Part shown: in pieces, positions 1 through 64,000 of the stretch | Layout: each line of letters starts with the position of its first letter | Numbering within the stretch: position 1 is the first letter of the stretch | DNA from: Gammaproteobacteria bacterium | GTDB taxonomy: Bacteria > Pseudomonadota > Gammaproteobacteria > JACKNK01 | Assembly: GCA_024234955.1 (NCBI GenBank) | Contig: JACKNK010000001.1 | Span: 212,835 to 276,834, forward strand | Direction of reading: 5' to 3' | Length of the DNA stretch: 64,000 nucleotides | The notes under the pieces: generated by a model | Told to the model about the DNA's origin: nothing | The model's database searches: none | What the model saw: the letters and a program-made list of their open reading frames with translations, nothing else | Position numbers and translations under genes: made by a program

Positions 1-1652
1 AATCCTCGAAGCGTCGACGTCGTTCTTTCTCCTTGAACCTCCACCGTCCAGACATTCATCTCGTCTGGTGTCTTCTTGTGCCAGCCCTTGCGCTGGAATC
101 GCCTCTGCAGGTGCTTCCATTCAATGGCGTTCGCTGCCGCGTATTCTTTGAAGATCTGCGGGCTGACGAGCAGCAATCCCTCTGACAAGCCGTGGACCAG
201 GGCATCCTTGCGGTTGCATGCCATCGATCCCGAAGCGAGGCCATCGCGCAGCCAGGTCATGAATTGATCCTCGATCTCCTTGTTGGCGGATGGTTCGCTG
301 GTTGCGTCCTCGAGGACATCGTTCTGGGGCGTTGCGACCGTTGGTGTGGGGGAAGGATCGGCGAGTCGTGGCATGGGAATCTCCGCATCGCGCTTGTCCT
401 TGACGGGCGCTGGCCCCGGGGCTGGATCCGCTGCAAGAGACGGCGATGCGGTCTGAGCATCGCCGTCTCTTGCAGCGGCGACCGCTGGTGTGACCTCCTC
501 GGTTTGGGTATGAGGCGTCACCGTTCCGGCGATGCTCGCAGGGCGTTCCTCGGGGTTTGGCCATAACCGGTCCAGATGGAAGGCCAGGACGCGCATTTCC
601 TGCTCCCAGCCGTCCTGCAGAGCGATTTGGACCGTGTGTATGGCGCGACCGTCTTCTGTGGTCGTGATCGCGCCGATCGCCTGCAGCTCGTCCATGAGCC
701 GGTTGTTGTCCGTTGGGATGCCGCGGACTCCGAGATTGCTGAGGTAGTCGCGTGCGGCATCGAGGACTTTCTTCGACACCAGCCAGGCGGTATTGCCGGT
801 GATCCAACCGGCGGCGCCACGTTGGTTGAGTGGTAGCTTGTTGTCTCGATGTAGATGCGCGATCGCGCCGAGCACCTGGTCGGCGACTGTTTTGACGTCA
901 CCGGCAACGGCGGGGCGTTTGCCGCCGGTGAGATCGCGAGCGGTCGAATAGCTGTCACCTTGCTTCACCAGTTGGGTGATGGCGTTCTCGCCACCGCTCA
1001 GGGCGCTGATCCAGTGCTCGAAGAGCTCGGGGGTTTCACTCAACCAGGCAAGGCCTTGATCCGGAATTATCCGGGTGGCCACAAGTAGCGAGGCGCTGGC
1101 ATGGAGCTTGTAGCGGCGCTGTGCGTCAAATCGAACGCGATAGAACGTGGTGCCTGTTTCAGCTAGGTTGCTGATCCAGGGGTTCCAGTCGTTGATGACC
1201 ATGCCTTTGTGGTCGACGAGTTCGACCCGCTGATCAGTGATGGGTTTGGCGATGTCGTGGAAGAGGGCGGCCGTCGCGATCGCGTAGCGTTCCTTGGCAG
1301 CCTTGATCTCGGTTTCCTCGACGATGGCCGGGATGATGGCCATGGGGGCGCGCGCTGCTCTTAGTGCGTAGACGGCCACTTCCAGGCTGTGACGCAGCAG
1401 TCCGCCAGCGTCTGCATGGTGGTGGCTTTGTGAGGCAGGGAGTTCTTGTACGAATGAGGCGTAGCGCAGCAGCAGCGTGTGCAGCAGGCGATCGGAGTGG
1501 TGGTGCGGCAACCCGACCTGGACGTTGAGTTCGTCGACCAGGTCATGGTGGCGGGCGAGGAGTGTGCCGGCGTCAGTGACTGCCAGGCAGCCAGGCGGCG
1601 GTGAGACAGTTTGCCGTTGGTTTCGGTGTGGCTTTCGCCAGCGTTGGAGCAT
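1..1652 (-). CDS. traI: MobH-family ICE relaxase TraI (PFGI-1/pKLC102 class), partial because the C-terminus runs off the window start. The start codon is at ~1652, or alternatively ~1766.
   Basis: My own minus-strand translation is open from 1809 down to position 1. It contains the motifs ASQSHHHADAGGLLRHSLEVA and LFHDIAKP, the HD-hydrolase signature of MobH relaxases such as SXT/pKLC102 TraI. It is absent from the ORF track, which only lists complete ORFs. Confidence 0.75.
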   Translation of the reverse strand, partial: MLQRWRKPHRNQRQTVSPPPGCLAVTDAGTLLARHHDLVDELNVQVGLPHHHSDRLLHTLLLRYASFVQELPASQSHHHADAGGLLRHSLEVAVYALRAARAPMAIIPAIVEETEIKAAKERYAIATAALFHDIAKPITDQRVELVDHKGMVINDWNPWISNLAETGTTFYRVRFDAQRRYKLHASASLLVATRIIPDQGLAWLSETPELFEHWISALSGGENAITQLVKQGDSYSTARDLTGGKRPAVAGDVKTVADQVLGAIAHLHRDNKLPLNQRGAAGWITGNTAWLVSKKVLDAARDYLSNLGVRGIPTDNNRLMDELQAIGAITTTEDGRAIHTVQIALQDGWEQEMRVLAFHLDRLWPNPEERPASIAGTVTPHTQTEEVTPAVAAARDGDAQTASPSLAADPAPGPAPVKDKRDAEIPMPRLADPSPTPTVATPQNDVLEDATSEPSANKEIEDQFMTWLRDGLASGSMACNRKDALVHGLSEGLLLVSPQIFKEYAAANAIEWKHLQRRFQRKGWHKKTPDEMNVWTVEVQGERTTSTLRG

Positions 1653-1946
1653 TGCCGGACCTTTTGCCCCGCAGGGGCTGACCCTTTGTGTTGGCCCTTT
1701 CCCGCCCGGGTTGCGCAGCGGCCCGGGCGGGCCCTCTGGGGGTAGGGCCTTTGCCCGTACCGCCATTCCCTTGAGGTTATCCCTTTGGCCCTTTGAGGCA
1801 GTCTGTATCTAGGTGATGTGGTATCCGCAATTATTCTGTTGAGTTCTGCACACGCCTTGGGCGCGAGCTGACTCCTACGGGCGTATTACAGCCGGCTCTA
1901 ACGTTTGAACTAAGCCGCGACGCCAAGCGTCTGCTTGAATCAATTT

Positions 1947-2546
1947 TTAGGCGACATGCGATACCTGATTGAGAAATGTACGCATAGCTTTTCGGTAACG
2001 AAAGAGCATTGAAAAACCGACAGTCAACTCGTCACCAGCCTGCGGCAAGGGCTCAATGAATGATCTGACTATCTTGATTGATTTGTCGTTCCACACACCT
2101 TGTCCGTGTGTAAGTACGTTTCGTACTGCTACGAGTTCAAAGCAGCCATTTGCTGCCCAGTGATAGCGTTGATCCAACCCTTTCTTGAGCTTCTCGACTT
2201 TTGACTGAGGAAAATTTCCCGCTGTTTCACCCCGTGCGGAAAGCGCTTCATTCATCATTTCATCAAGGATCACAACGAGATCTTGCACCAGCATCTTAAT
2301 TACTTGTCGAGATGTGTCTTCGAAGTGCATTGAAGGATCACGCCTGAAGGTAAGCACCTTCTTCCCCTCGGGGTGCGCTAGAAGAACGGAGTTGTAAGAG
2401 CAGTCTGGTGTCACCCAGGTATGCGCGTCGCGAGCGCGCTGATCCAGACTGGTCAAATCTCCAAACTGTTGTTCCCTCGAGATATGTAGCGAGTGAATCA
2501 GAGTGTAAAGAGTGCTGGTCCAGACGTTGACTCTCTCCCAGTCCAC
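1947..2546 (-). CDS. Hypothetical protein in a low-GC island, with a possible HEPN-like Rx4H motif (RNVLTH).
   Basis: 199-aa ORF in a ~48% GC patch. It points the same way as the next two genes. It contains the RNVLTH motif. Confidence 0.45.
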   Translation of the reverse strand: MDWERVNVWTSTLYTLIHSLHISREQQFGDLTSLDQRARDAHTWVTPDCSYNSVLLAHPEGKKVLTFRRDPSMHFEDTSRQVIKMLVQDLVVILDEMMNEALSARGETAGNFPQSKVEKLKKGLDQRYHWAANGCFELVAVRNVLTHGQGVWNDKSIKIVRSFIEPLPQAGDELTVGFSMLFRYRKAMRTFLNQVSHVA

Positions 2547-2607
2547 TTGGATTTCCTCCTATCAAACATCCTTTTGGATGTTTTCGTGGTAACGGGGGAG
2601 AGCCCCA

Positions 2608-3078
2608 TTACGCACAAACTGGCTCAGATTTTAACTTTTCTTCGACGCGAATTCGGTGGCGATTAGAAAGGATGGCTTTTTGTTGTTCTATATCGAGATA
2701 CCTATAACTCTGTGGTGCTACGAACCCCGACATTGCAATGCGCAGGTGTTCTAGTCTTATCGGCTCGATAGATTCGTAATGCGAAAGTTGAACGGCAAAT
2801 CCTGCATCTTGATCTTGGAAGTAGTGGTCGAAGCGATCACGGGAAAGTCCTACTTTTGCCCTATGACGCGCCCACAACTCCGTTGGCTTATCTACGTCGA
2901 TACTCGCAACGCGAACCCTGCCTAGAATCGCCCCGACAGGCAGGGTTACATACAAATAAATCCATGTTCCTTCAGGTGCATCAGGAAAACGGCGGCGCAG
3001 TTCCACGGTCTTTGATCCGCCGGCGATCTTCTCAGCAAACTCTGGTGCGACAGATAACAAAATTGCACGACCGTTCAT
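2608..3078 (-). CDS. ASCH-domain (PUA-like) protein.
   Basis: 156 aa. The N-terminus ILLSVAPEFAEKIAGGSKTVELRRR resembles ASCH/PUA-like beta-barrel proteins. It overlaps the upstream gene by 4 nt, which suggests an operon. Confidence 0.5.
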   Translation of the reverse strand: MNGRAILLSVAPEFAEKIAGGSKTVELRRRFPDAPEGTWIYLYVTLPVGAILGRVRVASIDVDKPTELWARHRAKVGLSRDRFDHYFQDQDAGFAVQLSHYESIEPIRLEHLRIAMSGFVAPQSYRYLDIEQQKAILSNRHRIRVEEKLKSEPVCA

Positions 3079-5162
3079 GCCAACATCCTCATGCCCTCTT
3101 GGTAGACCTCTGTAAACAGCCCCTCTGGCACACGCAAGGGTCCTGGCACACGATTTTTTGTGCCCATGTGGTCAAGGATTAAGTTTTCTAGCCGTTTCCA
3201 TGGCAACGGACAGACCAGTAGTTCTGTTTTCGCAAAGTGATACGCCTTCAGTTTCGCGGAAGGATCTCCTCCTGCGGCGTCCAAAATATTCTGCCATGTG
3301 TACGCACCGAGACGATGGAATTTTCTCGACAAGCGGGTCGCCTCGTCCGTCTCGGTTCCCAGGCAGAGTGAGACTGCACGGACCTCGCTGACAGGGCTGC
3401 TCACGTACCAGAGGATTCGGCTTCCCTCGGGGATCACAACGTTCGACCGAGAGTAGTAGACGTTTTCTAACGCCAGTGCAGGGTGTTCCGGGACATCAAA
3501 AAAGTCGTTTTCCGCGAGATCACGATCGAACAGCGCGGTTGCCCAGTATTTCTGGATTGGAACGATGTAGGTCGATATGCCAGCTCCAAGGACCTTGAGG
3601 GGCCAGAACATCGCCTCAAGTTCGCGAGGTTCGAGGGCGGCCAGTGTCGACACATCTGGGAAGTGGTCGTTTATAAGGTCAATCGCGCCCGTTACATCAA
3701 CCATCTCTCGTAGGGTCTGGAACACAAGAATTCCATCACGCGAATACTGAAACCCCAGTTCCAGAAGAGCTTCCTGAATATCGCCAGAACCGGGGTCATC
3801 GATCATTACGGAGGTGAGCCCCTGCCTATTCGCAATCTCAATCACATCTGCTAGGGCACGCCGCAAGAGCGTACCGGTCAACGGGCCACTGAGAGTGCGG
3901 AGAAAGCGAAGGCGTAGCGAACTGGGTGGCGACTGATCGACGGCCAGGGCTACTCGCGGATGCTCTCCGCGCACGCCGATTAACTGGACTGTGCATCTGC
4001 TGCACGACGAGAGGGTGGTTCGTATCATCCTCAGCCAAGTCGCTTTGGTTTCTCCAGAAGAGAATCGCTGAAAGGGCAGAAGGTCATGTTCCGTGACGAT
4101 CGACCGTCGCTCAACGCGTGTACCGTTGAGACGAACCGGCGCGTATGTTTGTCCGAGAAAATTCCCTTGTAAACGAGCCACCATGTCGCAAGGACGAAGT
4201 ACGGTTAACCCTGTTACCGTCAGAATGTCGTCCGCATGATCGAGAAGAACTTCATCGCGGGTCGCGAAATATTTGGCACCGTCCAGGGATGCATGGGCGA
4301 GTTGGCGACGGTCGGAAAAGTCAGAGTGGGTAACCGGCGTAGGCATTACGTCACCGATCTCGTCCAGCATCTCGTCTAGCTTGTCAGGATGTCCCGCGAG
4401 TTCTTCGAATCGATGAAAGTATGACAACGCCCGTTGCCGCTTTGCGGGGTCCGGTTGGCGTGAGACTTCATTACGAAGTTCACGGGTTACACAAATTTCG
4501 ACATCATCAAGCCAATCACTTAGTAACCCTCCACTCTCCTCATAGTGTGGGGCGGCAGGATCCATGATGTCGAAAAAGACATTGGCATCGATCGCAATTA
4601 GGCGGGACGGTGCTCCAGGCGCGTCCCGGATAGCTCGCAACAGCGGTGCATCATCTCGATTGACTCGGCGCCACTCAAAAAGTGGCATTGAGTCCGCACC
4701 TCGACCGACTATCTCGTTATCCAAGGCGAACCCGTGTTTCGGCCATAACTGATTTGCAGCCTCGTAGTCTTTGCGGCAACGCAAACGAATCGCGTTGGCG
4801 TCCTTGCTTAGATGAATCAGGTGCCGCAAGAGATTTTCGGAGCAATCAGAACCGCGGTGCTCCTCCGCAACACACAGGTGCACCAAGACGACCTCGCCCC
4901 TGGAGCGTCTCCAAGCTGCGTACCCTAGTAGCTCCTCGTTCCGCGTATGGGCAAGAACACAGCCGGCATGTACGAATTCGTCTAACGCGCCACGCGGAAG
5001 AAAGCCGAGTGTGTTGGAGTTTTTACGGTACAAATCCCACACTTTATCCACCAGGATTGAACCAGGTGGTACCAGGGAAAGCATGCTTTCGGTCATCCCT
5101 GCGAATCCTTTCCTTTCGTATGTGCCAATTAGTACGTAGTCATTCGCTTGGTGGACGAGCAC
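3075..5162 (-). CDS. Multidomain protein: N-terminal GNAT acetyltransferase, a PIN nuclease domain, a second GNAT-like region, and a C-terminal domain of unknown (possibly PUA/EVE-like) fold.
   Basis: 695 aa. The GNAT motif is LVHLCVAEEHRGSDCSENLLRHL. The PIN motif is LIAIDANVFFDIMD. A second acetyltransferase-like stretch reads LTSVMIDDPGSGDIQEALLELGF. GC is low. Confidence 0.55.
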   Translation of the reverse strand: MLVHQANDYVLIGTYERKGFAGMTESMLSLVPPGSILVDKVWDLYRKNSNTLGFLPRGALDEFVHAGCVLAHTRNEELLGYAAWRRSRGEVVLVHLCVAEEHRGSDCSENLLRHLIHLSKDANAIRLRCRKDYEAANQLWPKHGFALDNEIVGRGADSMPLFEWRRVNRDDAPLLRAIRDAPGAPSRLIAIDANVFFDIMDPAAPHYEESGGLLSDWLDDVEICVTRELRNEVSRQPDPAKRQRALSYFHRFEELAGHPDKLDEMLDEIGDVMPTPVTHSDFSDRRQLAHASLDGAKYFATRDEVLLDHADDILTVTGLTVLRPCDMVARLQGNFLGQTYAPVRLNGTRVERRSIVTEHDLLPFQRFSSGETKATWLRMIRTTLSSCSRCTVQLIGVRGEHPRVALAVDQSPPSSLRLRFLRTLSGPLTGTLLRRALADVIEIANRQGLTSVMIDDPGSGDIQEALLELGFQYSRDGILVFQTLREMVDVTGAIDLINDHFPDVSTLAALEPRELEAMFWPLKVLGAGISTYIVPIQKYWATALFDRDLAENDFFDVPEHPALALENVYYSRSNVVIPEGSRILWYVSSPVSEVRAVSLCLGTETDEATRLSRKFHRLGAYTWQNILDAAGGDPSAKLKAYHFAKTELLVCPLPWKRLENLILDHMGTKNRVPGPLRVPEGLFTEVYQEGMRMLA

Positions 5163-5445
5163 TAGAATTCAGCGATCGTTCGGGTGATCACGGCGAAGTG
5201 GCGCTGCCTTGAGCGTTGGAGCACGCTTCGTCCCCGGCTATTTGTAGGGCGTTGCGAGGTTCTCTGACCACATCGTCGTCTGATGAGCGAGTGAGTATGA
5301 TCACGATTCGTTGCTTCCGGACAAAGGTAGCGCAAAGTGATCCGATATATCAGCTGACGCTGTTGTTTTCAGAAAATGCTTAGAGTTACTGGTTGGATCA
5401 GTTCTCGCAGCGTTGTTCTTTTGAGTGCGGACTTTTAACAGAATG

Positions 5446-5541
5446 CCCATTTTGTTCAATGTCGGGTGTCGCCGGGTACGGTACGACGGGTTCTCGCGAG
5501 GTCCCGTGACTGACGTGCCAAACTCCGTTTTGTTCAAAGTC
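5446..5541. repeat. Two copies of a ~16-bp direct repeat, ttttgttcaa(t/a)gtcg, 78 bp apart, just upstream of the fimB-like gene.
   Basis: Seen at ~5446-5463 and ~5524-5541, in the divergent intergenic region between the GNAT-PIN gene and the fimB-like gene. Confidence 0.5.
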
Positions 5542-5549
5542 GCGGAGAG

Positions 5550-6134
5550 ATGGTGGTGGAAGAGGGTGTTCAGCTGGTTGTCGATGGCCATGACCGGCAG
5601 GGCCGGGACTTTCTGACCCCATCGGAGATCACGCAGCTGCTCGATGCCGCCAAGAAAGGTCGGCATGGCGTTCGTGACCATGCCTTGCTGCTGACGATGT
5701 ATCGGCATGGATATCGGGTCTCGGAACTCTGTGAGGCGACGCTCAACGACTTGAGTCTTGGCGAGGCGCACATCTGGGTACGGCGAAAGAAGGGATCGAT
5801 GTCGACTCAGCAGCCGATCGAAGGCGACGAACTGCGTGCCTTGCGTCGTTACCTGCGGACAAGGTCATTGAATCAACGATGGCTGTTCCTGTCGGAGCGG
5901 GACGGGCCCTTAACGCGGAATGCGGTGTACTACCTGGTCACGCGTGCCGGCGAAAAGGCTGGACTGCCCTTCACCGTGCATCCGCATATGCTGAGGCACT
6001 CGTGCGGGTACTACCTGGCCAACAAGGGTTACGACTTGAGATTGATCCAGGACTACTTGGGGCACCGAAATCCTACGCATACAGCCAGATATACTCGAAC
6101 CGCATCCGCGCGATTTCATGGACTTTGGTCGTAG
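5550..6134 (+). CDS. FimB/FimE-family tyrosine recombinase, a short site-specific invertase-type recombinase.
   Basis: 194 aa. It is very similar to E. coli FimB throughout, for example HPHMLRHSCGYYLANKGYDLRLIQDYLGHRNPTHTARYT, with the catalytic R..HxxR..Y residues. Confidence 0.85.
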   Translation: MVVEEGVQLVVDGHDRQGRDFLTPSEITQLLDAAKKGRHGVRDHALLLTMYRHGYRVSELCEATLNDLSLGEAHIWVRRKKGSMSTQQPIEGDELRALRRYLRTRSLNQRWLFLSERDGPLTRNAVYYLVTRAGEKAGLPFTVHPHMLRHSCGYYLANKGYDLRLIQDYLGHRNPTHTARYTRTASARFHGLWS

Positions 6135-6179
6135 CCGTGCGAGTGCGTTTTTTAGCAAGCATGAACAAGGAGGCTCTGT

Positions 6180-6491
6180 ATGGATATCGATCCGTTTGCG
6201 CAACTCGTCGGTGGCTATGACAATTTGCTTTATTTCGGGCTGGGTGTGCTCGTATTGGGAGCAATGCTTCGTTGGGTACGTCTCCGTACAGACGTTTACC
6301 TCAACACACCGACGTATCGGAATTACGTTGCGAGACACCCTGAGGCCGCGACCGGAGACGGTGTCAAATGTATTCACTGTGGGAGCGCAAACATCCGGAA
6401 TAGGGGGTATCAGGGCGAACAGGATCGTTCCAGGCTGCATGTCTGCGAGAGCTGCGGCCGGACGCTATACCGGACGACATCGAGTTTTTAG
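6180..6491 (+). CDS. Small protein with an N-terminal transmembrane segment and a C-terminal CxxC...CxxC zinc ribbon.
   Basis: 103 aa. A strong aaggagg Shine-Dalgarno lies 7 nt upstream of the ATG. The cysteine pairs are CIHCGS and CESCGR. Confidence 0.45.
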   Translation: MDIDPFAQLVGGYDNLLYFGLGVLVLGAMLRWVRLRTDVYLNTPTYRNYVARHPEAATGDGVKCIHCGSANIRNRGYQGEQDRSRLHVCESCGRTLYRTTSSF

Positions 6492-6501
6492 GTGGGGGCA
6501 G

Positions 6502-7416
6502 CTAAACGCGCGGCAGCTGCCGAATGACCTGCCGCTGCAACTCCTCGTTGCTGTGTACGTATTCCAGGGTGGACCGGTAGTCGTTGTGTCCCATCAGTTC
6601 CTGCAGGGTGCGTAGATCCGTTTTTGGCGCAAGCATGGTACCGAAGGTGTGTCGCAGCTTGTGCGCGCTGATCGGGATGCTCAGATGGTCGGAGAGGCGG
6701 CGAAAAAAACCGCTGATTTGCTCCGGCGTCAGTTCATCCCCTTTGAAGCGTGTCGTGAACCGGGTCACGTTGAAAAGCTGTTCATCCTGGTCATCGATGC
6801 AAACCTGTATCTCTGACCGGTTCAGCAGGCGCACGAGATGGGGCAGTAAGAGATCCGAGATCGCAATGTCGCGGGCCTCTCCGTTCTTCGAGAACTCGGC
6901 CCGGAGGTGGATGGCGCCAGCGCGAAGGTCGACGTCACCAACACGGATGCCGGCGAGTTGGCGCCGGCGGATTCCGGTGAAGAACAGCGTTCGTATCGCT
7001 GTCGCCCAAAACCAGCCTGGCTCCAAGGCGCAGTCTGGCCCCTCCAGGTAGTCAATCGCAGATTGCACGGTCTCCAGCTGAAGAGACTTCGGCAGCTTCT
7101 TGGGTGGACGTAGCGTTACCCGATCGAAGGGGTTGCTCTCGATGCCTGATTCCACGACATCTTTGCGCAGGAACTCCCACAGGGCCCGCATATGCACGGC
7201 GTAGTTGTTCCAGCTCCGGATCGCTGCTCGGCTCAGTACCTGCTCACGCCAGAGAAGCACGCCTTGCCGGGTCAAGGAGGCCACGTTCCCCACAGGATGG
7301 CCCAGGGCCTCCAAATCTCGCTCGGCGAGAGCAATGACTGTCTGGTAGTGACGCATCGTCGCCGCGCTGGGTAACCGCTCCAGGCGGTAGGCGTTCAGTG
7401 CATCCCACAGTGTCAT
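6502..7416 (-). CDS. Tyrosine site-specific integrase/recombinase of the phage-integrase family, XerC/XerD-like.
   Basis: 304 aa. The C-terminal catalytic region AHKLRHTFGTML...LMGHNDYRSTLEYVH carries the R-H-R-Y signature. Confidence 0.85.
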   Translation of the reverse strand: MTLWDALNAYRLERLPSAATMRHYQTVIALAERDLEALGHPVGNVASLTRQGVLLWREQVLSRAAIRSWNNYAVHMRALWEFLRKDVVESGIESNPFDRVTLRPPKKLPKSLQLETVQSAIDYLEGPDCALEPGWFWATAIRTLFFTGIRRRQLAGIRVGDVDLRAGAIHLRAEFSKNGEARDIAISDLLLPHLVRLLNRSEIQVCIDDQDEQLFNVTRFTTRFKGDELTPEQISGFFRRLSDHLSIPISAHKLRHTFGTMLAPKTDLRTLQELMGHNDYRSTLEYVHSNEELQRQVIRQLPRV

Positions 7417-7505
7417 TTCGCTCCCTCATCCATTGCATTGCGCTTCTCCCTGCACGTGGGAACGACGGCGCGGCTTCCATAATTCCGGAATCTTTCAGAC
7501 CGACG

Positions 7506-8054
7506 TCAATCGATGCGGGTCACAGATTCCTGGAAGTTCCACATCAACCATTCGAGCCCGAACGCCCAGGCGATTCGACCCATGATCTTGATGCAGGGGA
7601 CCGCGCTACGATTCCTGAAGTCGTAGAGATACGTCGCCGAAACGTCGATCGCATCGGCCAGTTTCGTGATCGAGTCGACCGCTTCACCATCTGGAGTCAG
7701 GACGTTGATTGGCGGGTTTTTCTTAATGCCAATAAGAAGATCGATCTGACGATCTACCAATGCGGACATGCCCATCACGAGCCCGTTGGGCAGGTCTCGA
7801 AGAAGTGGGGCGGTGAGGTCGAAGAAACGTCGAAGATCGGTCGGGTTGCTGGGGTCGAGCGTGAATGCGGCGGCGCGGGCCTGTTGGTACAGACCCCGGT
7901 AAATACGGTCGAGATCCGGGCGGAATTCGACGACGGGGACGGATCGATTGGCGGGTTGTGCCATGACAGCTCCTTCTTGGTACTGATGATTTCCGTAAAA
8001 GTGGAAATATTTTTTCAGCGGCATGACGAAGCGGTCAACACACGCTTTCGTCAT
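7506..8054 (-). CDS. XRE-family helix-turn-helix DNA-binding protein. The start may instead be the internal Met at ~7964.
   Basis: The C-terminus has an HTH, ITKLADAIDVSATYLYDFRNRSAVPCIKIMGRIAWAFG. Confidence 0.45.
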   Translation of the reverse strand: MTKACVDRFVMPLKKYFHFYGNHQYQEGAVMAQPANRSVPVVEFRPDLDRIYRGLYQQARAAAFTLDPSNPTDLRRFFDLTAPLLRDLPNGLVMGMSALVDRQIDLLIGIKKNPPINVLTPDGEAVDSITKLADAIDVSATYLYDFRNRSAVPCIKIMGRIAWAFGLEWLMWNFQESVTRID

Positions 8055-8067
8055 GCCACTGGACGCT

Positions 8068-8808
8068 TCAGTACCGGAAATAGAGCAACCGGCTGAACCG
8101 TGGCCAGACGCTCACTCCAAGGCGCTCATTCCAATCTTCAGGCAAACGCAACGTGCCGAAAATCGCGTCCCAGAACGTGATAGTTGCGTAGTTGAACCGG
8201 TGCAGGCCTCGCTGGTGATGCACCAGGTGTTGTTCCGGTATCTGGACCACGTAGCCCAGCGGGCGCAGCCAGCGGGGCGTGTTTACGTTTGCGTGGTGGA
8301 ACGATTCGAGCGTGCCCTCGATGACGAGAACGGACCAGATAATCGTGGCATCGAGGCCCAGTCCAAGCCTGGCGACAATGACGATCACTGCTGAATTGGC
8401 AAAGATTTCGATGGGGTGGCGCCAGAACGCCACCCGCGTTTCCATGTGCGCGGCCGCGTGATGGGCGAAGTGCAGGTAGTGCCAAAGCGGGTGGAATCGG
8501 TGCTTGGCGCGGTGCCACCAGTAGGCCGCGAAGCTGTATACGGCGTACCCGATCAGGAGTTGCTGCCAGTCGCTGAGTCCATCCAGGGGATGCCATATGA
8601 GTGGCAGTCCGGACCAGGCGGAGAGATAACTTGCCGTCCATGCGGCTGCGTAGAGTTGGACGGCTGCCCACCACCAATTCCATCCCGGTGCGTCCGGGTA
8701 GTGACGGGCGGGTTTGACGCGCTCCATGATGAAGAACGAAGTGAAGACGACGGCCTGCATGGCCATGATTTGGGTTTCCATTGCTCCCTCCTGTATTTCC
8801 GTTTGCAA
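8068..8808 (-). CDS. Fatty acid hydroxylase / sterol desaturase-family membrane protein.
   Basis: It has His-box motifs (HRAKHRFHPLWH, HFAHH, HHANV...HLVHH) and several hydrophobic segments. Confidence 0.7.
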   Translation of the reverse strand: MQTEIQEGAMETQIMAMQAVVFTSFFIMERVKPARHYPDAPGWNWWWAAVQLYAAAWTASYLSAWSGLPLIWHPLDGLSDWQQLLIGYAVYSFAAYWWHRAKHRFHPLWHYLHFAHHAAAHMETRVAFWRHPIEIFANSAVIVIVARLGLGLDATIIWSVLVIEGTLESFHHANVNTPRWLRPLGYVVQIPEQHLVHHQRGLHRFNYATITFWDAIFGTLRLPEDWNERLGVSVWPRFSRLLYFRY

Positions 8809-8855
8809 GGAGGAGCGGATGCTACGACTTCAGTTCACGCGGACAGGAAACAGTC

Positions 8856-9509
8856 ATGTGCGGTCGATACAACTTGGTGACCGATGCTCAGGCGCTCGTC
8901 GACTTCTTCGACGTGGCCATGGCGATCGACCCGGTCTTTGTGCCCCGATACAACATCGCGCCGACGCAGTTCGTACCGATCGTTCGTGACCAGGGGCGGG
9001 GCAGGGATCTGCTGAATGCCCGCTGGGGCCTCGTGCCGCATTGGTCGCGGGAAGGTGAGACCAAGTATTCGACGATCAACGCACGCGCGGAGACAGTTGC
9101 CGAGAAGCCCACGTACCGGGCTTCGTTCAGGCACCGTCGCTGCCTGGTGCCGGCGACCGGGTTTTACGAATGGAAGGCTGGCGACAATGGTAAGCAGCCA
9201 TACCAAATCACACTCGCCGGCGGCGGACTGCTTGCGTTCGCCGGGTTATGGGATCGATGGATTGGCCAGGAGGGTGAGCTATTCAGCTTCTCGATCGTGG
9301 TTACCGCGGCCGATGCTTCCATGCAGGGGTTGCACGAACGTATGCCCGTGATGCTGGAGCCGAAGGACTACAGCACCTGGCTGACCGGGAGCGGGGACGT
9401 GGTGAGTTCGTTGCTGCGGCCGCACGGTCAGAACCTGGAGCTTCGTCCGGTGAGCCGGTACGTCAACAGTCCTGCCCACGATGATCCGAGGTGTCTCGAC
9501 CCTGTCTAG
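8856..9509 (+). CDS. yedK: SOS-response-associated peptidase (SRAP, YedK/HMCES family). The start is taken at MCGRY. The listed ORF begins 75 nt further upstream.
   Basis: It has the MCGRY N-terminus and the conserved SRAP core (NARWGLVPHW, ARAET, FYEWK). The catalytic Cys2 requires a start at MCGRY. Confidence 0.85.
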   Translation: MCGRYNLVTDAQALVDFFDVAMAIDPVFVPRYNIAPTQFVPIVRDQGRGRDLLNARWGLVPHWSREGETKYSTINARAETVAEKPTYRASFRHRRCLVPATGFYEWKAGDNGKQPYQITLAGGGLLAFAGLWDRWIGQEGELFSFSIVVTAADASMQGLHERMPVMLEPKDYSTWLTGSGDVVSSLLRPHGQNLELRPVSRYVNSPAHDDPRCLDPV

Positions 9510-10801
9510 TTAGCCGGTGACATGGTCACCGGCACAGACGGTGTTGGCAGCGTGTCCGCCTTCATTTCCTGGCCACTTCGGAGAACGGTCGCAAGCGTCG
9601 CCGACCAGAGCTTCTGACGTGCTTCGCGTTCATACATGAGGCGGTCGACCTCATCCTCGATGCGGTCGACGGCTTCGAGCACGCTGGTTCTTGCCGGCGC
9701 CTGCGCGGCCACCTCCGGGACATCGGCTGCGGTCAAAAGCATCCGCCGGATCAGCAGCGCCTGGTCGACCACACGAGACAGGGCAATGTCGGAGGCGATG
9801 CGGTCCACCAGCCAGTCGCGCATCGGATGGCGTCGGATCGCGTTGAGCAGATCGGGTGTGACAGAAACCGCTTCCGATGAGAGCGACGCAAGCGTTTCCG
9901 GGTCATACGTGTTGCTCGCCAGCGCGGTCGTCAGTGCGTCACGTGTGCGCTCCAGTTCGGGTTGCACCTTGGGCAGCAGCCCGACACCTGGTGTCGACTC
10001 CGGTCGCGCACCATCGGTCGTCTGTATGGCCTGATCGCCGAGCGCGGAGACAGCCCAGAGAGCCGCCTGATCCGGCGAAGGCCAGGCCGTGGAAATTCGA
10101 GACCTGGTCGATCGAGGTAACGCGCTGGTGTCGGCAGCTTGCCGCTCGTGGAGCGTGTTGTATCCCGCGCGAACGGCATCCCGAATCGGACGGATCGGGG
10201 GCTGTCCCTCGCCGCCGGCACGACCGCCCAGCCAGTCAACGCCACGCTTGCCGCCATCCCGGTCGACCGTTCTTTTCGCCTGGCTGGCGGAACTTCCCTG
10301 GCTGGCTTGTTCCCGCCAGGCCTCAACCTGCGAGATACGAACCCAATCATCGAGGATGTCGCCGCCTTCGCGGCCGAGCTGTTCGAGCTGCTCGCACGAG
10401 CGGATCGCCACTCGTACCTGTTCCTCCGCTCGGGCCGTGTATCCCTGCATCATCTGGCAGGCCAGCGAGTTCGCCCTGCAGATGATGTAACCGGGGATGC
10501 CGGCGATGCTCGCGGCAATGTCATCCCGGACCTGGACCAGTTCGTCGCGCAGATTGTCGAGCGTGTGCCGCACGGAGGCCTTCGGATCGAACTTGCCACA
10601 GCCGTAGCCGAGCCCTCCGGAACCACCACCGCCCAGCGTGATGTTTCGCGTAGAACCGGAACCCGAAGTCGAAACCGGATTGGCTCCAATCTCGTAGTAC
10701 AGAGCGCTCTGCGCGGGGGAACGCAGTACCGGTGGTGACGAGGCGTCGACCACAGTACCAATAAGACAAATCGGCAGCGCCGCGAGCCAGGTCGACTTCA
10801 T
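9506..10801 (-). CDS. ICE T4SS protein of the PFL_4711 family (TIGR03755-like). It is exported. The start is taken at MKSTW.
   Basis: Its position downstream of the TraU-like gene fits. It has a signal peptide and a Gly-rich GGGGSGGLGYGCG segment. It overlaps the upstream gene by 4 nt. Confidence 0.45.
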   Translation of the reverse strand: MKSTWLAALPICLIGTVVDASSPPVLRSPAQSALYYEIGANPVSTSGSGSTRNITLGGGGSGGLGYGCGKFDPKASVRHTLDNLRDELVQVRDDIAASIAGIPGYIICRANSLACQMMQGYTARAEEQVRVAIRSCEQLEQLGREGGDILDDWVRISQVEAWREQASQGSSASQAKRTVDRDGGKRGVDWLGGRAGGEGQPPIRPIRDAVRAGYNTLHERQAADTSALPRSTRSRISTAWPSPDQAALWAVSALGDQAIQTTDGARPESTPGVGLLPKVQPELERTRDALTTALASNTYDPETLASLSSEAVSVTPDLLNAIRRHPMRDWLVDRIASDIALSRVVDQALLIRRMLLTAADVPEVAAQAPARTSVLEAVDRIEDEVDRLMYEREARQKLWSATLATVLRSGQEMKADTLPTPSVPVTMSPAN

Positions 10802-11910
10802 TGGAGGCATATCTCCGGGGTGGGGACACTGGTCAGGAAGATGCCGGGACCAGGGATGCAGCATTGATAGGGTCGCCAGTACAGCCAGGCGTACCGGCCA
10901 TCGTCGGATTGGTAGCTCGGGTCGCTCCAATCAGAGGGATCGCCAAACGGCCCGCATCTGCCGCTGTCCACGGGCGAGATCATCTGCCATTGGTCGGTGT
11001 CCTCGTCGGAGCCGGGTAGCCACTGAACCGATCGCTGCTCCGCACATTGCCAAACGTTGTCGGCGACTTCGTCCCAGCTGCCGCCGGTCGCTTCGCAATC
11101 GTCTCGGGTTTGCGCGAATCGATCGCCCCAGACCATTTCCTGGGGACCGTCCCAGCCGTAGGGGGTGTAGATGTGGGGCTGTCCTGTTCGGGTCGTTACG
11201 TCCATCGCGCGCTGGGCCGCCACGGCGCCGGCGCGTGCGTCGTCCGCCTGGTGCATGAACCCGGAACGGGGGTACACGCTGGACCAGCTTCGAATAACGT
11301 CCGGCCCGATCTCCCGCAATCCGGGTGTAACGGCTTCAAGCGATAGCGAGTCAGGAAGACCGGAACGCCAGGCAAGGGCGTCAAGCTCGGACACGAAATA
11401 GGGGAAGAACGGCTCCGCCTTGCTCCGGCAAAGGAAGCGGTTGTTTCGCGTCGCGGCGTACGCGATCGGGTTGCCGATCACGGAGGCCTCCTTGAACCGC
11501 ATTTGCGATGGCCCGTTCAGCCCTTCGGAGTCCTCGAGGTAACCGCCGCCGCCGGCGTCGACGCCAAGCAGGGCGTTGGTGATGGCGTTCAAGCCGGCAT
11601 CGGAGGCCTGGCCCAGGGTCGCCCGCAGTTCATCCCACGGGGTCTCTCCAGGTTGTTCATAGACCGTCGCGACCAGGTCAGGCAGGTTGTGGCGGATCTG
11701 CGGCGTCGTTTGAATCGAGCAGGAAGGAGGGAAGGGCGTGCAGACCAACCAGAAACAGATTCCGACCACGCACCAATTCAAGCAATCGACGTTGGCGCTC
11801 CGCTCTGCCAGGTCGAGCGTGTTGAAGGTGCCCGCGAACGAAGGTGTGCCGGCAATGGAGAGCACCAGCACCAACGCGCGTGTTTGCCTCCCTCGACGAC
11901 GTGCATTCAT
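10798..11910 (-). CDS. TraU-like T4SS protein of the PFL_4710 family.
   Basis: 370 aa with a signal peptide and many conserved Cys and Trp residues. Its position after the PFL_4709-like gene fits. Confidence 0.55.
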   Translation of the reverse strand: MNARRRGRQTRALVLVLSIAGTPSFAGTFNTLDLAERSANVDCLNWCVVGICFWLVCTPFPPSCSIQTTPQIRHNLPDLVATVYEQPGETPWDELRATLGQASDAGLNAITNALLGVDAGGGGYLEDSEGLNGPSQMRFKEASVIGNPIAYAATRNNRFLCRSKAEPFFPYFVSELDALAWRSGLPDSLSLEAVTPGLREIGPDVIRSWSSVYPRSGFMHQADDARAGAVAAQRAMDVTTRTGQPHIYTPYGWDGPQEMVWGDRFAQTRDDCEATGGSWDEVADNVWQCAEQRSVQWLPGSDEDTDQWQMISPVDSGRCGPFGDPSDWSDPSYQSDDGRYAWLYWRPYQCCIPGPGIFLTSVPTPEICLQ

Positions 11911-12350
11911 CGACGTTGCAGCCAGGTCTGGATCGCACGACCGGGATCGAGCGTTCCGTAAACGACGTGGTTCGCATCGCCATCGATGACGACAGCGGGT
12001 AAGCGGGTCAACCGGTACTGGCTGGCCAGCAATCGGCCCTGCCAGGCCTGGCCGATCTGGGTCGACCAGTCCGGTTGCTCCTGCAGGCGTCGAAATACCT
12101 CCTGCTGGGCCTGATCCGATTGAGTGGGCAAACCCTCGCTCATCGCCTGCTGCAGACGTGTGACCGCGTCGAGTGCATGCACATGCACCGCGATACCGCG
12201 CTGTTCCAGCGCCACCTGGTTCTGCAACGAGGTAGGCCGTTCAACGAACACATCTATCCGTGACGGACCCGCAATGGCCAACGCGGGAAGCACCCATGCG
12301 AACAGCACCGCAGCTCGGGCCCAGAGTGAATGTTTTGGCATCGAGGTCAC
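11907..12350 (-). CDS. ICE T4SS periplasmic protein of the PFL_4709 family (TIGR03757-like).
   Basis: 147 aa with a signal peptide. Its position between traC and the traU-like gene fits. Confidence 0.45.
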   Translation of the reverse strand: MTSMPKHSLWARAAVLFAWVLPALAIAGPSRIDVFVERPTSLQNQVALEQRGIAVHVHALDAVTRLQQAMSEGLPTQSDQAQQEVFRRLQEQPDWSTQIGQAWQGRLLASQYRLTRLPAVVIDGDANHVVYGTLDPGRAIQTWLQRR

Positions 12351-12592
12351 GCCTGATTCTCGGCGTGTGCCCCTGCTTCCTTGGCGCGGCGGATCTCCAA
12401 ACGATCGACCTTGGTGTGCCTGGGCGCGACCACCCGCAGGTCAGTTGCGCTCCCCCGATCGCCTCGCGAACGAACCACGGTGATGTACACCGCCTCGTCA
12501 CCCTGGCCGATCACCAGGGTCTGTGTCGGCTTGCGACCGAGCGTGAGCACGGAGTGGGTCGGCGGTATGTCGATATCGGTCTCGTGGGTCAC
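12347..12592 (-). CDS. Divergent CsrA-like small RNA-binding protein embedded in the T4SS operon.
   Basis: 81 aa. LTLGRKPTQTLVIGQGDEAVYITVV...LRVVAPRHTKVDRLEI aligns with CsrA ([22 protein letters not shown]...VRIGVNAPKEVSVHREEI). Confidence 0.5.
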   Translation of the reverse strand: MTHETDIDIPPTHSVLTLGRKPTQTLVIGQGDEAVYITVVRSRGDRGSATDLRVVAPRHTKVDRLEIRRAKEAGAHAENQA

Positions 12593-12601
12593 GGGCTGTC
12601 C

Positions 12602-15301
12602 TCAGGCTGCGTGTTGGGTCATCGCCTCGGCGATGCGGATGGCGGCATCGAGTTCACTGATGCCGTGTTCCTGCTGGAGGGCCGCGCGAGCGGCTTTCTC
12701 ATGCTTCTCGGTCTGCGCCAACGCTAAGGCCAGTGCTGGCGGCACAACCCGGAAAAGGCCGGAAACGGCGCGGGCGATTACGACGCCCTCGGTGTAGAGA
12801 CCAGGCTCCTTACGTGTGGAGAGGAGCAGCGCGGTCTGTTCCTCGGTGAGATCCTTGAACTTGCGGATCTGCTCGACGTCGTCGCGCTCCGTGTTCAGGC
12901 AGATCCACCACTCGGGCAGGTTCAGCAGTTCCTTGGTGCTTTCCGGGAACTGACGCATGTTCTGCGTCGCGATCCACAACCAGGCCCCGAACGTGCGCCA
13001 CATAGCGCCCATGCCGGTCAGATAGGGCGCCAGCAGCGCGTTCTTCAGCAGGACATGCGCCTCGTCGACCAGGGTCACCGTCTGGCGAGGATCGAATTGA
13101 TTCGCCTCGACACGGTCGTGGATGCGGTTCATCAGGCCCACCATGGCCACCGCCAGCTTGTCCTCGTAGCCCTTGCGGGCCAACGCGCCCAGCTCGACGA
13201 TGGTGACGTCGACGTCCGGCCAGGCTTCGCCGGGACGGTTGAATAATTCGCCGGCGAAACCCTCGCAGTACAGGCGCATCGCAGTAGCCATCTCGGTAGC
13301 GCGAGCACGTTGGGCATCGTTCTCTCCTAGCTGGCTCAAGGCCACCGCGACATGCTCGGTCAGCACCTCATCGCGTTGCGAGGATCGTGCGGCCGCGAGG
13401 ATGGCTTCCTGGATGAGTGCGCGATCTGCGCGGCTCATCCTGGCTTCTTCCGCCGCTTCGCCACCGGTGATCATCAAGCGAGCAACCAGCTCCATCTGGC
13501 CCAGCGCATCGCCCCCATCCTCGTCGCTCGCTTGATCGGCGGCTTCTCGAAGCCGCTTGGCCTGGGCGAACGGAGGCAGTGAGATTTTCGAATCCGGGGT
13601 GATCGAGACGTGGTTCACCGTGCAGCCGTGACGTTCGAACCACGCAGCGAGCAGTCCAAACGTGGGCAGCGCGGTGATGATGAACAGGCGAGGGCGATGC
13701 ACTGCCATGGCCTGCATCAGCATGTAGTTCAGCGTCGCCGTCTTGCCGGCGCCGGTCGGTCCAAAGAGGAACAGGTGGCCGTTCTTTCTTCGATCCGCGG
13801 AATTGAGAATGTCCAACGTGAACGGCTCGCCGACGCGATTCCAGAACACCGAACCCGGATTGCCGGATCCGGTGGCGCGTCCCCAGACGGGCAGCAGCGC
13901 CGCCAGGTGCGTATCCCAGGTGAGACGCGCGGCCTTGCCATGGCGCGCGTCATGTTTCCAGTCCCAGCAGCCCGGTAGGGCGCGGGCGGCGTAATCGAGT
14001 GACAACGGGTTGTCATCGAGGGGCATTGTCGAGAAGCCTGCCGCCGCGACGGCGGACTCCGCCGACACCGTCCGGGCATCGAGGTCGTCGACATCGCGAC
14101 CGTGGATGTACAGCCCAACCTGAGTGGCGAGCATGTGGTGGCCCCGGGCCATCCAGGTCTGAGCATCGCCGTACTGCTGGCCGGTAAGACGCGCTTCGGC
14201 GGTTTCCCCGAACGCCTGTTCGGCCACCTTGGCCATGTCATCCCGCACCTGATCTTGTGGCAGGAACGCGATCGAGAAATTCAGGATGCTGCCGTTGGGC
14301 AGTCGATCGAACGGAGCCGCGCGGCCGGCTTCCGTAGAGCGGGTCCAGTGGCCGATCCTCGGCGGGTGGAAGGACGGTTCCAGCGGCAGGTAGCGCCAGG
14401 CGCGGTTTCCCCAGGTCCAGGTGCCTGTCTCCGAATCGGACTGGATTGGTCCTCGGCCAAGGCAGAGTTCGGCCAGATCGAAGTGGGCTGGCAGATTGCC
14501 GCTCGCTTCCGCCTCATGCGGGTACGGCGTCTCATCAAGGAAGGTGTAGGCCTCGGCACCGTTGAACCAGGGATACAGCCAATCCCGAAGTTCTCCGCCA
14601 TCCATACGTTGTGTGGCGATACCGGCTTCCGATAGCGACTCGCAGATCCGCACCGAGGCCTGTTCGAGATCGCTCGCGGATGCCGCGCCCGAACGTTTGG
14701 AACCGGGTGCGCGATAGAGCACGGCGCGTAAGCGGCGAAAGCGCGCAGCCCAGGGCAGCCGCGTAGCCGGGTCTTCGAAATAGCCGTCGCCAGCGGACAG
14801 CCGCTCGACGTGCTTGGCGAACAGCGACAACCAGGCGGCGGCCACGCCAGTGTCCGCAGAGCCGTTGTGGGCCTCTACGTACTGCCGAACGTCATGGATC
14901 AACGCCCGTGCCGGCACGTCTTCCAGATAGACCTGCAAGGTCCAAGGTGGGGCACGCTCTGGCAGGGTCTGCAGCGCCGCCTTGATGCGATCGACGACCC
15001 GAGCCAGAGCTTCTTCCTCCCGGGCCTCGGTATCGAACTGGCGCAGTTCCAGGCATAGAAAACGACGTGAGGAATCCGTTCCAACCAATTGATGAGTATC
15101 AGGATCTATCCAGCGCCACGGGATCCGAGCGGCGAAGGAAGGGGTGTTGGACGTCACACCGAATGTGCCGGGGCCATGTTTACGGAGCGGGGGCGCCGGG
15201 CCAAAGAGCGGATACAGGCCGAGCAGCTTGCCGAGGCGATACGCCAGCGTTGAGGGAACGGCACCATAGCGGGCCGTTGCGTGCTCAATGGGATCGGTCA
15301 A
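12602..15301 (-). CDS. traC: Conjugative transfer ATPase TraC (VirB4-like, PFL_4706 family).
   Basis: 899 aa with a Walker A motif, LFLFGPTGAGKTATLNYM. Size and neighbours fit TIGR03744. Confidence 0.9.
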   Translation of the reverse strand: MTDPIEHATARYGAVPSTLAYRLGKLLGLYPLFGPAPPLRKHGPGTFGVTSNTPSFAARIPWRWIDPDTHQLVGTDSSRRFLCLELRQFDTEAREEEALARVVDRIKAALQTLPERAPPWTLQVYLEDVPARALIHDVRQYVEAHNGSADTGVAAAWLSLFAKHVERLSAGDGYFEDPATRLPWAARFRRLRAVLYRAPGSKRSGAASASDLEQASVRICESLSEAGIATQRMDGGELRDWLYPWFNGAEAYTFLDETPYPHEAEASGNLPAHFDLAELCLGRGPIQSDSETGTWTWGNRAWRYLPLEPSFHPPRIGHWTRSTEAGRAAPFDRLPNGSILNFSIAFLPQDQVRDDMAKVAEQAFGETAEARLTGQQYGDAQTWMARGHHMLATQVGLYIHGRDVDDLDARTVSAESAVAAAGFSTMPLDDNPLSLDYAARALPGCWDWKHDARHGKAARLTWDTHLAALLPVWGRATGSGNPGSVFWNRVGEPFTLDILNSADRRKNGHLFLFGPTGAGKTATLNYMLMQAMAVHRPRLFIITALPTFGLLAAWFERHGCTVNHVSITPDSKISLPPFAQAKRLREAADQASDEDGGDALGQMELVARLMITGGEAAEEARMSRADRALIQEAILAAARSSQRDEVLTEHVAVALSQLGENDAQRARATEMATAMRLYCEGFAGELFNRPGEAWPDVDVTIVELGALARKGYEDKLAVAMVGLMNRIHDRVEANQFDPRQTVTLVDEAHVLLKNALLAPYLTGMGAMWRTFGAWLWIATQNMRQFPESTKELLNLPEWWICLNTERDDVEQIRKFKDLTEEQTALLLSTRKEPGLYTEGVVIARAVSGLFRVVPPALALALAQTEKHEKAARAALQQEHGISELDAAIRIAEAMTQHAA

Positions 15302-15663
15302 CGGACTTCTCCCGGCCGGGCCCAGACCGTGCTGTCGTACATCTTCCAGCAGGTGTCATACGGCGGAACCGGCTGTGCTCCGGCGAAGTGCGCGAACACA
15401 TGGGTGCACAGCGTCGGGTTGGGCAGTGCCTTGAAGTACCAGCCTTGGCGTGTCGACGCCGCTTGAGAACGGGCCGAGGCGTCGGTGATCCCGGCTTGAA
15501 CAGGGCGACTCGGTTCGGGTGACTGTTCCGGGTTCGCGCCTCCCACCGTCGCTTGATAGATCTCGCGCATCGTCGGTCCTTCGCTCAGCACCTCTGGCGG
15601 TTGGGTGGCACACCCGCTCAACAGCAAAACGACGGGGATCAGACGTTTAATCCAGATGCGCAT
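15298..15663 (-). CDS. Conjugative transfer region lipoprotein (TIGR03751-like).
   Basis: Its start MRIWIKRLIPVVLLLSGCATQ carries a lipobox. It overlaps traC by 4 nt. Confidence 0.6.
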   Translation of the reverse strand: MRIWIKRLIPVVLLLSGCATQPPEVLSEGPTMREIYQATVGGANPEQSPEPSRPVQAGITDASARSQAASTRQGWYFKALPNPTLCTHVFAHFAGAQPVPPYDTCWKMYDSTVWARPGEVR

Positions 15664-17065
15664 GGCCACGCTCACGGTCATTGCCGTAGAACAGCTTTCG
15701 ACCGGCCCCTCGGTCGATCAGCAGGGTTTGCTCGATGTGAACTGCCGTCCACTGGCCCGCTGGCACGTAGACCGCGTCCCATTGGTCGGATTGGTGCTCC
15801 GCGAGGTATCGGCTTACCTCACCAAACGCGGCGCTACCAAACTGCCCGGACAGGAAGTCGAAGCTGTCTCCGGTGACCGTCGACGTCGTTGTCCCGGTAG
15901 CCCCCGATTGGGTCTTGGTCGTCTGGGCGTCCGCGAGGCCACCAGCCACCGCCGCAAGCCCCTGCGCGCCGGCGGCGAGGGTGAGGTTCTGCGTCGCGTT
16001 GGAGATGTATTCGCCCGGCAGGCAGGGATTGCCGTAGGCATCGGAGAGATAGCCGAGCGAGCCCGTGGAGACGCCGCTCGAAGCGAGTCCCGTCGACGTG
16101 ACCCGGTTGTCGCCACCGAAGGTCACGATCTCCCCATCCGTGAACACGAACAGTCCGCCGGTGATGAAGCCCCGGACACAGGAAAACGTCGAATCACCAA
16201 CCGCCTTGCCGGAAAACACCATGCCGGACAGGCCGGGAATCATCAGGCCATTGGCGGCGAGATTCTCAGGTCCGACGATCAACTTGAACGACATCGGATC
16301 GGCCACCTGGTCGCGCTTGGGAACGCGCCCGACAAGGGCCGTGTAGGTGGTCGCTCCAAGTAACGTCGAGTACGCCGGGATGGTCGCGTAGGGGACGCCT
16401 TCCGGTTCGCCGATCGCGCCGACGTATTGCACCTGGTCGGTTTGATTGGCGTGATAGGACGCCGTGGGCGCCGAGATTTGCTGACTTTGATAGCGCCGAT
16501 ACCGGCCATTTTCGTAGGACGTGTCCGGCACGGATGCAGCGACCGCCGAAGTGTCTGCCGATGCAGTCTGACCGCCAATCGGCATCAGATCCTGCAACTG
16601 CCTGGGCAGTGGAGGAGGCGTGAGCACTTCCGGTGGACGATCCGAGCTCTCGGAACGCTGTAACTGATTCAGCACACGGGCCGCCAGGGCGTCGACGTCG
16701 ATGGGGGCCGGCTTACTTCCGGAAACCACCCCCAGCTTGCCTTCGAGTTGCTGAATCCGCTGCTGCTGGCGCTGATCGCGTTGCTGCAACTCGGCCATCT
16801 CGCGACGAACGTTGTCCAGGGAATCCTGGAACCCCGTGATCTGTCCGGTCAGAGTCATCAGCGTGGTGACGGTCGAGTCCTTGTCCGGGGATTCGCCAGC
16901 GGAACCCGCGCCGGCGGAGCCGGTTTCCTGCTCTGCTGCTTCTCCAACTGACTGTCCGTCTGAGGCGGGTGCGCCGGACTTCCACATCAGCACGCCGACG
17001 ACCAGTACCGCCATCAATATGGAGGCGATCAGAATGAGCGGGTTACGGCCTTTGTTCTCGCTCAT
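15647..17065 (-). CDS. ICE T4SS protein of the PFL_4705 family (TIGR03752-like, VirB10-like). The start is taken at MSENKG.
   Basis: It has an N-terminal transmembrane segment and a coiled-coil/Gln-rich segment. Its position fits. Confidence 0.55.
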   Translation of the reverse strand: MSENKGRNPLILIASILMAVLVVGVLMWKSGAPASDGQSVGEAAEQETGSAGAGSAGESPDKDSTVTTLMTLTGQITGFQDSLDNVRREMAELQQRDQRQQQRIQQLEGKLGVVSGSKPAPIDVDALAARVLNQLQRSESSDRPPEVLTPPPLPRQLQDLMPIGGQTASADTSAVAASVPDTSYENGRYRRYQSQQISAPTASYHANQTDQVQYVGAIGEPEGVPYATIPAYSTLLGATTYTALVGRVPKRDQVADPMSFKLIVGPENLAANGLMIPGLSGMVFSGKAVGDSTFSCVRGFITGGLFVFTDGEIVTFGGDNRVTSTGLASSGVSTGSLGYLSDAYGNPCLPGEYISNATQNLTLAAGAQGLAAVAGGLADAQTTKTQSGATGTTTSTVTGDSFDFLSGQFGSAAFGEVSRYLAEHQSDQWDAVYVPAGQWTAVHIEQTLLIDRGAGRKLFYGNDRERGHAHLD

Positions 17066-17856
17066 GGCTGCGCGACTCCAAACGCGGCGAGGGCCTTCTG
17101 CCAGGGAAGCACGGACACCAGGTAGAGGGTGCTCTGATCGGACTCGGAGCCTGCCGGCCCCAACCAGCCGTGCTGAATCGTCGCGTAGGCCCAATCACCC
17201 CGTAATGCCTCGTGGTCCCAGGTCACCGCATCGCCGGTGAGATTGCGCACCGCAACCGCCGTCAGATGCCAACGCCTCGTTTGCCACGCCGCGATCGGGG
17301 TGGCCTCGATGCCCGCGCCATACACGAGCTCACGCGTCGGGTCGCTCGCGACGTGGGTGCGCAGTCCTCCGAACGGAACCGGGCCGACTACCCGTTTCGG
17401 CGCGTAGATCCACTGTGCCGCCCAGCGGGTCAGGGCGATGGGTTCTGGAACGCCCTCGATGCCAGCGGGTCCGGTAGCAGCTTCGGCCTCGTGAACGATG
17501 ACGACGGGTTCAATCGCAGCTTTCGCAGCAGCGGTCAGGTAGACCACCACGGGTTGTCGGGTTGTACCCCAGCCTAGGATGACGCGGGTTCGGGGGAACA
17601 GGGTCAACGCCTTGAAGAACACCGCATCACCGACGACGTCGGTGAGCAGCTCCGCGTCGGTGAGGCTGTTTGGAACATCGACCCAAAAGGAGTCGCCTTC
17701 GCCGAGGTCGGTTGGCGCCGGCAACCGGATCATCCGCTCCGCGTCGACCGGCAGATTCAGATCGATCGGCACGCCTTGGTAGGTAAGGGTGTCCGCTGCG
17801 ACATCCACCGCCAGCAACAGGCCCGTCACGAACAAATGAAAGGCGCGTGGCATCAC
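17062..17856 (-). CDS. ICE T4SS protein of the PFL_4704 family (TIGR03749-like).
   Basis: 264 aa with a signal peptide. It is part of the operon, with 4-nt overlaps on both sides. Confidence 0.5.
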   Translation of the reverse strand: MMPRAFHLFVTGLLLAVDVAADTLTYQGVPIDLNLPVDAERMIRLPAPTDLGEGDSFWVDVPNSLTDAELLTDVVGDAVFFKALTLFPRTRVILGWGTTRQPVVVYLTAAAKAAIEPVVIVHEAEAATGPAGIEGVPEPIALTRWAAQWIYAPKRVVGPVPFGGLRTHVASDPTRELVYGAGIEATPIAAWQTRRWHLTAVAVRNLTGDAVTWDHEALRGDWAYATIQHGWLGPAGSESDQSTLYLVSVLPWQKALAAFGVAQP

Positions 17857-18539
17857 GAATCACCACCAGGGCGCACTTCACGCGCCTCGCCGTCCAGACA
17901 ATCGATGGCCAGCGCCCAGGGATTGGCGTCGCGGTCGACGTCATAGGCCACGACACGCAGCGGGTATCGAACCACCAGGTTCTTCACCTCGGTTCGGCCC
18001 ACGTTCTCGACGATCTGCATGTTGAGATGGATTCGCCAGACACCGTGACCGAGTATCTCCACCAGGTCGTCCCGGTAATGCCATCCAGGAGGGGGAGACG
18101 CGACACGTCGACGTCCCTGCAGCTCACCCTTTCGCTGGCGTTCCACCTGGTCCTTCTCCAGCCATGCGTGGCATTGCGGGGTCAGGAATGCGCTCAGCTC
18201 GAAGATGCGCGCCGAGTAGTCCTTTTCACCGTCATCCCAGCGGTTCAGGTACTGCCACAAGTATGCGCTGGTGGAGAAGACGTTCTGCGGGGAGTGCTCG
18301 CCGGGCCGGACAGTCGCTCCGTAACGCAGGTCCGGCGGAATGTCGATCAACAGGCGCTGCTGAGCGGACATCCATCCCACAACGGCCAGAACCAGAAGCA
18401 GAGCCATGAGCGCCATGATGCGAAACTGGATGCGAATCCACGCGCGTAGGTTGTCGCTCTCGGCCTCGAACGGCAGCAACCGGGCGATGCGATCGATCAC
18501 GGGATCACGAGGCATGGCGGACCCCATCCCAACAGCCAT
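17853..18539 (-). CDS. ICE T4SS protein of the PFL_4703 family (TIGR03746-like).
   Basis: 228 aa with one transmembrane segment. Its position fits. Confidence 0.45.
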   Translation of the reverse strand: MAVGMGSAMPRDPVIDRIARLLPFEAESDNLRAWIRIQFRIMALMALLLVLAVVGWMSAQQRLLIDIPPDLRYGATVRPGEHSPQNVFSTSAYLWQYLNRWDDGEKDYSARIFELSAFLTPQCHAWLEKDQVERQRKGELQGRRRVASPPPGWHYRDDLVEILGHGVWRIHLNMQIVENVGRTEVKNLVVRYPLRVVAYDVDRDANPWALAIDCLDGEAREVRPGGDS

Positions 18540-18858
18540 CCCGATGAATGAATCCGGGGTCGGTACCGATCCATCGGGACAGCGTCAGCCGCGCCACTTG
18601 AACGTGGTAACCAAGCGGCCGGTTTCGCTTCGCGCGAGCGAGCAGCTTGGCGCCGAGCGTCAGCGTTGTGCCGATCGAGATGATCGGTGCGCCCAGAAAG
18701 ACCGGCCACGCGCCGGTGAATACCGTTATGACGAAACCGATCAGCACGCCGGCACCGCCGCTGATCATGAGCAGTAACTGGATTTCGTCGCGCGTGCAGC
18801 CCATGAACACCGGGGGTGCCCGATCGAGCGCGTATGGAATGAAATCCGGCCCCTTCAT
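18505..18858 (-). CDS. Conjugative transfer region membrane protein (TIGR03750-like).
   Basis: 117 aa with two hydrophobic helices. Confidence 0.4.
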   Translation of the reverse strand: MKGPDFIPYALDRAPPVFMGCTRDEIQLLLMISGGAGVLIGFVITVFTGAWPVFLGAPIISIGTTLTLGAKLLARAKRNRPLGYHVQVARLTLSRWIGTDPGFIHRDGCWDGVRHAS

Positions 18859-18867
18859 CAGTGAGGC

Positions 18868-19221
18868 TCAGATGACGATGTTCACGACCCAATAGGTCGC
18901 GACGAAGTACAGCAGGAACCCCACGATGACGATGACCAGGCCACCGACGAACGCGCTTCCCAGGAATCGGTCGGCCTCGATCTTGTTGTTCTGCCAGTCG
19001 GCGAAGGCCTTCACGATCTTCGAGGCGACGATCACGAACACGTAAACCCCGATCGCTATCACGGCGATGCCCAGCGCCAGCTTCATGTAGGCAACGAAGA
19101 CGGACAGGATGTCGGTTTCCGTGGCGCCGCTCGGCACCGTCGGTTTCGGAATGGCGGCATGGCCGATCTGGCCAAAGAGGGCGAGCCACATGGAAACGGC
19201 GAGGCGGGTGATTCGGGACAT
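18868..19221 (-). CDS. ICE membrane protein of the PFL_4702 family (TIGR03745-like, pilin-like). The start is taken at MSRITRL.
   Basis: 117 aa with a signal peptide and two transmembrane segments. The listed ORF extends further but overlaps the upstream genes out of context. Confidence 0.5.
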   Translation of the reverse strand: MSRITRLAVSMWLALFGQIGHAAIPKPTVPSGATETDILSVFVAYMKLALGIAVIAIGVYVFVIVASKIVKAFADWQNNKIEADRFLGSAFVGGLVIVIVGFLLYFVATYWVVNIVI

Positions 19222-19232
19222 TTCGGACTCCT

Positions 19233-19466
19233 TCAGACTGAGTAGACGATCGCGGATGCGGTGAAGAGCAGGAACAAGGCGCGCAGAAACGCGCCTTTGA
19301 ATTCGATGGGTTCGAGGCGCTGGTCGGCGAACAGCGCGTAAAGCCCCTTGATGGTCGATGCGACCCAGACCCCTACGACCGTCAACAGAAGGGCGGAGAT
19401 GGCATTGCCGAGCGTGGAAACGGGTACGCCGGCGACGGCCTCGAAGGCGGCGACGGGATCGCTCAT
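19233..19466 (-). CDS. ICE protein of the PFL_4701 family (TIGR03758-like), a small membrane protein.
   Basis: 77 aa and hydrophobic. Its position fits. Confidence 0.45.
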   Translation of the reverse strand: MSDPVAAFEAVAGVPVSTLGNAISALLLTVVGVWVASTIKGLYALFADQRLEPIEFKGAFLRALFLLFTASAIVYSV

Positions 19467-19786
19467 CGGTAGACGCCACGCAAAGGCGGGATTGCCCGGA
19501 TGCGGTTGCGCGGCACGAGCAGAAATTCCTCGATGCCGAGCCGAATGGTCCGCAGGTCATGCCGGAGTGCCGGGTAGTCCAGCTGGCTGACCGCGCCTTC
19601 ATCGGCTCGATTCGAGGCGTCGACGATCAGGTGATCGATGGCCTCCAGTTCGTGCAGGACACGGGCGAGAACTTCATCTTCCGTTTCCGCATGGACCGTC
19701 TGGTCAGTCGGTGAAGCGAGGGTGGCTGTCGAGCCGAAACCAACGGCACCAAGGACCAGCAGGTGAAGAAAGACTTTCATGGGCAT
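19463..19786 (-). CDS. Small exported ICE protein (RAQPRD-family-like).
   Basis: 107 aa with a signal peptide, MPMKVFLHLLVLGAVGFGSTATLA. Confidence 0.4.
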   Translation of the reverse strand: MPMKVFLHLLVLGAVGFGSTATLASPTDQTVHAETEDEVLARVLHELEAIDHLIVDASNRADEGAVSQLDYPALRHDLRTIRLGIEEFLLVPRNRIRAIPPLRGVYR

Positions 19787-19787
19787 C

Positions 19788-20474
19788 TCAGAGGTGCTGT
19801 TTGAAGGTCGCGGTCGTACCCCAGATCGCCAGCGCGAAGATCAGAACGAAAGGCATCACGATGAAGTTCGGATGCACGCTGACGGGCAGGGAGAGATAGA
19901 TCGCGATGGGCAGAACCAGCATCGGGTTCACCCAGCGTTTGACGTGGTGGTAAACGAAGGCCTTCTCGTTGGCGCCACCCCAACGGCGCAACTGCCGAGC
20001 CACCAGGCCGTCGACGAAGGCGACCAGCGCGAAGACCGCGAAAGCGGGCAGCGAGAGCACCATCACGGAAAGGCGTGCCGCGAAGATCTGCACCACCACG
20101 ATCGCGGCGACCAGGTAGGCGCTGATACCTTGAGTGGGCACTTCGGACACGGCGCCGTGATCGACGCCGTTCCAGTAGAACAATCCGCGGTGCAGCGAGC
20201 CGGCGATCGCTTTCGCCAGTCCGGCCGGATCGCCCACGGCATCCTGAAAGTCGCGATGCAGCCAACCGAGCTCGGTCGCAAGCATGCTCACGCTATGGGT
20301 CGCTCCCGGCTCGTCCCACCACTCGAAGGCGATCCCAAGGAGCTCAGTCAGGATGCTGAGCAGTAACGACGCCACCAAGGTGAGAATCAGAACGGTAGGA
20401 AGGCGTATCACGCCGCCGATCAAGCTAACGATCAAACCGGGGCGTTTGGCTGTTTGCGGACGTGCCGTGCTCAT
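19788..20474 (-). CDS. ICE integral membrane protein of the PFL_4697 family (TIGR03747-like). The start is taken at MSTARP.
   Basis: It has several transmembrane segments. It lies immediately downstream of traD with a 4-nt overlap. Confidence 0.5.
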   Translation of the reverse strand: MSTARPQTAKRPGLIVSLIGGVIRLPTVLILTLVASLLLSILTELLGIAFEWWDEPGATHSVSMLATELGWLHRDFQDAVGDPAGLAKAIAGSLHRGLFYWNGVDHGAVSEVPTQGISAYLVAAIVVVQIFAARLSVMVLSLPAFAVFALVAFVDGLVARQLRRWGGANEKAFVYHHVKRWVNPMLVLPIAIYLSLPVSVHPNFIVMPFVLIFALAIWGTTATFKQHL

Positions 20475-22552
20475 GCTGCCACCGCCCATGGCGCTTCACG
20501 CCGCCAAGGATCGTCGTACCAATCCTCGCCCGTGCGATATCGCGCCTTCATGTCTCGCGTAACGGCCTGGAAGTTGTCCGGCAGATCGGCGTCGGATTCG
20601 ACCAGCGGGAAGCGGAGCTTGGTCAGCTTGCCGCCCTCGAGGAGCGCGAAGGCCTGGCCCTTGGGAAGCTGAGTGAGGTCGTAGGCCGCGACCGCCGCCA
20701 CATCCTCCTGACCGACCTGGCCCATCACGCCGGAGGTGAAGTCCACGCCGGTTTCCGGGCTCGGATTGTCCTGGGCGGTCGTTCGCGTGGTGAGTTTGTC
20801 GACTTCGACCTCGGGCACCAGGTTGGTCAGGAACTCGGCGGTCTCCTGTGTCTTCACGCGCAGCATGATCAGCGTGTTGAAGTTGCCGACGATCTGACCG
20901 GCTTTGGCTTGGTCACCGATGCCGGCGAGGATGTCATCCGCCGTCTGGGTGTAGGCAACGATCTCGAAGCCGGCGCCACCGGCCTTGTTGACCATCGGGA
21001 TGAACTGATCCCCGACGAGCTCGTTGAACTCATCACCATGGATGCGTACCCGCATCCGGGTCGCCGGCAGACCGATATCCGGCAGGCCGTGGTCCAGGCC
21101 ATGCTTGTAGAAGTCGCCGGCGACCGAGGTCAGATCGGCGAACATCGAGGCGCCCACTGCGCCACCGACGACGGCATCGGAAAGGCAGTCGAGGCCGATG
21201 TAGACCGTGGCGCCCTGGCGTATCGCGGTCTTCCAATCCAGCAGCGGGCGATCGTCTCCGATGTCCTCGTAGTTCGGAGAGATGAGCTCGCCGATCCGGC
21301 CCGTGGTCAGCTTTTCCAGCAACGGCCCAAGGCTCGACACAATCTTGTCGAAGTAGGTGCGGTCGTAGCGCACCGCCGTGATCAGGCCATCGAGTACCGG
21401 GTCGTAGATCTCCTGCCGCTGGATGTACATCAGCAGGGCCACGGTGCCGTTGGCGCGCCCCTGCAACTCGCGGGGCTTGCCTTTGCCGTCCTGCAACGCT
21501 CGCTCGATGGTTACGACCGACGCTTCCCAGCCATCGGTTCCATGCTCCACCAGATACGACCGTGCGTATCGCACGAACAGCGGTTCGATGTTGGAGATGT
21601 GCCGGCGGATCAGCTGATAGGTGGGGCGCTCGGCGAGCGCGACCAGGGCCTGCGCGATGATGTTGACGAAGCGCCAGCCGAATTCCTTGAACGCGGCCGC
21701 GTTGCCGGCGCTCGGCATCGGGTCGGTCAGGCGGGTGGCCACCTCGGTGATTCGCTGGAAGTGGCCGATCGCGTTGTAACGGCAGGAGACGTCCGGATAA
21801 CCCAGATGGAAGAAGTACACCGGACGACCGGCGCGAAGGCCTTCGTAGATGGTCGTCGTGGCGAGGTCCGCATCGCCTTTCGGATCCATGACGATTGTGC
21901 AGCCGCCGGCGCGGATATCCTGGGTGACCAGGAGCTTCGCGAGCTGGCTCTTGCCGACGCGGGTGGTGCCCAGCACGAGGACGTGACCGACCCGTTCCGA
22001 CATCGGCAGATAGATGTCGGACTCATCGAGCAGACCGACGCCGTGGAGTTCCGGTTTGCCGCCGATAGGCGGATAAGGCCGAACCGGGTTCCAGGGCACG
22101 TCGCGGGAGACCAACCAGGCCACCAGGGCAAGAGCAGGCCCCTTGCCACGCCAGGCGATCTCCACCCTTCGTGCCCACTGCCAGAAGGCGCCAGGTGCCA
22201 GATAAAGGCGTGCGTCACGGCGAGCATCGCGCAGGCGCTGGGTATGCAGCCGATCCCAGGCGAAGCCGCGACCGAGATACAGGTAGCGATCGTTCACCGG
22301 CACTGTTGCGCTCGGCATCGTGAAGCGCGGCATACGCAACAGGCCGCGCTGGTATCGAATGACGGTCATGCCGTCGCGAAATCGCCAGATGGCCAACACC
22401 AGAAGTAGGCCGGCACTCGCCCAAGCGACAGAGGGTGTCAGCAGCAGGACATCCGGTGCCCACAACATGAGTACGGCGGCAGACACACTGGTCACCGCGC
22501 TAAGCAGTTCCTCGGGCGGACGTAGCAAGGCCTCGATGCGATAGGTCTTCAC
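20471..22552 (-). CDS. traD: Conjugative coupling protein TraD (VirD4-like, SXT/TOL subfamily).
   Basis: 693 aa with N-terminal transmembrane segments and a Walker A motif, VLVLGTTRVGKSQLAKLL. Confidence 0.9.
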   Translation of the reverse strand: MKTYRIEALLRPPEELLSAVTSVSAAVLMLWAPDVLLLTPSVAWASAGLLLVLAIWRFRDGMTVIRYQRGLLRMPRFTMPSATVPVNDRYLYLGRGFAWDRLHTQRLRDARRDARLYLAPGAFWQWARRVEIAWRGKGPALALVAWLVSRDVPWNPVRPYPPIGGKPELHGVGLLDESDIYLPMSERVGHVLVLGTTRVGKSQLAKLLVTQDIRAGGCTIVMDPKGDADLATTTIYEGLRAGRPVYFFHLGYPDVSCRYNAIGHFQRITEVATRLTDPMPSAGNAAAFKEFGWRFVNIIAQALVALAERPTYQLIRRHISNIEPLFVRYARSYLVEHGTDGWEASVVTIERALQDGKGKPRELQGRANGTVALLMYIQRQEIYDPVLDGLITAVRYDRTYFDKIVSSLGPLLEKLTTGRIGELISPNYEDIGDDRPLLDWKTAIRQGATVYIGLDCLSDAVVGGAVGASMFADLTSVAGDFYKHGLDHGLPDIGLPATRMRVRIHGDEFNELVGDQFIPMVNKAGGAGFEIVAYTQTADDILAGIGDQAKAGQIVGNFNTLIMLRVKTQETAEFLTNLVPEVEVDKLTTRTTAQDNPSPETGVDFTSGVMGQVGQEDVAAVAAYDLTQLPKGQAFALLEGGKLTKLRFPLVESDADLPDNFQAVTRDMKARYRTGEDWYDDPWRREAPWAVAA

Positions 22553-23085
22553 GAGCGGGCATCCCGAACGAGGCGGCGTAAGGTTTCGGCGACCCGCTCC
22601 CGGTACCGACGCTGACGATCAGCTTTGCCACTGTGATAGCGCCCGACGCCCGACCAGATGTCGTTCTCCGCGCGAACCGCGTTAGCGAGCACCCAGGCGC
22701 CGACCCGCACGTTGTGGGTGGGGTCGAGCGCCAGCCAAGCACTACCAAGCCGGTCCCGATGCCATAGCCAGGACACCTGCATGGGACCGATATCGACGTT
22801 GTCTTCACCCGATTTGAGGAATGACCGCAGCGCCAGCCAGGCCGCTTGCCGACTTGGGTAGTAGTGGCCCGTTCCAGCGACGTTCAAAGTCCAGGGCCAG
22901 GGTCGGAGGCCTTCAGCGGTCTGGCGCCCGGACTCCACCAAAGCGATCGCGTAGAGCAGGGCGGGCGCGACACGAAACTCGTCGCCGGCGTGAACGAACG
23001 CGGACGCAGAATCACTCCCGGCAGCAGGGCTCTGCATCCATGCCACCAACAGGACTGCCGCCCAGAGGCGGTGCTTAATCGCCAT
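22549..23085 (-). CDS. Lytic transglycosylase (SLT domain). The start is taken at MAIKHRLW.
   Basis: It has a signal peptide and the SLT motif LLYAIALVESG. Confidence 0.75.
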   Translation of the reverse strand: MAIKHRLWAAVLLVAWMQSPAAGSDSASAFVHAGDEFRVAPALLYAIALVESGRQTAEGLRPWPWTLNVAGTGHYYPSRQAAWLALRSFLKSGEDNVDIGPMQVSWLWHRDRLGSAWLALDPTHNVRVGAWVLANAVRAENDIWSGVGRYHSGKADRQRRYRERVAETLRRLVRDARS

Positions 23086-23389
23086 GAGCAAGCCGTTGGC
23101 TGGCATAGATCGCCAGCGTGGAGAGCAACGGATCAGTGTCGAAGTGCGCGGCGATACGCGCGACACCGTGTTTCCGTCGTTCATCGTCAGGCTTATCGAG
23201 CAGCGCCAAAGCCGCTTCGAATCCGATATCCATCCGAGGCTCCGCCGTACTGAGCACCAAGTGCTCAAAGACATCCCAAAACGCCTCCGAATCGGAGGCG
23301 ACACCTTGGACTCCAAGTGTCTGGCAAGCCAATGTGACCCACGGCTGAAACGCGGCGTGTGCCGGCGCCGGGTTTCCTCGCTTATTCAT
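23075..23389 (-). CDS. ICE protein of the PFL_4695 family (TIGR03765-like).
   Basis: About 100 aa. Its position between the PFL_4693-like gene and the transglycosylase fits. Confidence 0.4.
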   Translation of the reverse strand: MNKRGNPAPAHAAFQPWVTLACQTLGVQGVASDSEAFWDVFEHLVLSTAEPRMDIGFEAALALLDKPDDERRKHGVARIAAHFDTDPLLSTLAIYASQRLAHGD

Positions 23390-24071
23390 GTTCCGGGGCA
23401 CCGCTCAATGGATCGAGCCGAATCCAGGAGCCCCCAAGATTTCCGTACAGTCCAGGAAGATGACCGGAACGATCGTGTTGCAGGACGATCTGCCGTGACT
23501 GAACCAGCGACAGCGGAATCTGTTGCGTCGCGGCCCATTCCCGGTAGGCCTGGTCGTCGGATGCACCGCTCAAGAAGACTTCGAGCGGCGTGCCTATCCG
23601 TTTGGCCGACCCGAGAACAAGGCGAAAGGCCGCATCGTCGATGCCGAGGCGACCGTACCAGCGCCACCCCGACGCCTGGACGGCGGTTCCTTCATGGGTG
23701 ATCGCGTCGCCGTACATCGCCGAGAACGCATCGCCATACGCTCGTTCGAAGGCCAGTTCCTGTTCCAGCCGCTGGTGCTCGATCCGCGCGAGAATCTTCG
23801 CGTAGCGGGTGCGCTCAGCGTCGTCGCGTGCATGGATGCCCAACGCCGTGACGGGATCGAGGCCAGGCGACCAGGTGCCACGTGGCCCAGCCATGATTTC
23901 TTCGTAACGAACCCAATCTTCCGAAGTCAGGTTCCACTGTTCTGCCTGGACCTGGACGTCGACGGTTCGGGTATCGATGGGTGTGGTGCCCTCGATGGCA
24001 GGAGTGGCGCCAGCGGTAAACGGCAGAACCAGCAGCGCGGTCAGAACGAAGAAGAGCCGCGTTCCTGCCAA
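23382..24071 (-). CDS. Exported ICE protein of the PFL_4693 family (TIGR03759-like). A TTG or GTG start is inferred at ~24071-24086.
   Basis: After the inferred start there is a signal peptide, LAGTRLFFVLTALLVLPFTAGA. The long listed ORF 23382-24737 overlaps the upstream OmpA-like gene and is rejected for that part. Confidence 0.45.
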   Translation of the reverse strand: MAGTRLFFVLTALLVLPFTAGATPAIEGTTPIDTRTVDVQVQAEQWNLTSEDWVRYEEIMAGPRGTWSPGLDPVTALGIHARDDAERTRYAKILARIEHQRLEQELAFERAYGDAFSAMYGDAITHEGTAVQASGWRWYGRLGIDDAAFRLVLGSAKRIGTPLEVFLSGASDDQAYREWAATQQIPLSLVQSRQIVLQHDRSGHLPGLYGNLGGSWIRLDPLSGAPEHE

Positions 24072-24628
24072 ACGGTGATCGACACCGCACGCTGGTTTTT
24101 GGTCGTCTTGTGCGGAAGCCAAGTGATGCGGCTTGGCGGAGTTCCCAATCGTGTTAACGCCTGTTCGACGGCTCGCGCCCGCTGCAGGGCGATCCTTTCG
24201 TTCAGTTCGCGAGATCCGCTGGCATCCGTCATCGCTTGCAGGAAGATGCGACTCGCTTTCCTGATCCCCTCGAATTGCCCATTGATGCTTGCGGAGGCCT
24301 CCGGCGAGAGGTCGGACGACCCGGAAGCAAAGCCCACCTCGAACCGCAACGGTCTTGGGACATTGATGGACACCGTCTGCCGCCATCTCAGTTGATCGGG
24401 CACCAGCTCCTCCGGGACCGCTGCTTCGCTCCTCGCACAACGATAAAACCGACGTTCGCCCCATGGGATCGTGAGATCCGTGAGAATTCGAGCGCAACGC
24501 AAAGTCTGTGTTGCCAGCGCCTTCGGCGTGTCGATGATTCGCGGCGAGACCGCGTCCGGTGTGGGACGCTCGAACGAGGCGCACCCGGCCATGGTGACTG
24601 CGAAGCAGCAAACAAAGAGGAATCGCAT
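24041..24628 (-). CDS. OmpA/MotB-domain lipoprotein.
   Basis: It has a lipobox (TMAGCAS) and a C-terminal OmpA-like peptidoglycan-binding motif (FASGSSDL...QRARAV). Confidence 0.55.
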   Translation of the reverse strand: MRFLFVCCFAVTMAGCASFERPTPDAVSPRIIDTPKALATQTLRCARILTDLTIPWGERRFYRCARSEAAVPEELVPDQLRWRQTVSINVPRPLRFEVGFASGSSDLSPEASASINGQFEGIRKASRIFLQAMTDASGSRELNERIALQRARAVEQALTRLGTPPSRITWLPHKTTKNQRAVSITVWQERGSSSF

Positions 24629-24631
24629 TGA

Positions 24632-25360
24632 TCATTGATCGGTCGAAGTGGGGGTGAGTGAAAGTTCGCGATGGGGATCGCGTAGCGAAACGACAGTGAC
24701 GCGTTGCTGGTCGACGTCGATATCGCTGATCTTCCACTCACCAATCTGGTCCCCGACCGAAAAGGCACCGACCTGAAACCCAGCCATTTTTTCGCCACCC
24801 CACGTTCGTACCCATTGGGGGCGCTCCGGAGATGGCTGTTGCTGCCGCACCTTCGCAGCTGAACGCTGTGCGGAAAGTGCGTCACGAACCTGACGGACTT
24901 CCTCGTGAAGCAGGGCCAGGCTGCTTTCTATTCCACTGACTCGTTCACCGAGATCGACTTGGGCCTGTCGAGTCCGCTGAACGTCCTCCGCCAGAGAGAC
25001 TGTTTCATCGCGGATCGAGGAAATGCTTAGCCGATGGGCTGTATCCAACTGTTCAACCGACCGAGCGACCAGATCAATGTTCGCTTGAAGAGTGCTCGGC
25101 AAGTCATTGTTTGTAGGCGCAACCGTGTCACTTGGAACGACGGGGTTCGCAGCTATCGGCGTGTTTTCCGAAGCGGGAATCGCTGCTGCGGGAGCAGTGT
25201 TTGGCGGTGCGGTGATGGCATCGATCAGCGCGGTCTGGGTCCCAGAGACTCCCGGGCCTTCCATGGGAGCTGCGCGCCAAATGACGATGACCACAAGAGC
25301 GGCAGCGACAATGACCCCGACCGTCGTCAACGCCCAACGACGTGGCAGCCTCATAGCCAC
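24632..25360 (-). CDS. Membrane-anchored coiled-coil protein, possibly a PilM-like pilus-cluster protein.
   Basis: It has an N-terminal transmembrane segment, a Pro/Ala-rich linker and a coiled coil. It is the last gene of the pil cluster. Confidence 0.35.
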   Translation of the reverse strand: MAMRLPRRWALTTVGVIVAAALVVIVIWRAAPMEGPGVSGTQTALIDAITAPPNTAPAAAIPASENTPIAANPVVPSDTVAPTNNDLPSTLQANIDLVARSVEQLDTAHRLSISSIRDETVSLAEDVQRTRQAQVDLGERVSGIESSLALLHEEVRQVRDALSAQRSAAKVRQQQPSPERPQWVRTWGGEKMAGFQVGAFSVGDQIGEWKISDIDVDQQRVTVVSLRDPHRELSLTPTSTDQ

Positions 25361-26341
25361 TGACTCAAAAGCTCGGTGGCGACCCCGTCACGCATCAATT
25401 GCCGTGCGCATTCGTGGAGCATCGGTCGCCGTTGCCGAGTCTGGTGATAGCCCAACTGATTGATTGCCTCCGCGCCTCGCGAGAGGACGGCGCGGCACTC
25501 ATCATCGATGGCCAGCGATTCCCAGACCGGAAGCGCTCCGGCAGGCGTTCGAACAAGATGCTGCGCAACGACGCCCTGAAGGGCGCCGGGCAGCATTTCA
25601 TCCCCTTGGTCGTCCAGGCGATCCCACATCCGCTCAATCGCCTGGCGGACCGAGTCTGCATGGATGGTGGCCAACACGCGATGGCCACTCAACCCGGCGT
25701 CGATCGCGGCCGCAGCGGCTTCGGGTTCCCTGATCTCGCCAATGACGATCGTTTTGGGAAACTGCCGTAAGGCGTTACGCACACCCTCGGCGAAGGAATC
25801 GACATGTGTGCCGACTTCCCTCTGATGGATCAACGGATCCCCGTGATCGTACTCGATCGGGTGTTCGATGGTGATGGTTTTGCCCAAACAGCCCCGTGCA
25901 AGCTGTGACCGAATCACCGCCGCCATCGTCGAGGACTTGCCGGCACCGGTTGGACCGGCGAAGAGAACGAGGCCGGTACCGGAGCAAAGCGAGAGCAGCT
26001 GATCCTCTTCGAAGCCAAGGCTTTGAAGCTCCGGCATGGTGGTCGGTAGAGCACGTAAAGAAGCCGATCGTCCGTGGTGATGGCCATAGACACACGCACG
26101 CCAGCGCTGATCACCCAGATCTACGGTGAAGTCCTGATCTCCTGAATTGCTCTGCTCAGACGGCATCAGGCGTTGATACCAGTCCCGGTAAACGGACCCT
26201 TCCGGTGCTGAATATCGAATAGCCGTGACAGTGCCCTCTGCGGTCGTGACGACGGCCACGTCCCTATTGAGGTCGATGTCGGTGATGGTGTTCAGCTTGG
26301 AGCTCCGCCCATTACCGGACGCATCTGGCGAAGCTGCCATC
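25351..26341 (-). CDS. PilT/PilU-type (retraction-like) type IV pilus ATPase. The start is taken at MAASPDAS.
   Basis: It has a Walker A motif (LVLFAGPTGAGKSST) and the conserved GEIRE and His-box region. Confidence 0.75.
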
Positions 26342-26884
26342 CCACGCCTGATTGGTGAAGCCGGGCGGGCATCCCCAGGCTGGTTGGAAATAGTTCTGAC
26401 CGGCCCCGTAGTACGTCCAGGACGCCGCCTGGTCCGCACGGTTCTGCGCATTGATGGCACGAGACCGCCCATCGTTGGCCGTGCTCTGGGCGTTGATCGC
26501 ACGACTCCGGCCATCCACACCGATTGAGTACGCGCTATCAGCGCGATTCTGCGCATTGATGGCGCGATTCCGCCCATCCTGTGCGTATGCCCATGCGTTC
26601 TGCACCGTGCTATGGCCACCAATCATCTGGTTGATGGTGTTGACCTGGCCGCTGGTGAACCCAGCCGGCGTGAACTGCCGAGCAGCGTTTGCCGTCGCAG
26701 ACCGTTCGGCGACACCGCCGTTCTGGCCTACGCCGCGTCTCTGCGCGGCGCATTCCCGAAGGGTCAGGTTCTGCTCGAAACACGCCTCCCAGCCGGGCTG
26801 TTCGGCCAACAACCCATCGGACGCTGCGAAGCTGGGGGAACCGATACTGAGCAGAAGCAAGGCAAGCAGAAGTTGTCGATTCAT
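26312..26884 (-). CDS. Secreted protein carrying three tandem ~14-aa repeats, DGR(N/S)RAINAQ(N/S)(R/T)A(D/N).
   Basis: It has a signal peptide, MNRQLLLALLLLSIGSPSFAAS, and the three repeats are visible in the translation. The listed ORF begins at a TTG. Confidence 0.5.
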   Translation of the reverse strand: MNRQLLLALLLLSIGSPSFAASDGLLAEQPGWEACFEQNLTLRECAAQRRGVGQNGGVAERSATANAARQFTPAGFTSGQVNTINQMIGGHSTVQNAWAYAQDGRNRAINAQNRADSAYSIGVDGRSRAINAQSTANDGRSRAINAQNRADQAASWTYYGAGQNYFQPAWGCPPGFTNQAWDGSFARCVR

Positions 26885-26903
26885 GGCGACTCTCCAGTCG
26901 TGG

Positions 26904-27761
26904 TTAGGAACATTTCGCAATCACCGTCATGCGCACGTAGGTACTGTTGACGGCCTCAACCCCGCCGGCGCCGGTCATGACCGGATCAAACTGCCATTGG
27001 GTACCGAGATCGGTCACCGTCACGTCCATGCCGTAGATCGCGCCGGCGGACGGTAGGGAAGCGCGGCGGAAACCCGCCCAGACGGACGCAGAGGTACCGC
27101 TGGGGCAATCGGGTTTCGTGACCACCTCGCCAGGGGTCACCTCGGTCGCGAAGGTCACCGCCTCGGCGAGTGACTGGCCGGTCTGAGTCACCACGTCCTC
27201 CGGATTCACGATCGAGTTGCCGCCCATATCGAGATTCGCGGTCATCTCGCCTGTTGACCCATCACGTGCCAGGAAAGCGTCCAGCGCCGGAATCGCGGCG
27301 GGAAACGGCCAGGCGCCCGACACGGTCGAGCCTGACGTCGACGAAGCGGGCAGGGTGTTGGCGATTACGGACGCACTGGTGGAGTCGCCGGCATCGACCG
27401 AGACCGTGAACGTCCCGCTATTTCCCGTGGTGCAACTCGTCGAGTACGAGGCCCCAGTGGGGGACGCGGAGATGAAGCTGGTGATGTATCCGTCGGCATC
27501 CAGCGTGGCCACCGCGCCAGCGCAGCTGTTTCCTTCGTCAGGCCACGCACCGGCGTTGTCCAGGGTGTAGGACTGAGCGGCCTGGGCGATGTATCGCATC
27601 TGTTCGGCGGTCACGCTCTGAATCTGGCGATCGATTTCGGCAACCTCAGACAGAGCGTTAGCACCGTACCAACCGCCTAGTAGTACGGACGCAACCATCA
27701 TGGAGGCCATCAACTCCAGCAACGTGAAACCGCGCTGTTTACGACTGATGGAGATCACCAT
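26904..27761 (-). CDS. pilV: PilV-like minor pilin/adhesin with a prepilin N-terminus.
   Basis: It has the prepilin motif QRGFTLLELMASMM and a Ser/Thr-rich C-terminal domain. Confidence 0.65.
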   Translation of the reverse strand: MVISISRKQRGFTLLELMASMMVASVLLGGWYGANALSEVAEIDRQIQSVTAEQMRYIAQAAQSYTLDNAGAWPDEGNSCAGAVATLDADGYITSFISASPTGASYSTSCTTGNSGTFTVSVDAGDSTSASVIANTLPASSTSGSTVSGAWPFPAAIPALDAFLARDGSTGEMTANLDMGGNSIVNPEDVVTQTGQSLAEAVTFATEVTPGEVVTKPDCPSGTSASVWAGFRRASLPSAGAIYGMDVTVTDLGTQWQFDPVMTGAGGVEAVNSTYVRMTVIAKCS

Positions 27762-28234
27762 CGCGGGGATTCTTCGTAGAGCTGTCGAGAGTCGACCACA
27801 GAGCCAAGGTACGACCGTGAACCGTGAAACGATGAACTGGCGGTTAGCGTGGTCTGGCCATTCGTCGATGCACTCGAAACCAGAACACCACCCCTGCCGG
27901 TGAGGCTCGGAACGGTCAGCTCAATCGGGATCACGGCGCGCGCGTGACGAAATCGATTCCTCACCGCAATTTCGTAATTCCCACCCCAAGGATCGGTTGC
28001 GAAATCGGTAATCCCGATGACGCTGGGCGCGTTCCAACCGGCAAGAGGGCCGGCGCTGAGCCAATAGTCGTCCGCCGCGCTGACCAGATAGCTCAACGCG
28101 GCGACGGTCGATCGCACCTTGGCGCTCTCTTCACGGGCCTGCCAGCTCGAGCCGATAGATATCAGCGAGACGATGGCGCCCAAGACAAGGGCCAACTCCA
28201 CCAAGGTAAACCCGCGTTGGCGAAGTTCGGTCAT
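27755..28234 (-). CDS. Type IV (minor) pilin with a prepilin-type N-terminal cleavage/methylation domain.
   Basis: It has the motif RGFTLVELALVLGAIVSL. Confidence 0.65.
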   Translation of the reverse strand: MTELRQRGFTLVELALVLGAIVSLISIGSSWQAREESAKVRSTVAALSYLVSAADDYWLSAGPLAGWNAPSVIGITDFATDPWGGNYEIAVRNRFRHARAVIPIELTVPSLTGRGGVLVSSASTNGQTTLTASSSFHGSRSYLGSVVDSRQLYEESPRW

Positions 28235-29397
28235 CTTCCGGCACCCGACATCGGTAGGAGGTAACCGAAAGCGAGGAGCATCACCATGCCCAGTGACGAG
28301 ACCATCCCGGCGCCATATAGGCCCATGGCGAGCCGAGCGGACCGCACACGATCTTCCTCGTTGAGCGCCCGAACCAGTGTCCGCAAAAGCCGTTCACGGC
28401 TATCCGGTGTCGCGGACTCGAAACCTTGGATCGATTGCACGAGGGTGCGCGACCACCAGAATGTGGTTTTTTCGATGGCGGCGGATAGTGAATACCCGCG
28501 CCGCATCTCTGCCGTCAGGGGAGCCGCCGCCGCTCCCAGCGTGCGGCGAACAATCGGCATCATCTGTTCAGGCTTCACACCGGCCGCGTACAGGGGGCGC
28601 AGGACGGTGAGGAGATTCGCGCTTCGCTTCGGTCGACGCAGCGATTGAATCGGTGAAACCAGTCGCGCCCAGGTCGGGTGATCCGACCAGGCGTCAGCGC
28701 GAAGCCAGAGCACCACGATTACCGCAAGAAGGACGATCAGAACGACCCGCAAAAGATCGTCGCCACCATCTCGGAGCCAGATCAGGATCTTCGTCGCCGA
28801 ACTGGGCTCCAACACGCCCAGAGCGTGCTGTATCCGAAGCACCTGATCGATACGTTTACCGATCATGTCTGGGGTCTGGAGCAGACCGACGATCGCGCCC
28901 ACGAGCAGCACCATGGCCATGACCAGATGCCCCATGTTCGATTTCTTCTGATCCGCAGCCAGCGACAGATAGTCGGCGGCTTCCTCCAACATCTCTGAGA
29001 GACGACCGGAGGCTTCCCCGGCCTTCACCATCGGGGAGATGACGGGGTCGAAACCCAATGCCTCGATCAACCCTGACAGCGGTTGATTGGTCGACCAACC
29101 GCAGCTGTCGAACTGCCTTCTAAGGGAACTGTGAGCACGAATCAGCTCGGGTACCCGGGCGAACCCACCACTGCTGGTTACCAACGCCGCCAACTGCGTG
29201 AGCACCAGCCCCTGAACACGCAAATTCGGGCGTGCCTCATTCGCCATCCGCCACCAGTCGGGTGTCGCCCGCAGGATTTTCTCCGGGCGCTCCCCGCTGA
29301 GTGCGCGGGCCTGCTCAGCACTATCAGCCCGCACACTCAGTCTTTTGGTGGCTCCCGTGCGGGTCGCCACCAAAACACGCCAATACCGAACGTTCAC
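28231..29397 (-). CDS. pilR: PilR, a GspF-family inner-membrane platform protein.
   Basis: 388 aa. It has the tandem T2SS-F-like domain architecture and lies between the pilQ-like and pilin genes. Confidence 0.75.
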   Translation of the reverse strand: MNVRYWRVLVATRTGATKRLSVRADSAEQARALSGERPEKILRATPDWWRMANEARPNLRVQGLVLTQLAALVTSSGGFARVPELIRAHSSLRRQFDSCGWSTNQPLSGLIEALGFDPVISPMVKAGEASGRLSEMLEEAADYLSLAADQKKSNMGHLVMAMVLLVGAIVGLLQTPDMIGKRIDQVLRIQHALGVLEPSSATKILIWLRDGGDDLLRVVLIVLLAVIVVLWLRADAWSDHPTWARLVSPIQSLRRPKRSANLLTVLRPLYAAGVKPEQMMPIVRRTLGAAAAPLTAEMRRGYSLSAAIEKTTFWWSRTLVQSIQGFESATPDSRERLLRTLVRALNEEDRVRSARLAMGLYGAGMVSSLGMVMLLAFGYLLPMSGAGR

Positions 29398-29416
29398 GCC
29401 TGGAACCCGACTAGCG

Positions 29417-29872
29417 TTACAACGTGTAGGTCACCGACAACGTGTCGGTCGTGGCGTTGTAGGACGCCGCGCTGACCGGCGATGTGGTGAACATGTCCGT
29501 CAGGAACAGCACCAATTTGGGGCCGTCGACGTCAGCGTCATCCGCGCTCGTCAGGGGATAGGCGATCGTCACCGTCCGCGCACCGGTGGCACTCACGGAC
29601 CACGTATCGCCCCAGGCGGTGTCGGTCGAATCACTCAACCCGGCCGCCGTCACTCCAGAAAGGGTCTTGGCGGCCGCCCAGTAGGCCGAGACTCCCTGGG
29701 GAATCCGGTTGCCGAGCTGGGTCTGGGCGACCGTGTTCTCGGACTGATTGATGACACCGATGCCCGCACCGACGATGCCTCCAATGATGATTGCGAGGCC
29801 GATCGCCACCAGCGTCATCTCGACGATGGTGTAGCCGGACTGGCGCTTGGACAGACGGATTTGACGTTTCAT
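29417..29872 (-). CDS. pilS: PilS major type IVb prepilin. The start is taken at MKRQIRL.
   Basis: It has a long leader with the processing site KRQSG|YTIVEMTLVAIGLAII. Confidence 0.65.
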   Translation of the reverse strand: MKRQIRLSKRQSGYTIVEMTLVAIGLAIIIGGIVGAGIGVINQSENTVAQTQLGNRIPQGVSAYWAAAKTLSGVTAAGLSDSTDTAWGDTWSVSATGARTVTIAYPLTSADDADVDGPKLVLFLTDMFTTSPVSAASYNATTDTLSVTYTL

Positions 29873-29912
29873 TTGTCGTTTCACGGGTGTACTCCTTCTG
29901 GGAAAGATGAGG

Positions 29913-31601
29913 TCAAGCAAGGCGGCTCTCGCGGCCTTCGGTAAATGTCCGCCCATAGGCGGAATAGGGGCCGAGCACGTTCGCGACTTCATCCAAAGCC
30001 GTGTGCCCGTGACGGCAGAGCTCGAAGCCGTTGATCCAGAGATCCGATGCACCTTTCTCCCGGCGCGCCTGCGCGATCACACGCAGCGATTTGTCGGCCT
30101 GAATGGCTTCAACGGTGGCTTGGTTGATGACGGCAAGTTCAGAGACGAGAAGTCGCCCCTTGTAGCCAGCGCCACACTTGTCGCAGCCGTCACCAGCGAT
30201 CCGAAACCCGTCGCTCGCGGACGGACGCCGATACAGATTCCCGTACTCGAACATCGCCTCGCGATCGGCGTTGAGATCGAACGGCGTCGAGCACGAGGGA
30301 CAGACGCGGCGGAGCAGGCGTTGCGCGTAGGCGCCAAGCAGGTGCGTCATGATCAGATGCCGGCTCACCCCGAGATCCAGAAGCCGGTCGATCGTCTCCA
30401 GCGCCGTATTCGTATGGAGCGTGGCCAATACCAGATGGCCGGTCAGCGCCAGGCGCATCGCATGTTCGGCGGTAACGGCGTCGCGGATTTCACCGATCAG
30501 AATCACGTCGGGGTTGGTGCGCATCAGGGAGCGCAGTCCTGCCTCCCATCCGAGGCCCGCGGCTTCATTGATCTCGGTCTGGGTGATCCCCGGAATGAAC
30601 TGCTCAACGGGATCTTCGAGTGTCTGGATGTGACGACCGGGAAAGGTCTCCTGAATCCATCGCAACAGGGCATACAGCGTGGTTGTCTTGCCGGAGCCCG
30701 TCGGCCCCGTGATCAGCAACAACCCGTGGCGGCGGGAAGCCAGACGTTTCAGCGACACCAGGTCGTTCGGCGGCAAACCGATCGCATCGAGGTTTTGTGC
30801 CGGCGCACCGGCGCCAAGAAGCCGCGCGAACAGCGCGGGCCATAGCTGCCCGAAGATCGATACCGGACGCATGGCGAGGCGTACCTCGATGCGACGTCCG
30901 TTGACGATCGAGAGGGAGCCGTCCACCGCGCGCTGATAGTGGCCAGGGTGGCAACCTGCCATCCGCATCAAGGTGTTGGCGACCAGGAGAAACGGTGGGC
31001 GGCCGTCGTCTGGAACCAGGGGATATTCAAGCGCCAGGGTTCGCTGCCCGTCGACGGTTGCATACAGCCGGGCGACGTGCTCGTTATGGGGTTCAAACGA
31101 AAGGTCGGTATGTCCCTTACTGGCCGCATTCTTCAGCCATTCGGTGACCATTTCCTCGGTCTGTGCCTTCGCAGCCTCTTCGTCCTCGACCATCGGGCGG
31201 ACGGTGGAAATCAGCCCCAATGCACGGAACGCCTTCGCGTGCGTGCCAAGAACTGCATCGGGGTTGGCCCACCTCGGATCAAAAGGATCCTCAACGAACA
31301 GCACGCCATCCGCCGAAAACGACCAGCCGGCGTCTTTTGTGACAGGCACCCCATGGACGTTCGGATCGTAGATCGACCAACCCAGGACGTTTGCCAACAC
31401 ACCCGTGACCAGCTCCGGGTTGGTGCTGTCCTGCAGGAGCCGGTCGTGCATGTCGCCGACGGACGGACAGGGGGTGGAGGCTTCGGTACGCGGCAGTGCC
31501 CCGGCCTGAATCAGTGCCTCCAGGGTCTGTTTCCAGATGTCCTGCAGATGGGCGCTGGGCGGTACCGAAGTCGAAGATCGAACCCGGCTCATTGCGGCCA
31601 C
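29913..31601 (-). CDS. pilQ: PilQ, a GspE/PilB-family secretion ATPase.
   Basis: It has a Walker A motif (LLITGPTGSGKTTTLYALL) and a C-terminal tetracysteine motif (CPSC...CDKCG). Confidence 0.9.
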   Translation of the reverse strand: MAAMSRVRSSTSVPPSAHLQDIWKQTLEALIQAGALPRTEASTPCPSVGDMHDRLLQDSTNPELVTGVLANVLGWSIYDPNVHGVPVTKDAGWSFSADGVLFVEDPFDPRWANPDAVLGTHAKAFRALGLISTVRPMVEDEEAAKAQTEEMVTEWLKNAASKGHTDLSFEPHNEHVARLYATVDGQRTLALEYPLVPDDGRPPFLLVANTLMRMAGCHPGHYQRAVDGSLSIVNGRRIEVRLAMRPVSIFGQLWPALFARLLGAGAPAQNLDAIGLPPNDLVSLKRLASRRHGLLLITGPTGSGKTTTLYALLRWIQETFPGRHIQTLEDPVEQFIPGITQTEINEAAGLGWEAGLRSLMRTNPDVILIGEIRDAVTAEHAMRLALTGHLVLATLHTNTALETIDRLLDLGVSRHLIMTHLLGAYAQRLLRRVCPSCSTPFDLNADREAMFEYGNLYRRPSASDGFRIAGDGCDKCGAGYKGRLLVSELAVINQATVEAIQADKSLRVIAQARREKGASDLWINGFELCRHGHTALDEVANVLGPYSAYGRTFTEGRESRLA

Positions 31602-32266
31602 CCCGGCAACACCGGTGGCAGGTAGGGCAATGCGTTACCCGTTTGCGGAGTAGCCGGCGCGCGAGGCCCTGCTGGTGACGGGTTGTCGCCCCAGCGAAGA
31701 ACCAGCCGACGGGTTTCTCCGTCTGGCCCCGCCAGGTCGCTACCGCGCAATGAGATGGACTTGACGACCCATCCCGACGGCAAGGCCTCGCCAGCACGTG
31801 CCTCGATGATGTCGCCAAGGTCATCGAATTGAGCGCGCTCCCCGATGACGCCAACCAAACGTGGGAGCGACAAGGCCGTCACGGTTGGAGTCGGCGCCGC
31901 ATAGGCCATCGGTGATACGGAAGGAGCCGGTGCGTCCACGGCTTGTACCGAACTCGCCGGCGTAGGCGTCGCAGGGGTAGCGGCGTCGACGTCGACCTCT
32001 GACTCATCCATTGGTGGCAACGTCGGCGTTGTGACTTCCAAACCGCAAGGTACGCCCAGATCGGAACAGCGACGCAAAGCGGTCGCGGCACGGGCCTGCA
32101 ACTCCAGCAACCGCGCTGCATACTCGGCGGCTTTCAAGGAATCGTTGCGTTCAGTCTCCGCGAGCGCAGCGGACTGAATCTGTTCCTCAAGTCGTTCGCG
32201 TATCGGATCCTCGGCCCATGAGTGGGCACTCAGCACCAGCAGTGGAATCAAAACCAGGCGCTTCAT
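31589..32266 (-). CDS. Exported Pro/Ala-rich protein of the pil cluster.
   Basis: It has a signal peptide, MKRLVLIPLLVLSAHSWA. Confidence 0.4.
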   Translation of the reverse strand: MKRLVLIPLLVLSAHSWAEDPIRERLEEQIQSAALAETERNDSLKAAEYAARLLELQARAATALRRCSDLGVPCGLEVTTPTLPPMDESEVDVDAATPATPTPASSVQAVDAPAPSVSPMAYAAPTPTVTALSLPRLVGVIGERAQFDDLGDIIEARAGEALPSGWVVKSISLRGSDLAGPDGETRRLVLRWGDNPSPAGPRAPATPQTGNALPYLPPVLPGWPQ

Positions 32267-32568
32267 GGGATGGACATCTCCCGCTGGGAATGGATCGAGG
32301 AGCGCCAGCGCGAAAGTACCTTCGAGCGCTGCAACGAATCACGCGAACCAAGCACGGATGCGGTCGTCAACACGATGAGGCCCAGCAGCGAAAGCAGATC
32401 CCGAATGGCGTCCTGATCCAGGAGACGGACAAGCGCAGCGGTACGGACCAGATCCGCCCAATCCATCCATGCCCAACCGACCAGCAGTAAAACGACGCTG
32501 GTCGCGACGAGGTGCAGTGCATCGAGAAGGGTGTCGCCGGCCAGAGCGAGGGAAGCGTGCAGGTTCAT
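32263..32568 (-). CDS. Small membrane protein of the pil cluster.
   Basis: 101 aa and hydrophobic. It is translationally coupled (4-nt overlaps) to both neighbours. Confidence 0.4.
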   Translation of the reverse strand: MNLHASLALAGDTLLDALHLVATSVVLLLVGWAWMDWADLVRTAALVRLLDQDAIRDLLSLLGLIVLTTASVLGSRDSLQRSKVLSRWRSSIHSQREMSIP

Positions 32569-33056
32569 TTCGTTCCCTCCGGTGCCGAGCCGAACACACC
32601 GATCAGCGCCGTCGCCTCGTCACCTTTGACGTGCATCGCCAGCGGGCGATAGCGGTCCCACATCGGTTCGATGGCGAGCAGGGTTGCCGTGACATCCCCC
32701 GTCTTGCCGAGTAGCGCGCCTTTCCAGGCCGGCGCGGTGCCGCCCGACCAGAACGGCTCGAACTCTGTCTCAGTCGCCGCAACGACCCTCGTGGCATGAC
32801 GATCGGCGAGTAGCCGCAGCTCGTTCCAAGCCTGATACGCGGGCCGCAACGGCGCCTGCGCCTGCAACGTGGCAGCCTGTGCCATCAGTCGATCCCGCTG
32901 CTGATGCGCGGCGGCAAGGGCAGAACGAGCGGCGATAGCCTGGGTGTGCCAGGTGCTGGACCAGGCGACGAGCCCAATGACCAGCAGCGGGACGGAGACC
33001 AGCCAGGTGCGAGATTCCGTGATCTCGATGAGGCGTTGCGTCGTAACCCGGTTCAT
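32565..33056 (-). CDS. pilP: PilP-like protein.
   Basis: It has an N-terminal transmembrane segment. Its position after the pilO-like gene fits. Confidence 0.5.
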   Translation of the reverse strand: MNRVTTQRLIEITESRTWLVSVPLLVIGLVAWSSTWHTQAIAARSALAAAHQQRDRLMAQAATLQAQAPLRPAYQAWNELRLLADRHATRVVAATETEFEPFWSGGTAPAWKGALLGKTGDVTATLLAIEPMWDRYRPLAMHVKGDEATALIGVFGSAPEGTK

Positions 33057-33955
33057 GGCGACGCACTCCAGCTGAGCTGGGTAGCGCCGTCGACGCTCGG
33101 CAAGGCGTGATCCGCATAGCGGAGCACCAGGGGAAGATACGACCCGACATCCTGAGGACGAAGAGTCATGACGGCAGCTCCCTGTGCGGCCGCCAATCGC
33201 TGAGCCGTGATCGTCAGAGAGACGATCTGGCCATCCGCGAGGTAGGCCAGTCCCCGGATGACGCGCACGTTGTGCGCGATGCGGTCCTTTTCGCCGGGTG
33301 CGTAGTCCGGAATACGGGACCCCAACAACCGATCCCGTTCGGCCTCGTACTGACTGATCTCGATCTGAACGGCAGACAAGTCATCGCGTGCCGTGGCCGC
33401 ACCCCAGGTGTCGGAGAGCCAGGTAGCCACCAGGCCGACGGTCAGGACAGCGGCAGGCAGAGCGTGCCGGACGATGATCCGGTGCCAGCGACGTCGCAGC
33501 GCGACAACGGCTTCTTCGGGTAGCAGGACGGGTGTGGGGGGAAAGACGATATCGACCGGTTCGAGCACCATCGCGGTCTCGATCGAGACACGATCCAGGC
33601 CCACTGACCTGCCGGCGTTAAGACGACCGCTGCGCCAAGTGCCGGCGGCGACCGCGACGTAGTAGCCGTCTTGCCGGACGAAATCGGTCCACACGATCCA
33701 GGTGCCATCTTCAACGGCACGGATCAGACCGCTATGAAATACGGTTTGCCACAGGCCGAATACGGGCACGTCGGGCGCCTCCGCGCGTGCTTCGGCCACC
33801 TGGTCTTCCGACACCCAAGACAGCGGCGCATTCAGGGCCTGCGTCAGGGTCAGACCATCATCACCGACCTCGTCGGAAACGACATCAGCCAGCAGAAATC
33901 CCGGCTGGCCGTCGATGTGGATCGGCTGATTCAGCAGCCAGTTCGAGCCGCTCAT
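33053..33955 (-). CDS. pilO: PilO-like protein.
   Basis: 300 aa. Its position after the pilN-like gene fits. Confidence 0.5.
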   Translation of the reverse strand: MSGSNWLLNQPIHIDGQPGFLLADVVSDEVGDDGLTLTQALNAPLSWVSEDQVAEARAEAPDVPVFGLWQTVFHSGLIRAVEDGTWIVWTDFVRQDGYYVAVAAGTWRSGRLNAGRSVGLDRVSIETAMVLEPVDIVFPPTPVLLPEEAVVALRRRWHRIIVRHALPAAVLTVGLVATWLSDTWGAATARDDLSAVQIEISQYEAERDRLLGSRIPDYAPGEKDRIAHNVRVIRGLAYLADGQIVSLTITAQRLAAAQGAAVMTLRPQDVGSYLPLVLRYADHALPSVDGATQLSWSASP

Positions 33956-35529
33956 GTCGCCAATTCCGTGGGCGTGATGATGAACAGCAACTCACGATGA
34001 CTCTGTTCATCGAGTGACGATCCGAGAACCCGGTTGAGCGGATTGTCTGGTGCCAAGGGCAGCTGCTTGAGAGCACGGGCAACGCGATCGGAGGTCACGC
34101 CGCCGACGTAAACAGGCCGACCGGAGCGGGAGATGACCTGGGTAGCGGTCAGCGCGGGACCGACCACCGGACTCTGGAAGGTCTGCGATCCGCTGGTCAG
34201 GGTGTCGAAGCGGGTAACGCTCGACAGTTCCGGTGCGAGGTCGATCAGGATGCGGTCGTTGCGGGTGGTGCGGGCCGATACCAGGAACTTCGTGCCGACA
34301 CTCAATCGACCCAACGTCGCGGTCTCGGTCACATTGCCGTTCAGATCGGCCAGCGCCTCGATGTCCGCGACATAGGAAAATTCTTCACCCACGTTGATGT
34401 AGGCACTGCCGCCGTTCAGCAGCGTGATGCTGCCGCGCGTGATGTCGTAGCTGCGCGCGTTTTTCGCGAGCAGTTCAGTGAGGATATTCAGGGTCCATTT
34501 GGTCCCGGAAACCAACGACCCGGTGACGGCCCAGGTTCCGGAGTCCGCGATCGCGGAGCGTGCGCTGGAATTCAGCGTCACGCTGGAACGGCCATCATTG
34601 AACACGGCAGACCAGTCGAGCCCTTGGGCGACCGAGTTCGACCAGGTCACGTCCACGACGATCAGCGACAGATGGATCTGGCGGAGTCCTCGATCCGCGA
34701 GGTCGGAGAGATAGCGATCCAGTTCGCGGATACGTTGCGGTGGACCACCAGCGGTAATCGTTCCAAGCCGGCGATCCGCAGCCAGCCACGTGCGCGGAGC
34801 GAAATCCGAGGGCGTGTTGGATTCCGAGCTGGCTTGCGCAGGCGCAGCCGGGAAGGCGGGCGGGAATGTCTCACCGGTCGCATCTGCAACGGTCGATGCC
34901 CCAGCGCCACTGTCAGTCTCGGAAACGCCAAGGATGCGTTGCGAGTTCTGAACCGCGACTTGAAACGCATCGTCGGCATTGCTCAGCTCCAGCTTGGTCG
35001 ATCGACCACCTGAGCTTTCGCTCGACGACTCCGATGAACCATCGCTTGCCGACGAAGACGACTCATTGCTCGACGAGATGCTCGCGGACGATGTGTTGGC
35101 CGTGGCGATCGCGGACAGATCCCAGGTCTTAACCGACGTCGACGCGATCCGGATGGTTCGCCCATCCAGCGTGACGTCGTAGCCGGTGATGCCGGCGATG
35201 TAACGAAGGAAGTCGGAGACGGGCAGCTGACCGGCCACAATCGAGATGGGTTTGCGCAGATCGACGCCCGCATCCATCGGCAGGATGGCGTGTCGCGGCA
35301 GCGCGTCCGACAGCGCATCCGCCAATGCGGCGTGCGGTAGGTTCAGTGATACGCGTGCCTCACTGGTTTTGCGCTCGGGCGTGACCACGCGGAGGAAGGT
35401 CTTCGGCGCACTCGGGGTGACCTGTACCTGCGGGATGCTTGCAACGGACTCCGCCGGATCCAGCGGTTCGAGGGTCGTGCAACCAGCCAGTGCAACCGGC
35501 ATCACAGAAATGACGGCCCAGCGGATCAT
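33952..35529 (-). CDS. pilN: PilN secretin-family lipoprotein (type IVb).
   Basis: It has a lipobox (LAGCTT) and a secretin C-terminal domain (ELLFIITPTEL). Confidence 0.75.
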   Translation of the reverse strand: MIRWAVISVMPVALAGCTTLEPLDPAESVASIPQVQVTPSAPKTFLRVVTPERKTSEARVSLNLPHAALADALSDALPRHAILPMDAGVDLRKPISIVAGQLPVSDFLRYIAGITGYDVTLDGRTIRIASTSVKTWDLSAIATANTSSASISSSNESSSSASDGSSESSSESSGGRSTKLELSNADDAFQVAVQNSQRILGVSETDSGAGASTVADATGETFPPAFPAAPAQASSESNTPSDFAPRTWLAADRRLGTITAGGPPQRIRELDRYLSDLADRGLRQIHLSLIVVDVTWSNSVAQGLDWSAVFNDGRSSVTLNSSARSAIADSGTWAVTGSLVSGTKWTLNILTELLAKNARSYDITRGSITLLNGGSAYINVGEEFSYVADIEALADLNGNVTETATLGRLSVGTKFLVSARTTRNDRILIDLAPELSSVTRFDTLTSGSQTFQSPVVGPALTATQVISRSGRPVYVGGVTSDRVARALKQLPLAPDNPLNRVLGSSLDEQSHRELLFIITPTELAT

Positions 35530-36365
35530 GATTGCTCGTCCGTCACGACCAGAATCGGGGGAACCCGATCCGCGTAGGGATAGATGGTCAGGCCGAAACG
35601 CTCCGCGATCTGCTCGAGGACGTTCTCCACCAGGGTGTTCTCACCTGTCAGATCGACCGTCGACTCCGCACGGGTCGGATCCAGCAAGAACAGATCGACG
35701 CGCCAGCCCGGCAGAATCGCTTCCAAGGCGATTTGCAGCGGGAGGCCACGGAAATCTGGGGAAACCAGATCGGAGAGTTGCGCGTTACGAGGTAAAGGCG
35801 GGGGTGCGCTTTCGGAAAAAGACTGCGCACCGGTAGCGGCATCCGACACGGAATCCGGCATCGCTGCCGGAGAAGCTGGGGAAAGGGGCGCGGCTACCGG
35901 TGCGTCAGCAAAGACCTCCGGAGCGGAGGGGGGAGGATTGCCAGAAGCGACGGGGTTGAAGCGGAACTCGGGGCGTAACTCAAAACTCACCCAGCGATGC
36001 ACCGGGTCAAACACAGGGCGCCATGCGTCGCCGGCGAGCGTGGCCAGCGCCTGGTCCAGTCGGATCGGCCCCAGGCGGCGATGAATCGCCGGCAACGGGA
36101 GATCCATCAGGATGGGAAGTGCGGGATCGGCGCCGGCGTCGGAAAGGACGTAGCCGGACGGCTCCAGGAGCGACCGAATCGCATCACCCACCGTCTGCAC
36201 ACCCGTGTTGAAGCGCGTTTCCGTGACGACGCTGAGAATGTCCCGCTGGGAAGCATTCGGAACGGGCGCAGTCACCGTGTAGCGCCCGGACGCGGCCAGC
36301 GCGGCGGACGAACAGGCCACTAAAGTGACAAACACGACGACAACAGGAGAGCGGATCATGGGCAC
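35526..36365 (-). CDS. pilL: PilL-like lipoprotein (TIGR03748-like).
   Basis: It has a lipobox. It is the first gene of the pil operon. Confidence 0.6.
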   Translation of the reverse strand: MPMIRSPVVVVFVTLVACSSAALAASGRYTVTAPVPNASQRDILSVVTETRFNTGVQTVGDAIRSLLEPSGYVLSDAGADPALPILMDLPLPAIHRRLGPIRLDQALATLAGDAWRPVFDPVHRWVSFELRPEFRFNPVASGNPPPSAPEVFADAPVAAPLSPASPAAMPDSVSDAATGAQSFSESAPPPLPRNAQLSDLVSPDFRGLPLQIALEAILPGWRVDLFLLDPTRAESTVDLTGENTLVENVLEQIAERFGLTIYPYADRVPPILVVTDEQS

Positions 36366-36643
36366 ATGATCCGGACAGGCAGCGCGAAGCCTCGATAAAT
36401 GCCGGCAACGCGGGTGGCGGAATTGTTAAAAAGGGAAGGGCGCGGCGGGACGTAGACGCGTGAAGTGTCCCGCCGCGGCTGACAAGTGACGACCCTGGGA
36501 GAGAGATATCAGGCGTGCCGTAACACCTTCTGCTCTGGCTCCGGTTCGAAATCAGGGTGTGCGAACCGATACACGTGGCACGGGCGGAACCGCACAAAGG
36601 GACTCGCTATTTCCCGACAGCGAGTGGCCGGTGTCGTAAGCAG

Positions 36644-36721
36644 GCGAGACGCCTGCCCGAAATTCACCAAGCAGCCAGGGGCGACAACAACGCTTGCGCG
36701 CGCTTCGGGCAGGCGTCTCGC
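36644..36721. repeat. Perfect 18-bp inverted repeat, gcgagacgcctgcccgaa / ttcgggcaggcgtctcgc, with a 42-bp spacer, in the non-coding leader upstream of pilL.
   Basis: Both arms were read directly from the sequence. Confidence 0.7.
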
Positions 36722-37105
36722 AATCCCGGTGCGAGCCACTGCCACATGTAGGGCCGACCAACGAAGGTCGGCGAGGTGGAGTTATCGGCCCGGCCACCAC
36801 CGGGGATTACGTCAAGCCATCGGCTCCCACGCCAGGGATCAAAAAAGGGAAACGATGGACATGGAGAGTCTCACGGCGAACCGCGCGCAACGTCTCGGAC
36901 TCTGAAGCGTTGCTTACCGGCGAACCGGCGGGATCCCACAATTACCCGTGTGGGACGGGGTGAACCTAGATGGTCTGAATAGTTCCGTTCAGTCAGGCAC
37001 TCCTAGCAAATGAGTGCTGCATATTCGAATCACTATAAAACTAAAACACATATCAAAACTTTTGAGTCACAACATTTTGGTATGTCAACCGTGTTTTATA
37101 ACAAA

Positions 37106-37136
37106 AAAACGCACCAGAATGGTGCGTTTCGATGTT
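37106..37136 (-). terminator. Rho-independent terminator on the minus strand: stem acgcacc/ggtgcgt followed by a T7 run.
   Basis: On the minus strand the sequence reads aaacgcaccattctggtgcgttttttt. Confidence 0.65.
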
Positions 37137-37157
37137 TTCTAACTCTGAAAATCTTGC

Positions 37158-37379
37158 CTAGTCATAAAATCTAGTAATTAGGCTTTTTTTTAATGCCGAT
37201 AATCGCAAACCAACTAAGGCTGTTATCAATGCAGCCAAAGCATTCATAGTTCCGCCAAAGGCGTTAATGATGTTTGCTAGATCGTCGAACGGCATAGTGG
37301 CACTAGGAGTTAGGCCGATAATGGACTTCACGCTATCACTGGAAGGGGCAGGGCGCAATATGCGCCCTGCCAATCCCAT
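37158..37379 (-). CDS. Small hydrophobic ORF in an AT-rich islet. The true start may be the internal MPFDDL at ~37295.
   Basis: The surrounding 36960-37400 stretch is ~35% GC. A strong terminator follows the ORF. A GC hairpin lies at 37347-37369. Confidence 0.3.
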   Translation of the reverse strand: MGLAGRILRPAPSSDSVKSIIGLTPSATMPFDDLANIINAFGGTMNALAALITALVGLRLSALKKSLITRFYD

Positions 37380-39602
37380 TTACGCCACCAACTGCTTGGC
37401 GAGTGCCACCTCGATCGAGTCGCCTTCCGGATTCAAGGCCTCCAGCCCTGTCTCCGGAATGTCCCCCGATGTGCTCTGCGATACCGCGATCTTCTGAGCC
37501 ATCAGCGCTAGGCACGCCTCCTGTGCCGTCCCGGCATAGCCCATGAAGATCACCCGAACAGGTTCCGTCTGTCCGATACGCCAGCTGCGCCGTGCCGCCT
37601 GCTGAACCGTGTACACGTTGTAACCGGTCTGCAGGAACACCACGGTCGGAAACTGGAGCAGGTCCAGGCCCGTCTTCACGAGCTCCGGATTACAGATCAG
37701 GACATCAATGCCCCGGTCCACCTGTTCCAGAATCCAGTCCTCGCGCTTCTCGGTCGAAACCGATGACTTGAGAACCGCTGCCGTCAGGCCCGCCTCGCTG
37801 AGCTGTCGCTTCAGCCGGGTGGTGGTATCTCGGGTACCGGTGTACGTCGTGTACACCAACACCCGCCGCCCGTTGGCTTTCTCCTCGCGGCACAGATCGA
37901 TCAACGCTTCTTCCTTGGGCGTCGGTGTCGCGTCGTCGAAGAGGGCCGGAGCCTTCGCCAAGATCTGCCGCGTGTGCGGATGCTTGACGACTTCCTCTCG
38001 GAAGCAGGTGTCCGGCCAGGCCAACAGCGCGTTCAGGACCACACCCATTAGGCTGTGGTCGCCGGCGCGCAGCGCGTCGTTGAGGTGTGCCTTCAGCGTC
38101 ACGGCGAGCGACGAATAGACGGTCTCCTGGGCCGGCGTCATGTCGAGTTGCTCAAGCTCCTCGTCATACGCCGGCAGGACATCGCCGCCGATCTCCTTCA
38201 GCTTCAGGAACACGGTGATCGGCAGGACCATCCGGACGATGCCGGCGGGTCCGAAGCCCGGTGCCTTCTGCGTGCGCACCGTGATCTTCTTGCCGCGTGA
38301 CGTCTTGTGATCGCCGTTGTTGACCTCGGTGTAGATGTCCTTCAGCACACCATGGGTGCGCATGAAAGCCATCTGAGCCGGTCCCAGGCTGCCCCGATCG
38401 TTGGCACGGAACCCTTCCGCGATCATGCGGCCGGGGTCCATACGCCAGAGCAGGTAGAACAGGTCATCCGCGTAGCCACCCATCAGGGTGCCCGTCAGCA
38501 TCAGAACCTTGCTCGCCTGAGACGCGACGACGCCGAAGGCCTCGCCCTGGGCGGATTGGTTCTTGTACTCGTGACCTTCGTCCACGATGCACAAGCCAAA
38601 CACTCCGCGCAGGTGCCGTTTGATGAACTCGCTGGCCTGGAAGCCACCCTGTCCGAACGAGATTTCCGTTCGGGCCAGGGCGCGCTCCATGCGCAGGGCT
38701 CGCCGGTCGTTGAAGACCAGGTCGCCGTCCTCGTCCATCAGGTTCAGGAAGCCGTAGACGTTGTCCTCCAACATCGTGGCCAGCATGTCTTCGCCAAAGG
38801 CATCGAGCAGCTGACCCGCCGTCTTCGGACCCACGGTCGGTAACGAACACATGGCCTCCTTGACCATGTCGGCACGGGACTTCGAGGCGCCGTCCTGGCG
38901 CTTCAAGGTCCACAACGGTTCATGGCAGGACTGGCATTGCAGCCGTCGATCAGTGGGCACGAACTCCAGCGTCATCGGGTCGTTGTTGTCCAGCTTCTGC
39001 GGCGCACCGCAGCTCGGACAGCACACAACCGGATTCCGCCACCGGGTACCGCCAACGACGCGAGTCGTTACCGGTGCCGGTCGCCAATGGAAGCCGAGCC
39101 GCATCCGGACCCGCCCGAGCACGTAGAAGGTCGGACGGTCGCACGAGGCACCCGCACGCACTTCCGCGCGCAGCCGCAACAGCTTCGCCAGGGTGTCCGG
39201 TCCATTTAGAACCTCCACCCGGGCGCCCGGAACGGTTTCGAGGATCTCGCGCCGCCACTTGTAGACCAGGTGGGGCGGAGAGAGCACCAAGGTGCGGCGA
39301 TAGCCCTCGGCGTGCATCACTGCCGCCGTACAGATGGCCATCATCGTCTTGCCGGTACCCATCTCGGCGTTGATCACGGCGGCACGCTGGTTTTCGTCGA
39401 CCAGGAGCCTTGTTACCGCCTGAACCCGATCCCGCTGAGGCGGGAACGGCTGACGGGAGAGCGCATCGAGGACGCGATCCCGGTCAGGGGCGGTGTGGCC
39501 GTCGAAGATCGGCGGCATTTCCCGGCGCACGGCCTCCAGGAGCCCGGAGCCGAACTCGTTGACGAAGACCTGCAGGGGAATGGGTTGAGCTTGAGTAGTC
39601 AT
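37380..39602 (-). CDS. SNF2-family DNA helicase.
   Basis: 740 aa with a Walker A motif (AEMGTGKTMM), a DEGH box (IVDEGHEYKN) and a Cys cluster. Confidence 0.85.
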   Translation of the reverse strand: MTTQAQPIPLQVFVNEFGSGLLEAVRREMPPIFDGHTAPDRDRVLDALSRQPFPPQRDRVQAVTRLLVDENQRAAVINAEMGTGKTMMAICTAAVMHAEGYRRTLVLSPPHLVYKWRREILETVPGARVEVLNGPDTLAKLLRLRAEVRAGASCDRPTFYVLGRVRMRLGFHWRPAPVTTRVVGGTRWRNPVVCCPSCGAPQKLDNNDPMTLEFVPTDRRLQCQSCHEPLWTLKRQDGASKSRADMVKEAMCSLPTVGPKTAGQLLDAFGEDMLATMLEDNVYGFLNLMDEDGDLVFNDRRALRMERALARTEISFGQGGFQASEFIKRHLRGVFGLCIVDEGHEYKNQSAQGEAFGVVASQASKVLMLTGTLMGGYADDLFYLLWRMDPGRMIAEGFRANDRGSLGPAQMAFMRTHGVLKDIYTEVNNGDHKTSRGKKITVRTQKAPGFGPAGIVRMVLPITVFLKLKEIGGDVLPAYDEELEQLDMTPAQETVYSSLAVTLKAHLNDALRAGDHSLMGVVLNALLAWPDTCFREEVVKHPHTRQILAKAPALFDDATPTPKEEALIDLCREEKANGRRVLVYTTYTGTRDTTTRLKRQLSEAGLTAAVLKSSVSTEKREDWILEQVDRGIDVLICNPELVKTGLDLLQFPTVVFLQTGYNVYTVQQAARRSWRIGQTEPVRVIFMGYAGTAQEACLALMAQKIAVSQSTSGDIPETGLEALNPEGDSIEVALAKQLVA

Positions 39603-39690
39603 GTCATGTCCTCATGGGAAGAGGGCAGACCGACCCCTCACGGGGCCGGAATGCCCCGTGGGGTTAAGTAGAAAGTGCTGAGTCAGAGAC

Positions 39691-40791
39691 TCACTTGATG
39701 GTCAGAACGTCACCGTAGGTTTGGCTACCCGGCGTGACATCGATGGCGCGAATGACCGGCACGAACTTGTCGGTACGGATTCGCGTTTCACGGACATTGC
39801 CCTTGCTGTCGGTCTCGTTGACCACCAGCTCGTCTTTGTCCTTGAAGGTCGCCCCTTTGACGATGAAGACCTTGCCGGTCTCCGATCGCACCGTGCCGGC
39901 AATCTCACCGGCCGCGAGGGCCAGAGCGAGGTGCCATTGGGATAGGGGCATCAGTGGACGCCGGCGAGGACGGCCCGAGGTCGCGAAGTGCGTCTCGAAC
40001 TGGCCCCACAGGCCCGTGGTGGGCTTCAGGACGTCGGCAAGCTGCGCCTGGTCCATACGGGAGGTGAAGAACCGCACGTCGCCCTCCGGGGCGGTGGGTA
40101 CGGCGTAGGTGATCGGCAGCTCCTCATCGAGCGCCGGCAGCTCCTGGACGTCGCCCTCACGGGCAGCGAGCAGTTGCTTGACGATCGCCGACTTGCCGGA
40201 CCCGGAAGCCCGGCGCCGGACACCCATCACCACCAGCTGGCGATAGGTGCGATCCACGGCACGGAACACCGTGACATCCTCGAAGTGAGAGCCGATCCAG
40301 CCGGACAGCTCCGCATCGAGGACGTTGCTCGGTACGAGCAGGACCATGACCCCGCCGAACTGAAGGAGGGGATTGGTCTTCTCGTAGAACACCTTCTCCA
40401 GGCGTTTACCCCTGGAGTTGGGGCCGCTGGTGAGCATGGCCTTGTCGGCCACGCCATCGCCGTAGGGAGGGTTCAGCCAGAGCAGGCCGAACTTCCGTTT
40501 GTCGATCGAGCAATCCGCCAGGTCGGCGTGGATGGCCACGTCGAGCATCTTCTTCGCGTGCCAGGCACGTTCCGAGTCGTACTCGACCGCCATTGCGGTG
40601 GTGAGATCGGCGCCGAGTCGATGCTTGCACTCGGCCAGGGCGACGCCCTCGCCGGCACACGGATCGAGGATCCGCATCGGCCCGTCACTGGGTTGAAGGA
40701 AACGAAGCACCCGCTCAAGGGTGGCTTCGTCGGTGGGGTAGTAACCGTTCTTGGCGAAGTTGCGCGCGATACGGGGAAACATCAGAGCCAT
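39691..40791 (-). CDS. Orphan N6-adenine DNA methyltransferase-like protein (class I SAM MTase with an NPPY motif).
   Basis: It has the motif LLWLNPPYGDG. Confidence 0.65.
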   Translation of the reverse strand: MALMFPRIARNFAKNGYYPTDEATLERVLRFLQPSDGPMRILDPCAGEGVALAECKHRLGADLTTAMAVEYDSERAWHAKKMLDVAIHADLADCSIDKRKFGLLWLNPPYGDGVADKAMLTSGPNSRGKRLEKVFYEKTNPLLQFGGVMVLLVPSNVLDAELSGWIGSHFEDVTVFRAVDRTYRQLVVMGVRRRASGSGKSAIVKQLLAAREGDVQELPALDEELPITYAVPTAPEGDVRFFTSRMDQAQLADVLKPTTGLWGQFETHFATSGRPRRRPLMPLSQWHLALALAAGEIAGTVRSETGKVFIVKGATFKDKDELVVNETDSKGNVRETRIRTDKFVPVIRAIDVTPGSQTYGDVLTIK

Positions 40792-40802
40792 ATCGCACCC
40801 CC

Positions 40803-41390
40803 TTACGCCGCAATCGGCAGTTGGAAGTCACGGATCATTCCGCCGACCAGGTCGTCGACCTCGTCGTCGGGCAGGTGCAGCCAGGTGCCATGAACACCGA
40901 TACCGCGACGCGATTCGATCCAGCCCCGTTCCTCGAAGACCGGCAGGATGTGATCCCGCCAGTCATCGAGCAGCGGTATCGCGGCCAGCTCGCGAACGGT
41001 CGCCCAGATGCGGTCGGACAGACTTACGTCTTCCGATCGACTCAGAACCACCGCCTTGCGGTTGCCGAGATCCGGTTTGAGCACCTTCTGATCGAAGATG
41101 AACAGGTGAACCAGCTCACCGAACAAGGTGCCCGGCACGCGGCCGTTCAGCTTGTCGAGCCGGCGAGCATCGCCGACCAACGCCTCGAAGGAATGCTCCC
41201 CCTCGAAATGCAGCGAGTCGATGCTGTCCTGTTCGTTGGGACCGAGTGTCATGCGGCCCAGGAGCTCCTGGATGCCGGTGTCCCGACCCCAGATGGACGC
41301 CATGGTGAGATACCCCTTGCTGTCGACCAGAACGGCGTCGGCGAAGAGGCTGTGGACTTCGCTGATGCGAAGGATGGATTGAGGTTGCAT
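40803..41390 (-). CDS. Conserved ICE hypothetical protein.
   Basis: The start is taken at MQPQSILRI. It is part of a co-directional backbone gene block. Confidence 0.4.
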   Translation of the reverse strand: MQPQSILRISEVHSLFADAVLVDSKGYLTMASIWGRDTGIQELLGRMTLGPNEQDSIDSLHFEGEHSFEALVGDARRLDKLNGRVPGTLFGELVHLFIFDQKVLKPDLGNRKAVVLSRSEDVSLSDRIWATVRELAAIPLLDDWRDHILPVFEERGWIESRRGIGVHGTWLHLPDDEVDDLVGGMIRDFQLPIAA

Positions 41391-41470
41391 GAGGTGTACT
41401 CCGTAAAAAAACGCGGGGCACACCCCTTGCGGGACGTGCCCCGCGAGGGTGGTGATGAAAAGCCGGTTGG

Positions 41471-42085
41471 TCAGGCCGCTTTGCGGTATTCCCACTGCTG
41501 TTCGGTGAAGTTGAAGCGGTAGCCGAGTTCCTTGAGACGGCTGGTCTGATGACGGAATCGCTGCCGGTCGATGGTCGGGTCGAGCCGGATGACATCGGCC
41601 AGGGCCTCGACGTCTGGGTAGATCGTGGCGCCGAAGAGTGATTCGTCGTCGGATTGCGTTTGCCCACCGACCGGTTCGCTGTCCGGCTTATGGGGTTTGG
41701 TGGTGGTCTCCGAAGATTCGGATTTCGCTTTGGCTTTGGCTTCGATCGACGTGACCTCAGCCTTGGCAACGGACGCCTGCGGCGGTTCCTCGATGGGATC
41801 CATTTCCACGGGCGGTTCGTCGACGACATCCTCGTCCTTGGTGTTGATCACCATGAACGCGAGGAATGCCCGCATTTCGACGACCAGGCGGCCATCCGTG
41901 AAGTAGGAACGCGGAGCAACCTCGGTAATACCAAAGTCGCCTTCGTACTCACCGGCGTCGTACTGATCCAGCTCGGGATCCTTGACGACGAATTTGCCGA
42001 TGGAAGTGGACAGAGTGCCGACGGCGAACTCGCCGTTACGGCCATTGATGCGCCGCACGCGCAAAGAGCCTTCAGTCTTGAACAT
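41471..42085 (-). CDS. DUF3275-like ICE protein with an acidic, Lys/Ala/Glu-rich C-terminus.
   Basis: The start is taken at MFKTEGSL. The composition is typical of this family. Confidence 0.4.
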   Translation of the reverse strand: MFKTEGSLRVRRINGRNGEFAVGTLSTSIGKFVVKDPELDQYDAGEYEGDFGITEVAPRSYFTDGRLVVEMRAFLAFMVINTKDEDVVDEPPVEMDPIEEPPQASVAKAEVTSIEAKAKAKSESSETTTKPHKPDSEPVGGQTQSDDESLFGATIYPDVEALADVIRLDPTIDRQRFRHQTSRLKELGYRFNFTEQQWEYRKAA

Positions 42086-42116
42086 GATCAGTCTCCTGAT
42101 GGGTGGTTGATTAGCG

Positions 42117-42572
42117 TTAGAGCAGGCCGCGTTCCGCGAACGAAACGGGTTCGTCCGCACCGACGACCAGGTGGTCGAGAGTGCGGACATCGACGAGGGA
42201 CAGCGCCTCTTTGAGACGCCGGGTGATGGCCATATCCGCACCGCTGGGTTCAGCGACGCCGGACGGGTGGTTATGCAAAAAGATGACGGCGGCCGCGTTC
42301 AGTTCGAGAGCGCGGCACACGACAACGCGGGGATGGACGGAGGCACCGTCGATGGTGCCGGTGAACAGTTCCTCGAAGGCAATCAGGCGCTGCCGAACGT
42401 CGAGGAAGTAACAGGCAAAGACCTCGAACGGACGTTCGGAGAGTGCCAGCCTGGCGTGGGCTTTTACCGATTCAGGCGAACTGAATTCGGCGGCGTCACA
42501 ACGAGATGCCATGCGCCGTTCGAGGATTGAGATCGCACGGGCAATGACGAGGGTTTCGGAATCGAATTTCAT
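42117..42572 (-). CDS. radC: RadC-family JAB/MPN-domain protein.
   Basis: It has the HNHPSG JAMM motif, and [15 protein letters not shown] is typical of RadC. Confidence 0.85.
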
Positions 42573-42897
42573 GAGGCGTGTCTCCAGAAGTAGGGGAGAC
42601 AGCGCCCCAATCCGGGGACGTGTCCCCGTTGGGATGAAGCAAGAGCCCCCTGACCGAAGTCAGCGCACCGTGAAGGGCTCGAAGCGGTGCAGAAGTCGCG
42701 GAGACCGCGACGAAAACCTTGCCTGGTCACCCTCAGCGAGGATGACCAGGCAAGGCCCCGGTCAACCGGGGCAATGCTGAGTCAGCGTTTGTTGCGATGG
42801 TGTTCCTGGCGGTATGCAACGAAGCCCAGCAGGGCCACGAAAACCGCGATGAACGTGACCGCGACGGTCACAGGGTGAGTGATGAACTCGATCATGG

Positions 42898-43092
42898 TCA
42901 TGGCCGTTGATCCTCCTTATGCACAGAGGATAGCCCGGACAACCAGACGACCGCACCGATGAACATCGAGTACAGCGCGGTGGGTGTCGGAGCCTCATCC
43001 AGGATCAAACCGATCAAACCGGCCAACAACAGACCGATCCCCAGATTGCGGAGATCCGCCTTGAAGGCCGTGGTGTCGATGGTGAACGTCAT
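42898..43092 (-). CDS. Small membrane protein.
   Basis: 64 aa with two hydrophobic helices. Confidence 0.3.
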   Translation of the reverse strand: MTFTIDTTAFKADLRNLGIGLLLAGLIGLILDEAPTPTALYSMFIGAVVWLSGLSSVHKEDQRP

Positions 43093-43168
43093 AGGGTTCT
43101 CCTTGGAACAGGAGAAACGACCCCAGGGGATGGTTTCCCCTGGTGGGTGGTTGAATTGGTGTGACGTA

Positions 43169-43486
43169 TCAGTCGCGGGCGCGGCGAGGCTTTTCCAAGC
43201 CCCAATCCTTGATCATCTGTTCCCAGATCTGTCCGCCGTTCTTGAAGTACCGATGCACTTCCTGAACCGGCGAATGATCGAGACGCAGGACGTTGATGAC
43301 GTGCTCGAGCAAATCGGTGTCGAGCAGGCGGAGGTCGGTCAGATCGACCTTGAATCGGTAGCCGTTGTAGCAACTGGCCAACACGGTCGCGATGACACGT
43401 GCCTGACCGGTGTCGCTCTGCGTGGCGATGCGAAGCAATTTCTCCAACGACGCAACTTGGTCGGTTCGAGTGGATTCGTTCATCGT
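43169..43486 (-). CDS. Conserved small ICE hypothetical protein.
   Basis: The start is taken at MNESTRTDQ. The longer listed ORF has an implausible N-terminus. Confidence 0.4.
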   Translation of the reverse strand, partial: TMNESTRTDQVASLEKLLRIATQSDTGQARVIATVLASCYNGYRFKVDLTDLRLLDTDLLEHVINVLRLDHSPVQEVHRYFKNGGQIWEQMIKDWGLEKPRRARD

Positions 43487-43677
43487 GAGTGTCCTCCAAG
43501 TGAGCGAGGAACACACCCCGCAGGGAGATATTCCCCGCGATGGGTAAGACGCCCCGGGAAAACCCCGGGGCGTGTGATCAGACGAGTCCGAAGAGCAGAC
43601 CCAGAACCGCCAGCGCCAGGCCGCCGGAAGGGCGACCTGATGCCGAACGGTTGCGGTCCTGGTGATCGGCAAGCGGC

Positions 43678-44367
43678 TTACGCGGCTTGACGGATCCAGG
43701 CGCCGAGTTCGCGATCCCAACGGAAGCCGTGGTCACGCAGAAATCGACGCTTGTCGTCGAACTTCGGATCGGCCTTGTCGAGCTTTTCCACGTCTTCCAG
43801 CGACCGGTCGAACGGGGAATCCGCACCAGCGGAATCACCTTCGTCGGCAGCGGTTTCGGTCCGAGTCGGCTCGGCGGAGGCCTTCGCGTCGTCATCGGAA
43901 TCCGTCTCGGTATCGGTGTCACCGTCATCGGTGGAATTCACCTCGCCGTAGACGAGTTCGTCGTTTACAAAAAGCCACATCACCTCGAACAGACGCCCCT
44001 TGATCACCAGCTTCGGCTTGTCAGCCTCTTTGCCGGGGATCGCATACGGGTACGAATCGCCGATCTTGAAGCCGAGCTTCACTCTCGGGCGATCTTTCGC
44101 GTCGTAATCGAAGTTGTACTTCGCCATCAGCCCCTTGATCAGATCGATCAGCTCCGGGGTCACGACCTTGCAGTCGTAGGCGGTGGAGTTGTAGCGGACA
44201 TGGCCGGACTTGGGATCCTGCTTGGCCTTGCCGCGTTGGGCGGAGATGGAGACCCACAGGGTGGAGTCGCCTTCTTCGGGGGTGAACCAGCGCGGGTAAT
44301 TGAGATAACCCTTACCGGTGGTGACCAGGTTGGCAAAGGTGCCTTCGTTGTTGAGATCAGTGCTCAT
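43678..44367 (-). CDS. DUF3577-like ICE protein. The start is taken at MSTDLNNEG.
   Basis: It has an acidic D/E/T-rich C-terminal tail and lies in a conserved position next to csrA. Confidence 0.45.
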   Translation of the reverse strand: MSTDLNNEGTFANLVTTGKGYLNYPRWFTPEEGDSTLWVSISAQRGKAKQDPKSGHVRYNSTAYDCKVVTPELIDLIKGLMAKYNFDYDAKDRPRVKLGFKIGDSYPYAIPGKEADKPKLVIKGRLFEVMWLFVNDELVYGEVNSTDDGDTDTETDSDDDAKASAEPTRTETAADEGDSAGADSPFDRSLEDVEKLDKADPKFDDKRRFLRDHGFRWDRELGAWIRQAA

Positions 44368-44583
44368 TGGGGTTTCCTCCAGAGGAAATGAAACCGAGAG
44401 ACACACCGATCTCCCATCCGGGAAGGCGTGTTCCCGGTGGGATTGACGTTGAGAAGTGGGACTCATCGATCGCTGGGAGCGGTCGATCGCGACGTTACGG
44501 AGTCCGAGGCGTCGCTTTAGTCGGCCTACCGAAGCAGGCACGAAACTGATTCGGACCCTAGATCAGGTCCGAAGAACAGGCAG

Positions 44584-44628
44584 AAAAAAGCCGGCGCAGC
44601 CTGTCAGGCATTTTCGCGCCGGCGATCA
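44584..44628 (-). terminator. Rho-independent terminator downstream of csrA: stem gccggcgc/gcgccggc followed by a T6 run on the minus strand.
   Basis: Read from the sequence. Confidence 0.5.
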
Positions 44629-44655
44629 GAAACCCACGGAGGGGCGATGAGGTGC

Positions 44656-44856
44656 TCAAGCGGCGTTGGACTCCCCATCACCGGCACCGGCCTGCTCACT
44701 CTTGATGCGCTCGTAGATCTCCTCACGGTGCACCGCGACGTCGCGAGGGGCGTCGATACCAATGCGCACCTGATTGCCCACCACTGCCAACACGGTGACC
44801 GAAACGTCGTCACCGATCATCAGTGTTTCACCAACGCGACGCGTAAGGATCAGCAC
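44656..44856 (-). CDS. csrA: CsrA/RsmA-family carbon storage regulator, the ICE-borne copy.
   Basis: [51 protein letters not shown] is near-identical to the CsrA consensus. Confidence 0.9.
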
Positions 44857-45143
44857 GGCTTGACCTCCTTCACGCGCTCTTTGAGCGCCTGACCCGGCTT
44901 GAAGCCGATGGAAGTGCGCGCCGGCGCCGTCTGCATCTCGCCGGTTCGCGGATTGCGTACCTGCCGCGCATCACGGGCTCGGAGCTGGAACGTGCCGAAG
45001 TCACGGATCTGCACACTGTGACCCTGCGCGAGTGCGTCGCTGATCGCCTCGATGACGGCATCGACCGCGTCACCGGCAGCCTTGTTGGACATGCTCAAGT
45101 TGTCGGCGACGGCTTCCACCAGGTCGCGCTTAATCTTACTCAT
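44850..45143 (-). CDS. HU/IHF-family DNA-binding protein.
   Basis: It has the motif [22 protein letters not shown]...GFKPG. Confidence 0.85.
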
Positions 45144-45516
45144 CGGTCTTCTCCTTCAGAAAGGTCACATCCTTCACCGCGATGGTGTCGAGTGCAACGT
45201 GCGACACGTTCATCGCCATGCCACGCTGTTCATTCTGACCTTCATCCTTCCAGGCGTCCTGCCGAAGTGAACCGATGACGATCACGGGCTGGCCTTTGCG
45301 AAGCAGGGCGGTCAGACGATCAGCGAAGTCCGGGTTCCTGGTCCACCGCGTGCAACCGAGCCAGAAGCCGCCCTGGTCCTTGTACCCACCGCTGCCATCC
45401 GGCACGCGGTTCTCGACGAACACGCGGAAATTGATCGCGTAGCGTTCGCCCTCGGGAGTGGAAGCAGTACGGCGCACCGCGTCCGCACCGAGGTTTCCAT
45501 TCTGGGTGATCTCCAT
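45136..45516 (-). CDS. ssb: Single-stranded DNA-binding protein. The start is taken at MEITQNGNL.
   Basis: It has the OB-fold SSB pattern (NLGADAVRR...RYAINFRVFVENR...GFWLGCTRW). Confidence 0.8.
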   Translation of the reverse strand: MEITQNGNLGADAVRRTASTPEGERYAINFRVFVENRVPDGSGGYKDQGGFWLGCTRWTRNPDFADRLTALLRKGQPVIVIGSLRQDAWKDEGQNEQRGMAMNVSHVALDTIAVKDVTFLKEKTDE

Positions 45517-45628
45517 AAACGTCTCTCCAATGAGCCGAACCAAGGTTCAGCGGTTGATTCACATCGGCGACTGCCGACGCTGGAGGACGCTAACACCGGC
45601 GGTTACGACACCCGCCGTAAACGCTGAT

Positions 45629-46057
45629 TCAGAACGGCACGTCATTTCCCACTGATTCACGGAGCCGTGTGACGTGTCCGCGCTGATCCAGCCACTTGGA
45701 CACACGCTGCAGTTCGTACAGGGCCACCGCCAGCTGGTGATTCAAATCCTGCCGTCGTACCTCGAACTCCACCCATACCGGCCACGCAAGTTCCGGCAGT
45801 TGCTGCCGGACCGCCTGGCCGTCGGTGTCCCACAGCTCGAAGCGAGGATTGTTGCCGCCGGATAGCCGCCACCGCATGGCGGTCAATGAGCCATCCGGAT
45901 TCATGGCCAGGTAAGCCGGTCGACGGCCACGAGGAAATTGCCGATTGAACTCGTCAATCATCGAATGGGCTTCCAGGTTGAGTGCCTCAACCCGCTGAGC
46001 CAACTCCTGGCGCAGTTTCCGTTGCGCTGCCACCGTGTACGAATGACTCACAGCCAC
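45629..46057 (-). CDS. Conserved ICE hypothetical protein.
   Basis: 142 aa. Its promoter region carries repeats (see the next entry). Confidence 0.4.
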   Translation of the reverse strand: MAVSHSYTVAAQRKLRQELAQRVEALNLEAHSMIDEFNRQFPRGRRPAYLAMNPDGSLTAMRWRLSGGNNPRFELWDTDGQAVRQQLPELAWPVWVEFEVRRQDLNHQLAVALYELQRVSKWLDQRGHVTRLRESVGNDVPF

Positions 46058-46243
46058 CCTTCCCTTAAAAGGCCCTTTCAGGAACCGTCACCCAAAGCCT
46101 GCCAAGGACCGTCAGTAAACGGAAGGGCAGGGACCGTCAGTGAGAATGCGGCACGGCTGCTGGTAGGACGGCATAAAAGTGTGGGTCATGATCGCCCGAT
46201 TACACGGCTCTTACCGGCGCCATATTTCAGTCCTGAGCGGGAG

Positions 46244-46268
46244 CGAAAGCTTTAAACCACTGGTTTAA
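46244..46268. promoter_or_regulatory. Perfect 23-bp palindrome, gctttaaacca-c-tggtttaaagc, an operator-like site. Three gRaccgtca motifs lie upstream at ~46100-46170.
   Basis: Read from the sequence, in the intergenic region upstream of the 142-aa gene. Confidence 0.5.
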
Positions 46269-46317
46269 AGCGTTTGGCACGATCTTTGAGACACGGCGAG
46301 CGGATCACCCGTGCCGA

Positions 46318-47130
46318 CTACTGAGCCACCTCCTCATCCGCCGGCTCATCCACCTCGCCGTCGACCTTGAAGTCCATGTCGGAATTCGTCTCGGTGTCCC
46401 GCTCATGTTGAGCCATGGCCATGCCACGGTTAAACACCGGCAGCCGTGGAGGAGCGAAGGGCGCAACGACGGTGCCGGTCAGAATCTCGGATGGAATCTC
46501 GCCATACTTCTCCACTGCCTCACGCGCTCGCTTGGTGTTGTGCTCGAAGTCCGCGTGGGACACACCGGTGAATCGATAGCCCTGCGTCAAGATGAACGCA
46601 TGCCGCACTGCCGAGCTCGCCTCGCCGATCAGGCGATGCGCGCGTTCACGTTCCAGGAAGCCGATATGGGCCAGCGTGCGTACCGTGCGCACATAAGTGT
46701 CGAGATCCTGCAACAGATAGGCGCAACGGAACCCATACGGGTTGTTGAAGCGCAGCGTGATGGTCGCTGGGCGTCTCGTGATACCGGGCTCCGCAGTGAC
46801 ACCCGGCCGCGATGCCATCAGCTTGCGACCGCCTTCAAGCAATTTGGACAGGTACTCGGCTTTCTCGGTCAGGGACTCATGAACCCGTACCAGCATCCAG
46901 TCGGCATACGGATCGCCATCGCGATAGCCGGCAAGGATGTTACGCAGCGCGGCGCCCGCCTGGCGTAGGCCGATGATCCCGTGCTTGCCGGTGTCGTCAT
47001 CGCGCCGGCGACCGTCGACCAACATGAACGCGGTGCGGGTATGCACCACCATCGTGGTCTCGGATACCAGTCCACCGGGCGGATTGTCTGAATGCGGGGC
47101 AACGCCCGCCGTTGCTTGAGGCTCGGTCAT
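46318..47130 (-). CDS. ICE protein, PFL_4669-family-like (TIGR03761/DUF1845-like).
   Basis: 270 aa with an acidic C-terminus. It lies in a conserved backbone position next to the putative origin region. Confidence 0.4.
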   Translation of the reverse strand: MTEPQATAGVAPHSDNPPGGLVSETTMVVHTRTAFMLVDGRRRDDDTGKHGIIGLRQAGAALRNILAGYRDGDPYADWMLVRVHESLTEKAEYLSKLLEGGRKLMASRPGVTAEPGITRRPATITLRFNNPYGFRCAYLLQDLDTYVRTVRTLAHIGFLERERAHRLIGEASSAVRHAFILTQGYRFTGVSHADFEHNTKRAREAVEKYGEIPSEILTGTVVAPFAPPRLPVFNRGMAMAQHERDTETNSDMDFKVDGEVDEPADEEVAQ

Positions 47131-47459
47131 GGCTCAGCTCTTGGTGTGGATGTAGAGCCGGGAACGTACCGATGCGATCAGGAGACACGCGTAAAAGCCC
47201 GTAGTACGGGCTACGCGATTAATTCAAACGAATGCAGGACGGGAGCGTTAGGCGCGCTTGGAGCGCGCCCTGGTGGCGACAAGGATGTCGCCCCTACCTG
47301 GACTCAGCACAGGGATGCGTGCGTGACCAGATCGGAACGGGGTTCGGTCACGGCGCCGAGGTCCGATGCAGCCCGAACCTGACACCCTTCAAAACCATAC
47401 GGCCTGTTGGTTCACGATGACCTGGCAGGAAACACGCCAACGGTACTTATCAGTTGGGA

Positions 47460-47980
47460 AACGGATGCTGTCCAGGGACGGACTCCGAGTAGAAGCGACA
47501 GGATGTCGCGTTCAGGCCGCGTAGCGGGGCGGAACCAAGGAAGGTGAAGGGTAGGCGCGTCCTTGTTTGAAGTCGCGGACTGGGGCGGCTTGAGACAAAT
47601 CCCCATCGAGGTCACCAATGGGAAACTGCTGTCCATGGATGGACGCCTTTCATGCACGGCAGGAAGCCGTGCTTAGGCCGCGAAGCGGGGCGCAGCCAGG
47701 ACGGCGGAGGGTAGGCGCGCGAAGCGCGGTCGAAATTCGCGGTTTTTCCACACGTGAACCGCTTCCAAAAACTACAGGCTTTATATAAAGGTCTGAATAG
47801 GGAGCTACAGGTAGGTACAGGCGGTTCGCTGGAGGCCGCATCTACATTGCCTTTCGGGCCTGTCAGCGGGAGTGATTCTGCGTCAGGGCGGGAGTGATTC
47901 TGCGTAGGACCGGGAGTGATTCTGCGTAGGACCGGGAGTGATTCTGCGTAGGGCCGGGAGCGATTCTGCGCGTACTTCCA
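47460..47980. repeat. Iteron-like repeat region. It has two degenerate ~160-bp direct repeats (47467-47627 and 47628-~47790), an AT-rich core (ttatataaagg) and a DnaA-box-like ttttccaca. Five tandem 22-bp repeats, ccgggagtgattctgcgtagga, span 47867-47976. It is a candidate origin of replication.
   Basis: Repeats were read directly from the sequence. The region is a ~940-bp non-coding gap. Confidence 0.6.
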
Positions 47981-48071
47981 CAGGGTATGCACAGCATATC
48001 CCCAACTACTGAACAAATAGACGCCACCGGCTGCGCCCCGTCGACAGACTGGGTGAGCCGGTTGGCTGAAA

Positions 48072-48851
48072 TTAGAGAAGGCTGGCTTGAGCGCCGAGCT
48101 TTGGCATGTCGTCCCATGTGCGGCCACTCAACAGCCGTCCATTCTTGGACTTGGCTCGCCGCTTACCGTCAGCACCCCAACCACCCCATTGCTTGAAGAA
48201 GAAAAGCACGTGGTCACGGTCGCACTGCCGCTGCACGTTCAAAGCCCATTCCTCATGCATAGGGCGAGCTTTCGGGCCTGATTCACCGCCGACAATCACC
48301 CAATCGATGCCGTTCAGATCGAGCCGGCCGAGATCCTCAAGCAGAGGTTCGACGGACAAGAAGCGGATTGCGGCGTCAACGGTACGAAGGGCATCAATAC
48401 GCGGCAATCCGTGTTTGCGGTTCTCCACGCTGACACCCAGCCAGACGTTCACTGGCGCTTTCCGTGTCGAGAAGTATTCCGCCATCCGCTCTGCGCGTTT
48501 GGTCAGGATCTGATAGGTGTGCTGCGGCGTTTCAGTGATTACCTTGAACACTTGGTCAAGGAATGAGTCTGGGACGTCCTCGTGGAACAGGTCGCTCATC
48601 GAGTTGACGAAGTAAACGGTCGCTTTTTTTCGCTGCCTCGGCTCGTCTAGCCGTTTTGCCAACAGCGTCAGGTTGAAGCCGTTCCCATATCCAGGCGCGC
48701 CCATGGCTTGCAGCCGTCTAGCCATCACTTCGGCGTAACAGTGCTTACAACCAGGAGAAACCTTGGTACAGCCGGTAGTCGGGTTCCAAGTCCTCTCAGT
48801 CCATTCGATTTTTGACTCGGTCCCCATGGGACATCCTCCAGAAGGCCGCAC
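48072..48851 (-). CDS. DUF5131 / phage Gp37-Gp68-family three-Cys-motif protein.
   Basis: It has the N-terminal motif KIEWTERTWNPTTGCTKVSPGCKHCYA (C-x6-C-x2-C). GC is low. Confidence 0.7.
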   Translation of the reverse strand: MRPSGGCPMGTESKIEWTERTWNPTTGCTKVSPGCKHCYAEVMARRLQAMGAPGYGNGFNLTLLAKRLDEPRQRKKATVYFVNSMSDLFHEDVPDSFLDQVFKVITETPQHTYQILTKRAERMAEYFSTRKAPVNVWLGVSVENRKHGLPRIDALRTVDAAIRFLSVEPLLEDLGRLDLNGIDWVIVGGESGPKARPMHEEWALNVQRQCDRDHVLFFFKQWGGWGADGKRRAKSKNGRLLSGRTWDDMPKLGAQASLL

Positions 48852-49111
48852 AACGACTGTACGAATAATCAGTATTATAGTGCTCCTTCACGACCGAAGG
48901 AGCTCATTCACATGCAGATATTGCGGCTGCTCAACCTCAGCCGAAGCAAAACCATGTCTCAAGGTCGCCGCTCTTATAGCCGATCGTAGCTGGCTAACGA
49001 CAGTGCGTACGTTCCACGACTGGTGTTCGCGCAGGGGGCAAGCCTGCACGGTCACGCATACACTTGGCTTTTTTCAGTACGCCGGAACGAGGAGCCGGAA
49101 GGAAACCAAGG

Positions 49112-50269
49112 ATGAAATTACCAGAGCGATACCACCGCCATGAACAGGCCTATGTGAAGCACGAGTTGCTATCCGGCTACCTGGAAGTGCTTCTAATGAT
49201 TATCGGCCAATGGGCGAAGGAAATCGTCTACATCGATTGTTTCGCCGGCCCTTGGTGTGACGATTCCGATGACATCGAGGGAACCTCCATCGCTCGGTCG
49301 ATCGCAATCATGCAGAAGGCTCGAGACAGCCTCGCGTCGGCTGGTAAGTACGTCACCATGCGTGCTTTGTACATTGAGCGTGATGACGATGCCTACACGC
49401 GGTTGCAAAATTACTTGGCAACCAAACGAACGGCTGTTGAAACTCAGTGCCTGAAAGGCGATTTTGTCGAACTCAGAGACCAGATCCTTCAGTGGGCCGG
49501 ATCTCGTGCCTTTGCCTTCTTCTTCGTCGACCCCAAAGGCTATCGCGATGTGGCGCTACCGCATCTACGACCGCTTCTGGAACGACCGCAGAGCGAGTTT
49601 TTGATCAACTTCATGTACTCGTTCGTCAACATGGCCAACTCCGACAAGAACAGGCAAGCATTTTCGAAATACCTTCTGGAGCTGTTCGGAGAAATCCCGG
49701 TGGTTGATGGTCTGTCACCAGTCGAACGCGAGGACCGATTGCTGTCCTTGTACACGGATCGGGTGAAGGATGGTGTGGGTCCAGACGCCAGGGCGACCGC
49801 AGTAAAGGTCTTAGACCCAACCAAGGACCGGACGAAGTATCACCTCGTGTATCTCACGCGCAATCCGCTTGGCATCATCAAGTTCATGGAACAGTCCGAG
49901 CGATGCGCAATCGTCCAGGAGCGTGTGCGCCTCGACGCCAAACTGAGAGCAAAAGAAGAACGTACCGGAACAGGTGATTTATTTGCGGATGACGACGGAG
50001 ACGATTCCGTCTCAACAATGGCTGCAACCGACTTCCAGCAACCGCTCCGAGAACATTGGCTTGGGTGGGTCAGTACGGTTCCCAAAGCGTTCACGAAAGA
50101 AGATTTCGCCTCCATGATCGAGACCACTGGTGCATATCCAAGTCAGATTCAAATGGCATTGGGATCCCTGATCAGTGAAGGTCGAATACAGAATCTCGAT
50201 TCACGCGGTAAGCGAAGAAAGAATTTCGTTCATTTCTCCAAGAACGAACGGCTTGTTCTGTTCCAGTAG
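49112..50269 (+). CDS. tcmP: Three-Cys-motif partner protein TcmP-like. The start is taken at MKLPERYH.
   Basis: It has the motifs HEQAYVKHELLSGYLEVLLMIIG...IDCFAGPW. An SD (aagga) precedes the internal ATG. It is divergent from the DUF5131 gene. Confidence 0.6.
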   Translation: MKLPERYHRHEQAYVKHELLSGYLEVLLMIIGQWAKEIVYIDCFAGPWCDDSDDIEGTSIARSIAIMQKARDSLASAGKYVTMRALYIERDDDAYTRLQNYLATKRTAVETQCLKGDFVELRDQILQWAGSRAFAFFFVDPKGYRDVALPHLRPLLERPQSEFLINFMYSFVNMANSDKNRQAFSKYLLELFGEIPVVDGLSPVEREDRLLSLYTDRVKDGVGPDARATAVKVLDPTKDRTKYHLVYLTRNPLGIIKFMEQSERCAIVQERVRLDAKLRAKEERTGTGDLFADDDGDDSVSTMAATDFQQPLREHWLGWVSTVPKAFTKEDFASMIETTGAYPSQIQMALGSLISEGRIQNLDSRGKRRKNFVHFSKNERLVLFQ

Positions 50270-50401
50270 ACATTAGATGAACCATGTAACATATTGAGTA
50301 CAAAAGAAAATACACAATTGTCTTCTTGACTTTGACTTGGTTGCGGGACTACGGTGATATCAGGAGCCCACCAATAGGGCTTATGGCAGGAGACGACAAT
50401 C

Positions 50402-50638
50402 ATGGATTGGCAGACGATTTTGGTGGATTGGGTGTTGCAAGGCGCGATCGTTATCGGCGTCGTGCGTTTCGTCGTGCTGCCGCTCTATCGCAACGGAGTT
50501 TTTGATCGTATCGGCAATGCGCTACGCAACGCGGATACGAGTGTACCGATCACGGGACACGATGACGGCACTTACGACAGCCTCTCCTTTGAAAAATTTG
50601 ATCGTCTACCTGGTCCAGGAACGATTAGAGAGGATTGA
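50402..50638 (+). CDS. Small membrane protein.
   Basis: 78 aa. An AT-rich promoter region lies upstream and a bidirectional terminator downstream. Confidence 0.4.
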   Translation: MDWQTILVDWVLQGAIVIGVVRFVVLPLYRNGVFDRIGNALRNADTSVPITGHDDGTYDSLSFEKFDRLPGPGTIRED

Positions 50639-50654
50639 GTCCTTGTCCACGCCG

Positions 50655-50692
50655 CTGATCTAATGACTGAGGCCCCTAATAGGGGCCTCAGT
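50655..50692. terminator. Bidirectional rho-independent terminator: perfect hairpin gactgaggcccct-aat-aggggcctcagtc with a T run, between convergent genes.
   Basis: Read from the sequence. Confidence 0.7.
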
Positions 50693-50701
50693 CATTTTGG
50701 C

Positions 50702-52219
50702 CTATGACCCAATGAGCGACGTTCCCTTGCTGCCGGCTTGCTCAGCCAATTGTTGGCCTCCTCGCTCAGTTAGTCGGTTTAGCGCGTCCGTCGTCCTGTG
50801 GCCGGCGATAGCCATCATGTAGCTCCATGCCAGCGGAAAAACGATGTAGAGCGATAGCGTGACCAGGTTGAGCATCATCATCTGGTTGTTCGCTACGTTG
50901 CCGATCCAGTCGTCGACGCTCCATTCATCGTTGAGGCGAGCGATCATTTCGTTGTCGATCCAGTCGGCCAACCGCCACAGAACAGTCCACATACTGATCG
51001 TGAAGTAGGCGAATGAGTAGTTCACAACCGCTTCCCATCCATACCCGGAGAACAGCAAGCCAAAGGGCATCGTCCACACAAGGATGAATAGCAGGAATGC
51101 TTGAATCATCGGGAAAGCAACGATTACTGCGTCCATGGTGAACTCCATGATGGCGTTCATGATCCAGGTTCCGATTACGGTGATTGCACGTTTCCCGGCG
51201 GATGTAAGTAGATCCCAGAGCCCGTCGGTCGCCTTTTCTTGATTAAGGTCCGGTCGTGTTGCAACAGCTCCCGTGTTGTCCAGCAGTGCTCGAACCACAC
51301 TGTCCTCGGCGGCTTCACGGTCAACCAAGGACTGCAACGAGACGCCAAGGCCCCCGAGGATCCCGAGATTGACGCCTTGAGCGTTGGCCTGGGTTAGCAG
51401 CTTCTGCTTCAACCCATGACTGTTGTCGGACCACCATTCGTCACATCGAGGTCGACCGTAATCTGCTGTCACCTGGCCGTTATCGTCGTACCAACTGAAC
51501 GACCAATCACGACGTTCCGTCGTCGCCTGCATACCAGCGCCACATACATTCGGGTTGCTGCATGGCTTGTAGTAGCCGGACGTCTCCAGGAGGACGTGAG
51601 ACCCCATCCAATCGACGTCTTCACCCCATTGGTCGATTGCATCAATGGCTTCGTACTCCGGCCAGGCGCGTCGATCGGCAGGCGCGGCCGCAGGCTTCTC
51701 CTGTTGATACTTGGCCAGCGCCGGCAGATAGCACTGCGAGTAGAACTCGTTGACCTCGGCGCGCAACGCCTGGTCGCGGATATTGATTCCGGAAAGGTTG
51801 TGCAGCACGGCGCGTAAGTCGTCTCCCTCCGGCATCAATGCTTGGCCGGCCGCGACGAAGGCCTCGGAGGTCTTCACGATCAATGCCCACCACATCGGTA
51901 CCTGGACGTGGGTCGGTATATCCCGATTCGAGTTCGACGGGATCGCCTGTCCACTGTTCAAGGTGATCAGTGGCGCCAGGCAGAACAGGATGACGACGAT
52001 CGAGCGGTAGAAGTCGATCTCGATCTGCTGCAACGCCAGCATCGCGCCTGGCTTTATCGGTGAGCTGGCCTTATGGCCTTCCACCCATCCCGAAATGATG
52101 AACACCACGAACGGCAGTAGGTATAGACCGGTTGCGCTGAACAGGTGCCACCAGCCGTTGAATCCATGCCACCCAAAGAGGGCGGTGTAGGCATCAAGGG
52201 CGGAGAGGGATTCGAGCAT
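50702..52219 (-). CDS. TraG N-terminal-domain-like integral membrane conjugation protein.
   Basis: 505 aa with several transmembrane segments at both ends and a large periplasmic loop. Confidence 0.5.
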   Translation of the reverse strand: MLESLSALDAYTALFGWHGFNGWWHLFSATGLYLLPFVVFIISGWVEGHKASSPIKPGAMLALQQIEIDFYRSIVVILFCLAPLITLNSGQAIPSNSNRDIPTHVQVPMWWALIVKTSEAFVAAGQALMPEGDDLRAVLHNLSGINIRDQALRAEVNEFYSQCYLPALAKYQQEKPAAAPADRRAWPEYEAIDAIDQWGEDVDWMGSHVLLETSGYYKPCSNPNVCGAGMQATTERRDWSFSWYDDNGQVTADYGRPRCDEWWSDNSHGLKQKLLTQANAQGVNLGILGGLGVSLQSLVDREAAEDSVVRALLDNTGAVATRPDLNQEKATDGLWDLLTSAGKRAITVIGTWIMNAIMEFTMDAVIVAFPMIQAFLLFILVWTMPFGLLFSGYGWEAVVNYSFAYFTISMWTVLWRLADWIDNEMIARLNDEWSVDDWIGNVANNQMMMLNLVTLSLYIVFPLAWSYMMAIAGHRTTDALNRLTERGGQQLAEQAGSKGTSLIGS

Positions 52220-52331
52220 GGTGTCCTGACTGCGCGATGGAGTAGGACGGCCACGTTACCTTCAGTGTCATCGACCGCGACGGAAAGCCAGCGTCGCGGG
52301 TTGGAGAGATTCGAAGTCTGTTTGGCCTCAG

Positions 52332-52619
52332 CTACTCCAAACGTTGCTCGGCAGTTTTGTACGCCTGTTCGCCCTCGCGTTTACCGATCGCGACCACGAA
52401 CACGACGACGCGCTGCTCTTGTACCTGGTAGACCAACCGATAGCCCAACTGCTTCAATTTGATCTTGTAGCAATCCGGCAGCCCGCGCAGCCGGTTGGCC
52501 TCGATGCGCGGTGCGTCGAGGACGTGCGCGAGCTTTGTTTTGAATTGACGCTGGATGGTTTCGTCGAGCTTCCGCCACTCCTTCAGTGCGCGGCGGTCGA
52601 ATTCCAGTTCAAAGCTCAT
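52332..52619 (-). CDS. relE: RelE/StbE-family type II toxin.
   Basis: It has the motifs IKLKQLGYRLVYQVQEQRVVVFVVAIGKRE. Confidence 0.85.
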   Translation of the reverse strand: MSFELEFDRRALKEWRKLDETIQRQFKTKLAHVLDAPRIEANRLRGLPDCYKIKLKQLGYRLVYQVQEQRVVVFVVAIGKREGEQAYKTAEQRLE

Positions 52620-52848
52620 CGAGCGTTACACGCACGGCGTCCGGGTTCGCCAATCGCTCCTTGACGATCGCGACCAGCTCCGCGTCTTCCTCGGTCAACA
52701 GAACTTGCTTGAACGGCAATTTTCCTTGCTCGGCGACGTATTCCAAGGTTTGGCGTAGGAGATCGGACGGCGTCACGCCGAGCTTCTCCAGCGCGGCGTA
52801 AGAACGTGCTTTCAAGTCATCGTCCACGCGGATGTTGATCGTGCCCAT
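52609..52848 (-). CDS. relB: RelB/DinJ-family antitoxin.
   Basis: MGTINIRVDDDLKARSYAALEKLGVTPSDLLRQ forms an RHH fold. It lies upstream of the toxin gene and overlaps it. Confidence 0.8.
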   Translation of the reverse strand: MGTINIRVDDDLKARSYAALEKLGVTPSDLLRQTLEYVAEQGKLPFKQVLLTEEDAELVAIVKERLANPDAVRVTLDEL

Positions 52849-52921
52849 GTTTGGCGCCCTTGTCGTTACATTCGTAAAGACACTATGGGCTGTCCCACGT
52901 GATCATGCAACCGGCGTGAGC

Positions 52922-53878
52922 TCACGCTTCGTCGCACAAATCCCCGAGCACGTCGCGCGCCACCGCCACCAAATCCGGACGGCGTTTGGCCCGATCTGCC
53001 GGCAATCCGATCAGGTTCTGAAAATAGGCCGGATCGAAGGCGATGACTTTCTCAAACAGGACCGGCGCTTTTTCCAGACCGAGCCCCGTGTCGCTGAAGA
53101 CCCTCATTTTCATAGTTTCGATCAGTCCCTGGTCAGCATCCATCGCCTGTGTATGGTGAATAAAGCAGACGCTCAATTGGAAGAAACGCGTGTGCCCATC
53201 GGCATGAACGCGATTGACGATATGGCCGCGGGCATCGATGTTCGCGTCGGGCACCCCGGCCAGAATCGCCTTGCCGAGATCGGAATCCGCGTCGACGCGC
53301 TGATTGAACAGTGACTGGGCATTGCTCATGTAGGCGAAGATCCATGGCACGTTCGTCAACGTTGCGCCGGTATACAGATAGCCCTGCCAGTAACGATAAG
53401 TCGTCAGCATCTTGCGTAGATGTTGGCGGGAGAAACGAACTCCTGTGTCCTTCTCCAGCAGGTAAACGACACGATCGAACTGCTCGATCAACGTCGTCAG
53501 GATTTTCCGCGCGACACCGTCGAGCCGGGCGCGTCGCGACGCGGGATGATGCGGACGTGGCTGGTAGTAAGGGCAGCAACACGCACGGCGTTCGACATCG
53601 AGATCAGCAAGACCCGGAACCGAGTGGTTCGCATGCCGGGCGTAGGGCCGCGTCACGCCTTTCGGCAACTTGTAGAGGCCGATGATCTGGATCGGGTTGT
53701 CGCAGCCAGGGCAAACGGCGTAGGGGGATTGCTCCTGGGGCGAACCCGATTCGGTTTCCGGATACCAGGGCGGGTTCTTGTGCGTACCCGCCTCGAACTC
53801 TTCCTTCGAGATGGTCTGGAACCCGATATCGCTTTGATGCAGCTTGTAAACGTCCATGTCGTTGCGTGTCCCGCTCAT
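52922..53878 (-). CDS. Cys-rich hypothetical protein (CPGC and CCC motifs).
   Basis: 318 aa. It has no family I recognise. Confidence 0.4.
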   Translation of the reverse strand: MSGTRNDMDVYKLHQSDIGFQTISKEEFEAGTHKNPPWYPETESGSPQEQSPYAVCPGCDNPIQIIGLYKLPKGVTRPYARHANHSVPGLADLDVERRACCCPYYQPRPHHPASRRARLDGVARKILTTLIEQFDRVVYLLEKDTGVRFSRQHLRKMLTTYRYWQGYLYTGATLTNVPWIFAYMSNAQSLFNQRVDADSDLGKAILAGVPDANIDARGHIVNRVHADGHTRFFQLSVCFIHHTQAMDADQGLIETMKMRVFSDTGLGLEKAPVLFEKVIAFDPAYFQNLIGLPADRAKRRPDLVAVARDVLGDLCDEA

Positions 53879-54165
53879 CGTTTCGGTGATGCGACCTTAT
53901 AGCGCCGCACGACATCGAGCCACCAGGGAGACGGGAGGACCGGGACAGCGCCTTCCTCCTGTGCCAAGGCCAAACATTGCAGGATTGTCGACATACCCAC
54001 GGAGAACGTGTGATGGCGATCGCGCAAGGCGAACACCATCTCATCCAGGCACTCCGGACACGGTGGCATCGCGGGCGAACCGGTAAGCCGCGCCTCGTTG
54101 TCCAAGACCTGGGCGTGATCGATGATTTCTTCGGTCTGCTTGTCGCCTGTCGGTGCTCGGTTCAT
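53875..54165 (-). CDS. Hypothetical protein.
   Basis: 96 aa. It overlaps the next gene by 4 nt. Confidence 0.3.
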   Translation of the reverse strand: MNRAPTGDKQTEEIIDHAQVLDNEARLTGSPAMPPCPECLDEMVFALRDRHHTFSVGMSTILQCLALAQEEGAVPVLPSPWWLDVVRRYKVASPKR

Positions 54166-54190
54166 GTGTCATCTCCAGTTCTGGGGTTCA

Positions 54191-54433
54191 TCAATCCGCC
54201 TCGCGCAGATACTCCGGCAAGCCCTTCCGGGCACCGATCGTGCGGATCTTTTCGCGGGCATGTTTCTCCATGTAGTAAATCGCCTGGTGCGAGCATCCGC
54301 AGACGTCGGCAATGTCCCGACAGCTGAGCGTCTGTCCCGGCCTGGCGACCGCGCACAGCACACTCAGCCCCAGGTCGATATCCCGGTGTTTCTCGGGCGA
54401 TGTGGTCGGGTTGCGGCGTAACCGGGTATTCAT
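54191..54433 (-). CDS. Small HTH DNA-binding protein.
   Basis: It has the HTH LSCRDIADVCGCSHQAIYYMEKHAREKI. It overlaps the topB stop. Confidence 0.4.
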   Translation of the reverse strand: MNTRLRRNPTTSPEKHRDIDLGLSVLCAVARPGQTLSCRDIADVCGCSHQAIYYMEKHAREKIRTIGARKGLPEYLREAD

Positions 54434-56604
54434 GCCTTAACCCACTCGAAGTGCTTGCACTCCGGGAACCTGCTGCATCCGAGAAAGGGTGAACCCGGAC
54501 TGTTGCCGCCTTTCGTGGAACGCAGCACCAGCTTGCCGTTACCGCAACTTGGGCATGTCTCACCGGCGCGCCCGGGCGTCGGCGCATCACCACCGCTCGC
54601 GGCGCCAGGCGCCGCGCTGCGCTTCCCAGGCTTGCCCTTCAGATCAGGCAACGTGGTCTTGCAATCCGGATAGTCGGTGCAACCCCAGAAGAACCCCTTA
54701 CTGCTTTTACGCCGCTGCATCGGCTTGCCGCACTCCGGACAGGCGTGTTGCGCCGCCGCCGGCGCGGCCGCGATCGCCACCGCGCCAGCCTGACCGACAA
54801 GCGCCTGCAGTGTCCGCAGCTGCTGATCCATGAACTGATCCAACGTCATCTCGCCACGCTCGATCTGAGCCAGCATTTCCTCCCAGATCGCCGTCGTCGC
54901 CGGGTCGCTGACCGGCGACGGCACCGCGTCAACCAGTGTTCTGCCGTTCGGTGTCGACTTCAGGGCTTTCTTGGCCTTTACCAGCAAGCCGCGTTGCACC
55001 AGATTCGCGATGATCGAAGCGCGTGTCGCCTCGGTGCCGATACCGGACGAATCCCGTAGCCGCTTCTGCAGATCCGGATCATCAACAAACCGCGCTGCGT
55101 TCTTCATGGCAGCGATGAGCGTGCCTTCCGTGAATGGCGCCGGTGGCCGGGTCAGTTTCCGCTCGATCTCCGCATGACCGGGTAATGCCTCGTCGCCGGC
55201 CTGAACCGGCGGCAAGGTCTGCACCTCGCCGGCGACGTCGTCATCGTCGCCCAGCACCACGCGCCACCCAGTGACACGCGGGACACGGCCGGTGACACCG
55301 AAGAACGAAGCGGCGCACTCGATGCGGACCACCGTCTCATCGAACTCGTAATCCGGGTAGAACTGCGCCAGGTAGCGCCGACGAATCATGTCATAGACCG
55401 CCGCTTCATCGGCGGACAGCTTCCCCATATCCACGGTCGCCGCGGTCGGGATGATCGCGTGGTGGGCAGTGACCTTCTTGTCATTCCAGGCCCGTGACCG
55501 GTGCCCGGCGTCCGCGTCGTCGACCAGGTCGACGAGCGCCGCGTCGGACCGCGCCATCGCGGCGAGCACATCCGGTGCATCGCCGAGCTGACTCTCCGGC
55601 AAGTAGGAACAGTCCGAGCGTGGGTAGGTCGTCGCCTTGTGCGTCTCGTACAAGGCCTGCGCGATGCTCAGCACCTGGTCTGCGCCGAGCCCCAGCTTCG
55701 CGTTGCAATACTGCTGCAAGTCGGACAGTGAAAACGGCAAGGGCGGCGGCGTGCGCTTTCGGGAAGTGTCCGCCTGGAAAATCTCGCCGACGGGGCGTGG
55801 CGTCGCCGACAGGGCGGCGACTACTGCCTGGGCCGCCGCTTCGTTGACGCAGCGGTCTTCATCGTCGGTCACCGCCTCTGGAGCGATCCAGCGCGCGGTC
55901 AGCGGTCCGCGCGGCGTGGAGAACTGCACGGCCAGCACCCAATACGGCGCCGGCGTGAAATCCTCGATGGCACGGTCGCGCTCGACGACCAGGCGCAGGG
56001 TAGGGGTCTGAACCCGCCCGACCGGGAAAAGTGCGTCGTGGCCAGCACGCCGCGCGAGCAGGGTGTACAGCCGTGTCAGGTTCATGCCGATCAACCAATC
56101 GGCACGAGCGCGACCAAGGGCAGCTTGATACAGCGATTCCGTCGCAGACCCTGGGCGAATGCTCGCCAAAGCGTTCTTGATGGACGCAGAGTCCAGTGCC
56201 GTCAGCCACAGGCGCGTGACGGGCCCGTGCCAGCGGCATTGATCCAGGAGCTCCCGAGCGATCATCTCACCCTCGCGGTCGGCGTCGGTTGCAATCACGA
56301 CCGACGAAGCCTTGCCGAGCAGCGTCTTGATTACCTTGAACTGACCGCGACCACGTGAGGTCACGCCTAGCTTCCAATCATCAGGAGCGATCGGGAGATC
56401 TCCCAGCTCCCATCGCTTGTATCGCTCGTCGTAGGCGTCGGGCGTCTGCATCTCCAGCAAGTGCCCGAGCGCCCAGGTCACCATCTGGTCGCCGCCATCG
56501 ATGTAGCCATCTCCCCGTCGCGTGAAACCCAGCACCTGGGCGAGGTCTCGTGCTTGGGACGGCTTTTCGCAGATGTAGATGCGTGTCATGAGAGTTCTTC
56601 CCAC
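54430..56604 (-). CDS. topB: DNA topoisomerase III (TopB-like) with C-terminal zinc ribbons.
   Basis: It has a TOPRIM N-terminus (MTRIYICEKPSQARDLAQVLG...DADREGE), the catalytic Tyr region, and C-terminal CPECGK/CPSCGNG motifs. Confidence 0.9.
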   Translation of the reverse strand: MGRTLMTRIYICEKPSQARDLAQVLGFTRRGDGYIDGGDQMVTWALGHLLEMQTPDAYDERYKRWELGDLPIAPDDWKLGVTSRGRGQFKVIKTLLGKASSVVIATDADREGEMIARELLDQCRWHGPVTRLWLTALDSASIKNALASIRPGSATESLYQAALGRARADWLIGMNLTRLYTLLARRAGHDALFPVGRVQTPTLRLVVERDRAIEDFTPAPYWVLAVQFSTPRGPLTARWIAPEAVTDDEDRCVNEAAAQAVVAALSATPRPVGEIFQADTSRKRTPPPLPFSLSDLQQYCNAKLGLGADQVLSIAQALYETHKATTYPRSDCSYLPESQLGDAPDVLAAMARSDAALVDLVDDADAGHRSRAWNDKKVTAHHAIIPTAATVDMGKLSADEAAVYDMIRRRYLAQFYPDYEFDETVVRIECAASFFGVTGRVPRVTGWRVVLGDDDDVAGEVQTLPPVQAGDEALPGHAEIERKLTRPPAPFTEGTLIAAMKNAARFVDDPDLQKRLRDSSGIGTEATRASIIANLVQRGLLVKAKKALKSTPNGRTLVDAVPSPVSDPATTAIWEEMLAQIERGEMTLDQFMDQQLRTLQALVGQAGAVAIAAAPAAAQHACPECGKPMQRRKSSKGFFWGCTDYPDCKTTLPDLKGKPGKRSAAPGAASGGDAPTPGRAGETCPSCGNGKLVLRSTKGGNSPGSPFLGCSRFPECKHFEWVKA

Positions 56605-56825
56605 GGATCAATTCCAATGGCAGATCTGAAGGTCTGCCGTAGGCGATCAGGCGCACTCCGGTCGCCGGACAGCGCCATGTAGACGAGAGAGCGAGCGCAG
56701 TTGGCGCGCTCTGCGATGTCCTTGATTTCCACCGATTCGAGACGTGCCAGTAGCTGGACTGACAACGTGAGTGGGACACCGTGTTTTGTGAGATCTCGGA
56801 AGATTGCCTCGTTCCGCGTAGACAC
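56586..56825 (-). CDS. Small HTH DNA-binding regulator.
   Basis: 79 aa with the HTH KDIAERANCARSLVYMALSG. Confidence 0.4.
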   Translation of the reverse strand: MSTRNEAIFRDLTKHGVPLTLSVQLLARLESVEIKDIAERANCARSLVYMALSGDRSAPDRLRQTFRSAIGIDPWEELS

Positions 56826-56855
56826 AGTTCACCTACTTGTCTTAGTTTGTCGGCC

Positions 56856-57115
56856 AATGACCATGGGGTGGGGGCACGGTCCTCGTGTTCGTTTCCGCAA
56901 AGCTCGCCATCGAGCAACGGTAACGTTCAAGCGAACGATGGCCCCTTTGGTGGTGGCCACTCCGAGAGTGGCTCACTACCCGTCGGCCCACGCACCGGTG
57001 CCGACTTACCGGAGCGACCCCTCTGAGCACCCTTGGCCGGGGTGTACAGAGCGTTGCCACGACGTTTCGTGGTGCTTGAGCGGCGACGTCGCCGTGCCCC
57101 CACCCCATGGTCATT
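56856..57115. repeat. Perfect 24-bp inverted repeats, aatgaccatggggtgggggcacgg / ccgtgcccccaccccatggtcatt, flanking a ~212-bp non-coding segment. Its structure is MITE-like.
   Basis: The arms at 56856-56879 and 57092-57115 were read directly. The right arm overlaps the stop of the RepA-like gene. Confidence 0.7.
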
Positions 57116-58052
57116 TCTTTGTTTTGTTCTTTACGTTCACCGGCCTTACATGCGTCCGTGACGGATAGAGCCGTAGGTATTCTGCGTCGTGGTCGACACG
57201 CGCTTGGGGAAACACCTGAAGGACGTGCTTGAGGTTTGGGATGAAGCCCTTGTTCCTGAAGTCACGTAAGCCCTGAGTGGTGTCGGGATAGCCGGCCCCG
57301 AACTGCTTTTGCAGGTAGATCCAGGGGATCGGCGTTGGTCGCCGTAAGTACGAGAACCGATGTGTGAGCCAGCAGTAGATGTCCATGGCCATCGAGGAGC
57401 CACGCAGCGCGTGCATGGCTTGAAGGCTGATCGGAATTGGTGCGGCGGTTACTTCCTCGAAGAAGTTCTCAGAGAGCTTTACGGAGGACTGACCTAAGCC
57501 AAGCTGGTTGGGGTTGTCCGGATCCCACCAAAGGCTGACGTCATCGGTGATGTCGCATTTGCGCTGTGAGAAGGCCTTCCCATCGTCGTAGATGATCCGG
57601 ATCGATGCCGTGAACAATTTGATCGACTGGTCACGCACGACTCGAATCGTGCCGCGTTGGCCCCCCGTCATGTGATCGATGCCGATGTTGGCCAGGTAAT
57701 CACCGAACGTGGCGCCGAGGCCGATCCATCGCTCCTTGGTTTCGACCGCGCGCGTCGTCAACCAAGCGAGGATCAGTCGCGGCTTTGGCCCGTAGGGCAG
57801 GCCGTATCGCGGATCGGAGCTCACCACGACTCGTAGATGGCCATTCGCACGTTCGTGGGAGTAGGCACGGGTGCGTGCGTGGGGCAGGGTCGCACGGGCC
57901 AGTGTCTGAGCCATGTATCCGACCGCGCCGGCGGCGCGGGCTTCTTCGGTCTCCTGTCCCAACGCCTCCTCATACAGCAGATCGAGCGAGGCTTGCTGGC
58001 TCGCCTGCTCGGTCGCGGACAGATCGTTATCCAAGGCGTGACGTGAACTCAT
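57111..58052 (-). CDS. Conserved ICE protein, possibly a replication-initiator-like (RepA/RPA-family) protein.
   Basis: 313 aa. It is located between parB-like and topB, as in related ICEs. The family assignment comes from memory of the element layout, not from a motif. Confidence 0.35.
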   Translation of the reverse strand: MSSRHALDNDLSATEQASQQASLDLLYEEALGQETEEARAAGAVGYMAQTLARATLPHARTRAYSHERANGHLRVVVSSDPRYGLPYGPKPRLILAWLTTRAVETKERWIGLGATFGDYLANIGIDHMTGGQRGTIRVVRDQSIKLFTASIRIIYDDGKAFSQRKCDITDDVSLWWDPDNPNQLGLGQSSVKLSENFFEEVTAAPIPISLQAMHALRGSSMAMDIYCWLTHRFSYLRRPTPIPWIYLQKQFGAGYPDTTQGLRDFRNKGFIPNLKHVLQVFPQARVDHDAEYLRLYPSRTHVRPVNVKNKTKK

Positions 58053-58610
58053 GCGGCGTTCTCCTTGGCGTCGTGGAAGATCGCCCGGAGTGAGATGCCG
58101 GTGAGTCTGGCTACTGCCAGATAGCCGTGCGCCAGACGGGTTTTGTCCTCGTCATCGCGTCGGATTCCACGAGTCTGTTCCAGGTTGTCCCACGCATCCT
58201 CTACCAACGCTTCGTCAACGGCGCCGAGGTGCGGAGGGCGACCGACCAAGGGGGGGAGGGCCAGGCGGTTTCGCCGCCGCTGGTATTGGTGCTCGCTCCA
58301 ACCAAACAGAAATTCCATCAATGAGCGAGGCGCTTCGGCCTTGAGCAGCGCGTCCTCGATGGAGCGGCCGCGTTTCGCATCCCGCGCTCGACGCACCAGA
58401 TCCTGGAGGCTTTGGACGTTCAATACGTTAACGACGACCGCGCGTGCAGAAAGGATCGTTTCGGGGTCGAGTCCTTCCGCGATATCGAGCCGCATGGCTT
58501 CATCGATGCCGAGATCTCGCAGCGTTGTCACGCTGCCGTTGTTCACCAGACCCTGGAGGTAATCCAACACGGCTTTCGCCAGCAGCCCCTCATTCGTGAT
58601 CGCGTTCATC
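58049..58610 (-). CDS. Conserved ICE hypothetical protein. The start is taken at MNAITNEG.
   Basis: About 187 aa. It sits in the operon with parB-like. Confidence 0.35.
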
Positions 58611-60330
58611 GCGCGCCCCTCCCTTCCCAAAGCGGTATCCCGAGCGAGGTCATCGCGCGATAGGTCGCGATCAAGTCGTCGACCAAATCCGCGTCTCGAT
58701 GCCCGCTTTGGGTTGCCAGGGACAACAGTCCCGGCGCGAAAGCGGGGCCATGGAGCATCTGCGCGTGATCCTGGGCGATTCGGAACACCACCTCCGGTCG
58801 ATCGCTGTCCGCGATCGCAGGTGTGATTGCCCGTTCAGCCCATGCCGGAGGGAGTGCATGACGAACGGTGTCCGGGTCCGCGTGAAACTGCTCGGACAGG
58901 CTCGCAAGGAACCACCAGGCGGCATGACCCTCCGGCTTGATCGATGATGCTCCGACACCGAGGGAGGTCACGAAGTCGATGACGTATCCCAGCCCGGTGG
59001 CATGCACTGTCGGTTCCACCAAGGCGCCAAGGCCATGACGCGTCGCCAGCTGTTTTGCCAGCGTGTACATCCGGGCGCGGTGATTCTTCACCTCATTGGG
59101 CGTCGGGCGTGCTGCGGAATCGTGTCGCGGCGCTGCTGATTGCGCTTCGTCCGGTGTCACTCGGTGCGCCGGCGGAAATGTAGTGCCCGTATCCCTGGAA
59201 AGTTGAAACGATCCACTACCGCTGCCGTGACTGGCGCCACCGCTGGAGAGCGGCTCATCGTCTCCCCATACGTTCCCTGGTTCGAAATCACCATCCTCCA
59301 ATTCATCCGGATGGGACGGGTCGCCGGTTAGATCGAATGGTGGTTCGTCTTCGGTTGGTGTTGATCTTTCGGGGCGTTCTGCCGACCTGGGCTTCGAGGG
59401 CTTCTTCGCCTGGGAACGCGCGACAGCGTCGCGATAGGTGTCGCCTTCCGGGCGGGCGGCGCCGGGATCGCCGAGATACGAACCGATTTCGCAGCCGGCC
59501 ATCATTACGGTGATTTCCGCAAATTGACTGGCGTTCTCGTCCAGCCGCCGGCGTAGCTTGTTCAGGTCGAAATCCGGGCCATCGAGCGCACCGAGGATTT
59601 GCAGAAACGCTTCGTGACCGGTTTCAGGTGCTCCGCATTCGCGCCAGGCCCACCACGACATCCAGGCCTCGTAGTGGGACTTGATCTCAATGACAGTCGG
59701 TCGTCCCAAGCCGAAGCTGAAGGCCTCCGGGAGTGATTCCCCGATCACTTCAACGGCGAATTGCATCGCACCGAGATGCTGTTGGTGAGCCCGGTAGCCC
59801 TTGTCCGCGAGCAACTCGACCAGACGCTTCTGCGTTAGCGATTCGCCGAGCTCTTCCTCAAGCGCGCGTTTGGCGTTGTGAATACCAAGTGCCCGTTCAA
59901 AGAATTTCAGATCGGTGCGCTGGTCGTTCTCGGCGAGGTGCTGGGCGTAGAGCCACGCCTCGCCCTGGTAGGGGATAAAGGTGACCGGGACAGTCTTGAA
60001 GCGCGGTACCGCCGGATATTCGACCGCGAGCTCGTTGAGAATCCCCAGCCGGGTGTTGCCGCCCTCGGAAACGACGTAATGCTCTTCACCCGGCCGACGT
60101 GTGACCGGGATGCGATCACGGAGTCTGGTTTTGAGGATGGAGTCCTTGATTTCGTCCCACTTCGAGTTCTTCGTGATTCGGGGATTGCCCTCGAATCGCC
60201 GGATCCGATCGAGCGGCAATTCCATGTCGGTGATTTCCACCGGGTCTTGCGACGCTATCGTCCCGTTGTTGCCGAAGTGGGTTGCTCCCAATGCTTCTTT
60301 CGCCAGTTCGCTTGCAACCTTCTTAGCCAT
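58606..60330 (-). CDS. ParB-like nuclease-domain protein. The start is at MAKKVASE. The listed ORF start overlaps parA by 337 nt.
   Basis: It has the ParB N-terminal region ELPLDRIRRFEGNPR...VVSEGGNTRLGILNEL. The ATG lies 2 nt after the parA stop. Confidence 0.7.
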   Translation of the reverse strand: MAKKVASELAKEALGATHFGNNGTIASQDPVEITDMELPLDRIRRFEGNPRITKNSKWDEIKDSILKTRLRDRIPVTRRPGEEHYVVSEGGNTRLGILNELAVEYPAVPRFKTVPVTFIPYQGEAWLYAQHLAENDQRTDLKFFERALGIHNAKRALEEELGESLTQKRLVELLADKGYRAHQQHLGAMQFAVEVIGESLPEAFSFGLGRPTVIEIKSHYEAWMSWWAWRECGAPETGHEAFLQILGALDGPDFDLNKLRRRLDENASQFAEITVMMAGCEIGSYLGDPGAARPEGDTYRDAVARSQAKKPSKPRSAERPERSTPTEDEPPFDLTGDPSHPDELEDGDFEPGNVWGDDEPLSSGGASHGSGSGSFQLSRDTGTTFPPAHRVTPDEAQSAAPRHDSAARPTPNEVKNHRARMYTLAKQLATRHGLGALVEPTVHATGLGYVIDFVTSLGVGASSIKPEGHAAWWFLASLSEQFHADPDTVRHALPPAWAERAITPAIADSDRPEVVFRIAQDHAQMLHGPAFAPGLLSLATQSGHRDADLVDDLIATYRAMTSLGIPLWEGRGAR

Positions 60331-61171
60331 GACGCGTCTCCTCGTCAGTGGCCATGACAATCTCGCGATCACGCAGGTGCTCGAAGAGCTCGTCGACGAG
60401 TGCTCGCATGGTCTCGGCAGCACTTGGCGTCGGCCCGCGACGTACCGGTTCCACCAGGTGGACGGGTAGGGCGCGGGTAGCGGCGTTTGCGTACGCAACG
60501 GTGTGTGGAATCTGAGTGTTGAGAATGCGGACTCGGCCTTGCGACCGGGTGAAAGCAGCTTCTCGAAGCGCGGCCACGAAGGCTGCGGAGTCGGCGGTTC
60601 GCTCAACACCATTGACCAGCCCGTACAAGGTGCCGATCGACCCATCGCGGAAGACGCCATCGATGTCTTCGACGGCCTCGATCATGCCTCGCGCAAATTC
60701 TTGCGCCGCAAGGCGACTCGGCATGATGGGGCTCAGTACGAAATCACCGGCGAGCAGGGCCGCGTGGAGAAGCGGGCTTCTGGTTCCCGGCGAGTCGATG
60801 AGAACGACGTCGTAGCCGGAAAGCGCCCGTACCGCGCGCCGGAGCCGGATACGCCCATCCGGCGTCGACTCCATCCAGCGTTGAAGTTCGCCCTGGCGGT
60901 CGTTGGACACCACCAAGTCGAGATTCGGGAAACTGGTCCTGGAGATGACCCCATCCCAGGCTTCCGTTGGATCCCGCCTGGTCACCAGTTCCACCAGGCC
61001 TGCTTCCGCCGGTTCGTCGATCTTGAAGTACGACGACAAACCCGGCTGGATGTCTCCGTCGATTAACAACACTCGTTCACCGAGTGCCGCTAACATGCCC
61101 CCCAAGTTGGCGGTTGTTGTGGTCTTTCCGGTACCGCCTTTACTGCTGCAAACCGCTACGATGATCGTCAT
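60323..61171 (-). CDS. soj: ParA/Soj-family partition ATPase, the first ICE gene next to the att repeat.
   Basis: It has a deviant Walker A motif, VCSSKGGTGKTTTTANLG. Confidence 0.9.
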   Translation of the reverse strand: MTIIVAVCSSKGGTGKTTTTANLGGMLAALGERVLLIDGDIQPGLSSYFKIDEPAEAGLVELVTRRDPTEAWDGVISRTSFPNLDLVVSNDRQGELQRWMESTPDGRIRLRRAVRALSGYDVVLIDSPGTRSPLLHAALLAGDFVLSPIMPSRLAAQEFARGMIEAVEDIDGVFRDGSIGTLYGLVNGVERTADSAAFVAALREAAFTRSQGRVRILNTQIPHTVAYANAATRALPVHLVEPVRRGPTPSAAETMRALVDELFEHLRDREIVMATDEETRHG

Positions 61172-61242
61172 CGTCCTTCCTCCGAATCAGGTCCATGTTC
61201 CTGAATACGTTGAGAAAAAACCGATAGACGCCAATTGAATGG

Positions 61243-61284
<42 letters not shown>

Positions 61285-61477
61285 CACAATCTGGTCCGAT
61301 TACCCTGATCCAATTGGCCAGAATAAAGACCGGAGGTTGCTTCTCCGTTGCGAAGCTCGAAGGTGTTACGCCTCCTCGGGCTTTTTTTATGTCGCGTAAC
61401 TTCCGGATTTCGTCACACGGCCCTAAGCTCTGGGGATTTCGTAAGCTGACGCGTGCGTCTCGCTTTAGCGGTATCCC

Positions 61478-61520
61478 CACAAAAAAACGCCCATGTCGGG
61501 TGACACGGGCGCTTTCGTTA
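61478..61520 (-). terminator. Rho-independent terminator of apbC: stem cgcccgtg/catgggcg followed by a T7 run on the minus strand.
   Basis: Read from the sequence. Confidence 0.55.
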
Positions 61521-61541
61521 TCAAAGGAAAGTAGGCGTCGA

Positions 61542-62633
61542 TCAGTTGTTCTGAATGACGATCTTCGGGAACTTGGCGGCGTAGTTCTTGGATTTGCGAG
61601 AGAGTTTCGCAGAGGCGCGACGGGCGATGTCCTTGTACACCTCGGCGATGCGACCGTTCGGGTCGGCAACGACCGTCGGCTTGCCTGCATCGGTGCCTTC
61701 ACGGATCGAGGAATCGAGGGGAATGGAGCCGAGGAAGTCGACGTTGTACTGGTCTGCCATGCGCTGACCACCACCCTCGCCAAAGATGTGCTCTTCGTGC
61801 CCACACTTGGAACAGATATGTGTGGACATGTTTTCGACGATGCCGAGCACCGGCACCTCGACTTTCTCGAACATCTTCAGGCCCTTCCGGGCATCCAGCA
61901 GGGCGATGTCCTGCGGGGTGGTGACGATGACCGCACCCGAGACCGGCACCTTCTGCGCCAGGGTCAGCTGGGTGTCGCCGGTGCCCGGCGGCAGGTCGAT
62001 GATCAGGTAGTCGAGGGCGTCCCAGTTGGTGTCGTTAAGGAGCTGCTCCAAGGCCTGGGTGACCATCGGGCCACGCCAGATCATCGGGGTTTCCTCGTCG
62101 ATCAGGAAGCCGATGGACATGGCCTGGATGTGGTAGCTGTTCATCGGCTCCAGCTTCTTGCCGTCCTTGGAGTCCGGACGACCTTCGACACCCAGCATGC
62201 GCGGCTGCGAGGGGCCGTAGATGTCGGCGTCGAGGATGCCGACGCGGGCACCTTCGGCGGACAGCGCGAGGGCCAGGTTGACGGAGACCGTGGACTTGCC
62301 GACGCCGCCCTTGCCAGAGGCAACGGCGATGATGTTCTTGACGTTGTCGATCGGGTTCAGGGCCTTCTGCACCGAATGGGCGACAACCTTGAAATCGACG
62401 CTTACGTCAGCGCTGCTGATGCCGTCTGCCGCCTCGAGAACCCCCTTGAGCTTGGTCGCCAGGGTGTCGACATAGCCCTTGGCCGGAAAGCCCAGGGTGA
62501 TCTGCACCGCAACCTTGTCGCCGCTCACGTCGATGCCTTTGACGCACTTGCTGGATACCAGGTCCTTATCAAGATACGGGTCGATGTAGCCCTTGAGGAT
62601 TTCCTCGACCTGGGCTTGGTTGATCTCAGACAT
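61542..62633 (-). CDS. apbC: Iron-sulfur cluster carrier protein ApbC/Mrp (chromosomal). The start is taken at MSEINQAQ.
   Basis: It has a Walker A motif (ASGKGGVGKSTVSVNLA), a CSKCGH motif and an N-terminal DUF59-like region. Confidence 0.9.
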   Translation of the reverse strand: MSEINQAQVEEILKGYIDPYLDKDLVSSKCVKGIDVSGDKVAVQITLGFPAKGYVDTLATKLKGVLEAADGISSADVSVDFKVVAHSVQKALNPIDNVKNIIAVASGKGGVGKSTVSVNLALALSAEGARVGILDADIYGPSQPRMLGVEGRPDSKDGKKLEPMNSYHIQAMSIGFLIDEETPMIWRGPMVTQALEQLLNDTNWDALDYLIIDLPPGTGDTQLTLAQKVPVSGAVIVTTPQDIALLDARKGLKMFEKVEVPVLGIVENMSTHICSKCGHEEHIFGEGGGQRMADQYNVDFLGSIPLDSSIREGTDAGKPTVVADPNGRIAEVYKDIARRASAKLSRKSKNYAAKFPKIVIQNN

Positions 62634-62791
62634 GCGATGTTCTCCTGATGGCGCCATAGCGACGGCGACAAACGTTGAAAAAGGTGTTCGAACGGGCGAT
62701 AGGGCGCGGATTCTACACAAAGGCCGGTCGCCAACCGCTATTTCCCCCGGAGCCAGGAGGCTTTAGCGCCCATATGGGAACAAGGGAATGG

Positions 62792-63307
62792 TTACCAGCC
62801 CATGAATGTCGCGATGGTGCGTGCCTGCTGTGCGGCTTGCACCGCAGCCCGCCCGTCGAAGAGCAGGACAATGGAGGCGCTTTTGTCGATTTCAAGGGCG
62901 GCCTCGATCCAGCGGCGGAGTTCCGCAGGGTGTGGCGCTTCTTCGGTAATAACGGAGGCGACGACCAATCCGCTGCCGGCACTGTGCCCGGTGCGCGCAA
63001 AGAGGCTTAGACGCGGTATTTCATCCCAGATCAGGGGCACGACATCGTCAACGGTCAATGCCTCTGGAAGTGCGTCCGGATCGTCGTCGATCAGCGTCTG
63101 CAGCCCGGCTTCCAGGGCTTCGACCCACGCTTCGATGTGTTCATCGCCGGTGTCTGCCAGGTGCCGGGCGGCAGTGAGCACGCAGCGAACTTCGTTGCCA
63201 AGATAGATCGGTCGCCATGCGTCCGGGAGGTCCGAGGGGTAGAAATCGTCCTGCCAAGCCGCGTCGGCATGAACGTGGAGGGCGATCCAGAGGGTTCTTT
63301 CAGACAT
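62792..63307 (-). CDS. Hypothetical protein (chromosomal).
   Basis: 171-aa ORF with plausible codon usage. Confidence 0.35.
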   Translation of the reverse strand: MSERTLWIALHVHADAAWQDDFYPSDLPDAWRPIYLGNEVRCVLTAARHLADTGDEHIEAWVEALEAGLQTLIDDDPDALPEALTVDDVVPLIWDEIPRLSLFARTGHSAGSGLVVASVITEEAPHPAELRRWIEAALEIDKSASIVLLFDGRAAVQAAQQARTIATFMGW

Positions 63308-63382
63308 TATCGGTATGTGCGGGTAAGTGCCGGCGGATGATTGCTAGAATGCGCGCCCACTTTCTCCGGAGTCCAGCCAACC

Positions 63383-64000
63383 ATGCTTTATGCCAGTCTC
63401 GCCATACTCACCGGTTTTGCCGTACTGGTGTGGGGTGCAGACCGTTTCGTGACCGGGGCCGCCGCGACGGCGCGCAATCTGGGCGTATCGCCTTTGGTAG
63501 TCGGTCTGACGGTCGTGGGCTTCGGCACCTCGGCTCCGGAAATGCTGGTCGGTTCGGTGGCGGCTTGGCTGGGCAGCCCGGAAATTGCGATTGGTAATGC
63601 GCTGGGCTCGAATATCGCGAATATTGCGCTGATTCTCGGTGCAACGGCCGTGATGGTTCCGTTGTCTGTGCATTCCAATATCCTGCGCCGCGAGTTTCCC
63701 TTGTTGATGTTGGCGACCTTGATCGCCGCCGCAGTGGTCATGGATGGCGATCTCACCCGCGTCGATGCACTCGTGTTACTGACCATGTTGGCCGGGCTGC
63801 TTTACTGGATCGTGCGCGTCGCATTGGAAGAGCGTCATGGTGGAAAGGGGGATCCGATCGACGATGAGTTTGACGCCGAGATTCCCGCCGATATGGGGCA
63901 GGGCGCGGCGACCTTCTGGCTGATCGTCGGATTGGCGGCGCTGTTGGCAAGTTCCCGTCTGCTGGTCTGGGGCGCCACCGAAATTGCGGTGGCATTCGGG
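63383..64000 (+). CDS. yrbG: CaCA-family cation/calcium:proton antiporter (YrbG-like), partial because it runs off the window end.
   Basis: My own translation MLYASLAILTGFAVLVWGADRFV...GTSAPEM..GNALGSNIANI shows the alpha-repeat motifs. It is not in the ORF track because no stop falls inside the window. Confidence 0.7.
   Translation, partial: MLYASLAILTGFAVLVWGADRFVTGAAATARNLGVSPLVVGLTVVGFGTSAPEMLVGSVAAWLGSPEIAIGNALGSNIANIALILGATAVMVPLSVHSNILRREFPLLMLATLIAAAVVMDGDLTRVDALVLLTMLAGLLYWIVRVALEERHGGKGDPIDDEFDAEIPADMGQGAATFWLIVGLAALLASSRLLVWGATEIAVAFG

Follow-up and report, generated by a model that had tools for sequence, protein, structure and literature searches.

An ORF call on the window, the whole 64,000-nucleotide stretch of DNA analysed here, confirmed three minus-strand open reading frames, encoding a large multidomain protein, a separate ASCH protein and a HEPN protein (Table 1). 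The locus is bordered on one side by a TraI_2 relaxase gene running off the left end of the window, and on the other by two tyrosine recombinases followed by the T4SS genes TraU, DUF1525 and TraC_F_IV. The pair formed by the large gene and the ASCH gene is cargo of this T4SS/TraI_2 conjugative element (ICE), in agreement with the context proposed by the first-pass annotation. The low GC content that it had also described is a real dip (52.7% at 1850-5300, with 48.8% in the HEPN gene, 48.6% in the ASCH gene and 54.6% in the large gene, against 60.8% in the whole window), but one that was overstated, as ~48% between flanks of 64% rather than 62-63%.

Table 1 Features of the locus, with positions in the window
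Feature	Position	Strand	Description
Large gene (putative effector)	3075..5096	-	673 aa from ATG 5096; GNAT1-PIN-degenerate GNAT2-ASCH/PUA-like
Large ORF, longest open form	3075-5162	-	695 aa from GTG 5162
GNAT1	4656..5063	-	aa ~12-147; Pfam Acetyltransf_1 E 1.2e-6
PIN nuclease domain	4182..4604	-	aa ~165-305; D170, E206, E210, D262, D281 invariant
GNAT2, second GNAT fold	3663..4046	-	aa ~351-478; motif A position degenerate, R400-T-L-S-G-P
C-terminal ASCH/PUA-like beta-barrel	3093..3629	-	aa ~490-668; R560, W563, Y564, P653 invariant
ASCH partner gene	2608..3078	-	156 aa; ZmASCH homologue, PDC-M11B / 'GevA' type
HEPN gene	1947..2546	-	199 aa; GTG start; AGGAGG SD; stand-alone

The large gene more likely starts at the ATG than at the upstream GTG, since a Shine-Dalgarno sequence (GGAAAGGA) precedes ATG 5096 and a deposited protein 100% identical to the large protein (P0001) is itself 673 aa long. 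The large gene and the ASCH gene overlap by 4 nt (ATGA at 3075-3078), and the HEPN gene follows downstream in the same direction after a gap of 61 nt. The earlier description of three overlapping ORFs was therefore right for the first two genes and wrong for the third. The GTG start of the HEPN gene at 2546 has an AGGAGG site upstream, and its homologues are conserved from residue 1, with W3 and W9 invariant. Because the HEPN gene is co-directional and just 61 nt downstream, it may be co-transcribed with the pair and have a local functional link to it in this ICE.

In the large protein, the N-terminal GNAT1 belongs to a domain that Pfam detects in all 41 large-protein homologues. The PDB profile matches of aa 12-147 are Ard1/RimI-type N-acetyltransferases, although the similarity to RimI is weak (34 bits for TIGR01575, whose cutoff is 86). 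A competent GNAT motif A, Q/R-x-x-G-x-G/A, binds the AcCoA pyrophosphate; more distant homologues carry RGxGxA at this position, and the sub-clade of the window carries RGSDCS (R81-G-S-D84-C-S86), in which the key Gly is replaced by Asp. This non-canonical motif makes the acetyltransferase activity of the window's GNAT1 uncertain; for the four-domain form in general, the additional GNAT is probably catalytic. The PIN domain matches PIN_3 in 26 and PIN in 17 of the 41 homologues, its five acidic residues are kept in every one of them, and in homologue P0044 aa 144-304 align with positions 2-159 of the PDC-M11A profile. The C-terminal ASCH/PUA-like domain is a paralogue of the separate ASCH partner, and the next-best structural matches are the PUA-like relatives EVE, YTH, McrB-N and VcaM4I.

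The ASCH partner itself matches Pfam ASCH (E 1.1e-4) and, over aa 2-138, positions 6-139/142 of the PDC-M11B profile (PDLC04424; E 5.6e-32). A profile of the partner family retrieves ZmASCH (5GUS/5GUQ) with E 4.6e-38 over aa 4-141, and the partner is closer to this RNase than to YqfB. ZmASCH (ZMO0922; PDB 5GUQ/5GUS), from Zymomonas mobilis, acts in vitro as an RNase specific for ssRNA (Kim et al. 2017, PMC5615036). Within the partner family, K23, E26, R28, Y43, W69 and Y86 are invariant, as is the GxKxxExR signature. Such strict conservation of the ASCH pocket, like the occurrence of ASCH-effector fusions, is unusual for a classical labile antitoxin.

The 199-aa protein has a HEPN alpha-helical fold with an RNxxxH motif (R142, N143 and H147, invariant in 40 sequences) that conforms to Rx4-6H, and a family search returned 194 matches. 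With this, all the domain calls of the first-pass annotation (HEPN, ASCH, GNAT, PIN and a second GNAT-like region, the last with a degenerate motif) are borne out. Its central claim, that the three genes form one system, failed the co-conservation test in both directions. Specifically, none of the 80 metagenomic loci with the large protein has the HEPN gene, nor does any of L001-L005 and L010-L012, and none of the 16 HEPN-homologue loci (L006, L007, L093-L102 and L104-L107) has the pair, although these 16 include the closest HEPN homologues, at 78-82% identity. No conserved neighbour accompanies the HEPN gene across the 12 homologue loci clustered with the window's own (L008), the contexts in L104-L107 differ among themselves, and no adjacent MNT antitoxin is conserved at the HEPN-homologue loci. 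Only in this element do the HEPN gene and the pair co-occur. A novel three-component defence or toxin system is suggested by the co-direction, the close spacing and the shared GC dip of the genes, by the frequency of HEPN proteins in defence islands, and by a HEPN_AbiU2 gene that follows a fused homologue of the large gene in L002-L005; against these distributions, and with the pair already described, we consider it very unlikely, and a conserved three-gene system was rejected.

We instead favour, with a probability of roughly 60%, the reading that two independent mobile cargo modules, the long-form pair and a solo HEPN gene, are neighbours by chance. The first module (2608-5096, minus strand) is the translationally coupled pair of a GNAT1-PIN-GNAT2(degenerate)-ASCH-like protein and a separate ZmASCH-like protein, and the second (1947-2546) an unrelated HEPN (RNxxxH) ribonuclease-like gene that would move alone between variable regions of many Proteobacteria. 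The three-gene interpretation, tempting as it is, proves wrong, and the analysis draws attention to an unannotated, highly conserved family of solo HEPN proteins travelling through defence-island-like regions.

The large gene and the ASCH gene form an obligate pair. The ASCH gene lies directly downstream of the large gene in 70 of the 80 metagenomic loci and beside it in 71 of the 76 loci with room for it, counting one (L016) in which it is upstream and divergent; 5 of the 41 homologues of the large protein carry ASCH as a C-terminal fusion. The four-domain family numbers no fewer than 811 clusters (50% identity, E<=1e-30), and the pair is patchily distributed across phyla on mobile and defence loci, at ~30% identity. 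Type I R-M and MmeI/helicase operons contain homologous pairs, with MmeI-type MTase/SNF2 genes and Septu PtuA next to the pair, and further neighbours include type IIG/ISP R-M genes, GajA (Gabija), AriA, BrxL, PglX and HNH_5, although recognisable defence genes are a minority in the raw tally of neighbours at 71 loci. The earlier placement of the locus among conflict systems of toxin or defence type agrees with these homologues, found inside R-M operons and close to Septu, Gabija and BREX genes. The copy of the pair in a phage GenBank record lies just downstream of cI. Among PLSDB plasmids, a relative occurs on only 3. The phage position downstream of cI is one that we take to be the rexAB slot of lambda.

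The description of the locus as 'undescribed' does not hold for the pair, which by sequence comparison belongs to the (PIN)-GNAT-PUA/EVE + ASCH family. A PIN-GNAT-PUA/EVE + ASCH operon had been described computationally by Matelska 2017 (PMC5499597; PIN_15/PIN_17 families) and by Bell 2020 (PMC7641849), both of which cite Iyer 2013, and PADLOC lists the family among its phage-defence candidates as PDC-M11 (Payne et al. 2024 bioRxiv). In phage PhiR47_2 (PV340567.1), the names 'GevT toxin' and 'GevA antitoxin' are GenBank annotation labels only; the two proteins match PDC-M11A (E 2e-133) and PDC-M11B (E 7e-52) in full length, with GevT spanning positions 10-356/357 of a PDC-M11A model and GevA matching the same PDC-M11B-type models as the ASCH partner of the window. 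In the accessible literature we found no experiments on any family member, no paper on GevT/GevA and no published mechanism for the (PIN)-GNAT-PUA + ASCH family. The four-domain form with its N-terminal GNAT is the less well described part of a widespread family that has been flagged computationally time and again. Members of the family recur within R-M and BREX-like operons and in prophages, and the present locus adds an ICE.

We infer that the pair most likely works as an RNA-directed module, either toxin/antitoxin-like or causing abortive infection, that the ICE carries as cargo. The large protein would be an RNA-directed effector or toxin in which the cis ASCH-like domain positions RNA, plausibly tRNA or other modified RNA, for cleavage by the PIN domain and/or AcCoA-dependent acetylation by GNAT1, while GNAT2, without catalytic activity of its own, would serve as a scaffold or bind the substrate. 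The trans ASCH protein would form a complex with the effector as an antitoxin-like regulator or co-sensor and keep it inactive until phage infection or element loss, the outcome being growth arrest or abortive infection, and/or ICE stabilisation. A trans partner closely related to an ssRNA-cleaving ASCH protein, a cis domain paralogous to that partner and an extra GNAT beside a degenerate one sharpen the tests of such a mechanism.

The pair could alternatively be a pure addiction (type II-like TA) module that stabilises the ICE and has no role in phage defence. Its position on a mobile element, next to relaxase and recombinase genes, is consistent with this, as are the toxin and antitoxin labels of the phage homologues and the fact that GNAT and PIN are classic TA toxin domains (PMC7641849, PMC5499597). 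Many homologues, however, belong to chromosomal R-M/defence operons and are not carried by plasmids or ICEs, as the few PLSDB matches also illustrate, and the supposed antitoxin has no DNA-binding HTH, conserves its ligand pocket strongly and in some homologues is joined to the toxin in a single protein; we find addiction alone improbable.

Nucleic-acid modification is an unlikely alternative of another kind, in which GNAT1 would acetylate a DNA or RNA base (for example, to N4-acetylcytosine) and the two ASCH modules would read or erase the mark, which would mark self, counter restriction while the ICE transfers or make PIN targeting depend on modification. According to Matelska (PMC5499597) and Bell (PMC7641849), PIN-GNAT-PUA proteins were proposed by Iyer 2013 to acetylate nucleic acids, with DNA bases as the favoured target. 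[quoted passage not shown] Yet the nearest sequence relatives of GNAT1 are the protein N-alpha-acetyltransferases RimI/Ard1, motif A is altered in the window sub-clade, and the partner is closest to the RNase and not to YqfB. More doubtful still is the idea of the four-domain protein as a 'writer-reader-cutter' of acyl marks, in which the added N-terminal GNAT would acetylate a base on RNA or DNA (N4-acetylcytosine, for instance) and the cis and trans ZmASCH-like modules would read or erase that mark, by analogy with the ASCH enzyme YqfB, so gating the PIN nuclease. If true, it would amount to an acetylation-based self/non-self or infection-sensing immunity distinct from methylation-based R-M.

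A TmcA-like or RimI-like housekeeping enzyme that acetylates RNA or protein and lies here only incidentally is scarcely credible: GNAT1 is weakly RimI-like and many components of the translation machinery have PUA-like domains, but the RimI score is far under its cutoff, an intact PIN nuclease is fused, the distribution across phyla is patchy and diverged on mobile and defence loci, the GC content is below that of the host element, and Pfam, NCBIfam and PDB profile searches gave no TmcA, helicase or DUF1726 match, so that the TmcA-like identity raised in the first-pass annotation as a possible refutation is unsupported.

Among known systems, PDC-M11 is the closest to the pair. As in PDC-M11, two adjacent coupled genes are involved, homologous pairs lie near type I R-M and other defence genes, and the large protein keeps the core order of PIN, GNAT fold and PUA-like domain, matches PDC-M11A in sequence over its PIN and PUA regions, and has an internal GNAT without motif A, as Matelska reported for the family (PMC5499597). 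Unlike canonical PDC-M11, the window form has an extra N-terminal GNAT of ~150 aa. Canonical members match the PDC-M11A profile end to end, as does a 513-aa protein beside an HTH-ASCH gene in L011 (profile 2-482/486), whereas the large protein of the window covers ~20% of it (~100/486 positions), a partial match explained by the extra GNAT and the diverged internal one. The ASCH gene of the window is downstream and without HTH, in contrast to the HTH-ASCH upstream in the alpha-proteobacterial type. With ZmASCH, the partner shares full-length homology and the GxKTxExRR signature. Tyr47, Lys53 and Ser128 matter for RNA binding and cleavage by ZmASCH (PMC5615036); in 5GUS chain numbering, the equivalents of Tyr47 and Ser128 are kept in the partner (Y43 and S124, in a PQS motif), and that of Lys53 is Gly. 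ZmASCH was studied as an isolated, partnerless monomer, its physiological role and genomic context being outside the scope of that paper (PMC5615036). For the HEPN gene, the closest known proteins include the HEPN-MNT toxins SO_3166 (PDB 5YEP), 7AE2 and 8XDJ and solo defence HEPNs such as HepS. The pair has a GNAT in a toxin-like context in common with the TacT/AtaT/KacT-type aminoacyl-tRNA acetyltransferase toxins, and Bell et al. (PMC7641849) suggested aa-tRNA as a possible target; unlike type II GNAT toxins, however, it is multidomain, its partner is not a small RHH/HTH antitoxin, and the best sequence matches of its GNAT1 are RimI/Ard1-type enzymes rather than TA toxins.

The conserved unit at this locus is a pair, the gene for a large GNAT-PIN protein and the adjoining gene for its ASCH partner, and the neighbouring HEPN gene stands alone, independent of it. 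More than 409 relatives of the large protein turned up in a metagenome scan. Of the best 80 loci, which were analysed, 70 have a co-directional ASCH gene directly downstream and 1 has it upstream in divergent orientation; the remainder comprise contigs that end too early (4/80) and loci without an HMM-detectable ASCH (5/80). The HEPN family occurs in none of these 80 loci, and is absent too from the compared loci L001-L005 and L010-L012. Conversely, the pair occurs in none of 16 loci of HEPN homologues (L006, L007, L093-L102 and L104-L107), including those of homologues 78-82% identical to the window HEPN, and these 16 loci have no conserved neighbour in common. Given this lack of co-occurrence in either direction, together with the ASCH pairing and the fusion of an ASCH domain at the C-terminus in 5 of 41 large-protein homologues, the three-gene unit proposed by the first-pass annotation does not hold, its trio not being conserved.

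Full-length large-protein homologues without an HMM-detectable ASCH downstream were seen in L020, L054, L065, L074 and L088, some of them with a divergent ASCH-like ORF upstream. That of L088 carries a GEKKIECRL signature and its position upstream of the large gene indicates that the order and type of the ASCH gene vary within the large-protein family. As for a conserved third gene, be it HEPN or the AAA_17 ATPase mentioned by Bell et al., we reject it, as no downstream gene recurs across loci; the sole recurrent neighbour is an HNH_5 endonuclease gene (~268 aa), which directly precedes the large gene in 6 metagenomic loci (e.g. L042 1777-2583).

Features of the pair, the HEPN gene and their surroundings in the window
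Feature	Position	Strand	Remarks
HEPN gene	1947-2546	-	199 aa, GTG start
ASCH partner gene	2608-3078	-	ORF
Large gene	3075-5162	-	ORF open from GTG at 5162, 695 aa
18-nt direct repeat CCATTTTGTTCAATGTCG / CCGTTTTGTTCAAAGTCG	5447-5464 and 5525-5542		78 nt apart, just upstream of 194-aa recombinase gene
Tyrosine recombinase, short (194 aa)	5550-6134	+	Pfam Phage_integrase; adjoins pair
Second tyrosine recombinase	6502-7416	-	Pfam Phage_integrase; adjoins pair
Fatty-acid hydroxylase-family membrane protein	8068-8808	-	cargo-like, among transfer genes
SRAP/SOS-response peptidase	8781-9509	+	cargo-like, among transfer genes
Small CsrA homologue next to TraC	~12300-12600 (2505-2750 in L008, the window's own locus)		cargo-like, among transfer genes

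The three genes are co-directional, all on the minus strand, as first described, but overlap is confined to 4 nt between the large and ASCH genes, the HEPN gene starting 61 nt beyond the latter. In the large gene, GGAAAGGA stands before an ATG at 5096, and a 100% identical protein deposited from a Gammaproteobacteria MAG (P0001) has 673 aa, so we number the large protein over 673 aa. For the HEPN gene, an AGGAGG site and conservation of the N-terminus from residue 1 in the family alignment support the GTG start, and the public MAG annotation of only 127 aa (P0099) is therefore too short. The dip in GC is real but smaller than initially claimed, with 52.7% for the segment and 48-49% for the two small genes only, against 60.8% for the window and 62-63% for the flanks. 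A promoter and terminator scan of 1500-5700 yielded no sigma-70-like sites and no terminator-like hairpins above shuffled sequence, and was uninformative on co-transcription; a repeat search of 1400-8200 detected no flanking direct or inverted repeats marking out an inserted cassette. The setting in a mobile conjugative element was correctly recognized: a TraI_2 relaxase lies to one side, and two tyrosine recombinases, SRAP, fatty-acid hydroxylase, TraU, DUF1525, CsrA and TraC_F_IV genes lie to the other. The 18-nt direct repeat might be a binding site for a recombinase or regulator.

The large protein has the architecture GNAT1-PIN-GNAT2-ASCH-like. GNAT1 (Pfam GNAT at aa 40-123, E 1e-6) is present in all 41 aligned homologues and the PIN domain is recognized as PIN_3 in 26 and as PIN in 17 of them, which, with a Pfam ASCH match for the partner (E 1e-4), bears out the original domain calls. 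The PIN residues D170, E206, E210, D262 and D281 are invariant across the 41 homologues, and the nuclease site therefore looks intact at the sequence level. Motif A of GNAT1 reads RGxGxA in distant homologues and RGSDCS in the window's sub-clade, and the corresponding position of GNAT2 is degenerate (R-T-L-S-G-P), making it plausible, though not certain, that the window's protein is a competent acetyltransferase. Homology links the C-terminal barrel to the partner's ASCH family (profile-profile comparison, probability 95.9%, E 5e-9). A PDB sequence-profile search found nothing for the C-terminal half beyond a marginal GNAT match, to YsnE (E 0.7), so that this half called for structure prediction; Foldseek against viral structures (BFVD) returned single-domain GNAT or ASCH matches only, leaving the two-domain half not tied to phage GevT-like proteins.

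The ASCH partner corresponds nearly full length to PDC-M11B, a PADLOC candidate profile (E 5.6e-32), and matches phrog_3136 (E 7e-30), with a homologue carried by 34 phage records. Its family alignment displays an invariant GxKTxExR signature, Y43, W69, Y86 and P122, and the family profile matches ZmASCH (ZMO0922; 5GUS/5GUQ) over its full length (E 4.6e-38). ZmASCH binds nucleic acid and performs Mg-dependent cleavage of single-stranded RNA, preferring pyrimidine-adenine bonds, with Tyr47, Lys53 and Ser128 important for these activities (PMC5615036). By 5GUS chain numbering, the window ASCH retains the equivalents of Tyr47 and Ser128 (Y43 and S124), whereas Lys53 is replaced by Gly.

With the 199-aa protein, the known HEPN superfamily gains a new member family that had no annotation. 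The protein has no match in Pfam, PADLOC, NCBIfam or PHROG, and neither a PDB sequence-profile search nor a Pfam scan of 40 members gave anything significant for the family (HEPN_Apea and RiboL-PSP marginal, E ~0.15-0.19); R142, N143 and H147 are invariant in the family alignment, and the HEPN call is confirmed. The family is well conserved, with 194 matches at 55-86% identity in Pseudoxanthomonas, Pseudomonas, Comamonas, Sphingomonas, Bradyrhizobium and others, including one Flavobacteriia genome; tblastn against PLSDB plasmids found no match. Its other contexts resemble variable or defence regions, with Mrr_cat and NucS genes among the neighbours. The gene of the closest homologue, P0059 (82% identity), lies between a 584-aa AAA_15/AAA_21 ATPase gene and an RVT_1 reverse transcriptase and HTH gene pair (L104 3977-5731 and 6853-8089; L105), beside a Tn-like rve/AAA_22 module, in what looks like a small defence island.

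Elsewhere, the pair occupies heterogeneous contexts with a sprinkling of defence genes, as seen in 148 non-redundant neighbour ORFs from 71 loci (type IIG/ISP and type I R-M, PtuA, GajA, AriA, PglX, BrxL, mad2/3, Mrr and HNH_5). In L001 it is flanked on one side by an MmeI/Eco57I-type methylase with an SNF2 helicase, and on the other by a Septu PtuA-like ATPase, an HNH gene and HsdR. The fused form of L002-L005 sits inside a type I R-M operon (HsdM, HsdS, a 222-aa protein, HsdR, DUF4357 and YgjP), followed by a HEPN_AbiU2 protein (435 aa; L004 10224-11531, +). The 222-aa protein between HsdS and HsdR (L004 2325-2993, +) lacks a Pfam match and contains an RNCLVH (RNxxxH) motif, so that HEPN genes are repeatedly found near the pair, though they are not homologues of the window's.

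These observations support the general reading of the locus as a conflict (toxin- or defence-like) locus. The intact-looking PIN site, conserved pockets in both ASCH modules, homology to ZmASCH, obligate pairing with translational coupling and occasional fusion suggest that the large protein and the trans ASCH protein would form a stoichiometric complex acting on nucleic acid, most simply RNA. We favour a model in which the large protein would act against RNA, as a toxin or an abortive-infection effector, under the control of the trans ASCH protein, with GNAT1 possibly adding an AcCoA-dependent modification to the same target and GNAT2 probably having a scaffold role. The chief rival to this model is a writer/reader system for nucleic-acid acetylation, an idea traced to Iyer 2013 as cited by PMC7641849 and PMC5499597; in its favour, the ASCH enzyme YqfB is an N4-acetylcytidine amidohydrolase (PMC12707154). 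The pair might also serve purely in ICE addiction. A housekeeping TmcA-like function, a match to which the first-pass annotation had named as refuting its proposal, is rejected as unsupported, Pfam, NCBIfam and PDB profile searches having found no TmcA-like match.

The combination, initially thought undescribed, has precedents. Matelska et al. 2017 described PIN_15 and PIN_17 proteins of PIN-GNAT-PUA architecture, always encoded beside a second PUA/ASCH (HTH-ASCH in alpha-proteobacteria), their GNAT without motif A and probably inactive (PMC5499597). Bell et al. 2020 described '(PIN)-GNAT-EVE' operons, nearly always with an ASCH gene and often an AAA_17 ATPase, associated with type I R-M, with GNAT-EVE forms in prophages, and considered the modules uncharacterised (PMC7641849). 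The system is also listed as PDC-M11, one of 145 'phage defence candidates' that Payne et al. picked out through guilt-by-embedding in BREX, DISARM and type I R-M systems (bioRxiv 10.1101/2024.01.29.577857). A canonical 513-aa protein beside an HTH-ASCH gene (L011) matches the effector profile PDC-M11A end to end (E 1e-122), and P0044, a large-protein homologue, matches PDC-M11A models in its PIN (positions 2-159) and PUA (304-492) parts. Escherichia phage PhiR47_2 (PV340567.1) encodes an ASCH homologue annotated 'GevA antitoxin' next to a 357-aa 'GevT toxin' (L103 1944-3372). Both are full-length matches, GevA to PDC-M11B (E 7e-52) and GevT to PDC-M11A (E 2e-133). Their genes lie directly downstream of cI in this lambdoid phage, the position that rexAB holds in lambda. 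A literature search on GevT, GevA, PhiR47 and PDC-M11 retrieved no mechanistic paper and none behind the Gev names. GevT and the window's large protein are linked through shared PADLOC profiles and ASCH partners, direct comparisons (BLASTP and single-sequence hhalign) being non-significant.

By contrast with PDC-M11A, of which it matches only about a fifth, the window protein has an additional N-terminal GNAT before the PIN-GNAT-PUA core, and its ASCH partner differs from the upstream HTH-ASCH type in lacking the HTH and lying downstream. Proteins of this four-domain form are not rare: phmmer, run exhaustively over 1.84 billion representatives, returned 1731 matches at E<=1e-3, of which 811 reach E<=1e-30, and almost all of the 150 best are 670-730 aa long and align in a single stretch over residues 1-670. 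Such proteins are usually annotated only as 'GNAT family N-acetyltransferase'. The pair thus represents a new architecture within a candidate system already known from computational prediction.

Follow-up and report, generated by a model that had tools for sequence, protein, structure and literature searches.

At fimS, two 9-bp inverted repeats bound a 314-bp promoter segment that lies downstream of the recombinase genes. The recombinase TnpI of Tn4430 is about 284 aa long and carries an N-terminal domain. In the TnpI/IRS system of Tn4430, a core formed by IR1 and IR2 is accompanied by accessory motifs in direct repeat, which make the reaction selective for resolution (PMC2847244, PMC7157771), and the only TnpI carriers listed are Tn4430, Tn5401 and TnBth4 (PMC7157771).

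The locus described here lies in a stretch of DNA of 64 kb, referred to below as the window. We infer from gene context and by analogy that positions 5431-6134 probably form a self-contained, res-type site-specific recombination module, made up of a tripartite site and a small single-domain tyrosine recombinase. The features of the locus, in the order of their coordinates, are as follows.

1819-5430, minus strand: replaceable low-GC cargo block, comprising the 199-aa ORF, the ASCH gene, the 695-aa GNAT gene and the upstream region 5163-5430
1947-2546, minus strand: 199-aa ORF of the cargo block
2608-3078, minus strand: ASCH protein gene of the cargo block
3075-5162, minus strand: gene of the 695-aa GNAT protein, divergent from the 194-aa recombinase gene
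5163-5549: intergenic region between the 695-aa gene and the 194-aa gene, 387 bp
5431-5442, minus strand: IR1, left core arm, ACTTTTAACAGA (reverse complement TCTGTTAAAAGT)
5443-5450, no strand: central spacer of 8 bp, ATGCCCAT, putative strand-exchange region
5451-5462, plus strand: IR2, right core arm, TTTGTTCAATGT, the first repeat copy of the sequence-only reading
5529-5540, plus strand: DR, accessory arm, TTTGTTCAAAGT, the second repeat copy of that reading
5550-6134, plus strand: ORF of the 194-aa tyrosine recombinase, catalytic domain only; its sequence is FimB/FimE-like, its context resolvase-like
6180-6491, plus strand: ORF of the 103-aa Zn-ribbon protein, whose N-terminal stretch is hydrophobic; an accessory insertion that separates the two recombinase genes
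6502-7416, minus strand: ORF of the 304-aa tyrosine integrase, a rare island/ICE integrase family

The sequence-only reading, made earlier on this DNA, had proposed the 194-aa, Zn-ribbon and 304-aa ORFs and a repeated TTTTGTTCAA motif, all of which proved to be real. It had also placed 388 bp between the recombinase and a divergent GNAT-PIN operon: the divergent layout holds, the region measures 387 bp, and Pfam recognizes GNAT as the sole domain of the 695-aa protein, with no PIN match at E<=0.01. The direct repeat reported from this region is genuine, CCATTTTGTTCAATGTCG (5447-5464) and CCGTTTTGTTCAAAGTCG (5525-5542) lying 78 bp apart and agreeing at 16 of 18 positions, a level reached in one of 300 dinucleotide shuffles. 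The reported palindromes GTGATCAC, GATATATC and CTCGCGAG are present beside a further one, TCAGCTGA, but are barely above chance (four observed against 1.4 expected, with four or more in 14 of 300 shuffles).

To identify recombinase-binding arms, a motif was derived from about 80 related loci and then scanned over the 64-kb window. Read against this motif, the two direct repeats are two of the three arms of a single putative recombination site. The remaining arm, IR1, is the sole further match in the 64 kb, and its position is filled in the approximately 80 related loci. L177 and L178 have ACTTTGAACAGA there and an IR2 identical to that of the window. The window therefore holds one clustered site, an IR1-IR2 core with one accessory arm, which directly precedes the recombinase gene; no second site, whether an inverted or a direct partner, was found in the 64-kb window, beyond which the ICE extends about 14 kb to the left. 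The 8-bp gap between the core arms is constant in the family, and by analogy with the core sites of tyrosine recombinases the crossover would take place within this spacer. DR follows IR2 at a distance of 78 bp and with the same orientation, 9 nt before the start codon, where it abuts the ribosome-binding site of the 194-aa gene; in most relatives it overlaps the R-N-V-K-S codons.

The layout of IR1, 8 bp, IR2 and DR recurs upstream of about 80 relatives from many phyla, and its occurrence follows the identity of the relatives: 6/6 loci at 70% or more, 30/41 at 60-70%, 39/58 at 53-60%, 5/16 at 47-53% and 0/38 below 47%. Across the family DR is spaced by 77/78 bp or by one helical turn more, 87/88 bp, and the arms co-vary within loci (GTTCAA in the window, L003, L177 and L178; GTCCTCAGT in L061; GGGACAAGT in L037). 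Conservation of the three arms and the region between them extends to three ICE fragments. In a comparison of three sequences, about 88% of the 120 bp that run from IR1 to the ATG are invariant, and the 40 bp upstream of IR1 are at chance level.

The 194-aa protein had been called unmistakably FimB/FimE-like, a description that is correct for its architecture and its best NCBIfam matches, two 'tyrosine-type DNA invertase' (FimB/FimE) models. Like those enzymes it is about 200 aa long and consists of the catalytic domain alone (Pfam Phage_integrase, residues 21-186 of 194), and it is 45-52% identical to enterobacterial invertases. However, its scores fall below the curated family cutoffs (186.6 against 221 bits for NF007370, 166.9 against 222 bits for NF007371), and the locus has no invertible segment. 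The XerC and XerD models give 111 and 119 bits. Residues R56, K81, H146, R149, H172 and Y181 are invariant in the alignment, leaving the R-K-H-R-H-Y set intact, and the gene, with a dN/dS of 0.034 against L178 at a dS of 0.82, is evidently under strong purifying selection. Its clade comprises more than 7,700 clusters that are 55-76% identical and spread over many phyla.

The best-scoring invertase models, the identity to enterobacterial invertases and the divergence of the gene from the operon across the 387-bp region are the grounds for suspecting a fim-type phase switch, in which the recombinase would invert a promoter segment within 5163-5549 and thereby toggle the GNAT/ASCH operon. We regard this explanation as extremely improbable. 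Besides the two missed cutoffs, the window has one site only, with neither an inverted nor a direct partner in 64 kb, and the ON/OFF control proposed in the sequence-only reading is therefore unsupported. The search for inverted repeats which that reading had suggested, in the intergenic region and at the island edges, yielded no inverted or direct repeat above chance as judged by shuffles; the longest inverted repeat in 5163-5549 is an 8-bp palindrome, which is below the shuffle mean. True fimB loci served as a positive control, and there the 9-bp fimS inverted repeats (TTGGGGCCA and its reverse complement) were recovered at a distance of 305 bp. These loci, whose protein is 45% identical to the 194-aa protein, lack the tripartite site layout, which the window has in common with Tn3-linked relatives. 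No sigma-70-like promoter was found in 5163-5549, and the region has the same orientation in four assemblies (the window, L001, L177 and L178). Unlike fimS, the locus thus has its only site, a tripartite one, upstream of the gene, and it lacks both an invertible segment and fimbrial genes.

In 25 of the related loci a Tn3 transposase (PF01526 plus DUF4158) is found at most 600 bp away, which marks the family as likely cointegrate or multimer resolvases of a TnpI/IRS-like kind; in these Tn3-linked loci the left flank of the site is tnpA. Two complete transposons, L082 (3,758 bp) and L052 (3,819 bp), have the order IR-tnpA-site-recombinase-IR, with terminal repeats of 38-39 bp and 5-bp target duplications (AACAG and AGGGA), and the recombinase is the only candidate resolvase inside the element. 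Other relatives adjoin parA, rep and toxin-antitoxin genes on plasmids, and a subclade borne by ICEs and islands occurs in at least five distinct contexts. The module of the window probably descends from, or is common to, the module with which a large group of Tn3-family transposons carries out resolution.

As in the TnpI/IRS systems of Tn4430 and Tn5401, a tyrosine recombinase gene stands beside a Tn3-family transposase, here in the relatives. The site again lies immediately upstream of the gene and combines an inverted-repeat core with direct accessory motifs, and passenger genes abut it (PMC2847244, PMC7157771). The differences are that there is one accessory arm, about 78 bp off, instead of two, that the spacer as drawn here is 8 bp long against 4 bp between the TnpI motifs, and that the window copy has no transposase; the likeness drawn here is one of site layout and gene context. 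Several observations count against a resolution module. The 194-aa protein has no TnpI-type N-terminal domain, and the site has a single accessory arm. Neither a Tn3 transposase remnant nor a Tn3-type terminal repeat was found in the 64-kb window, and none of the six closest relatives (at least 70% identity) adjoins a transposase, so that the ICE-borne subclade may have taken another role.

The proposed role in cointegrate resolution, with accessory sub-sites for resolution selectivity, also recalls the TnpR/res systems of Tn3 and gamma-delta, as would autoregulation via sites overlapping the promoter and the use of res as a junction at which modules are exchanged and passenger genes are joined, which we suggest for the present site. 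TnpR is, however, a serine enzyme of unrelated chemistry, and res has three dimer-binding sub-sites. With Cre/loxP of P1 and XerCD at cer/dif the module would share the principle of one site per replicon that is active only when duplicated, but loxP has no accessory arm, whereas Xer employs two recombinases and host accessory proteins, and the 194-aa protein is without the N-terminal DNA-binding domain.

If the module is a resolution system, recombinase protomers bound to IR1 and IR2 would exchange strands across the 8-bp spacer, while a protomer on the accessory arm would shape the synapse in a way that favours two directly repeated copies of the site. Such copies could come from an ICE multimer, or from a cointegrate with another element whose site is compatible, and resolution would return monomers; the need for multimer resolution in this ICE is an assumption. 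Binding beside the start codon would probably also autoregulate the recombinase gene.

The strong Tn3 linkage of the family elsewhere, together with the lack of a transposase in the window and the variable DNA on both sides of the module in L178, would also fit a Tn3-type resolution module that was stranded in the ICE after transposase loss and now serves the ICE in no way apart from recombining occasionally. This we think quite unlikely, since the gene is intact with every catalytic residue present, the low dN/dS extends over a lineage of considerable divergence (dS 0.82), the arms and the inter-arm region are conserved in the three ICE fragments, and the ICE/island subclade recurs in its five or more contexts.

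We retain the reading as a probable resolution module and turn to the cargo on its left. The cargo block of 3.6 kb has a GC content of 0.48-0.58 against 0.60-0.67 in the backbone, and its genes match PADLOC PDC-M11A/B. In two close relatives, L177 and L178, the module is retained with 83-86% DNA identity, and the DNA upstream of it is unrelated from IR1 outward, so that the cargo is a replaceable block with its border at the crossover site; three close relatives have three different left flanks. L178 matches the window at 1769-1818 and 5431-6128, with an unrelated cargo of 1.9 kb in between. Homology with L178 starts exactly at 5431, and for L177 and L178 it begins at, or 3 bp before, the first base of IR1. 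Family-wide, the start falls at or 3 bp before IR1 in 12 of about 21 informative pairs (at least 80% identity); in the pair L064/L071, IR1 differs at 4 of 12 positions, and identity is complete in the spacer, in IR2 and in the sequence that follows. As far as the compared sequences tell, the outer edge of the recombinase core site is the border at which related conjugative elements carry different cargo, and the recombinase module stays put while the cargo changes between relatives. The comparison of related ICEs over 1850-7500 that had been recommended thus revealed variable cargo with its right border at IR1 (5431). We propose that core crossovers between different site-bearing molecules would place new DNA to the left of IR1, which would be why the 3.6-kb defence-like cargo ends exactly there. 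The breakpoint sits at the outer edge of IR1 and not visibly inside the spacer. A border at IR1 is also expected from the plain conservation of a functional site beside unrelated DNA.

Sharp homology breaks at IR1 base 1 in many independent pairs, and the different left flanks of three close relatives, could also point to an integron-like docking platform, where the recombinase would capture circular, site-bearing cassettes at the IR1-IR2 core; the defence-like operon would then have been captured by the enzyme itself, and not through resolution-type exchange and homologous recombination. As with IntI/attI, the recombinase gene is divergent from the cargo, which has a sharp border at the recombinase's own site. 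Both in the window and in L178, all cargo genes are oriented away from the site, and weak arm-like motifs occur at the far cargo end (L178 173-184, TTTGTTAGAAGT, 11/12 positions; window 1902, 9/12). The likeness to integrons is nevertheless a resemblance only: no attC-like second site was found, cassette arrays are lacking, and the recombinase belongs to another clade. We consider docking unlikely, because the far cargo border of the window has no second core site, the L178 candidate is separated from a poor partner arm by 12 bp, not 8 bp, the Tn3-linked loci just have tnpA as their left flank, and in L086, L087, L088 and L033 it is the opposite side, 3' of the recombinase gene, that bears the variable cargo. 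If docking were true, it would represent a widespread integron-like acquisition point for defence and other cassettes, in ICEs and Tn3-family transposons alike. In a weaker form, the clade could be a fourth, uncatalogued type of Tn3-family resolvase that was repeatedly recruited to ICE cargo hotspots.

To the right of the 194-aa gene, the Zn-ribbon ORF has the strong Shine-Dalgarno sequence ascribed to it, AAGGAGG lying 7 nt upstream of the ATG. Its family is real, with 272 cluster representatives, and consists of small proteins with a hydrophobic N-terminal stretch followed by CxxC...CxxC; we read this stretch as a putative transmembrane helix. Window positions 6122-6500 have no counterpart in L177, in which the ends of the two recombinase genes overlap at the stop codons. 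The 304-aa integrase, which had been termed XerC-like, is a full-length tyrosine recombinase, but it scores only 84.4 bits with the XerC model (cutoff 335) and 66.2 bits with XerD (cutoff 330), and only 18 relatives were found among 5.8 billion clusters. In L177 its synteny takes in the 182-aa gene and the FA-hydroxylase gene. Relatives adjoin a tRNA at island ends (tRNA-Pro in L085 and L171, tRNA-Lys in L176) or occupy the same ICE slot. The window's copy is internal to the ICE, whose att repeat is at 61236-61288 and whose terminal integrase, outside the window, is a 43%-identical paralogue.

The tRNA-linked relatives, the GC below that of the backbone, and a 39%-identical relative which again adjoins a Fim-like gene in L085 suggest that an island of approximately 1819-7416 might have been inserted into the ICE by the 304-aa integrase, bringing the Fim-like gene and the cargo with it. 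This explanation is very unlikely in our view. Direct repeats at the edges are not above chance. In L177 the integrase keeps its synteny with the 152-aa, FA-hydroxylase and SRAP genes, and in L172 a 48%-identical integrase occupies the same slot between T4SS genes and the relaxase without a Fim-like gene; with the same neighbours in one and the same slot in the other, the 304-aa integrase reads as ICE backbone and not as belonging to a mini-element. In L178 the left backbone junction and the Fim module are retained, but cargo and right flank are different, so the units do not travel as one. The suggestion of the sequence-only reading that the cargo arrived on a nested, recombinase-borne element accordingly survives in part: the low-GC block is replaceable and borders on the core site, but the module stays behind, no excision-type repeats flank the cargo block, and the integrase is backbone-like.

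It is routine to annotate small FimB-like recombinases as invertases or as "XerC/XerD". Since a large clade of them has a tripartite site and is tied to Tn3 transposons and plasmid maintenance, predictions of phase variation from the protein only are likely to be wrong often. The clade is missing from the three resolvase types in a survey of the Tn3 family (PMC7157771). If this absence holds, it would add a resolution system whose enzyme is very compact and whose site is short and well defined, in which case the co-varying variants of site specificity could be of use as a toolkit of orthogonal recombinases. In ICE biology, a cargo slot that is variable and in part carries defence genes appears to have one of its borders pinned to a 32-bp core site, which makes the mechanism of cargo turnover directly testable.

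ORF calls bear out the gene layout that the sequence-only reading had described around the small recombinase, namely a 194-aa and a 103-aa gene, a convergent 304-aa integrase and a divergent operon.

Genes and intergenic region around the recombinase (window coordinates)
1947-2546, same operon as the 695-aa gene: 199-aa gene, no family match
2608-3078, same operon as the 695-aa gene: 156-aa gene, Pfam ASCH
3075-5162, divergent from the 194-aa gene: 695-aa gene, Pfam GNAT
5163-5549: intergenic region of 387 bp between the 194-aa gene and the divergent operon
5550-6134, plus strand: 194-aa tyrosine recombinase gene, Pfam catalytic domain only (residues 21-186)
6180-6491, plus strand: 103-aa Zn-ribbon ORF
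6502-7416, minus strand, convergent: 304-aa integrase ORF, Pfam catalytic domain

The operon had been called GNAT-PIN; Pfam supports the GNAT part, in the 695-aa protein, and leaves the PIN part unconfirmed. Together with its 156-aa neighbour the 695-aa protein matches PDC-M11A/B, a candidate defence system in PADLOC, and the GC content is 0.48-0.58 over roughly 1800-5600 versus 0.60-0.67 in the flanks. No Rfam family match was obtained in 1500-8200, no sigma-70-like promoter was detected in 5000-6600, and a plasmid collection gave no megablast match to 1800-7600.

The direct repeat TTTTGTTCAA noticed in the intergenic region is real, its copies at 5447-5464 and 5525-5542 being equal at 16 of 18 positions, a value reached by one of 300 shuffles. 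The palindromes pointed out alongside it are also present, but their enrichment is marginal (observed count equalled in 14 of 300 shuffles). The two repeat copies are IR2 and DR of one three-arm site.

Arms of the tripartite site (window coordinates)
5431-5442: IR1, ACTTTTAACAGA
Between IR1 and IR2: 8-bp spacer, ATGCCCAT
5451-5462: IR2, TTTGTTCAATGT
5529-5540: DR, third arm in the orientation of IR2, TTTGTTCAAAGT

A scan of the whole 64-kb window for the arm motif, allowing up to two mismatches, found only these three clustered arms; locus L001 has the same site only, and L171, a locus with a tRNA-Pro(GGG), has no arm site. The 66 bp between IR2 and DR (5463-5528), which contain the palindrome CTCGCGAG at 5493-5500, hardly vary between the window and its close metagenomic relatives L177 and L178 despite a dS of 0.82 in the adjacent gene, and may be a promoter or host-factor site.

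Homologues of the 194-aa protein form more than 7,700 protein clusters at E<=1e-20, with 55-76% identity, spread over Proteobacteria, Acidobacteria, Bacteroidota, Planctomycetota, Actinomycetota, Chloroflexota and other groups. In the metagenome scan, no relative above 66% identity turned up. When 8-mers were counted upstream of the gene in 80 genomic loci, a motif shared in both orientations emerged, and a self-consistent search then showed it in a fixed layout: first IR1, an arm of 12 bp, then a spacer of 8 bp, then IR2, the arm in inverted form, and last DR, oriented as IR2. The window fits this layout exactly. The distance from IR2 to DR is 77/78 bp, or 87/88 bp in some loci, that is, one helical turn more. 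Arm sequence varies among loci (GTAAAGAGT in most, GTTCAA in the window, L003, L177 and L178, GTCCTCAGT in L061 and GGGACAAGT in L037) and the three arms of each locus change together, as expected of sites bound by the adjacent protein. In most Tn3-linked relatives (among loci L002-L089; e.g. L016 5872-5983) the accessory arm AATGTAAAGAGT is part of the coding sequence, where it specifies a conserved N-terminal R-N-V-K-S; in the window subclade it lies just upstream of the start codon, not within the gene. The layout becomes less frequent as identity to the window protein falls.

Loci with the tripartite layout, by identity to the window protein
At least 70%: 6 of 6
60-70%: 30 of 41
53-60%: 39 of 58
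47-53%: 5 of 16
Below 47%: 0 of 38, a group that includes genuine E. coli-type fimB loci

It had been proposed that the recombinase could work as a fim-type ON/OFF promoter switch for the adjacent operon, and the 194-aa protein, which is under both curated invertase cutoffs, is yet 45-52% identical to real invertases. Since the arm motif occurs only at three clustered positions, with neither an inverted nor a direct partner in the 64-kb window, there is no invertible and no excisable segment within it. Exact inverted and direct repeats that 5163-5549 shares with the edge stretches 1790-1960, 7400-7520 and 6120-6510 were at or below shuffle expectation, as were exact repeats within 5163-5549 itself; a generic repeat finder run over 1500-8200 returned short chance-level pairs only, besides the known direct repeat, and the orientation is the same in all four assemblies containing the region. 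In E. coli-type fimB loci, used as a positive control, the 9-bp fimS repeat TTGGGGCCA and its reverse complement were recovered 305 bp apart, downstream of the gene, meaning that the method does detect a true switch where one is present. At the other end of the cargo, weak motifs resembling the arms (window 1902, L178 173) were unconvincing as a second site. The observation underlying the proposal, ORFs and repeat, is confirmed, while a single site, repeats at chance level and one orientation leave the switch interpretation unsupported.

A Tn3-family transposase (PF01526 plus DUF4158) is found no more than 600 bp away in 25 loci, with the site between both genes, and several of the loci are complete minimal transposons.

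Minimal Tn3-family transposons among the related loci (locus coordinates)
L082 2859-6616: 3,758 bp, target duplication of 5 bp (AACAG)
L052 2825-6643: 3,819 bp, target duplication of 5 bp (AGGGA)
L022 103-3921: ~3.8 kb, tnpA, tripartite site and short tyrosine recombinase only
L027 6-3908: ~3.8 kb, same content, with a different, imperfect 51-bp terminal pair

The L082 and L052 elements likewise consist of transposase, site and recombinase only, and their terminal inverted repeats, like those of the L022 element, are 38-39 bp long and begin with GGCCC. Transposition in the Tn3 family yields cointegrates; a site-specific recombinase that the transposon itself encodes then resolves them at a site within the element (PMC7157771). 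Judged by gene content, the short recombinase is the sole candidate cointegrate resolvase in the minimal elements. Other relatives adjoin parA, rep and toxin-antitoxin genes on plasmids, the usual neighbourhood of multimer-resolution functions. No Tn3 transposase remnant and no Tn3-type terminal-repeat remnant were found in the window.

In mechanism, the nearest of the characterised systems is TnpI/IRS of Tn4430: strands are exchanged at its IR1-IR2 core, and accessory motifs in direct repeat, which TnpI also binds, make the reaction selective for resolution (PMC2847244). Among 190 Tn3-family members surveyed, three types of resolvase are listed and only three TnpI carriers (PMC7157771); the short FimB-like type is not one of the three types. 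In the literature searched, short FimB-like recombinases are nowhere described as resolvases of the Tn3 family, a weak negative because the search did not extend to the main Tn3 review. The best-supported reading is a resolution-type module, in which a FimB-like enzyme would work like TnpI/IRS and would have been recruited to, or kept in, the ICE. All function of the window module, a copy without transposase, is inferred; the motif scan took in the 64-kb window, and 14 kb of the ICE (about -4.4 to -18.3 kb in window coordinates) lie outside the data.

The ICE was identified from the genes flanking this region, with a TraI_2 relaxase on the left and TIGR03755, TIGR03756/TraU, DUF1525, TraC and others on the right. 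Its right end is marked by an att repeat at 61236-61288, whose 53 bp are identical to the 3' portion of the tRNA-Pro(GGG) of L171 (9075-9127). The repeat follows closely on parA (60323-61171) and precedes the chromosomal mrp/apbC (61542-62720). The intact tRNA lies, by contig coordinates, ~27 kb left of the window start with merR-ihfA-pheTS and the terminal integrase, a 43%-identical paralogue of the 304-aa protein that adjoins tRNA-Pro in the same genome; these ends make the ICE ~89 kb long. An 83-nt tRNA-Pro(GGG) called by ARAGORN at 44441-44523 is unlike the genuine tRNA-Pro of the genome and probably a false positive. The ICE also encodes a secretin-domain protein (33952-35529) that may serve a type IV pilus, a topoisomerase III-like protein (54430-56604) and RepA_C (57111-58052); taken as plasmid-like maintenance genes, these would fit a need for multimer resolution.

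The 304-aa protein, which had been called XerC-like and placed in a possible small nested element, is a full-length tyrosine recombinase but far under the XerC/XerD cutoffs, and its family is rare (18 relatives found). Relatives adjoin tRNA-Pro in L085 (39% identical, beside a Fim-like gene with tripartite site) and tRNA-Lys in L176; a 48%-identical one in L172 occupies the same slot between T4SS genes and relaxase, with other cargo and no Fim-like gene, and the 85%-identical counterpart in L177 is syntenic with a 182-aa homologue, a fatty-acid hydroxylase and SRAP. Because slot and neighbours are kept in relatives, the protein appears to belong to the backbone of the ICE lineage and not to a mini-element, possibly as an ancestral or second integrase. 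The window neighbours, which separate the integrase from the T4SS genes, span 7506-9509 (182-aa ORF without family match, fatty-acid hydroxylase-family protein and SOS-response-associated peptidase, SRAP), in synteny with L177 3-1664. The Zn-ribbon ORF belongs to a family of small proteins (272 cluster representatives) with a hydrophobic N-terminal stretch, read as a putative transmembrane helix, and CxxC...CxxC, in the motif PTLxxYLxxHP...CxHCGS...CNxCG..LYR. Its gene and flanks form an indel, window 6122-6500 being missing in L177, where the 3' ends of the two recombinase genes overlap at the stop codons.

The recombinase of L178 is 95% identical in protein to that of the window, and the two loci match over 5431-6128 (85.7% DNA identity) and 1769-1818 (84%), with an unrelated 1.9-kb cargo of two paralogous ~225-aa genes between the matched stretches in L178. 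L177 matches 5428-6121 and 6501-9169 and is unrelated farther left. In the three-way alignment ~88% of the 120 columns that run from IR1 up to the start codon are invariant, and agreement over the 40 columns preceding IR1 is no better than chance; the 194-aa gene has a dN/dS of 0.034 at a dS of 0.82. The suggestion that the low-GC cargo arrived by recombination is partly right: the cargo has a border at IR1, but it differs in L178 while the module stays.

Across the family, homology begins sharply at the first base of IR1 in 12 of ~21 informative pairs (at least 80% identity). Probably, new DNA becomes attached on the left of the site through recombination at the core; a conserved functional site that just abuts unrelated DNA is the other possible reading. 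In the pair of family loci L064 and L071, 4 of 12 IR1 positions differ, and the spacer, IR2 and following bases are identical, as expected if two compatible sites had crossed over where IR1 meets the spacer. Under core-site joining, the other cargo border, at ~1818, would go back to a different event, within the shared backbone of the ICE.

Relatives at 67-76% identity all lie in islands or ICE-like regions, several beside defence-type genes: a type II R-M pair in L086, a ThiF/Multi_ubiq/BubE set in L087, and an SMC/AAA_13 protein with a TIR protein in L088. L087 (2655-6622) and L088 (8596-14948) share a backbone of a 321/328-aa gene, recombinase, DUF2779 and FlhC; homology ends at the recombinase stop codon and returns at the DUF2779 gene, with different cargo between, which gives the module a further type of cargo slot, directly 3' of the recombinase. 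In L033, a distant Flavobacteriaceae locus, a GNAT-type 704-aa protein and an ASCH protein, distant homologues of the window cargo pair (6717-9243), come directly after a recombinase gene of this family. In these neighbourhoods variable cargo repeatedly borders the module, on one side or the other. The best-supported account is that the core site would double as a junction for cargo turnover.

Follow-up and report, generated by a model that had tools for sequence, protein, structure and literature searches.

The closest described counterparts of the gene analyzed here are the CsrA paralogs of Legionella mobile elements and the plasmid-encoded RsmQ. [quoted passage not shown] The lvrC gene is located at the 5' head of the GI-T4SS (LGI) clusters, in the lvrRABC module that has been described as unique to Legionella. 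The initial annotation of the present locus regarded the control of conjugation by ICE-borne CsrA as established in Legionella; what the published accounts offer is co-inheritance with T4SS lineages, a suggested part in ICE activity and mutant data pointing to an influence of the lvr region on excision, which the word 'established' overstates. RsmQ, from the Pseudomonas fluorescens megaplasmid pQBR103, binds host mRNAs, remodels host translation and conditionally affects the conjugation rate, and the RsmQ paper found plasmid-borne CsrA/RsmA homologs to be more divergent than the chromosomal copies.

Here we describe a divergent csrA-like gene in an ICE of an uncultured gammaproteobacterium represented by a metagenome-assembled genome (MAG), as opposed to the Legionella hosts of LvrC and CsrT. 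Throughout, the window denotes the whole stretch of 64,000 nucleotides that was analyzed; its DNA has a G+C content of 61%, and long open reading frames (ORFs) overlap abundantly on both strands. Similarly to LvrC (lvrRABC) and CsrT (ICE-beta-ox), the window gene resides on an ICE beside T4SS genes and is tied to one T4SS lineage, as traced by TraC, and the Legionella LGI system belongs to the same broad T4SS class (GI-type). Unlike the Legionella genes, it is single, occupies a mid-operon position between traC and a TIGR03757 gene, and has no lvr neighbors. As in the case of RsmQ, the product is a divergent CsrA homolog encoded by a conjugative element, but it is far more diverged, to the extent that no plasmid match is found, and carries an N-terminal extension and loop insertions. 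The predicted fold and the RNA-binding positions are the same as in the housekeeping proteins (E. coli CsrA, Pseudomonas RsmA/RsmE; PDB 1y00, 2bti, 2jpp, 7yr6), whereas the sequence identity is 30-34%, VDRLEIR takes the place of VHREEIY, and the gene belongs to a conjugation operon rather than to a core-genome locus.

A csrA-like gene inside a GI-type conjugation operon

The initial annotation had placed a divergent CsrA-like gene at 12347-12592, immediately after traC, without giving the strand. We find an ORF of 81 codons there, on the minus strand, with the upstream and downstream neighbors that had been named. In the order of transcription, this part of the operon comprises:

12602..15301, minus strand: traC, VirB4-type conjugative transfer ATPase of the GI-type/MPF_G T4SS, 899 aa (TIGR03744 traC_PFL_4706, 852.4 bits against a cutoff of 520.6; Pfam TraC_F_IV)
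12599..12603, minus strand: GAGGA Shine-Dalgarno sequence of the csrA-like gene, read directly from the sequence and identical in the related locus L092
12347..12592, minus strand: csrA-like gene, divergent CsrA-family paralog, 81 codons plus stop, GTG start, TGA stop
11907..12341, minus strand: TIGR03757/DUF1525 ICE gene, 144 aa (TIGR03757, 73.9 bits against a cutoff of 73.2; PF07511)
10798..11910, minus strand: TraU-like TIGR03756 gene, next in the operon (TIGR03756, 268 bits against a cutoff of 188; PF06834)
9506..10930, minus strand: TIGR03755 ICE protein gene, the last T4SS gene of the block (TIGR03755, 302.6 bits against a cutoff of 270)

Translation of 12347..12592 yields MTHETDIDIPPTHSVLTLGRKPTQTLVIGQGDEAVYITVVRSRGDRGSATDLRVVAPRHTKVDRLEIRRAKEAGAHAENQA. 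The GTG start is at 12592 on the minus strand, and the Shine-Dalgarno sequence lies 6 nt 5' of it and shares bases with the TGA stop of traC (12602..12604). On this start codon, the best one for the ORF, the protein bears the N-terminal extension that had been proposed, 14 residues long relative to CsrA. The ORF is separated by 9 nt from traC and by 5 nt from the TIGR03757 gene, the start of which is placed by gene callers at the ATG at 12341; an alternative GTG at 12350 overlaps the csrA-like stop as GTGA. The two short spacers make translational coupling of the csrA-like gene with its neighbors plausible. The Shine-Dalgarno region reads CUG-AGGA-CAG and could form a 3-bp hairpin that would expose AGGA in the loop, possibly with regulatory meaning.

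The genes upstream encode the domains RAQPRD, DUF3262, DUF2976, DUF3487, DUF2895 and DUF3438, which are typical of the GI-type family (ICEclc, ICEHin1056, PAPI-1), and TIGR03751 scores below its cutoff in this operon (64 against 78 bits). No promoter-like or terminator-like site was found on the minus strand between 12 and 15 kb. The csrA-like gene is embedded in the mating-pair-formation operon of an ICE of the GI-type (MPF_G, ICEclc/ICEHin1056-like).

Family membership, predicted fold and RNA-binding positions

The CsrA profile PF02599 matches residues 16-70 of the 81-aa protein (profile positions 2-50 of 53) with 28.7 bits and an E-value of 1.3e-6, which exceeds the gathering score of 27 bits by only 1.7 bits. 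Judged by its E-value, this match beats chance even with the approximately 1000 ORFs of a 64-kb window, and it is backed by the much stronger scores of the genes that occupy the same slot in two related loci, L007 (62.1 bits) and L176 (53.1 bits); the copy in L092 scores 29.6 bits. The protein fails the NCBIfam equivalog models for CsrA (NF002469, 19.3 bits against a cutoff of 73; TIGR00202, 15.5 against 70.1), which are passed by the canonical copy on the same element, indicating that it is a paralog and not a housekeeping CsrA.

A single-sequence phmmer search against PDB yielded E-values of only 0.25-0.8, which are not significant alone. A profile built from the 81-aa protein and its nearest relatives, among them a canonical CsrA, retrieved solved CsrA, RsmA and RsmE chains with E-values from 5e-21 to 1e-16. 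The AlphaFold2 monomer model (pLDDT 83, pTM 0.63) contains three strands (residues 25-28, 35-43 and 49-55), followed by a C-terminal helix (65-80). It lacks beta1 and beta5, which would be accounted for if, in the domain-swapped homodimer typical of CsrA, these strands pair with the other subunit. A Foldseek search with this model placed five CsrA, RsmE and RsmA structures at PDB ranks 1-5 (5dmb, 2bti, 2mfc, 2jpp and 7yr6; probability 0.91-1.00, target-normalized TM 0.58-0.76), followed by a sharp fall to unrelated folds. Both the profile score and the predicted model are therefore in line with the CsrA fold that had been proposed from motifs. The diverged C-terminus that had also been noted holds for the last ~11 residues only, and the C-terminal helix is still predicted.

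The list of CsrA residues that bind RNA, besides the essential arginine, comes from an alanine scan of the E. coli protein. In the alignment, L16, L18, R20, K21, I28 and G29 of the 81-aa protein correspond to L2, L4, R6, R7, I14 and G15 of CsrA, and A56, P57, V62, R64, E66 and I67 to A36, P37, V42, R44, E46 and I47. R64, the counterpart of E. coli R44, is invariant across all alignments made. The protein is thus predicted by modeling to adopt the CsrA fold, with the positions that CsrA uses for GGA-containing RNA kept. It also has T60 for V40 and D63 for H43 of CsrA, as well as two 3-residue loop insertions, one after the IG motif and the other in the beta3-beta4 turn; like the N-terminal extension, any of these differences might modify the binding of RNA or eliminate it.

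Conservation and distribution across the TraC family

The closest copy, in L092 (an element with 13% diverged DNA), has the same length and start and shares 85% amino acid identity. Comparison of the two genes gives a dN/dS of 0.27 overall and 0.16 in the core, and 19 of the 32 substitutions fall on third codon positions of the csrA-like frame. In the N-terminal extension, dN is 0.049 and dS is 0.29 (few sites), again the mark of purifying selection, and by these ratios the gene as a whole is under purifying selection. Taken together with the HMM and structure results, we conclude that the ORF is a real gene, the product of which is a highly diverged member of the CsrA family.

Among 1.8 billion cluster representatives, just three proteins show more than 50% identity to the 81-aa protein. 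A word-indexed search gave three proteins in all, and an exhaustive phmmer search of the 1.8 billion representatives returned its own cluster and weak, short CsrA-like matches only, apart from a few long repetitive proteins that were treated as compositional noise. The nearest relatives from outside the clade discussed below (P0013, P0014, P0019 and P0057) are on short contigs on which T4SS genes are absent; the gene upstream of P0014 is not TraC.

The traC loci were collected with a broader TraC alignment as the query; a single-sequence scan of genome contigs and a scan of metagenome contigs with an alignment of the three closest TraCs gave nothing usable. A CsrA-family gene occupies the slot between traC and the TIGR03757 gene in the window, L092, L007 (87 aa) and L176 (72 aa), which form an exclusive clade in a neighbor-joining tree of TraC from 166 loci, with ~60% TraC identity among them. 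Another locus, L179, includes only a TraC fragment but shows the same arrangement, with a CsrA-family gene of 72 aa. The tight spacing on which the proposed translational coupling would depend is seen in the window and L092 but is not conserved across the clade: L007 has a spacer of 97 nt, and L176 has one of 34 nt. No CsrA-like ORF was detected near traC in any of the 162 other GI-type (MPF_G) traC loci, 156 of which have at least 700 nt downstream of traC. Hence a CsrA-family gene in the traC slot marks a whole deep TraC clade, not the window element alone, while all other branches of the family lack it. The survey agrees with the initial remark that no canonical CsrA is known within the Tfc-type T4SS operon of this ICE family, and so does the ICEclc model system paper, in which the phrase 'carbon storage regulator' does not occur and the regulator passages name BisR and BisDC.

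Elsewhere in the family the slot after traC varies, with DsbA/thioredoxin-like, HU-like (L023), RadC and toxin-antitoxin genes as well as non-coding spacers. The 99-aa ORF that fills it in L073 and L074 was considered as a CsrA relative and rejected (HMM E-values of 0.37 and 5.5), with a VDRREI-like string as the sole common feature. In a neighbor-joining tree of CsrA, based on 64 columns and unresolved, the slot CsrAs do not form one group. The slot gene of L007 shares 75-78% identity with the CsrAs P0030-P0033, and the context of P0032 is chromosomal, with genes for a response regulator and a nadB-like oxidase, rpoE and rseA. Given the scatter in the tree and the 77% identity of the L007 copy to a CsrA in this nadB/rpoE context, the slot may have been refilled, as opposed to the CsrA gene having been inherited in place.

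The canonical csrA of the element and the search for targets

The second CsrA-family gene that had been reported on this element is clearly recognized by both NCBIfam and Pfam:

44656..44856, minus strand: canonical csrA, 66 aa (NF002469, 111.5 bits against a cutoff of 73; TIGR00202, 96.5 against 70.1; Pfam CsrA, 91 bits)

It closes an ssb - HU-like - csrA operon and overlaps the HU gene by 7 nt (the neighbors match SSB and Bac_DNA_binding). A tRNA-Pro called by ARAGORN at 44441..44523 was rejected for want of Rfam support.

Rfam gives no Csr/Rsm sponge RNA at gathering scores in the window and none at E <= 10 between 46.9 and 47.8 kb. Clustering of ANGGA, the counts of ACARGGATG/CANGGANG and the GGA-motif counts do not rise above chance window-wide, and no convincing target for the 81-aa protein emerged. 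Candidate hairpins are located at 47275-47292 and 47495-47509, within a non-coding region at 47.2-48.07 kb. In the conserved block, RNAalifold did not select the GGA hairpin. No FliW-like gene is present among the annotated ORFs.

Proposed function and alternatives

From the conserved residues and the operon context, we infer with moderate confidence that the csrA-like gene most likely encodes a regulator that binds RNA and is produced alongside the mating machinery. The gene would probably be transcribed only with the transfer operon, that is, in donor cells about to conjugate, given that no separate promoter-like or terminator-like site accompanies it and that spacers of merely 9 nt and 5 nt join it to its neighbors. 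A homodimer of the protein would then recognize GGA motifs, located in the Shine-Dalgarno regions or hairpin loops of mRNAs from the ICE, the host or both, and would affect how these mRNAs are translated or how stable they are, resulting in a post-transcriptional program coupled to transfer competence. By analogy, the Legionella ICE paralogs LvrC/CsrT and the plasmid protein RsmQ could serve as models for such a role. The presence of a separate canonical csrA in the ssb-HU operon suggests that the 81-aa protein is probably no substitute for the housekeeping CsrA, and that the two proteins probably differ in their targets or in the stage at which they function.

An alternative that we regard as rather unlikely is that the gene is accessory cargo in a permissive slot, a CsrA homolog that, in the manner of RsmQ, would manipulate the physiology of the host (motility, metabolism, biofilm) and play no specific part in transfer. 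Its place after traC would then indicate no more than a site that tolerates foreign genes. The high variability of the slot across the 162 related loci fits this explanation, as does the similarity of the L007 gene to P0030-P0033, which, with P0032 being chromosomal, points to a gene captured from the chromosome of a host; the authors of the RsmQ paper, too, see plasmid carriage of rsm genes as convergent, possibly through re-acquisition from chromosomes. However, a CsrA-family gene occupies the exact slot in all five sampled clade members (counting L179 with its TraC fragment) despite ~40% divergence of TraC, and in none of the loci elsewhere in the family, which is unlike the prediction of random cargo insertion. 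In addition, with such close spacing within the operon, expression of the gene would be tied to that of the T4SS genes, at least in the window and L092.

It is less probable still that the CsrA fold has been recruited for a changed job that relies on contacts with other proteins. The product could be an antagonist of the canonical CsrA of the ICE or the host, either by joining it in mixed dimers or by competing with it, or as an accessory factor of the TraC ATPase produced in fixed proportion to it. The 81-aa protein is the most diverged of the slot series (29 bits with the Pfam profile, compared to 53 for L176, 62 for L007 and 91 for the canonical copy), its extension is under purifying selection (few sites) and accompanied by loop insertions, its start lies only 9 nt past the end of traC, the stop codon of which shares bases with the Shine-Dalgarno sequence, and the element itself supplies a potential partner in its canonical CsrA. 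Against this stand the retention of the RNA-contact residues of CsrA, the essential arginine included, the lack of any sign of a protein partner, and the absence of FliW-like genes among the annotated ORFs; the extension alone is no sign of lost binding because the N-terminus of CsrA sits at the RNA-binding edge.

The idea of a spurious or decaying ORF, either a chance frame in GC-rich DNA (61% G+C, with many overlapping long ORFs on both strands) or a pseudogenized remnant, could draw on the Pfam score that barely passes the threshold and on the scarcity of close homologs (three above 50% identity among 1.8 billion representatives) but is close to refuted by the dN/dS of 0.27 and the bias toward third-position differences in this frame (19 of 32), the confident predicted fold (pLDDT 83), the identical length and start in L092 across 13% DNA divergence, and the syntenic CsrA genes with strong HMM scores in the sister lineages.

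A further idea, offered as no better than an improbable speculation, is that this ICE clade carries a self-contained Csr circuit with divided roles. In such a circuit, the divergent CsrA would be produced with the mating machinery in donors, the canonical CsrA of the 'establishment-type' ssb-HU operon would act in another phase (e.g., early in the recipient), and a GGA-hairpin-rich non-coding RNA, putatively located at ~47.2-47.75 kb beside an iteron-type origin, would titrate one or both. If so, the element would be able to switch between transfer and maintenance by post-transcriptional means that it brings along, without relying on the host Csr/Rsm system.

The current picture of CsrA and ICE biology is unchanged by these findings. 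The pairing of a CsrA paralog with a conjugation machine, argued for Legionella elements and some plasmids, appears to have also arisen and been kept in a separate deep branch of the widespread GI-type ICEs, in uncultured Gammaproteobacteria. In this branch, the gene is part of the structural operon, as opposed to an upstream regulatory module. The locus lends support to CsrA-like post-transcriptional control as a recurrent solution for mobile elements, and it provides a compact test case for transfer regulation versus host reprogramming, in that a single small gene is set in a well-delimited operon and the element has a canonical csrA besides.

CsrA-family genes of plasmids

A tblastn search of the PLSDB plasmids with the 81-aa protein produced no match at E <= 0.01, in a collection that includes csrA-bearing plasmids of Legionella. 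The slot gene of L007 and the pQBR103 copy share 53% identity across a 53-residue alignment; on pQBR103, there is no T4SS feature under the RsmQ match itself. On a plasmid of Legionella geestiana, an F-type tra operon begins with a tandem pair of csrA genes, ahead of traT-traL.

A divergent CsrA-family gene downstream of traC

The initial annotation had placed a CsrA-like gene directly after traC in the T4SS operon of this GI-type ICE, and the assignment is borne out: the minus strand holds an 81-codon ORF whose product matches the Pfam profile PF02599 over residues 16-70 with a score of 28.7 bits (gathering score 27, E 1.3e-6), which places it in the CsrA family. The gene and its neighborhood are as follows:

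12347..12592 (-): csrA-like gene, 81-codon ORF, GTG start
upstream neighbor: traC (TIGR03744, 852 bits, cutoff 521)
downstream neighbor: TIGR03757/DUF1525 gene (73.9 bits, cutoff 73.2)
same neighborhood: TraU-like gene (TIGR03756, 268 bits, cutoff 188)
same neighborhood: ICE protein gene (TIGR03755, 303 bits, cutoff 270)

The NCBIfam models of housekeeping CsrA are far from being reached (19.3 vs 73 and 15.5 vs 70.1 bits). The predicted fold is that of CsrA, and the RNA-binding positions are retained. The AlphaFold2 model, built from 14 aligned sequences (mean pLDDT 83), consists of three strands and a long C-terminal helix, and a Foldseek search against the PDB returned CsrA, RsmE or RsmA for all of the top five matches (probability 0.91-1.00), the matches beyond these being unrelated folds with probability below 0.3. 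Residues L16, L18, R20, I28 and G29 align with L2, L4, R6, I14 and G15 of CsrA, and A56, P57, V62, R64, E66 and I67 with A36, P37, V42, R44, E46 and I47; according to PMC4471563, RNA binding requires the arginine R44 (R64 here). The protein differs from canonical CsrA at both ends, as the initial annotation had it, namely by an N-terminal extension, here 14 residues long, and by a diverged tail, and additionally by 3-residue insertions after the IG motif (IGQGDEAV) and in the beta3-beta4 turn, and by VDRLEIR in place of VHREEIY. A loose set of short metagenomic CsrA-like proteins likewise has the IG-x-G insertion and the VDR-x-E-[VI]-R motif. In the contigs of another metagenome-assembled genome (GCA_020444785.1, Gammaproteobacteria bacterium) that are identical to the window, the product is annotated as 'carbon storage regulator'.

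The traC/csrA-like junction reads, in gene orientation, ...GCAGCC TGA GGACAGCCC GTG ACC..., with the GTG start 9 nt beyond the traC stop codon (12602..12604) and a GAGGA Shine-Dalgarno sequence that overlaps this stop. At the other end, the stop codon TGA (12347..12349) is followed after 5 nt by the ATG of the TIGR03757/DUF1525 gene at 12341, for which a GTG overlapping the csrA-like stop as GTGA is an alternative start. Neither a sigma-70-like promoter nor an intrinsic terminator was found on the minus strand between 12 and 15 kb. The initiation region could fold into a 3-bp hairpin, CUG-AGGA-CAG, presenting AGGA, which is no more than suggestive. In two related loci, L007 and L176, the CsrA gene has its own Shine-Dalgarno sequence and lies 97 nt and 34 nt from traC, respectively, so that any translational coupling would be a local rather than a defining feature.

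The csrA-like gene evolves under purifying selection. Compared with its 85% identical copy in the related locus L092, an element with 13% DNA divergence, the dN/dS values are:

csrA-like gene, whole: 0.27
csrA-like gene, core (codons 15-70): 0.16
csrA-like gene, N-terminal extension: about 0.17, from very few sites
csrA-like gene, last 11 codons: relaxed
DUF1525 gene: 0.18
TraU-like gene: 0.11
traC: 0.08

Given that 19 of the 32 substitutions fall at third codon positions of the csrA-like frame, the overlapping plus-strand ORFs are not the coding frame.

A CsrA-family gene as a clade marker

Close relatives of the 81-aa protein are few. A word-indexed homologue search yielded three proteins, an exhaustive phmmer search of 1.8 billion cluster representatives only its own cluster and weak matches (E 1e-5 to 1e-3), and a tblastn search of PLSDB no match. 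The position directly after traC (hereinafter, the slot) is nonetheless occupied by a CsrA-family gene in several related elements:

L092: 81 aa, Pfam CsrA 29.6 bits
L007: 87 aa, Pfam CsrA 62 bits
L176: 72 aa, Pfam CsrA 53 bits
L179: 72 aa, the upstream fragment being 69% identical to the window TraC

A neighbor-joining tree of 166 TraC sequences unites L007, L092, L176 and the window in a clade of their own, with about 60% identity among its three sublineages and at most 47% to all other sequences. The other 162 traC loci consist of 80 loci in named genomes (mostly of Pseudomonas, Stenotrophomonas and other Proteobacteria), 80 on metagenomic contigs and a further two; in 156 of them, the sequence extends for at least 700 nt beyond traC. 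A CsrA-like ORF (E < 0.1) was found in none of the 162 within a distance of 3.5-4 kb from traC, in agreement with the earlier impression that such a gene is not canonical for this ICE family. The slot in these loci is variable, with DsbA/thioredoxin-like, HU-like or RadC genes, toxin-antitoxin pairs, non-coding spacers, or DUF1525 directly after traC. In Pseudomonas salomonii (L023, 6778-7050), it contains a gene for a 90-aa HU/IHF-like protein, so that recruitment to this position extends to more than one family of small nucleic-acid-binding proteins. The conservation of a CsrA-family gene in the slot is thus clade-specific, and the gene is a clade marker within the GI-type ICEs.

Identity among the slot CsrAs is only 38-47%, the window version being the most diverged, and they do not group together in a tree built from 129 short CsrA-like proteins. 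The L007 slot protein is 75-78% identical to four CsrAs from the database searches (P0030-P0033), one of which, P0032, is encoded next to a response regulator, a nadB-like oxidase, rpoE and rseA, in what looks like a chromosomal locus. Two readings are possible: the slot gene may have been inherited from the ancestor of the clade and have evolved fast since, or the slot may have been refilled with host CsrA genes. Either one implies selection for a CsrA-family gene at this position. The metagenome run ERR14788039, the source of L092, L179 and L182, holds both the 81-aa and the 72-aa types after traC as well as P0032, which shares 77% identity with the L007 slot gene, so the element lineages and a possible gene donor share a habitat. 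Elsewhere, CsrA genes also occur in close pairs; a metagenomic contig (L093, 950-1755) carries two of them about 400 nt apart.

Possible function and relation to known systems

The csrA-like gene is probably co-transcribed with traC and, in the window, perhaps also translationally coupled to it; if so, the protein would be produced in cells in which the transfer operon is switched on. Its dimer would be expected to bind GGA-containing sites and to alter the translation of ICE messages, host messages or both. A search for targets identified none.

In Legionella, every non-core csrA paralogue is located on ICEs and adjoins T4SS genes (PMC4471563); according to Abbott et al. 2015, as quoted in PMC7366521, these paralogues are inherited together with the T4SS genes, and a role in the regulation of ICE activity is proposed for them. 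The Legionella GI-type T4SS clusters contain a CsrA-domain gene, lvrC, within the 5'-end lvrRABC module, a module said to be found only in Legionella (PMC3864950). On a Legionella geestiana plasmid (L175, 7816-8243), we found two tandem, abutting csrA genes that head an F-type tra operon, directly ahead of traT-traL-traE. The plasmid-encoded RsmQ remodels host translation and conditionally affects the conjugation rate, the presence of rsm genes on plasmids being regarded as a case of convergence (PMC9928087). For the model element ICEclc, the wording 'carbon storage regulator' does not occur in the T4SS study; where that study deals with regulators, it names BisR and BisDC (PMC10018362). By this comparison, the window gene is of a known kind, namely a CsrA paralogue that resides on a conjugative element and is linked to it; what sets it apart from the known cases is its host ICE lineage, its mid-operon location without lvr partners, and its degree of divergence.

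The second csrA gene and the surrounding element

The claim that the element carries two CsrA-family genes holds by position. The canonical csrA gene and the T4SS genes lie within a single span bounded by a ParA gene and tyrosine recombinase genes, which puts both CsrA-family genes on one element:

60323..61171: ParA gene
44656..44856 (-): canonical csrA, 66 aa (NF002469, 111.5 vs 73 bits; Pfam, 91 bits)
6502..7416 and 5550..6134: tyrosine recombinase genes

The span also encompasses genes for RepA_C, topoisomerase III, TraG_N, AcaB-like, RadC, DUF3275 and SNF2 helicase proteins, a type IV pilus cluster, a coupling protein and the T4SS; the element ends were not found within the 64,000 nt. Canonical csrA is the final gene of an ssb - HU-like - csrA operon (44656-45543), a setting that resembles that of early-expressed establishment genes of conjugative elements, and a DUF3577 gene comes next. 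The operon is tight, with a 7-nt overlap between the csrA and HU genes. An 83-nt tRNA-Pro(GGG) called by ARAGORN at 44441-44523 overlaps the 5' end of the DUF3577 ORF and is probably a false positive; at gathering scores, Rfam detects no tRNA anywhere in the window.

The TraG_N gene (50702-52219) is about 40 kb away from the TIGR03755 gene (9506-10930), which it follows in the usual order of this T4SS family (e.g., in L009). The T4SS block here ends next to SRAP, fatty-acid-hydroxylase and the two tyrosine recombinase genes, one of only 194 aa, and this arrangement suggests that the transfer region has been rearranged or split. A type IV pilus-like cluster (25351-35529) lies within the element, flanked by the helicase/methylase genes on one side and the T4SS genes on the other:

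33952-35529: secretin
29913-31601 and 25351-26622: two T2SSE ATPases
28231-29397: T2SSF protein

A sharply AT-rich island (36990-37300), in an element otherwise of 61% G+C, occupies part of a 1-kb intergenic gap (36366-37379) upstream of the minus-strand pilus/T4SS block and is possibly the main promoter region.

A GGA-rich non-coding region

A 940-nt non-coding stretch (47131..48071) separates the AcaB-like gene from a DUF5131 gene. On its plus strand, GGA occurs 34 times, against 10 times on the minus strand (mean for the whole window 16.5 per 940 nt, sd 4.3), and the loops of several plus-strand hairpins display GGA in a form resembling CsrA sites; these hairpins and a terminator-like one are located as follows:

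47275-47292 (+): GGCGACA-AGGA-UGUCGCC (GGCGACAAGGATGTCGCC), GGA in loop
47495-47509 (+): GCGACA-GGA-UGUCGC (GCGACAGGATGTCGC), GGA in loop
47654-47672 (+): GCACGGC-AGGAA-GCCGUGC, GGA in loop
47725-47741 (+): terminator-like hairpin

A segment of about 95 nt is duplicated (47466-47559 and 47627-47719). The stretch could be a CsrA-binding RNA, but it has no Rfam match. An at least equally good reading is that the ICE may carry here an iteron-type origin, considering that five tandem, iteron-like 22-nt repeats (CGGGAGTGATTCTGCGTAGGAC) are present at 47867-47976 and that a block of about 60 nt just upstream of them (47658-47718) is found again between genes of three plasmids, at 84-91% identity, namely two from Pseudomonas (NZ_CP100554, CP098607) and pMBUI6 (KC170282). 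For NZ_CP100554 and KC170282, the two records inspected, the regions are of origin type, the block being followed by an AT-rich stretch and iterons. Across the records that carry the block, the hairpin beside it occurs with three different stem sequences, all of them with GGA in the loop. The RepA_C gene (57111-58052) is located 9 kb from the 22-nt repeats.
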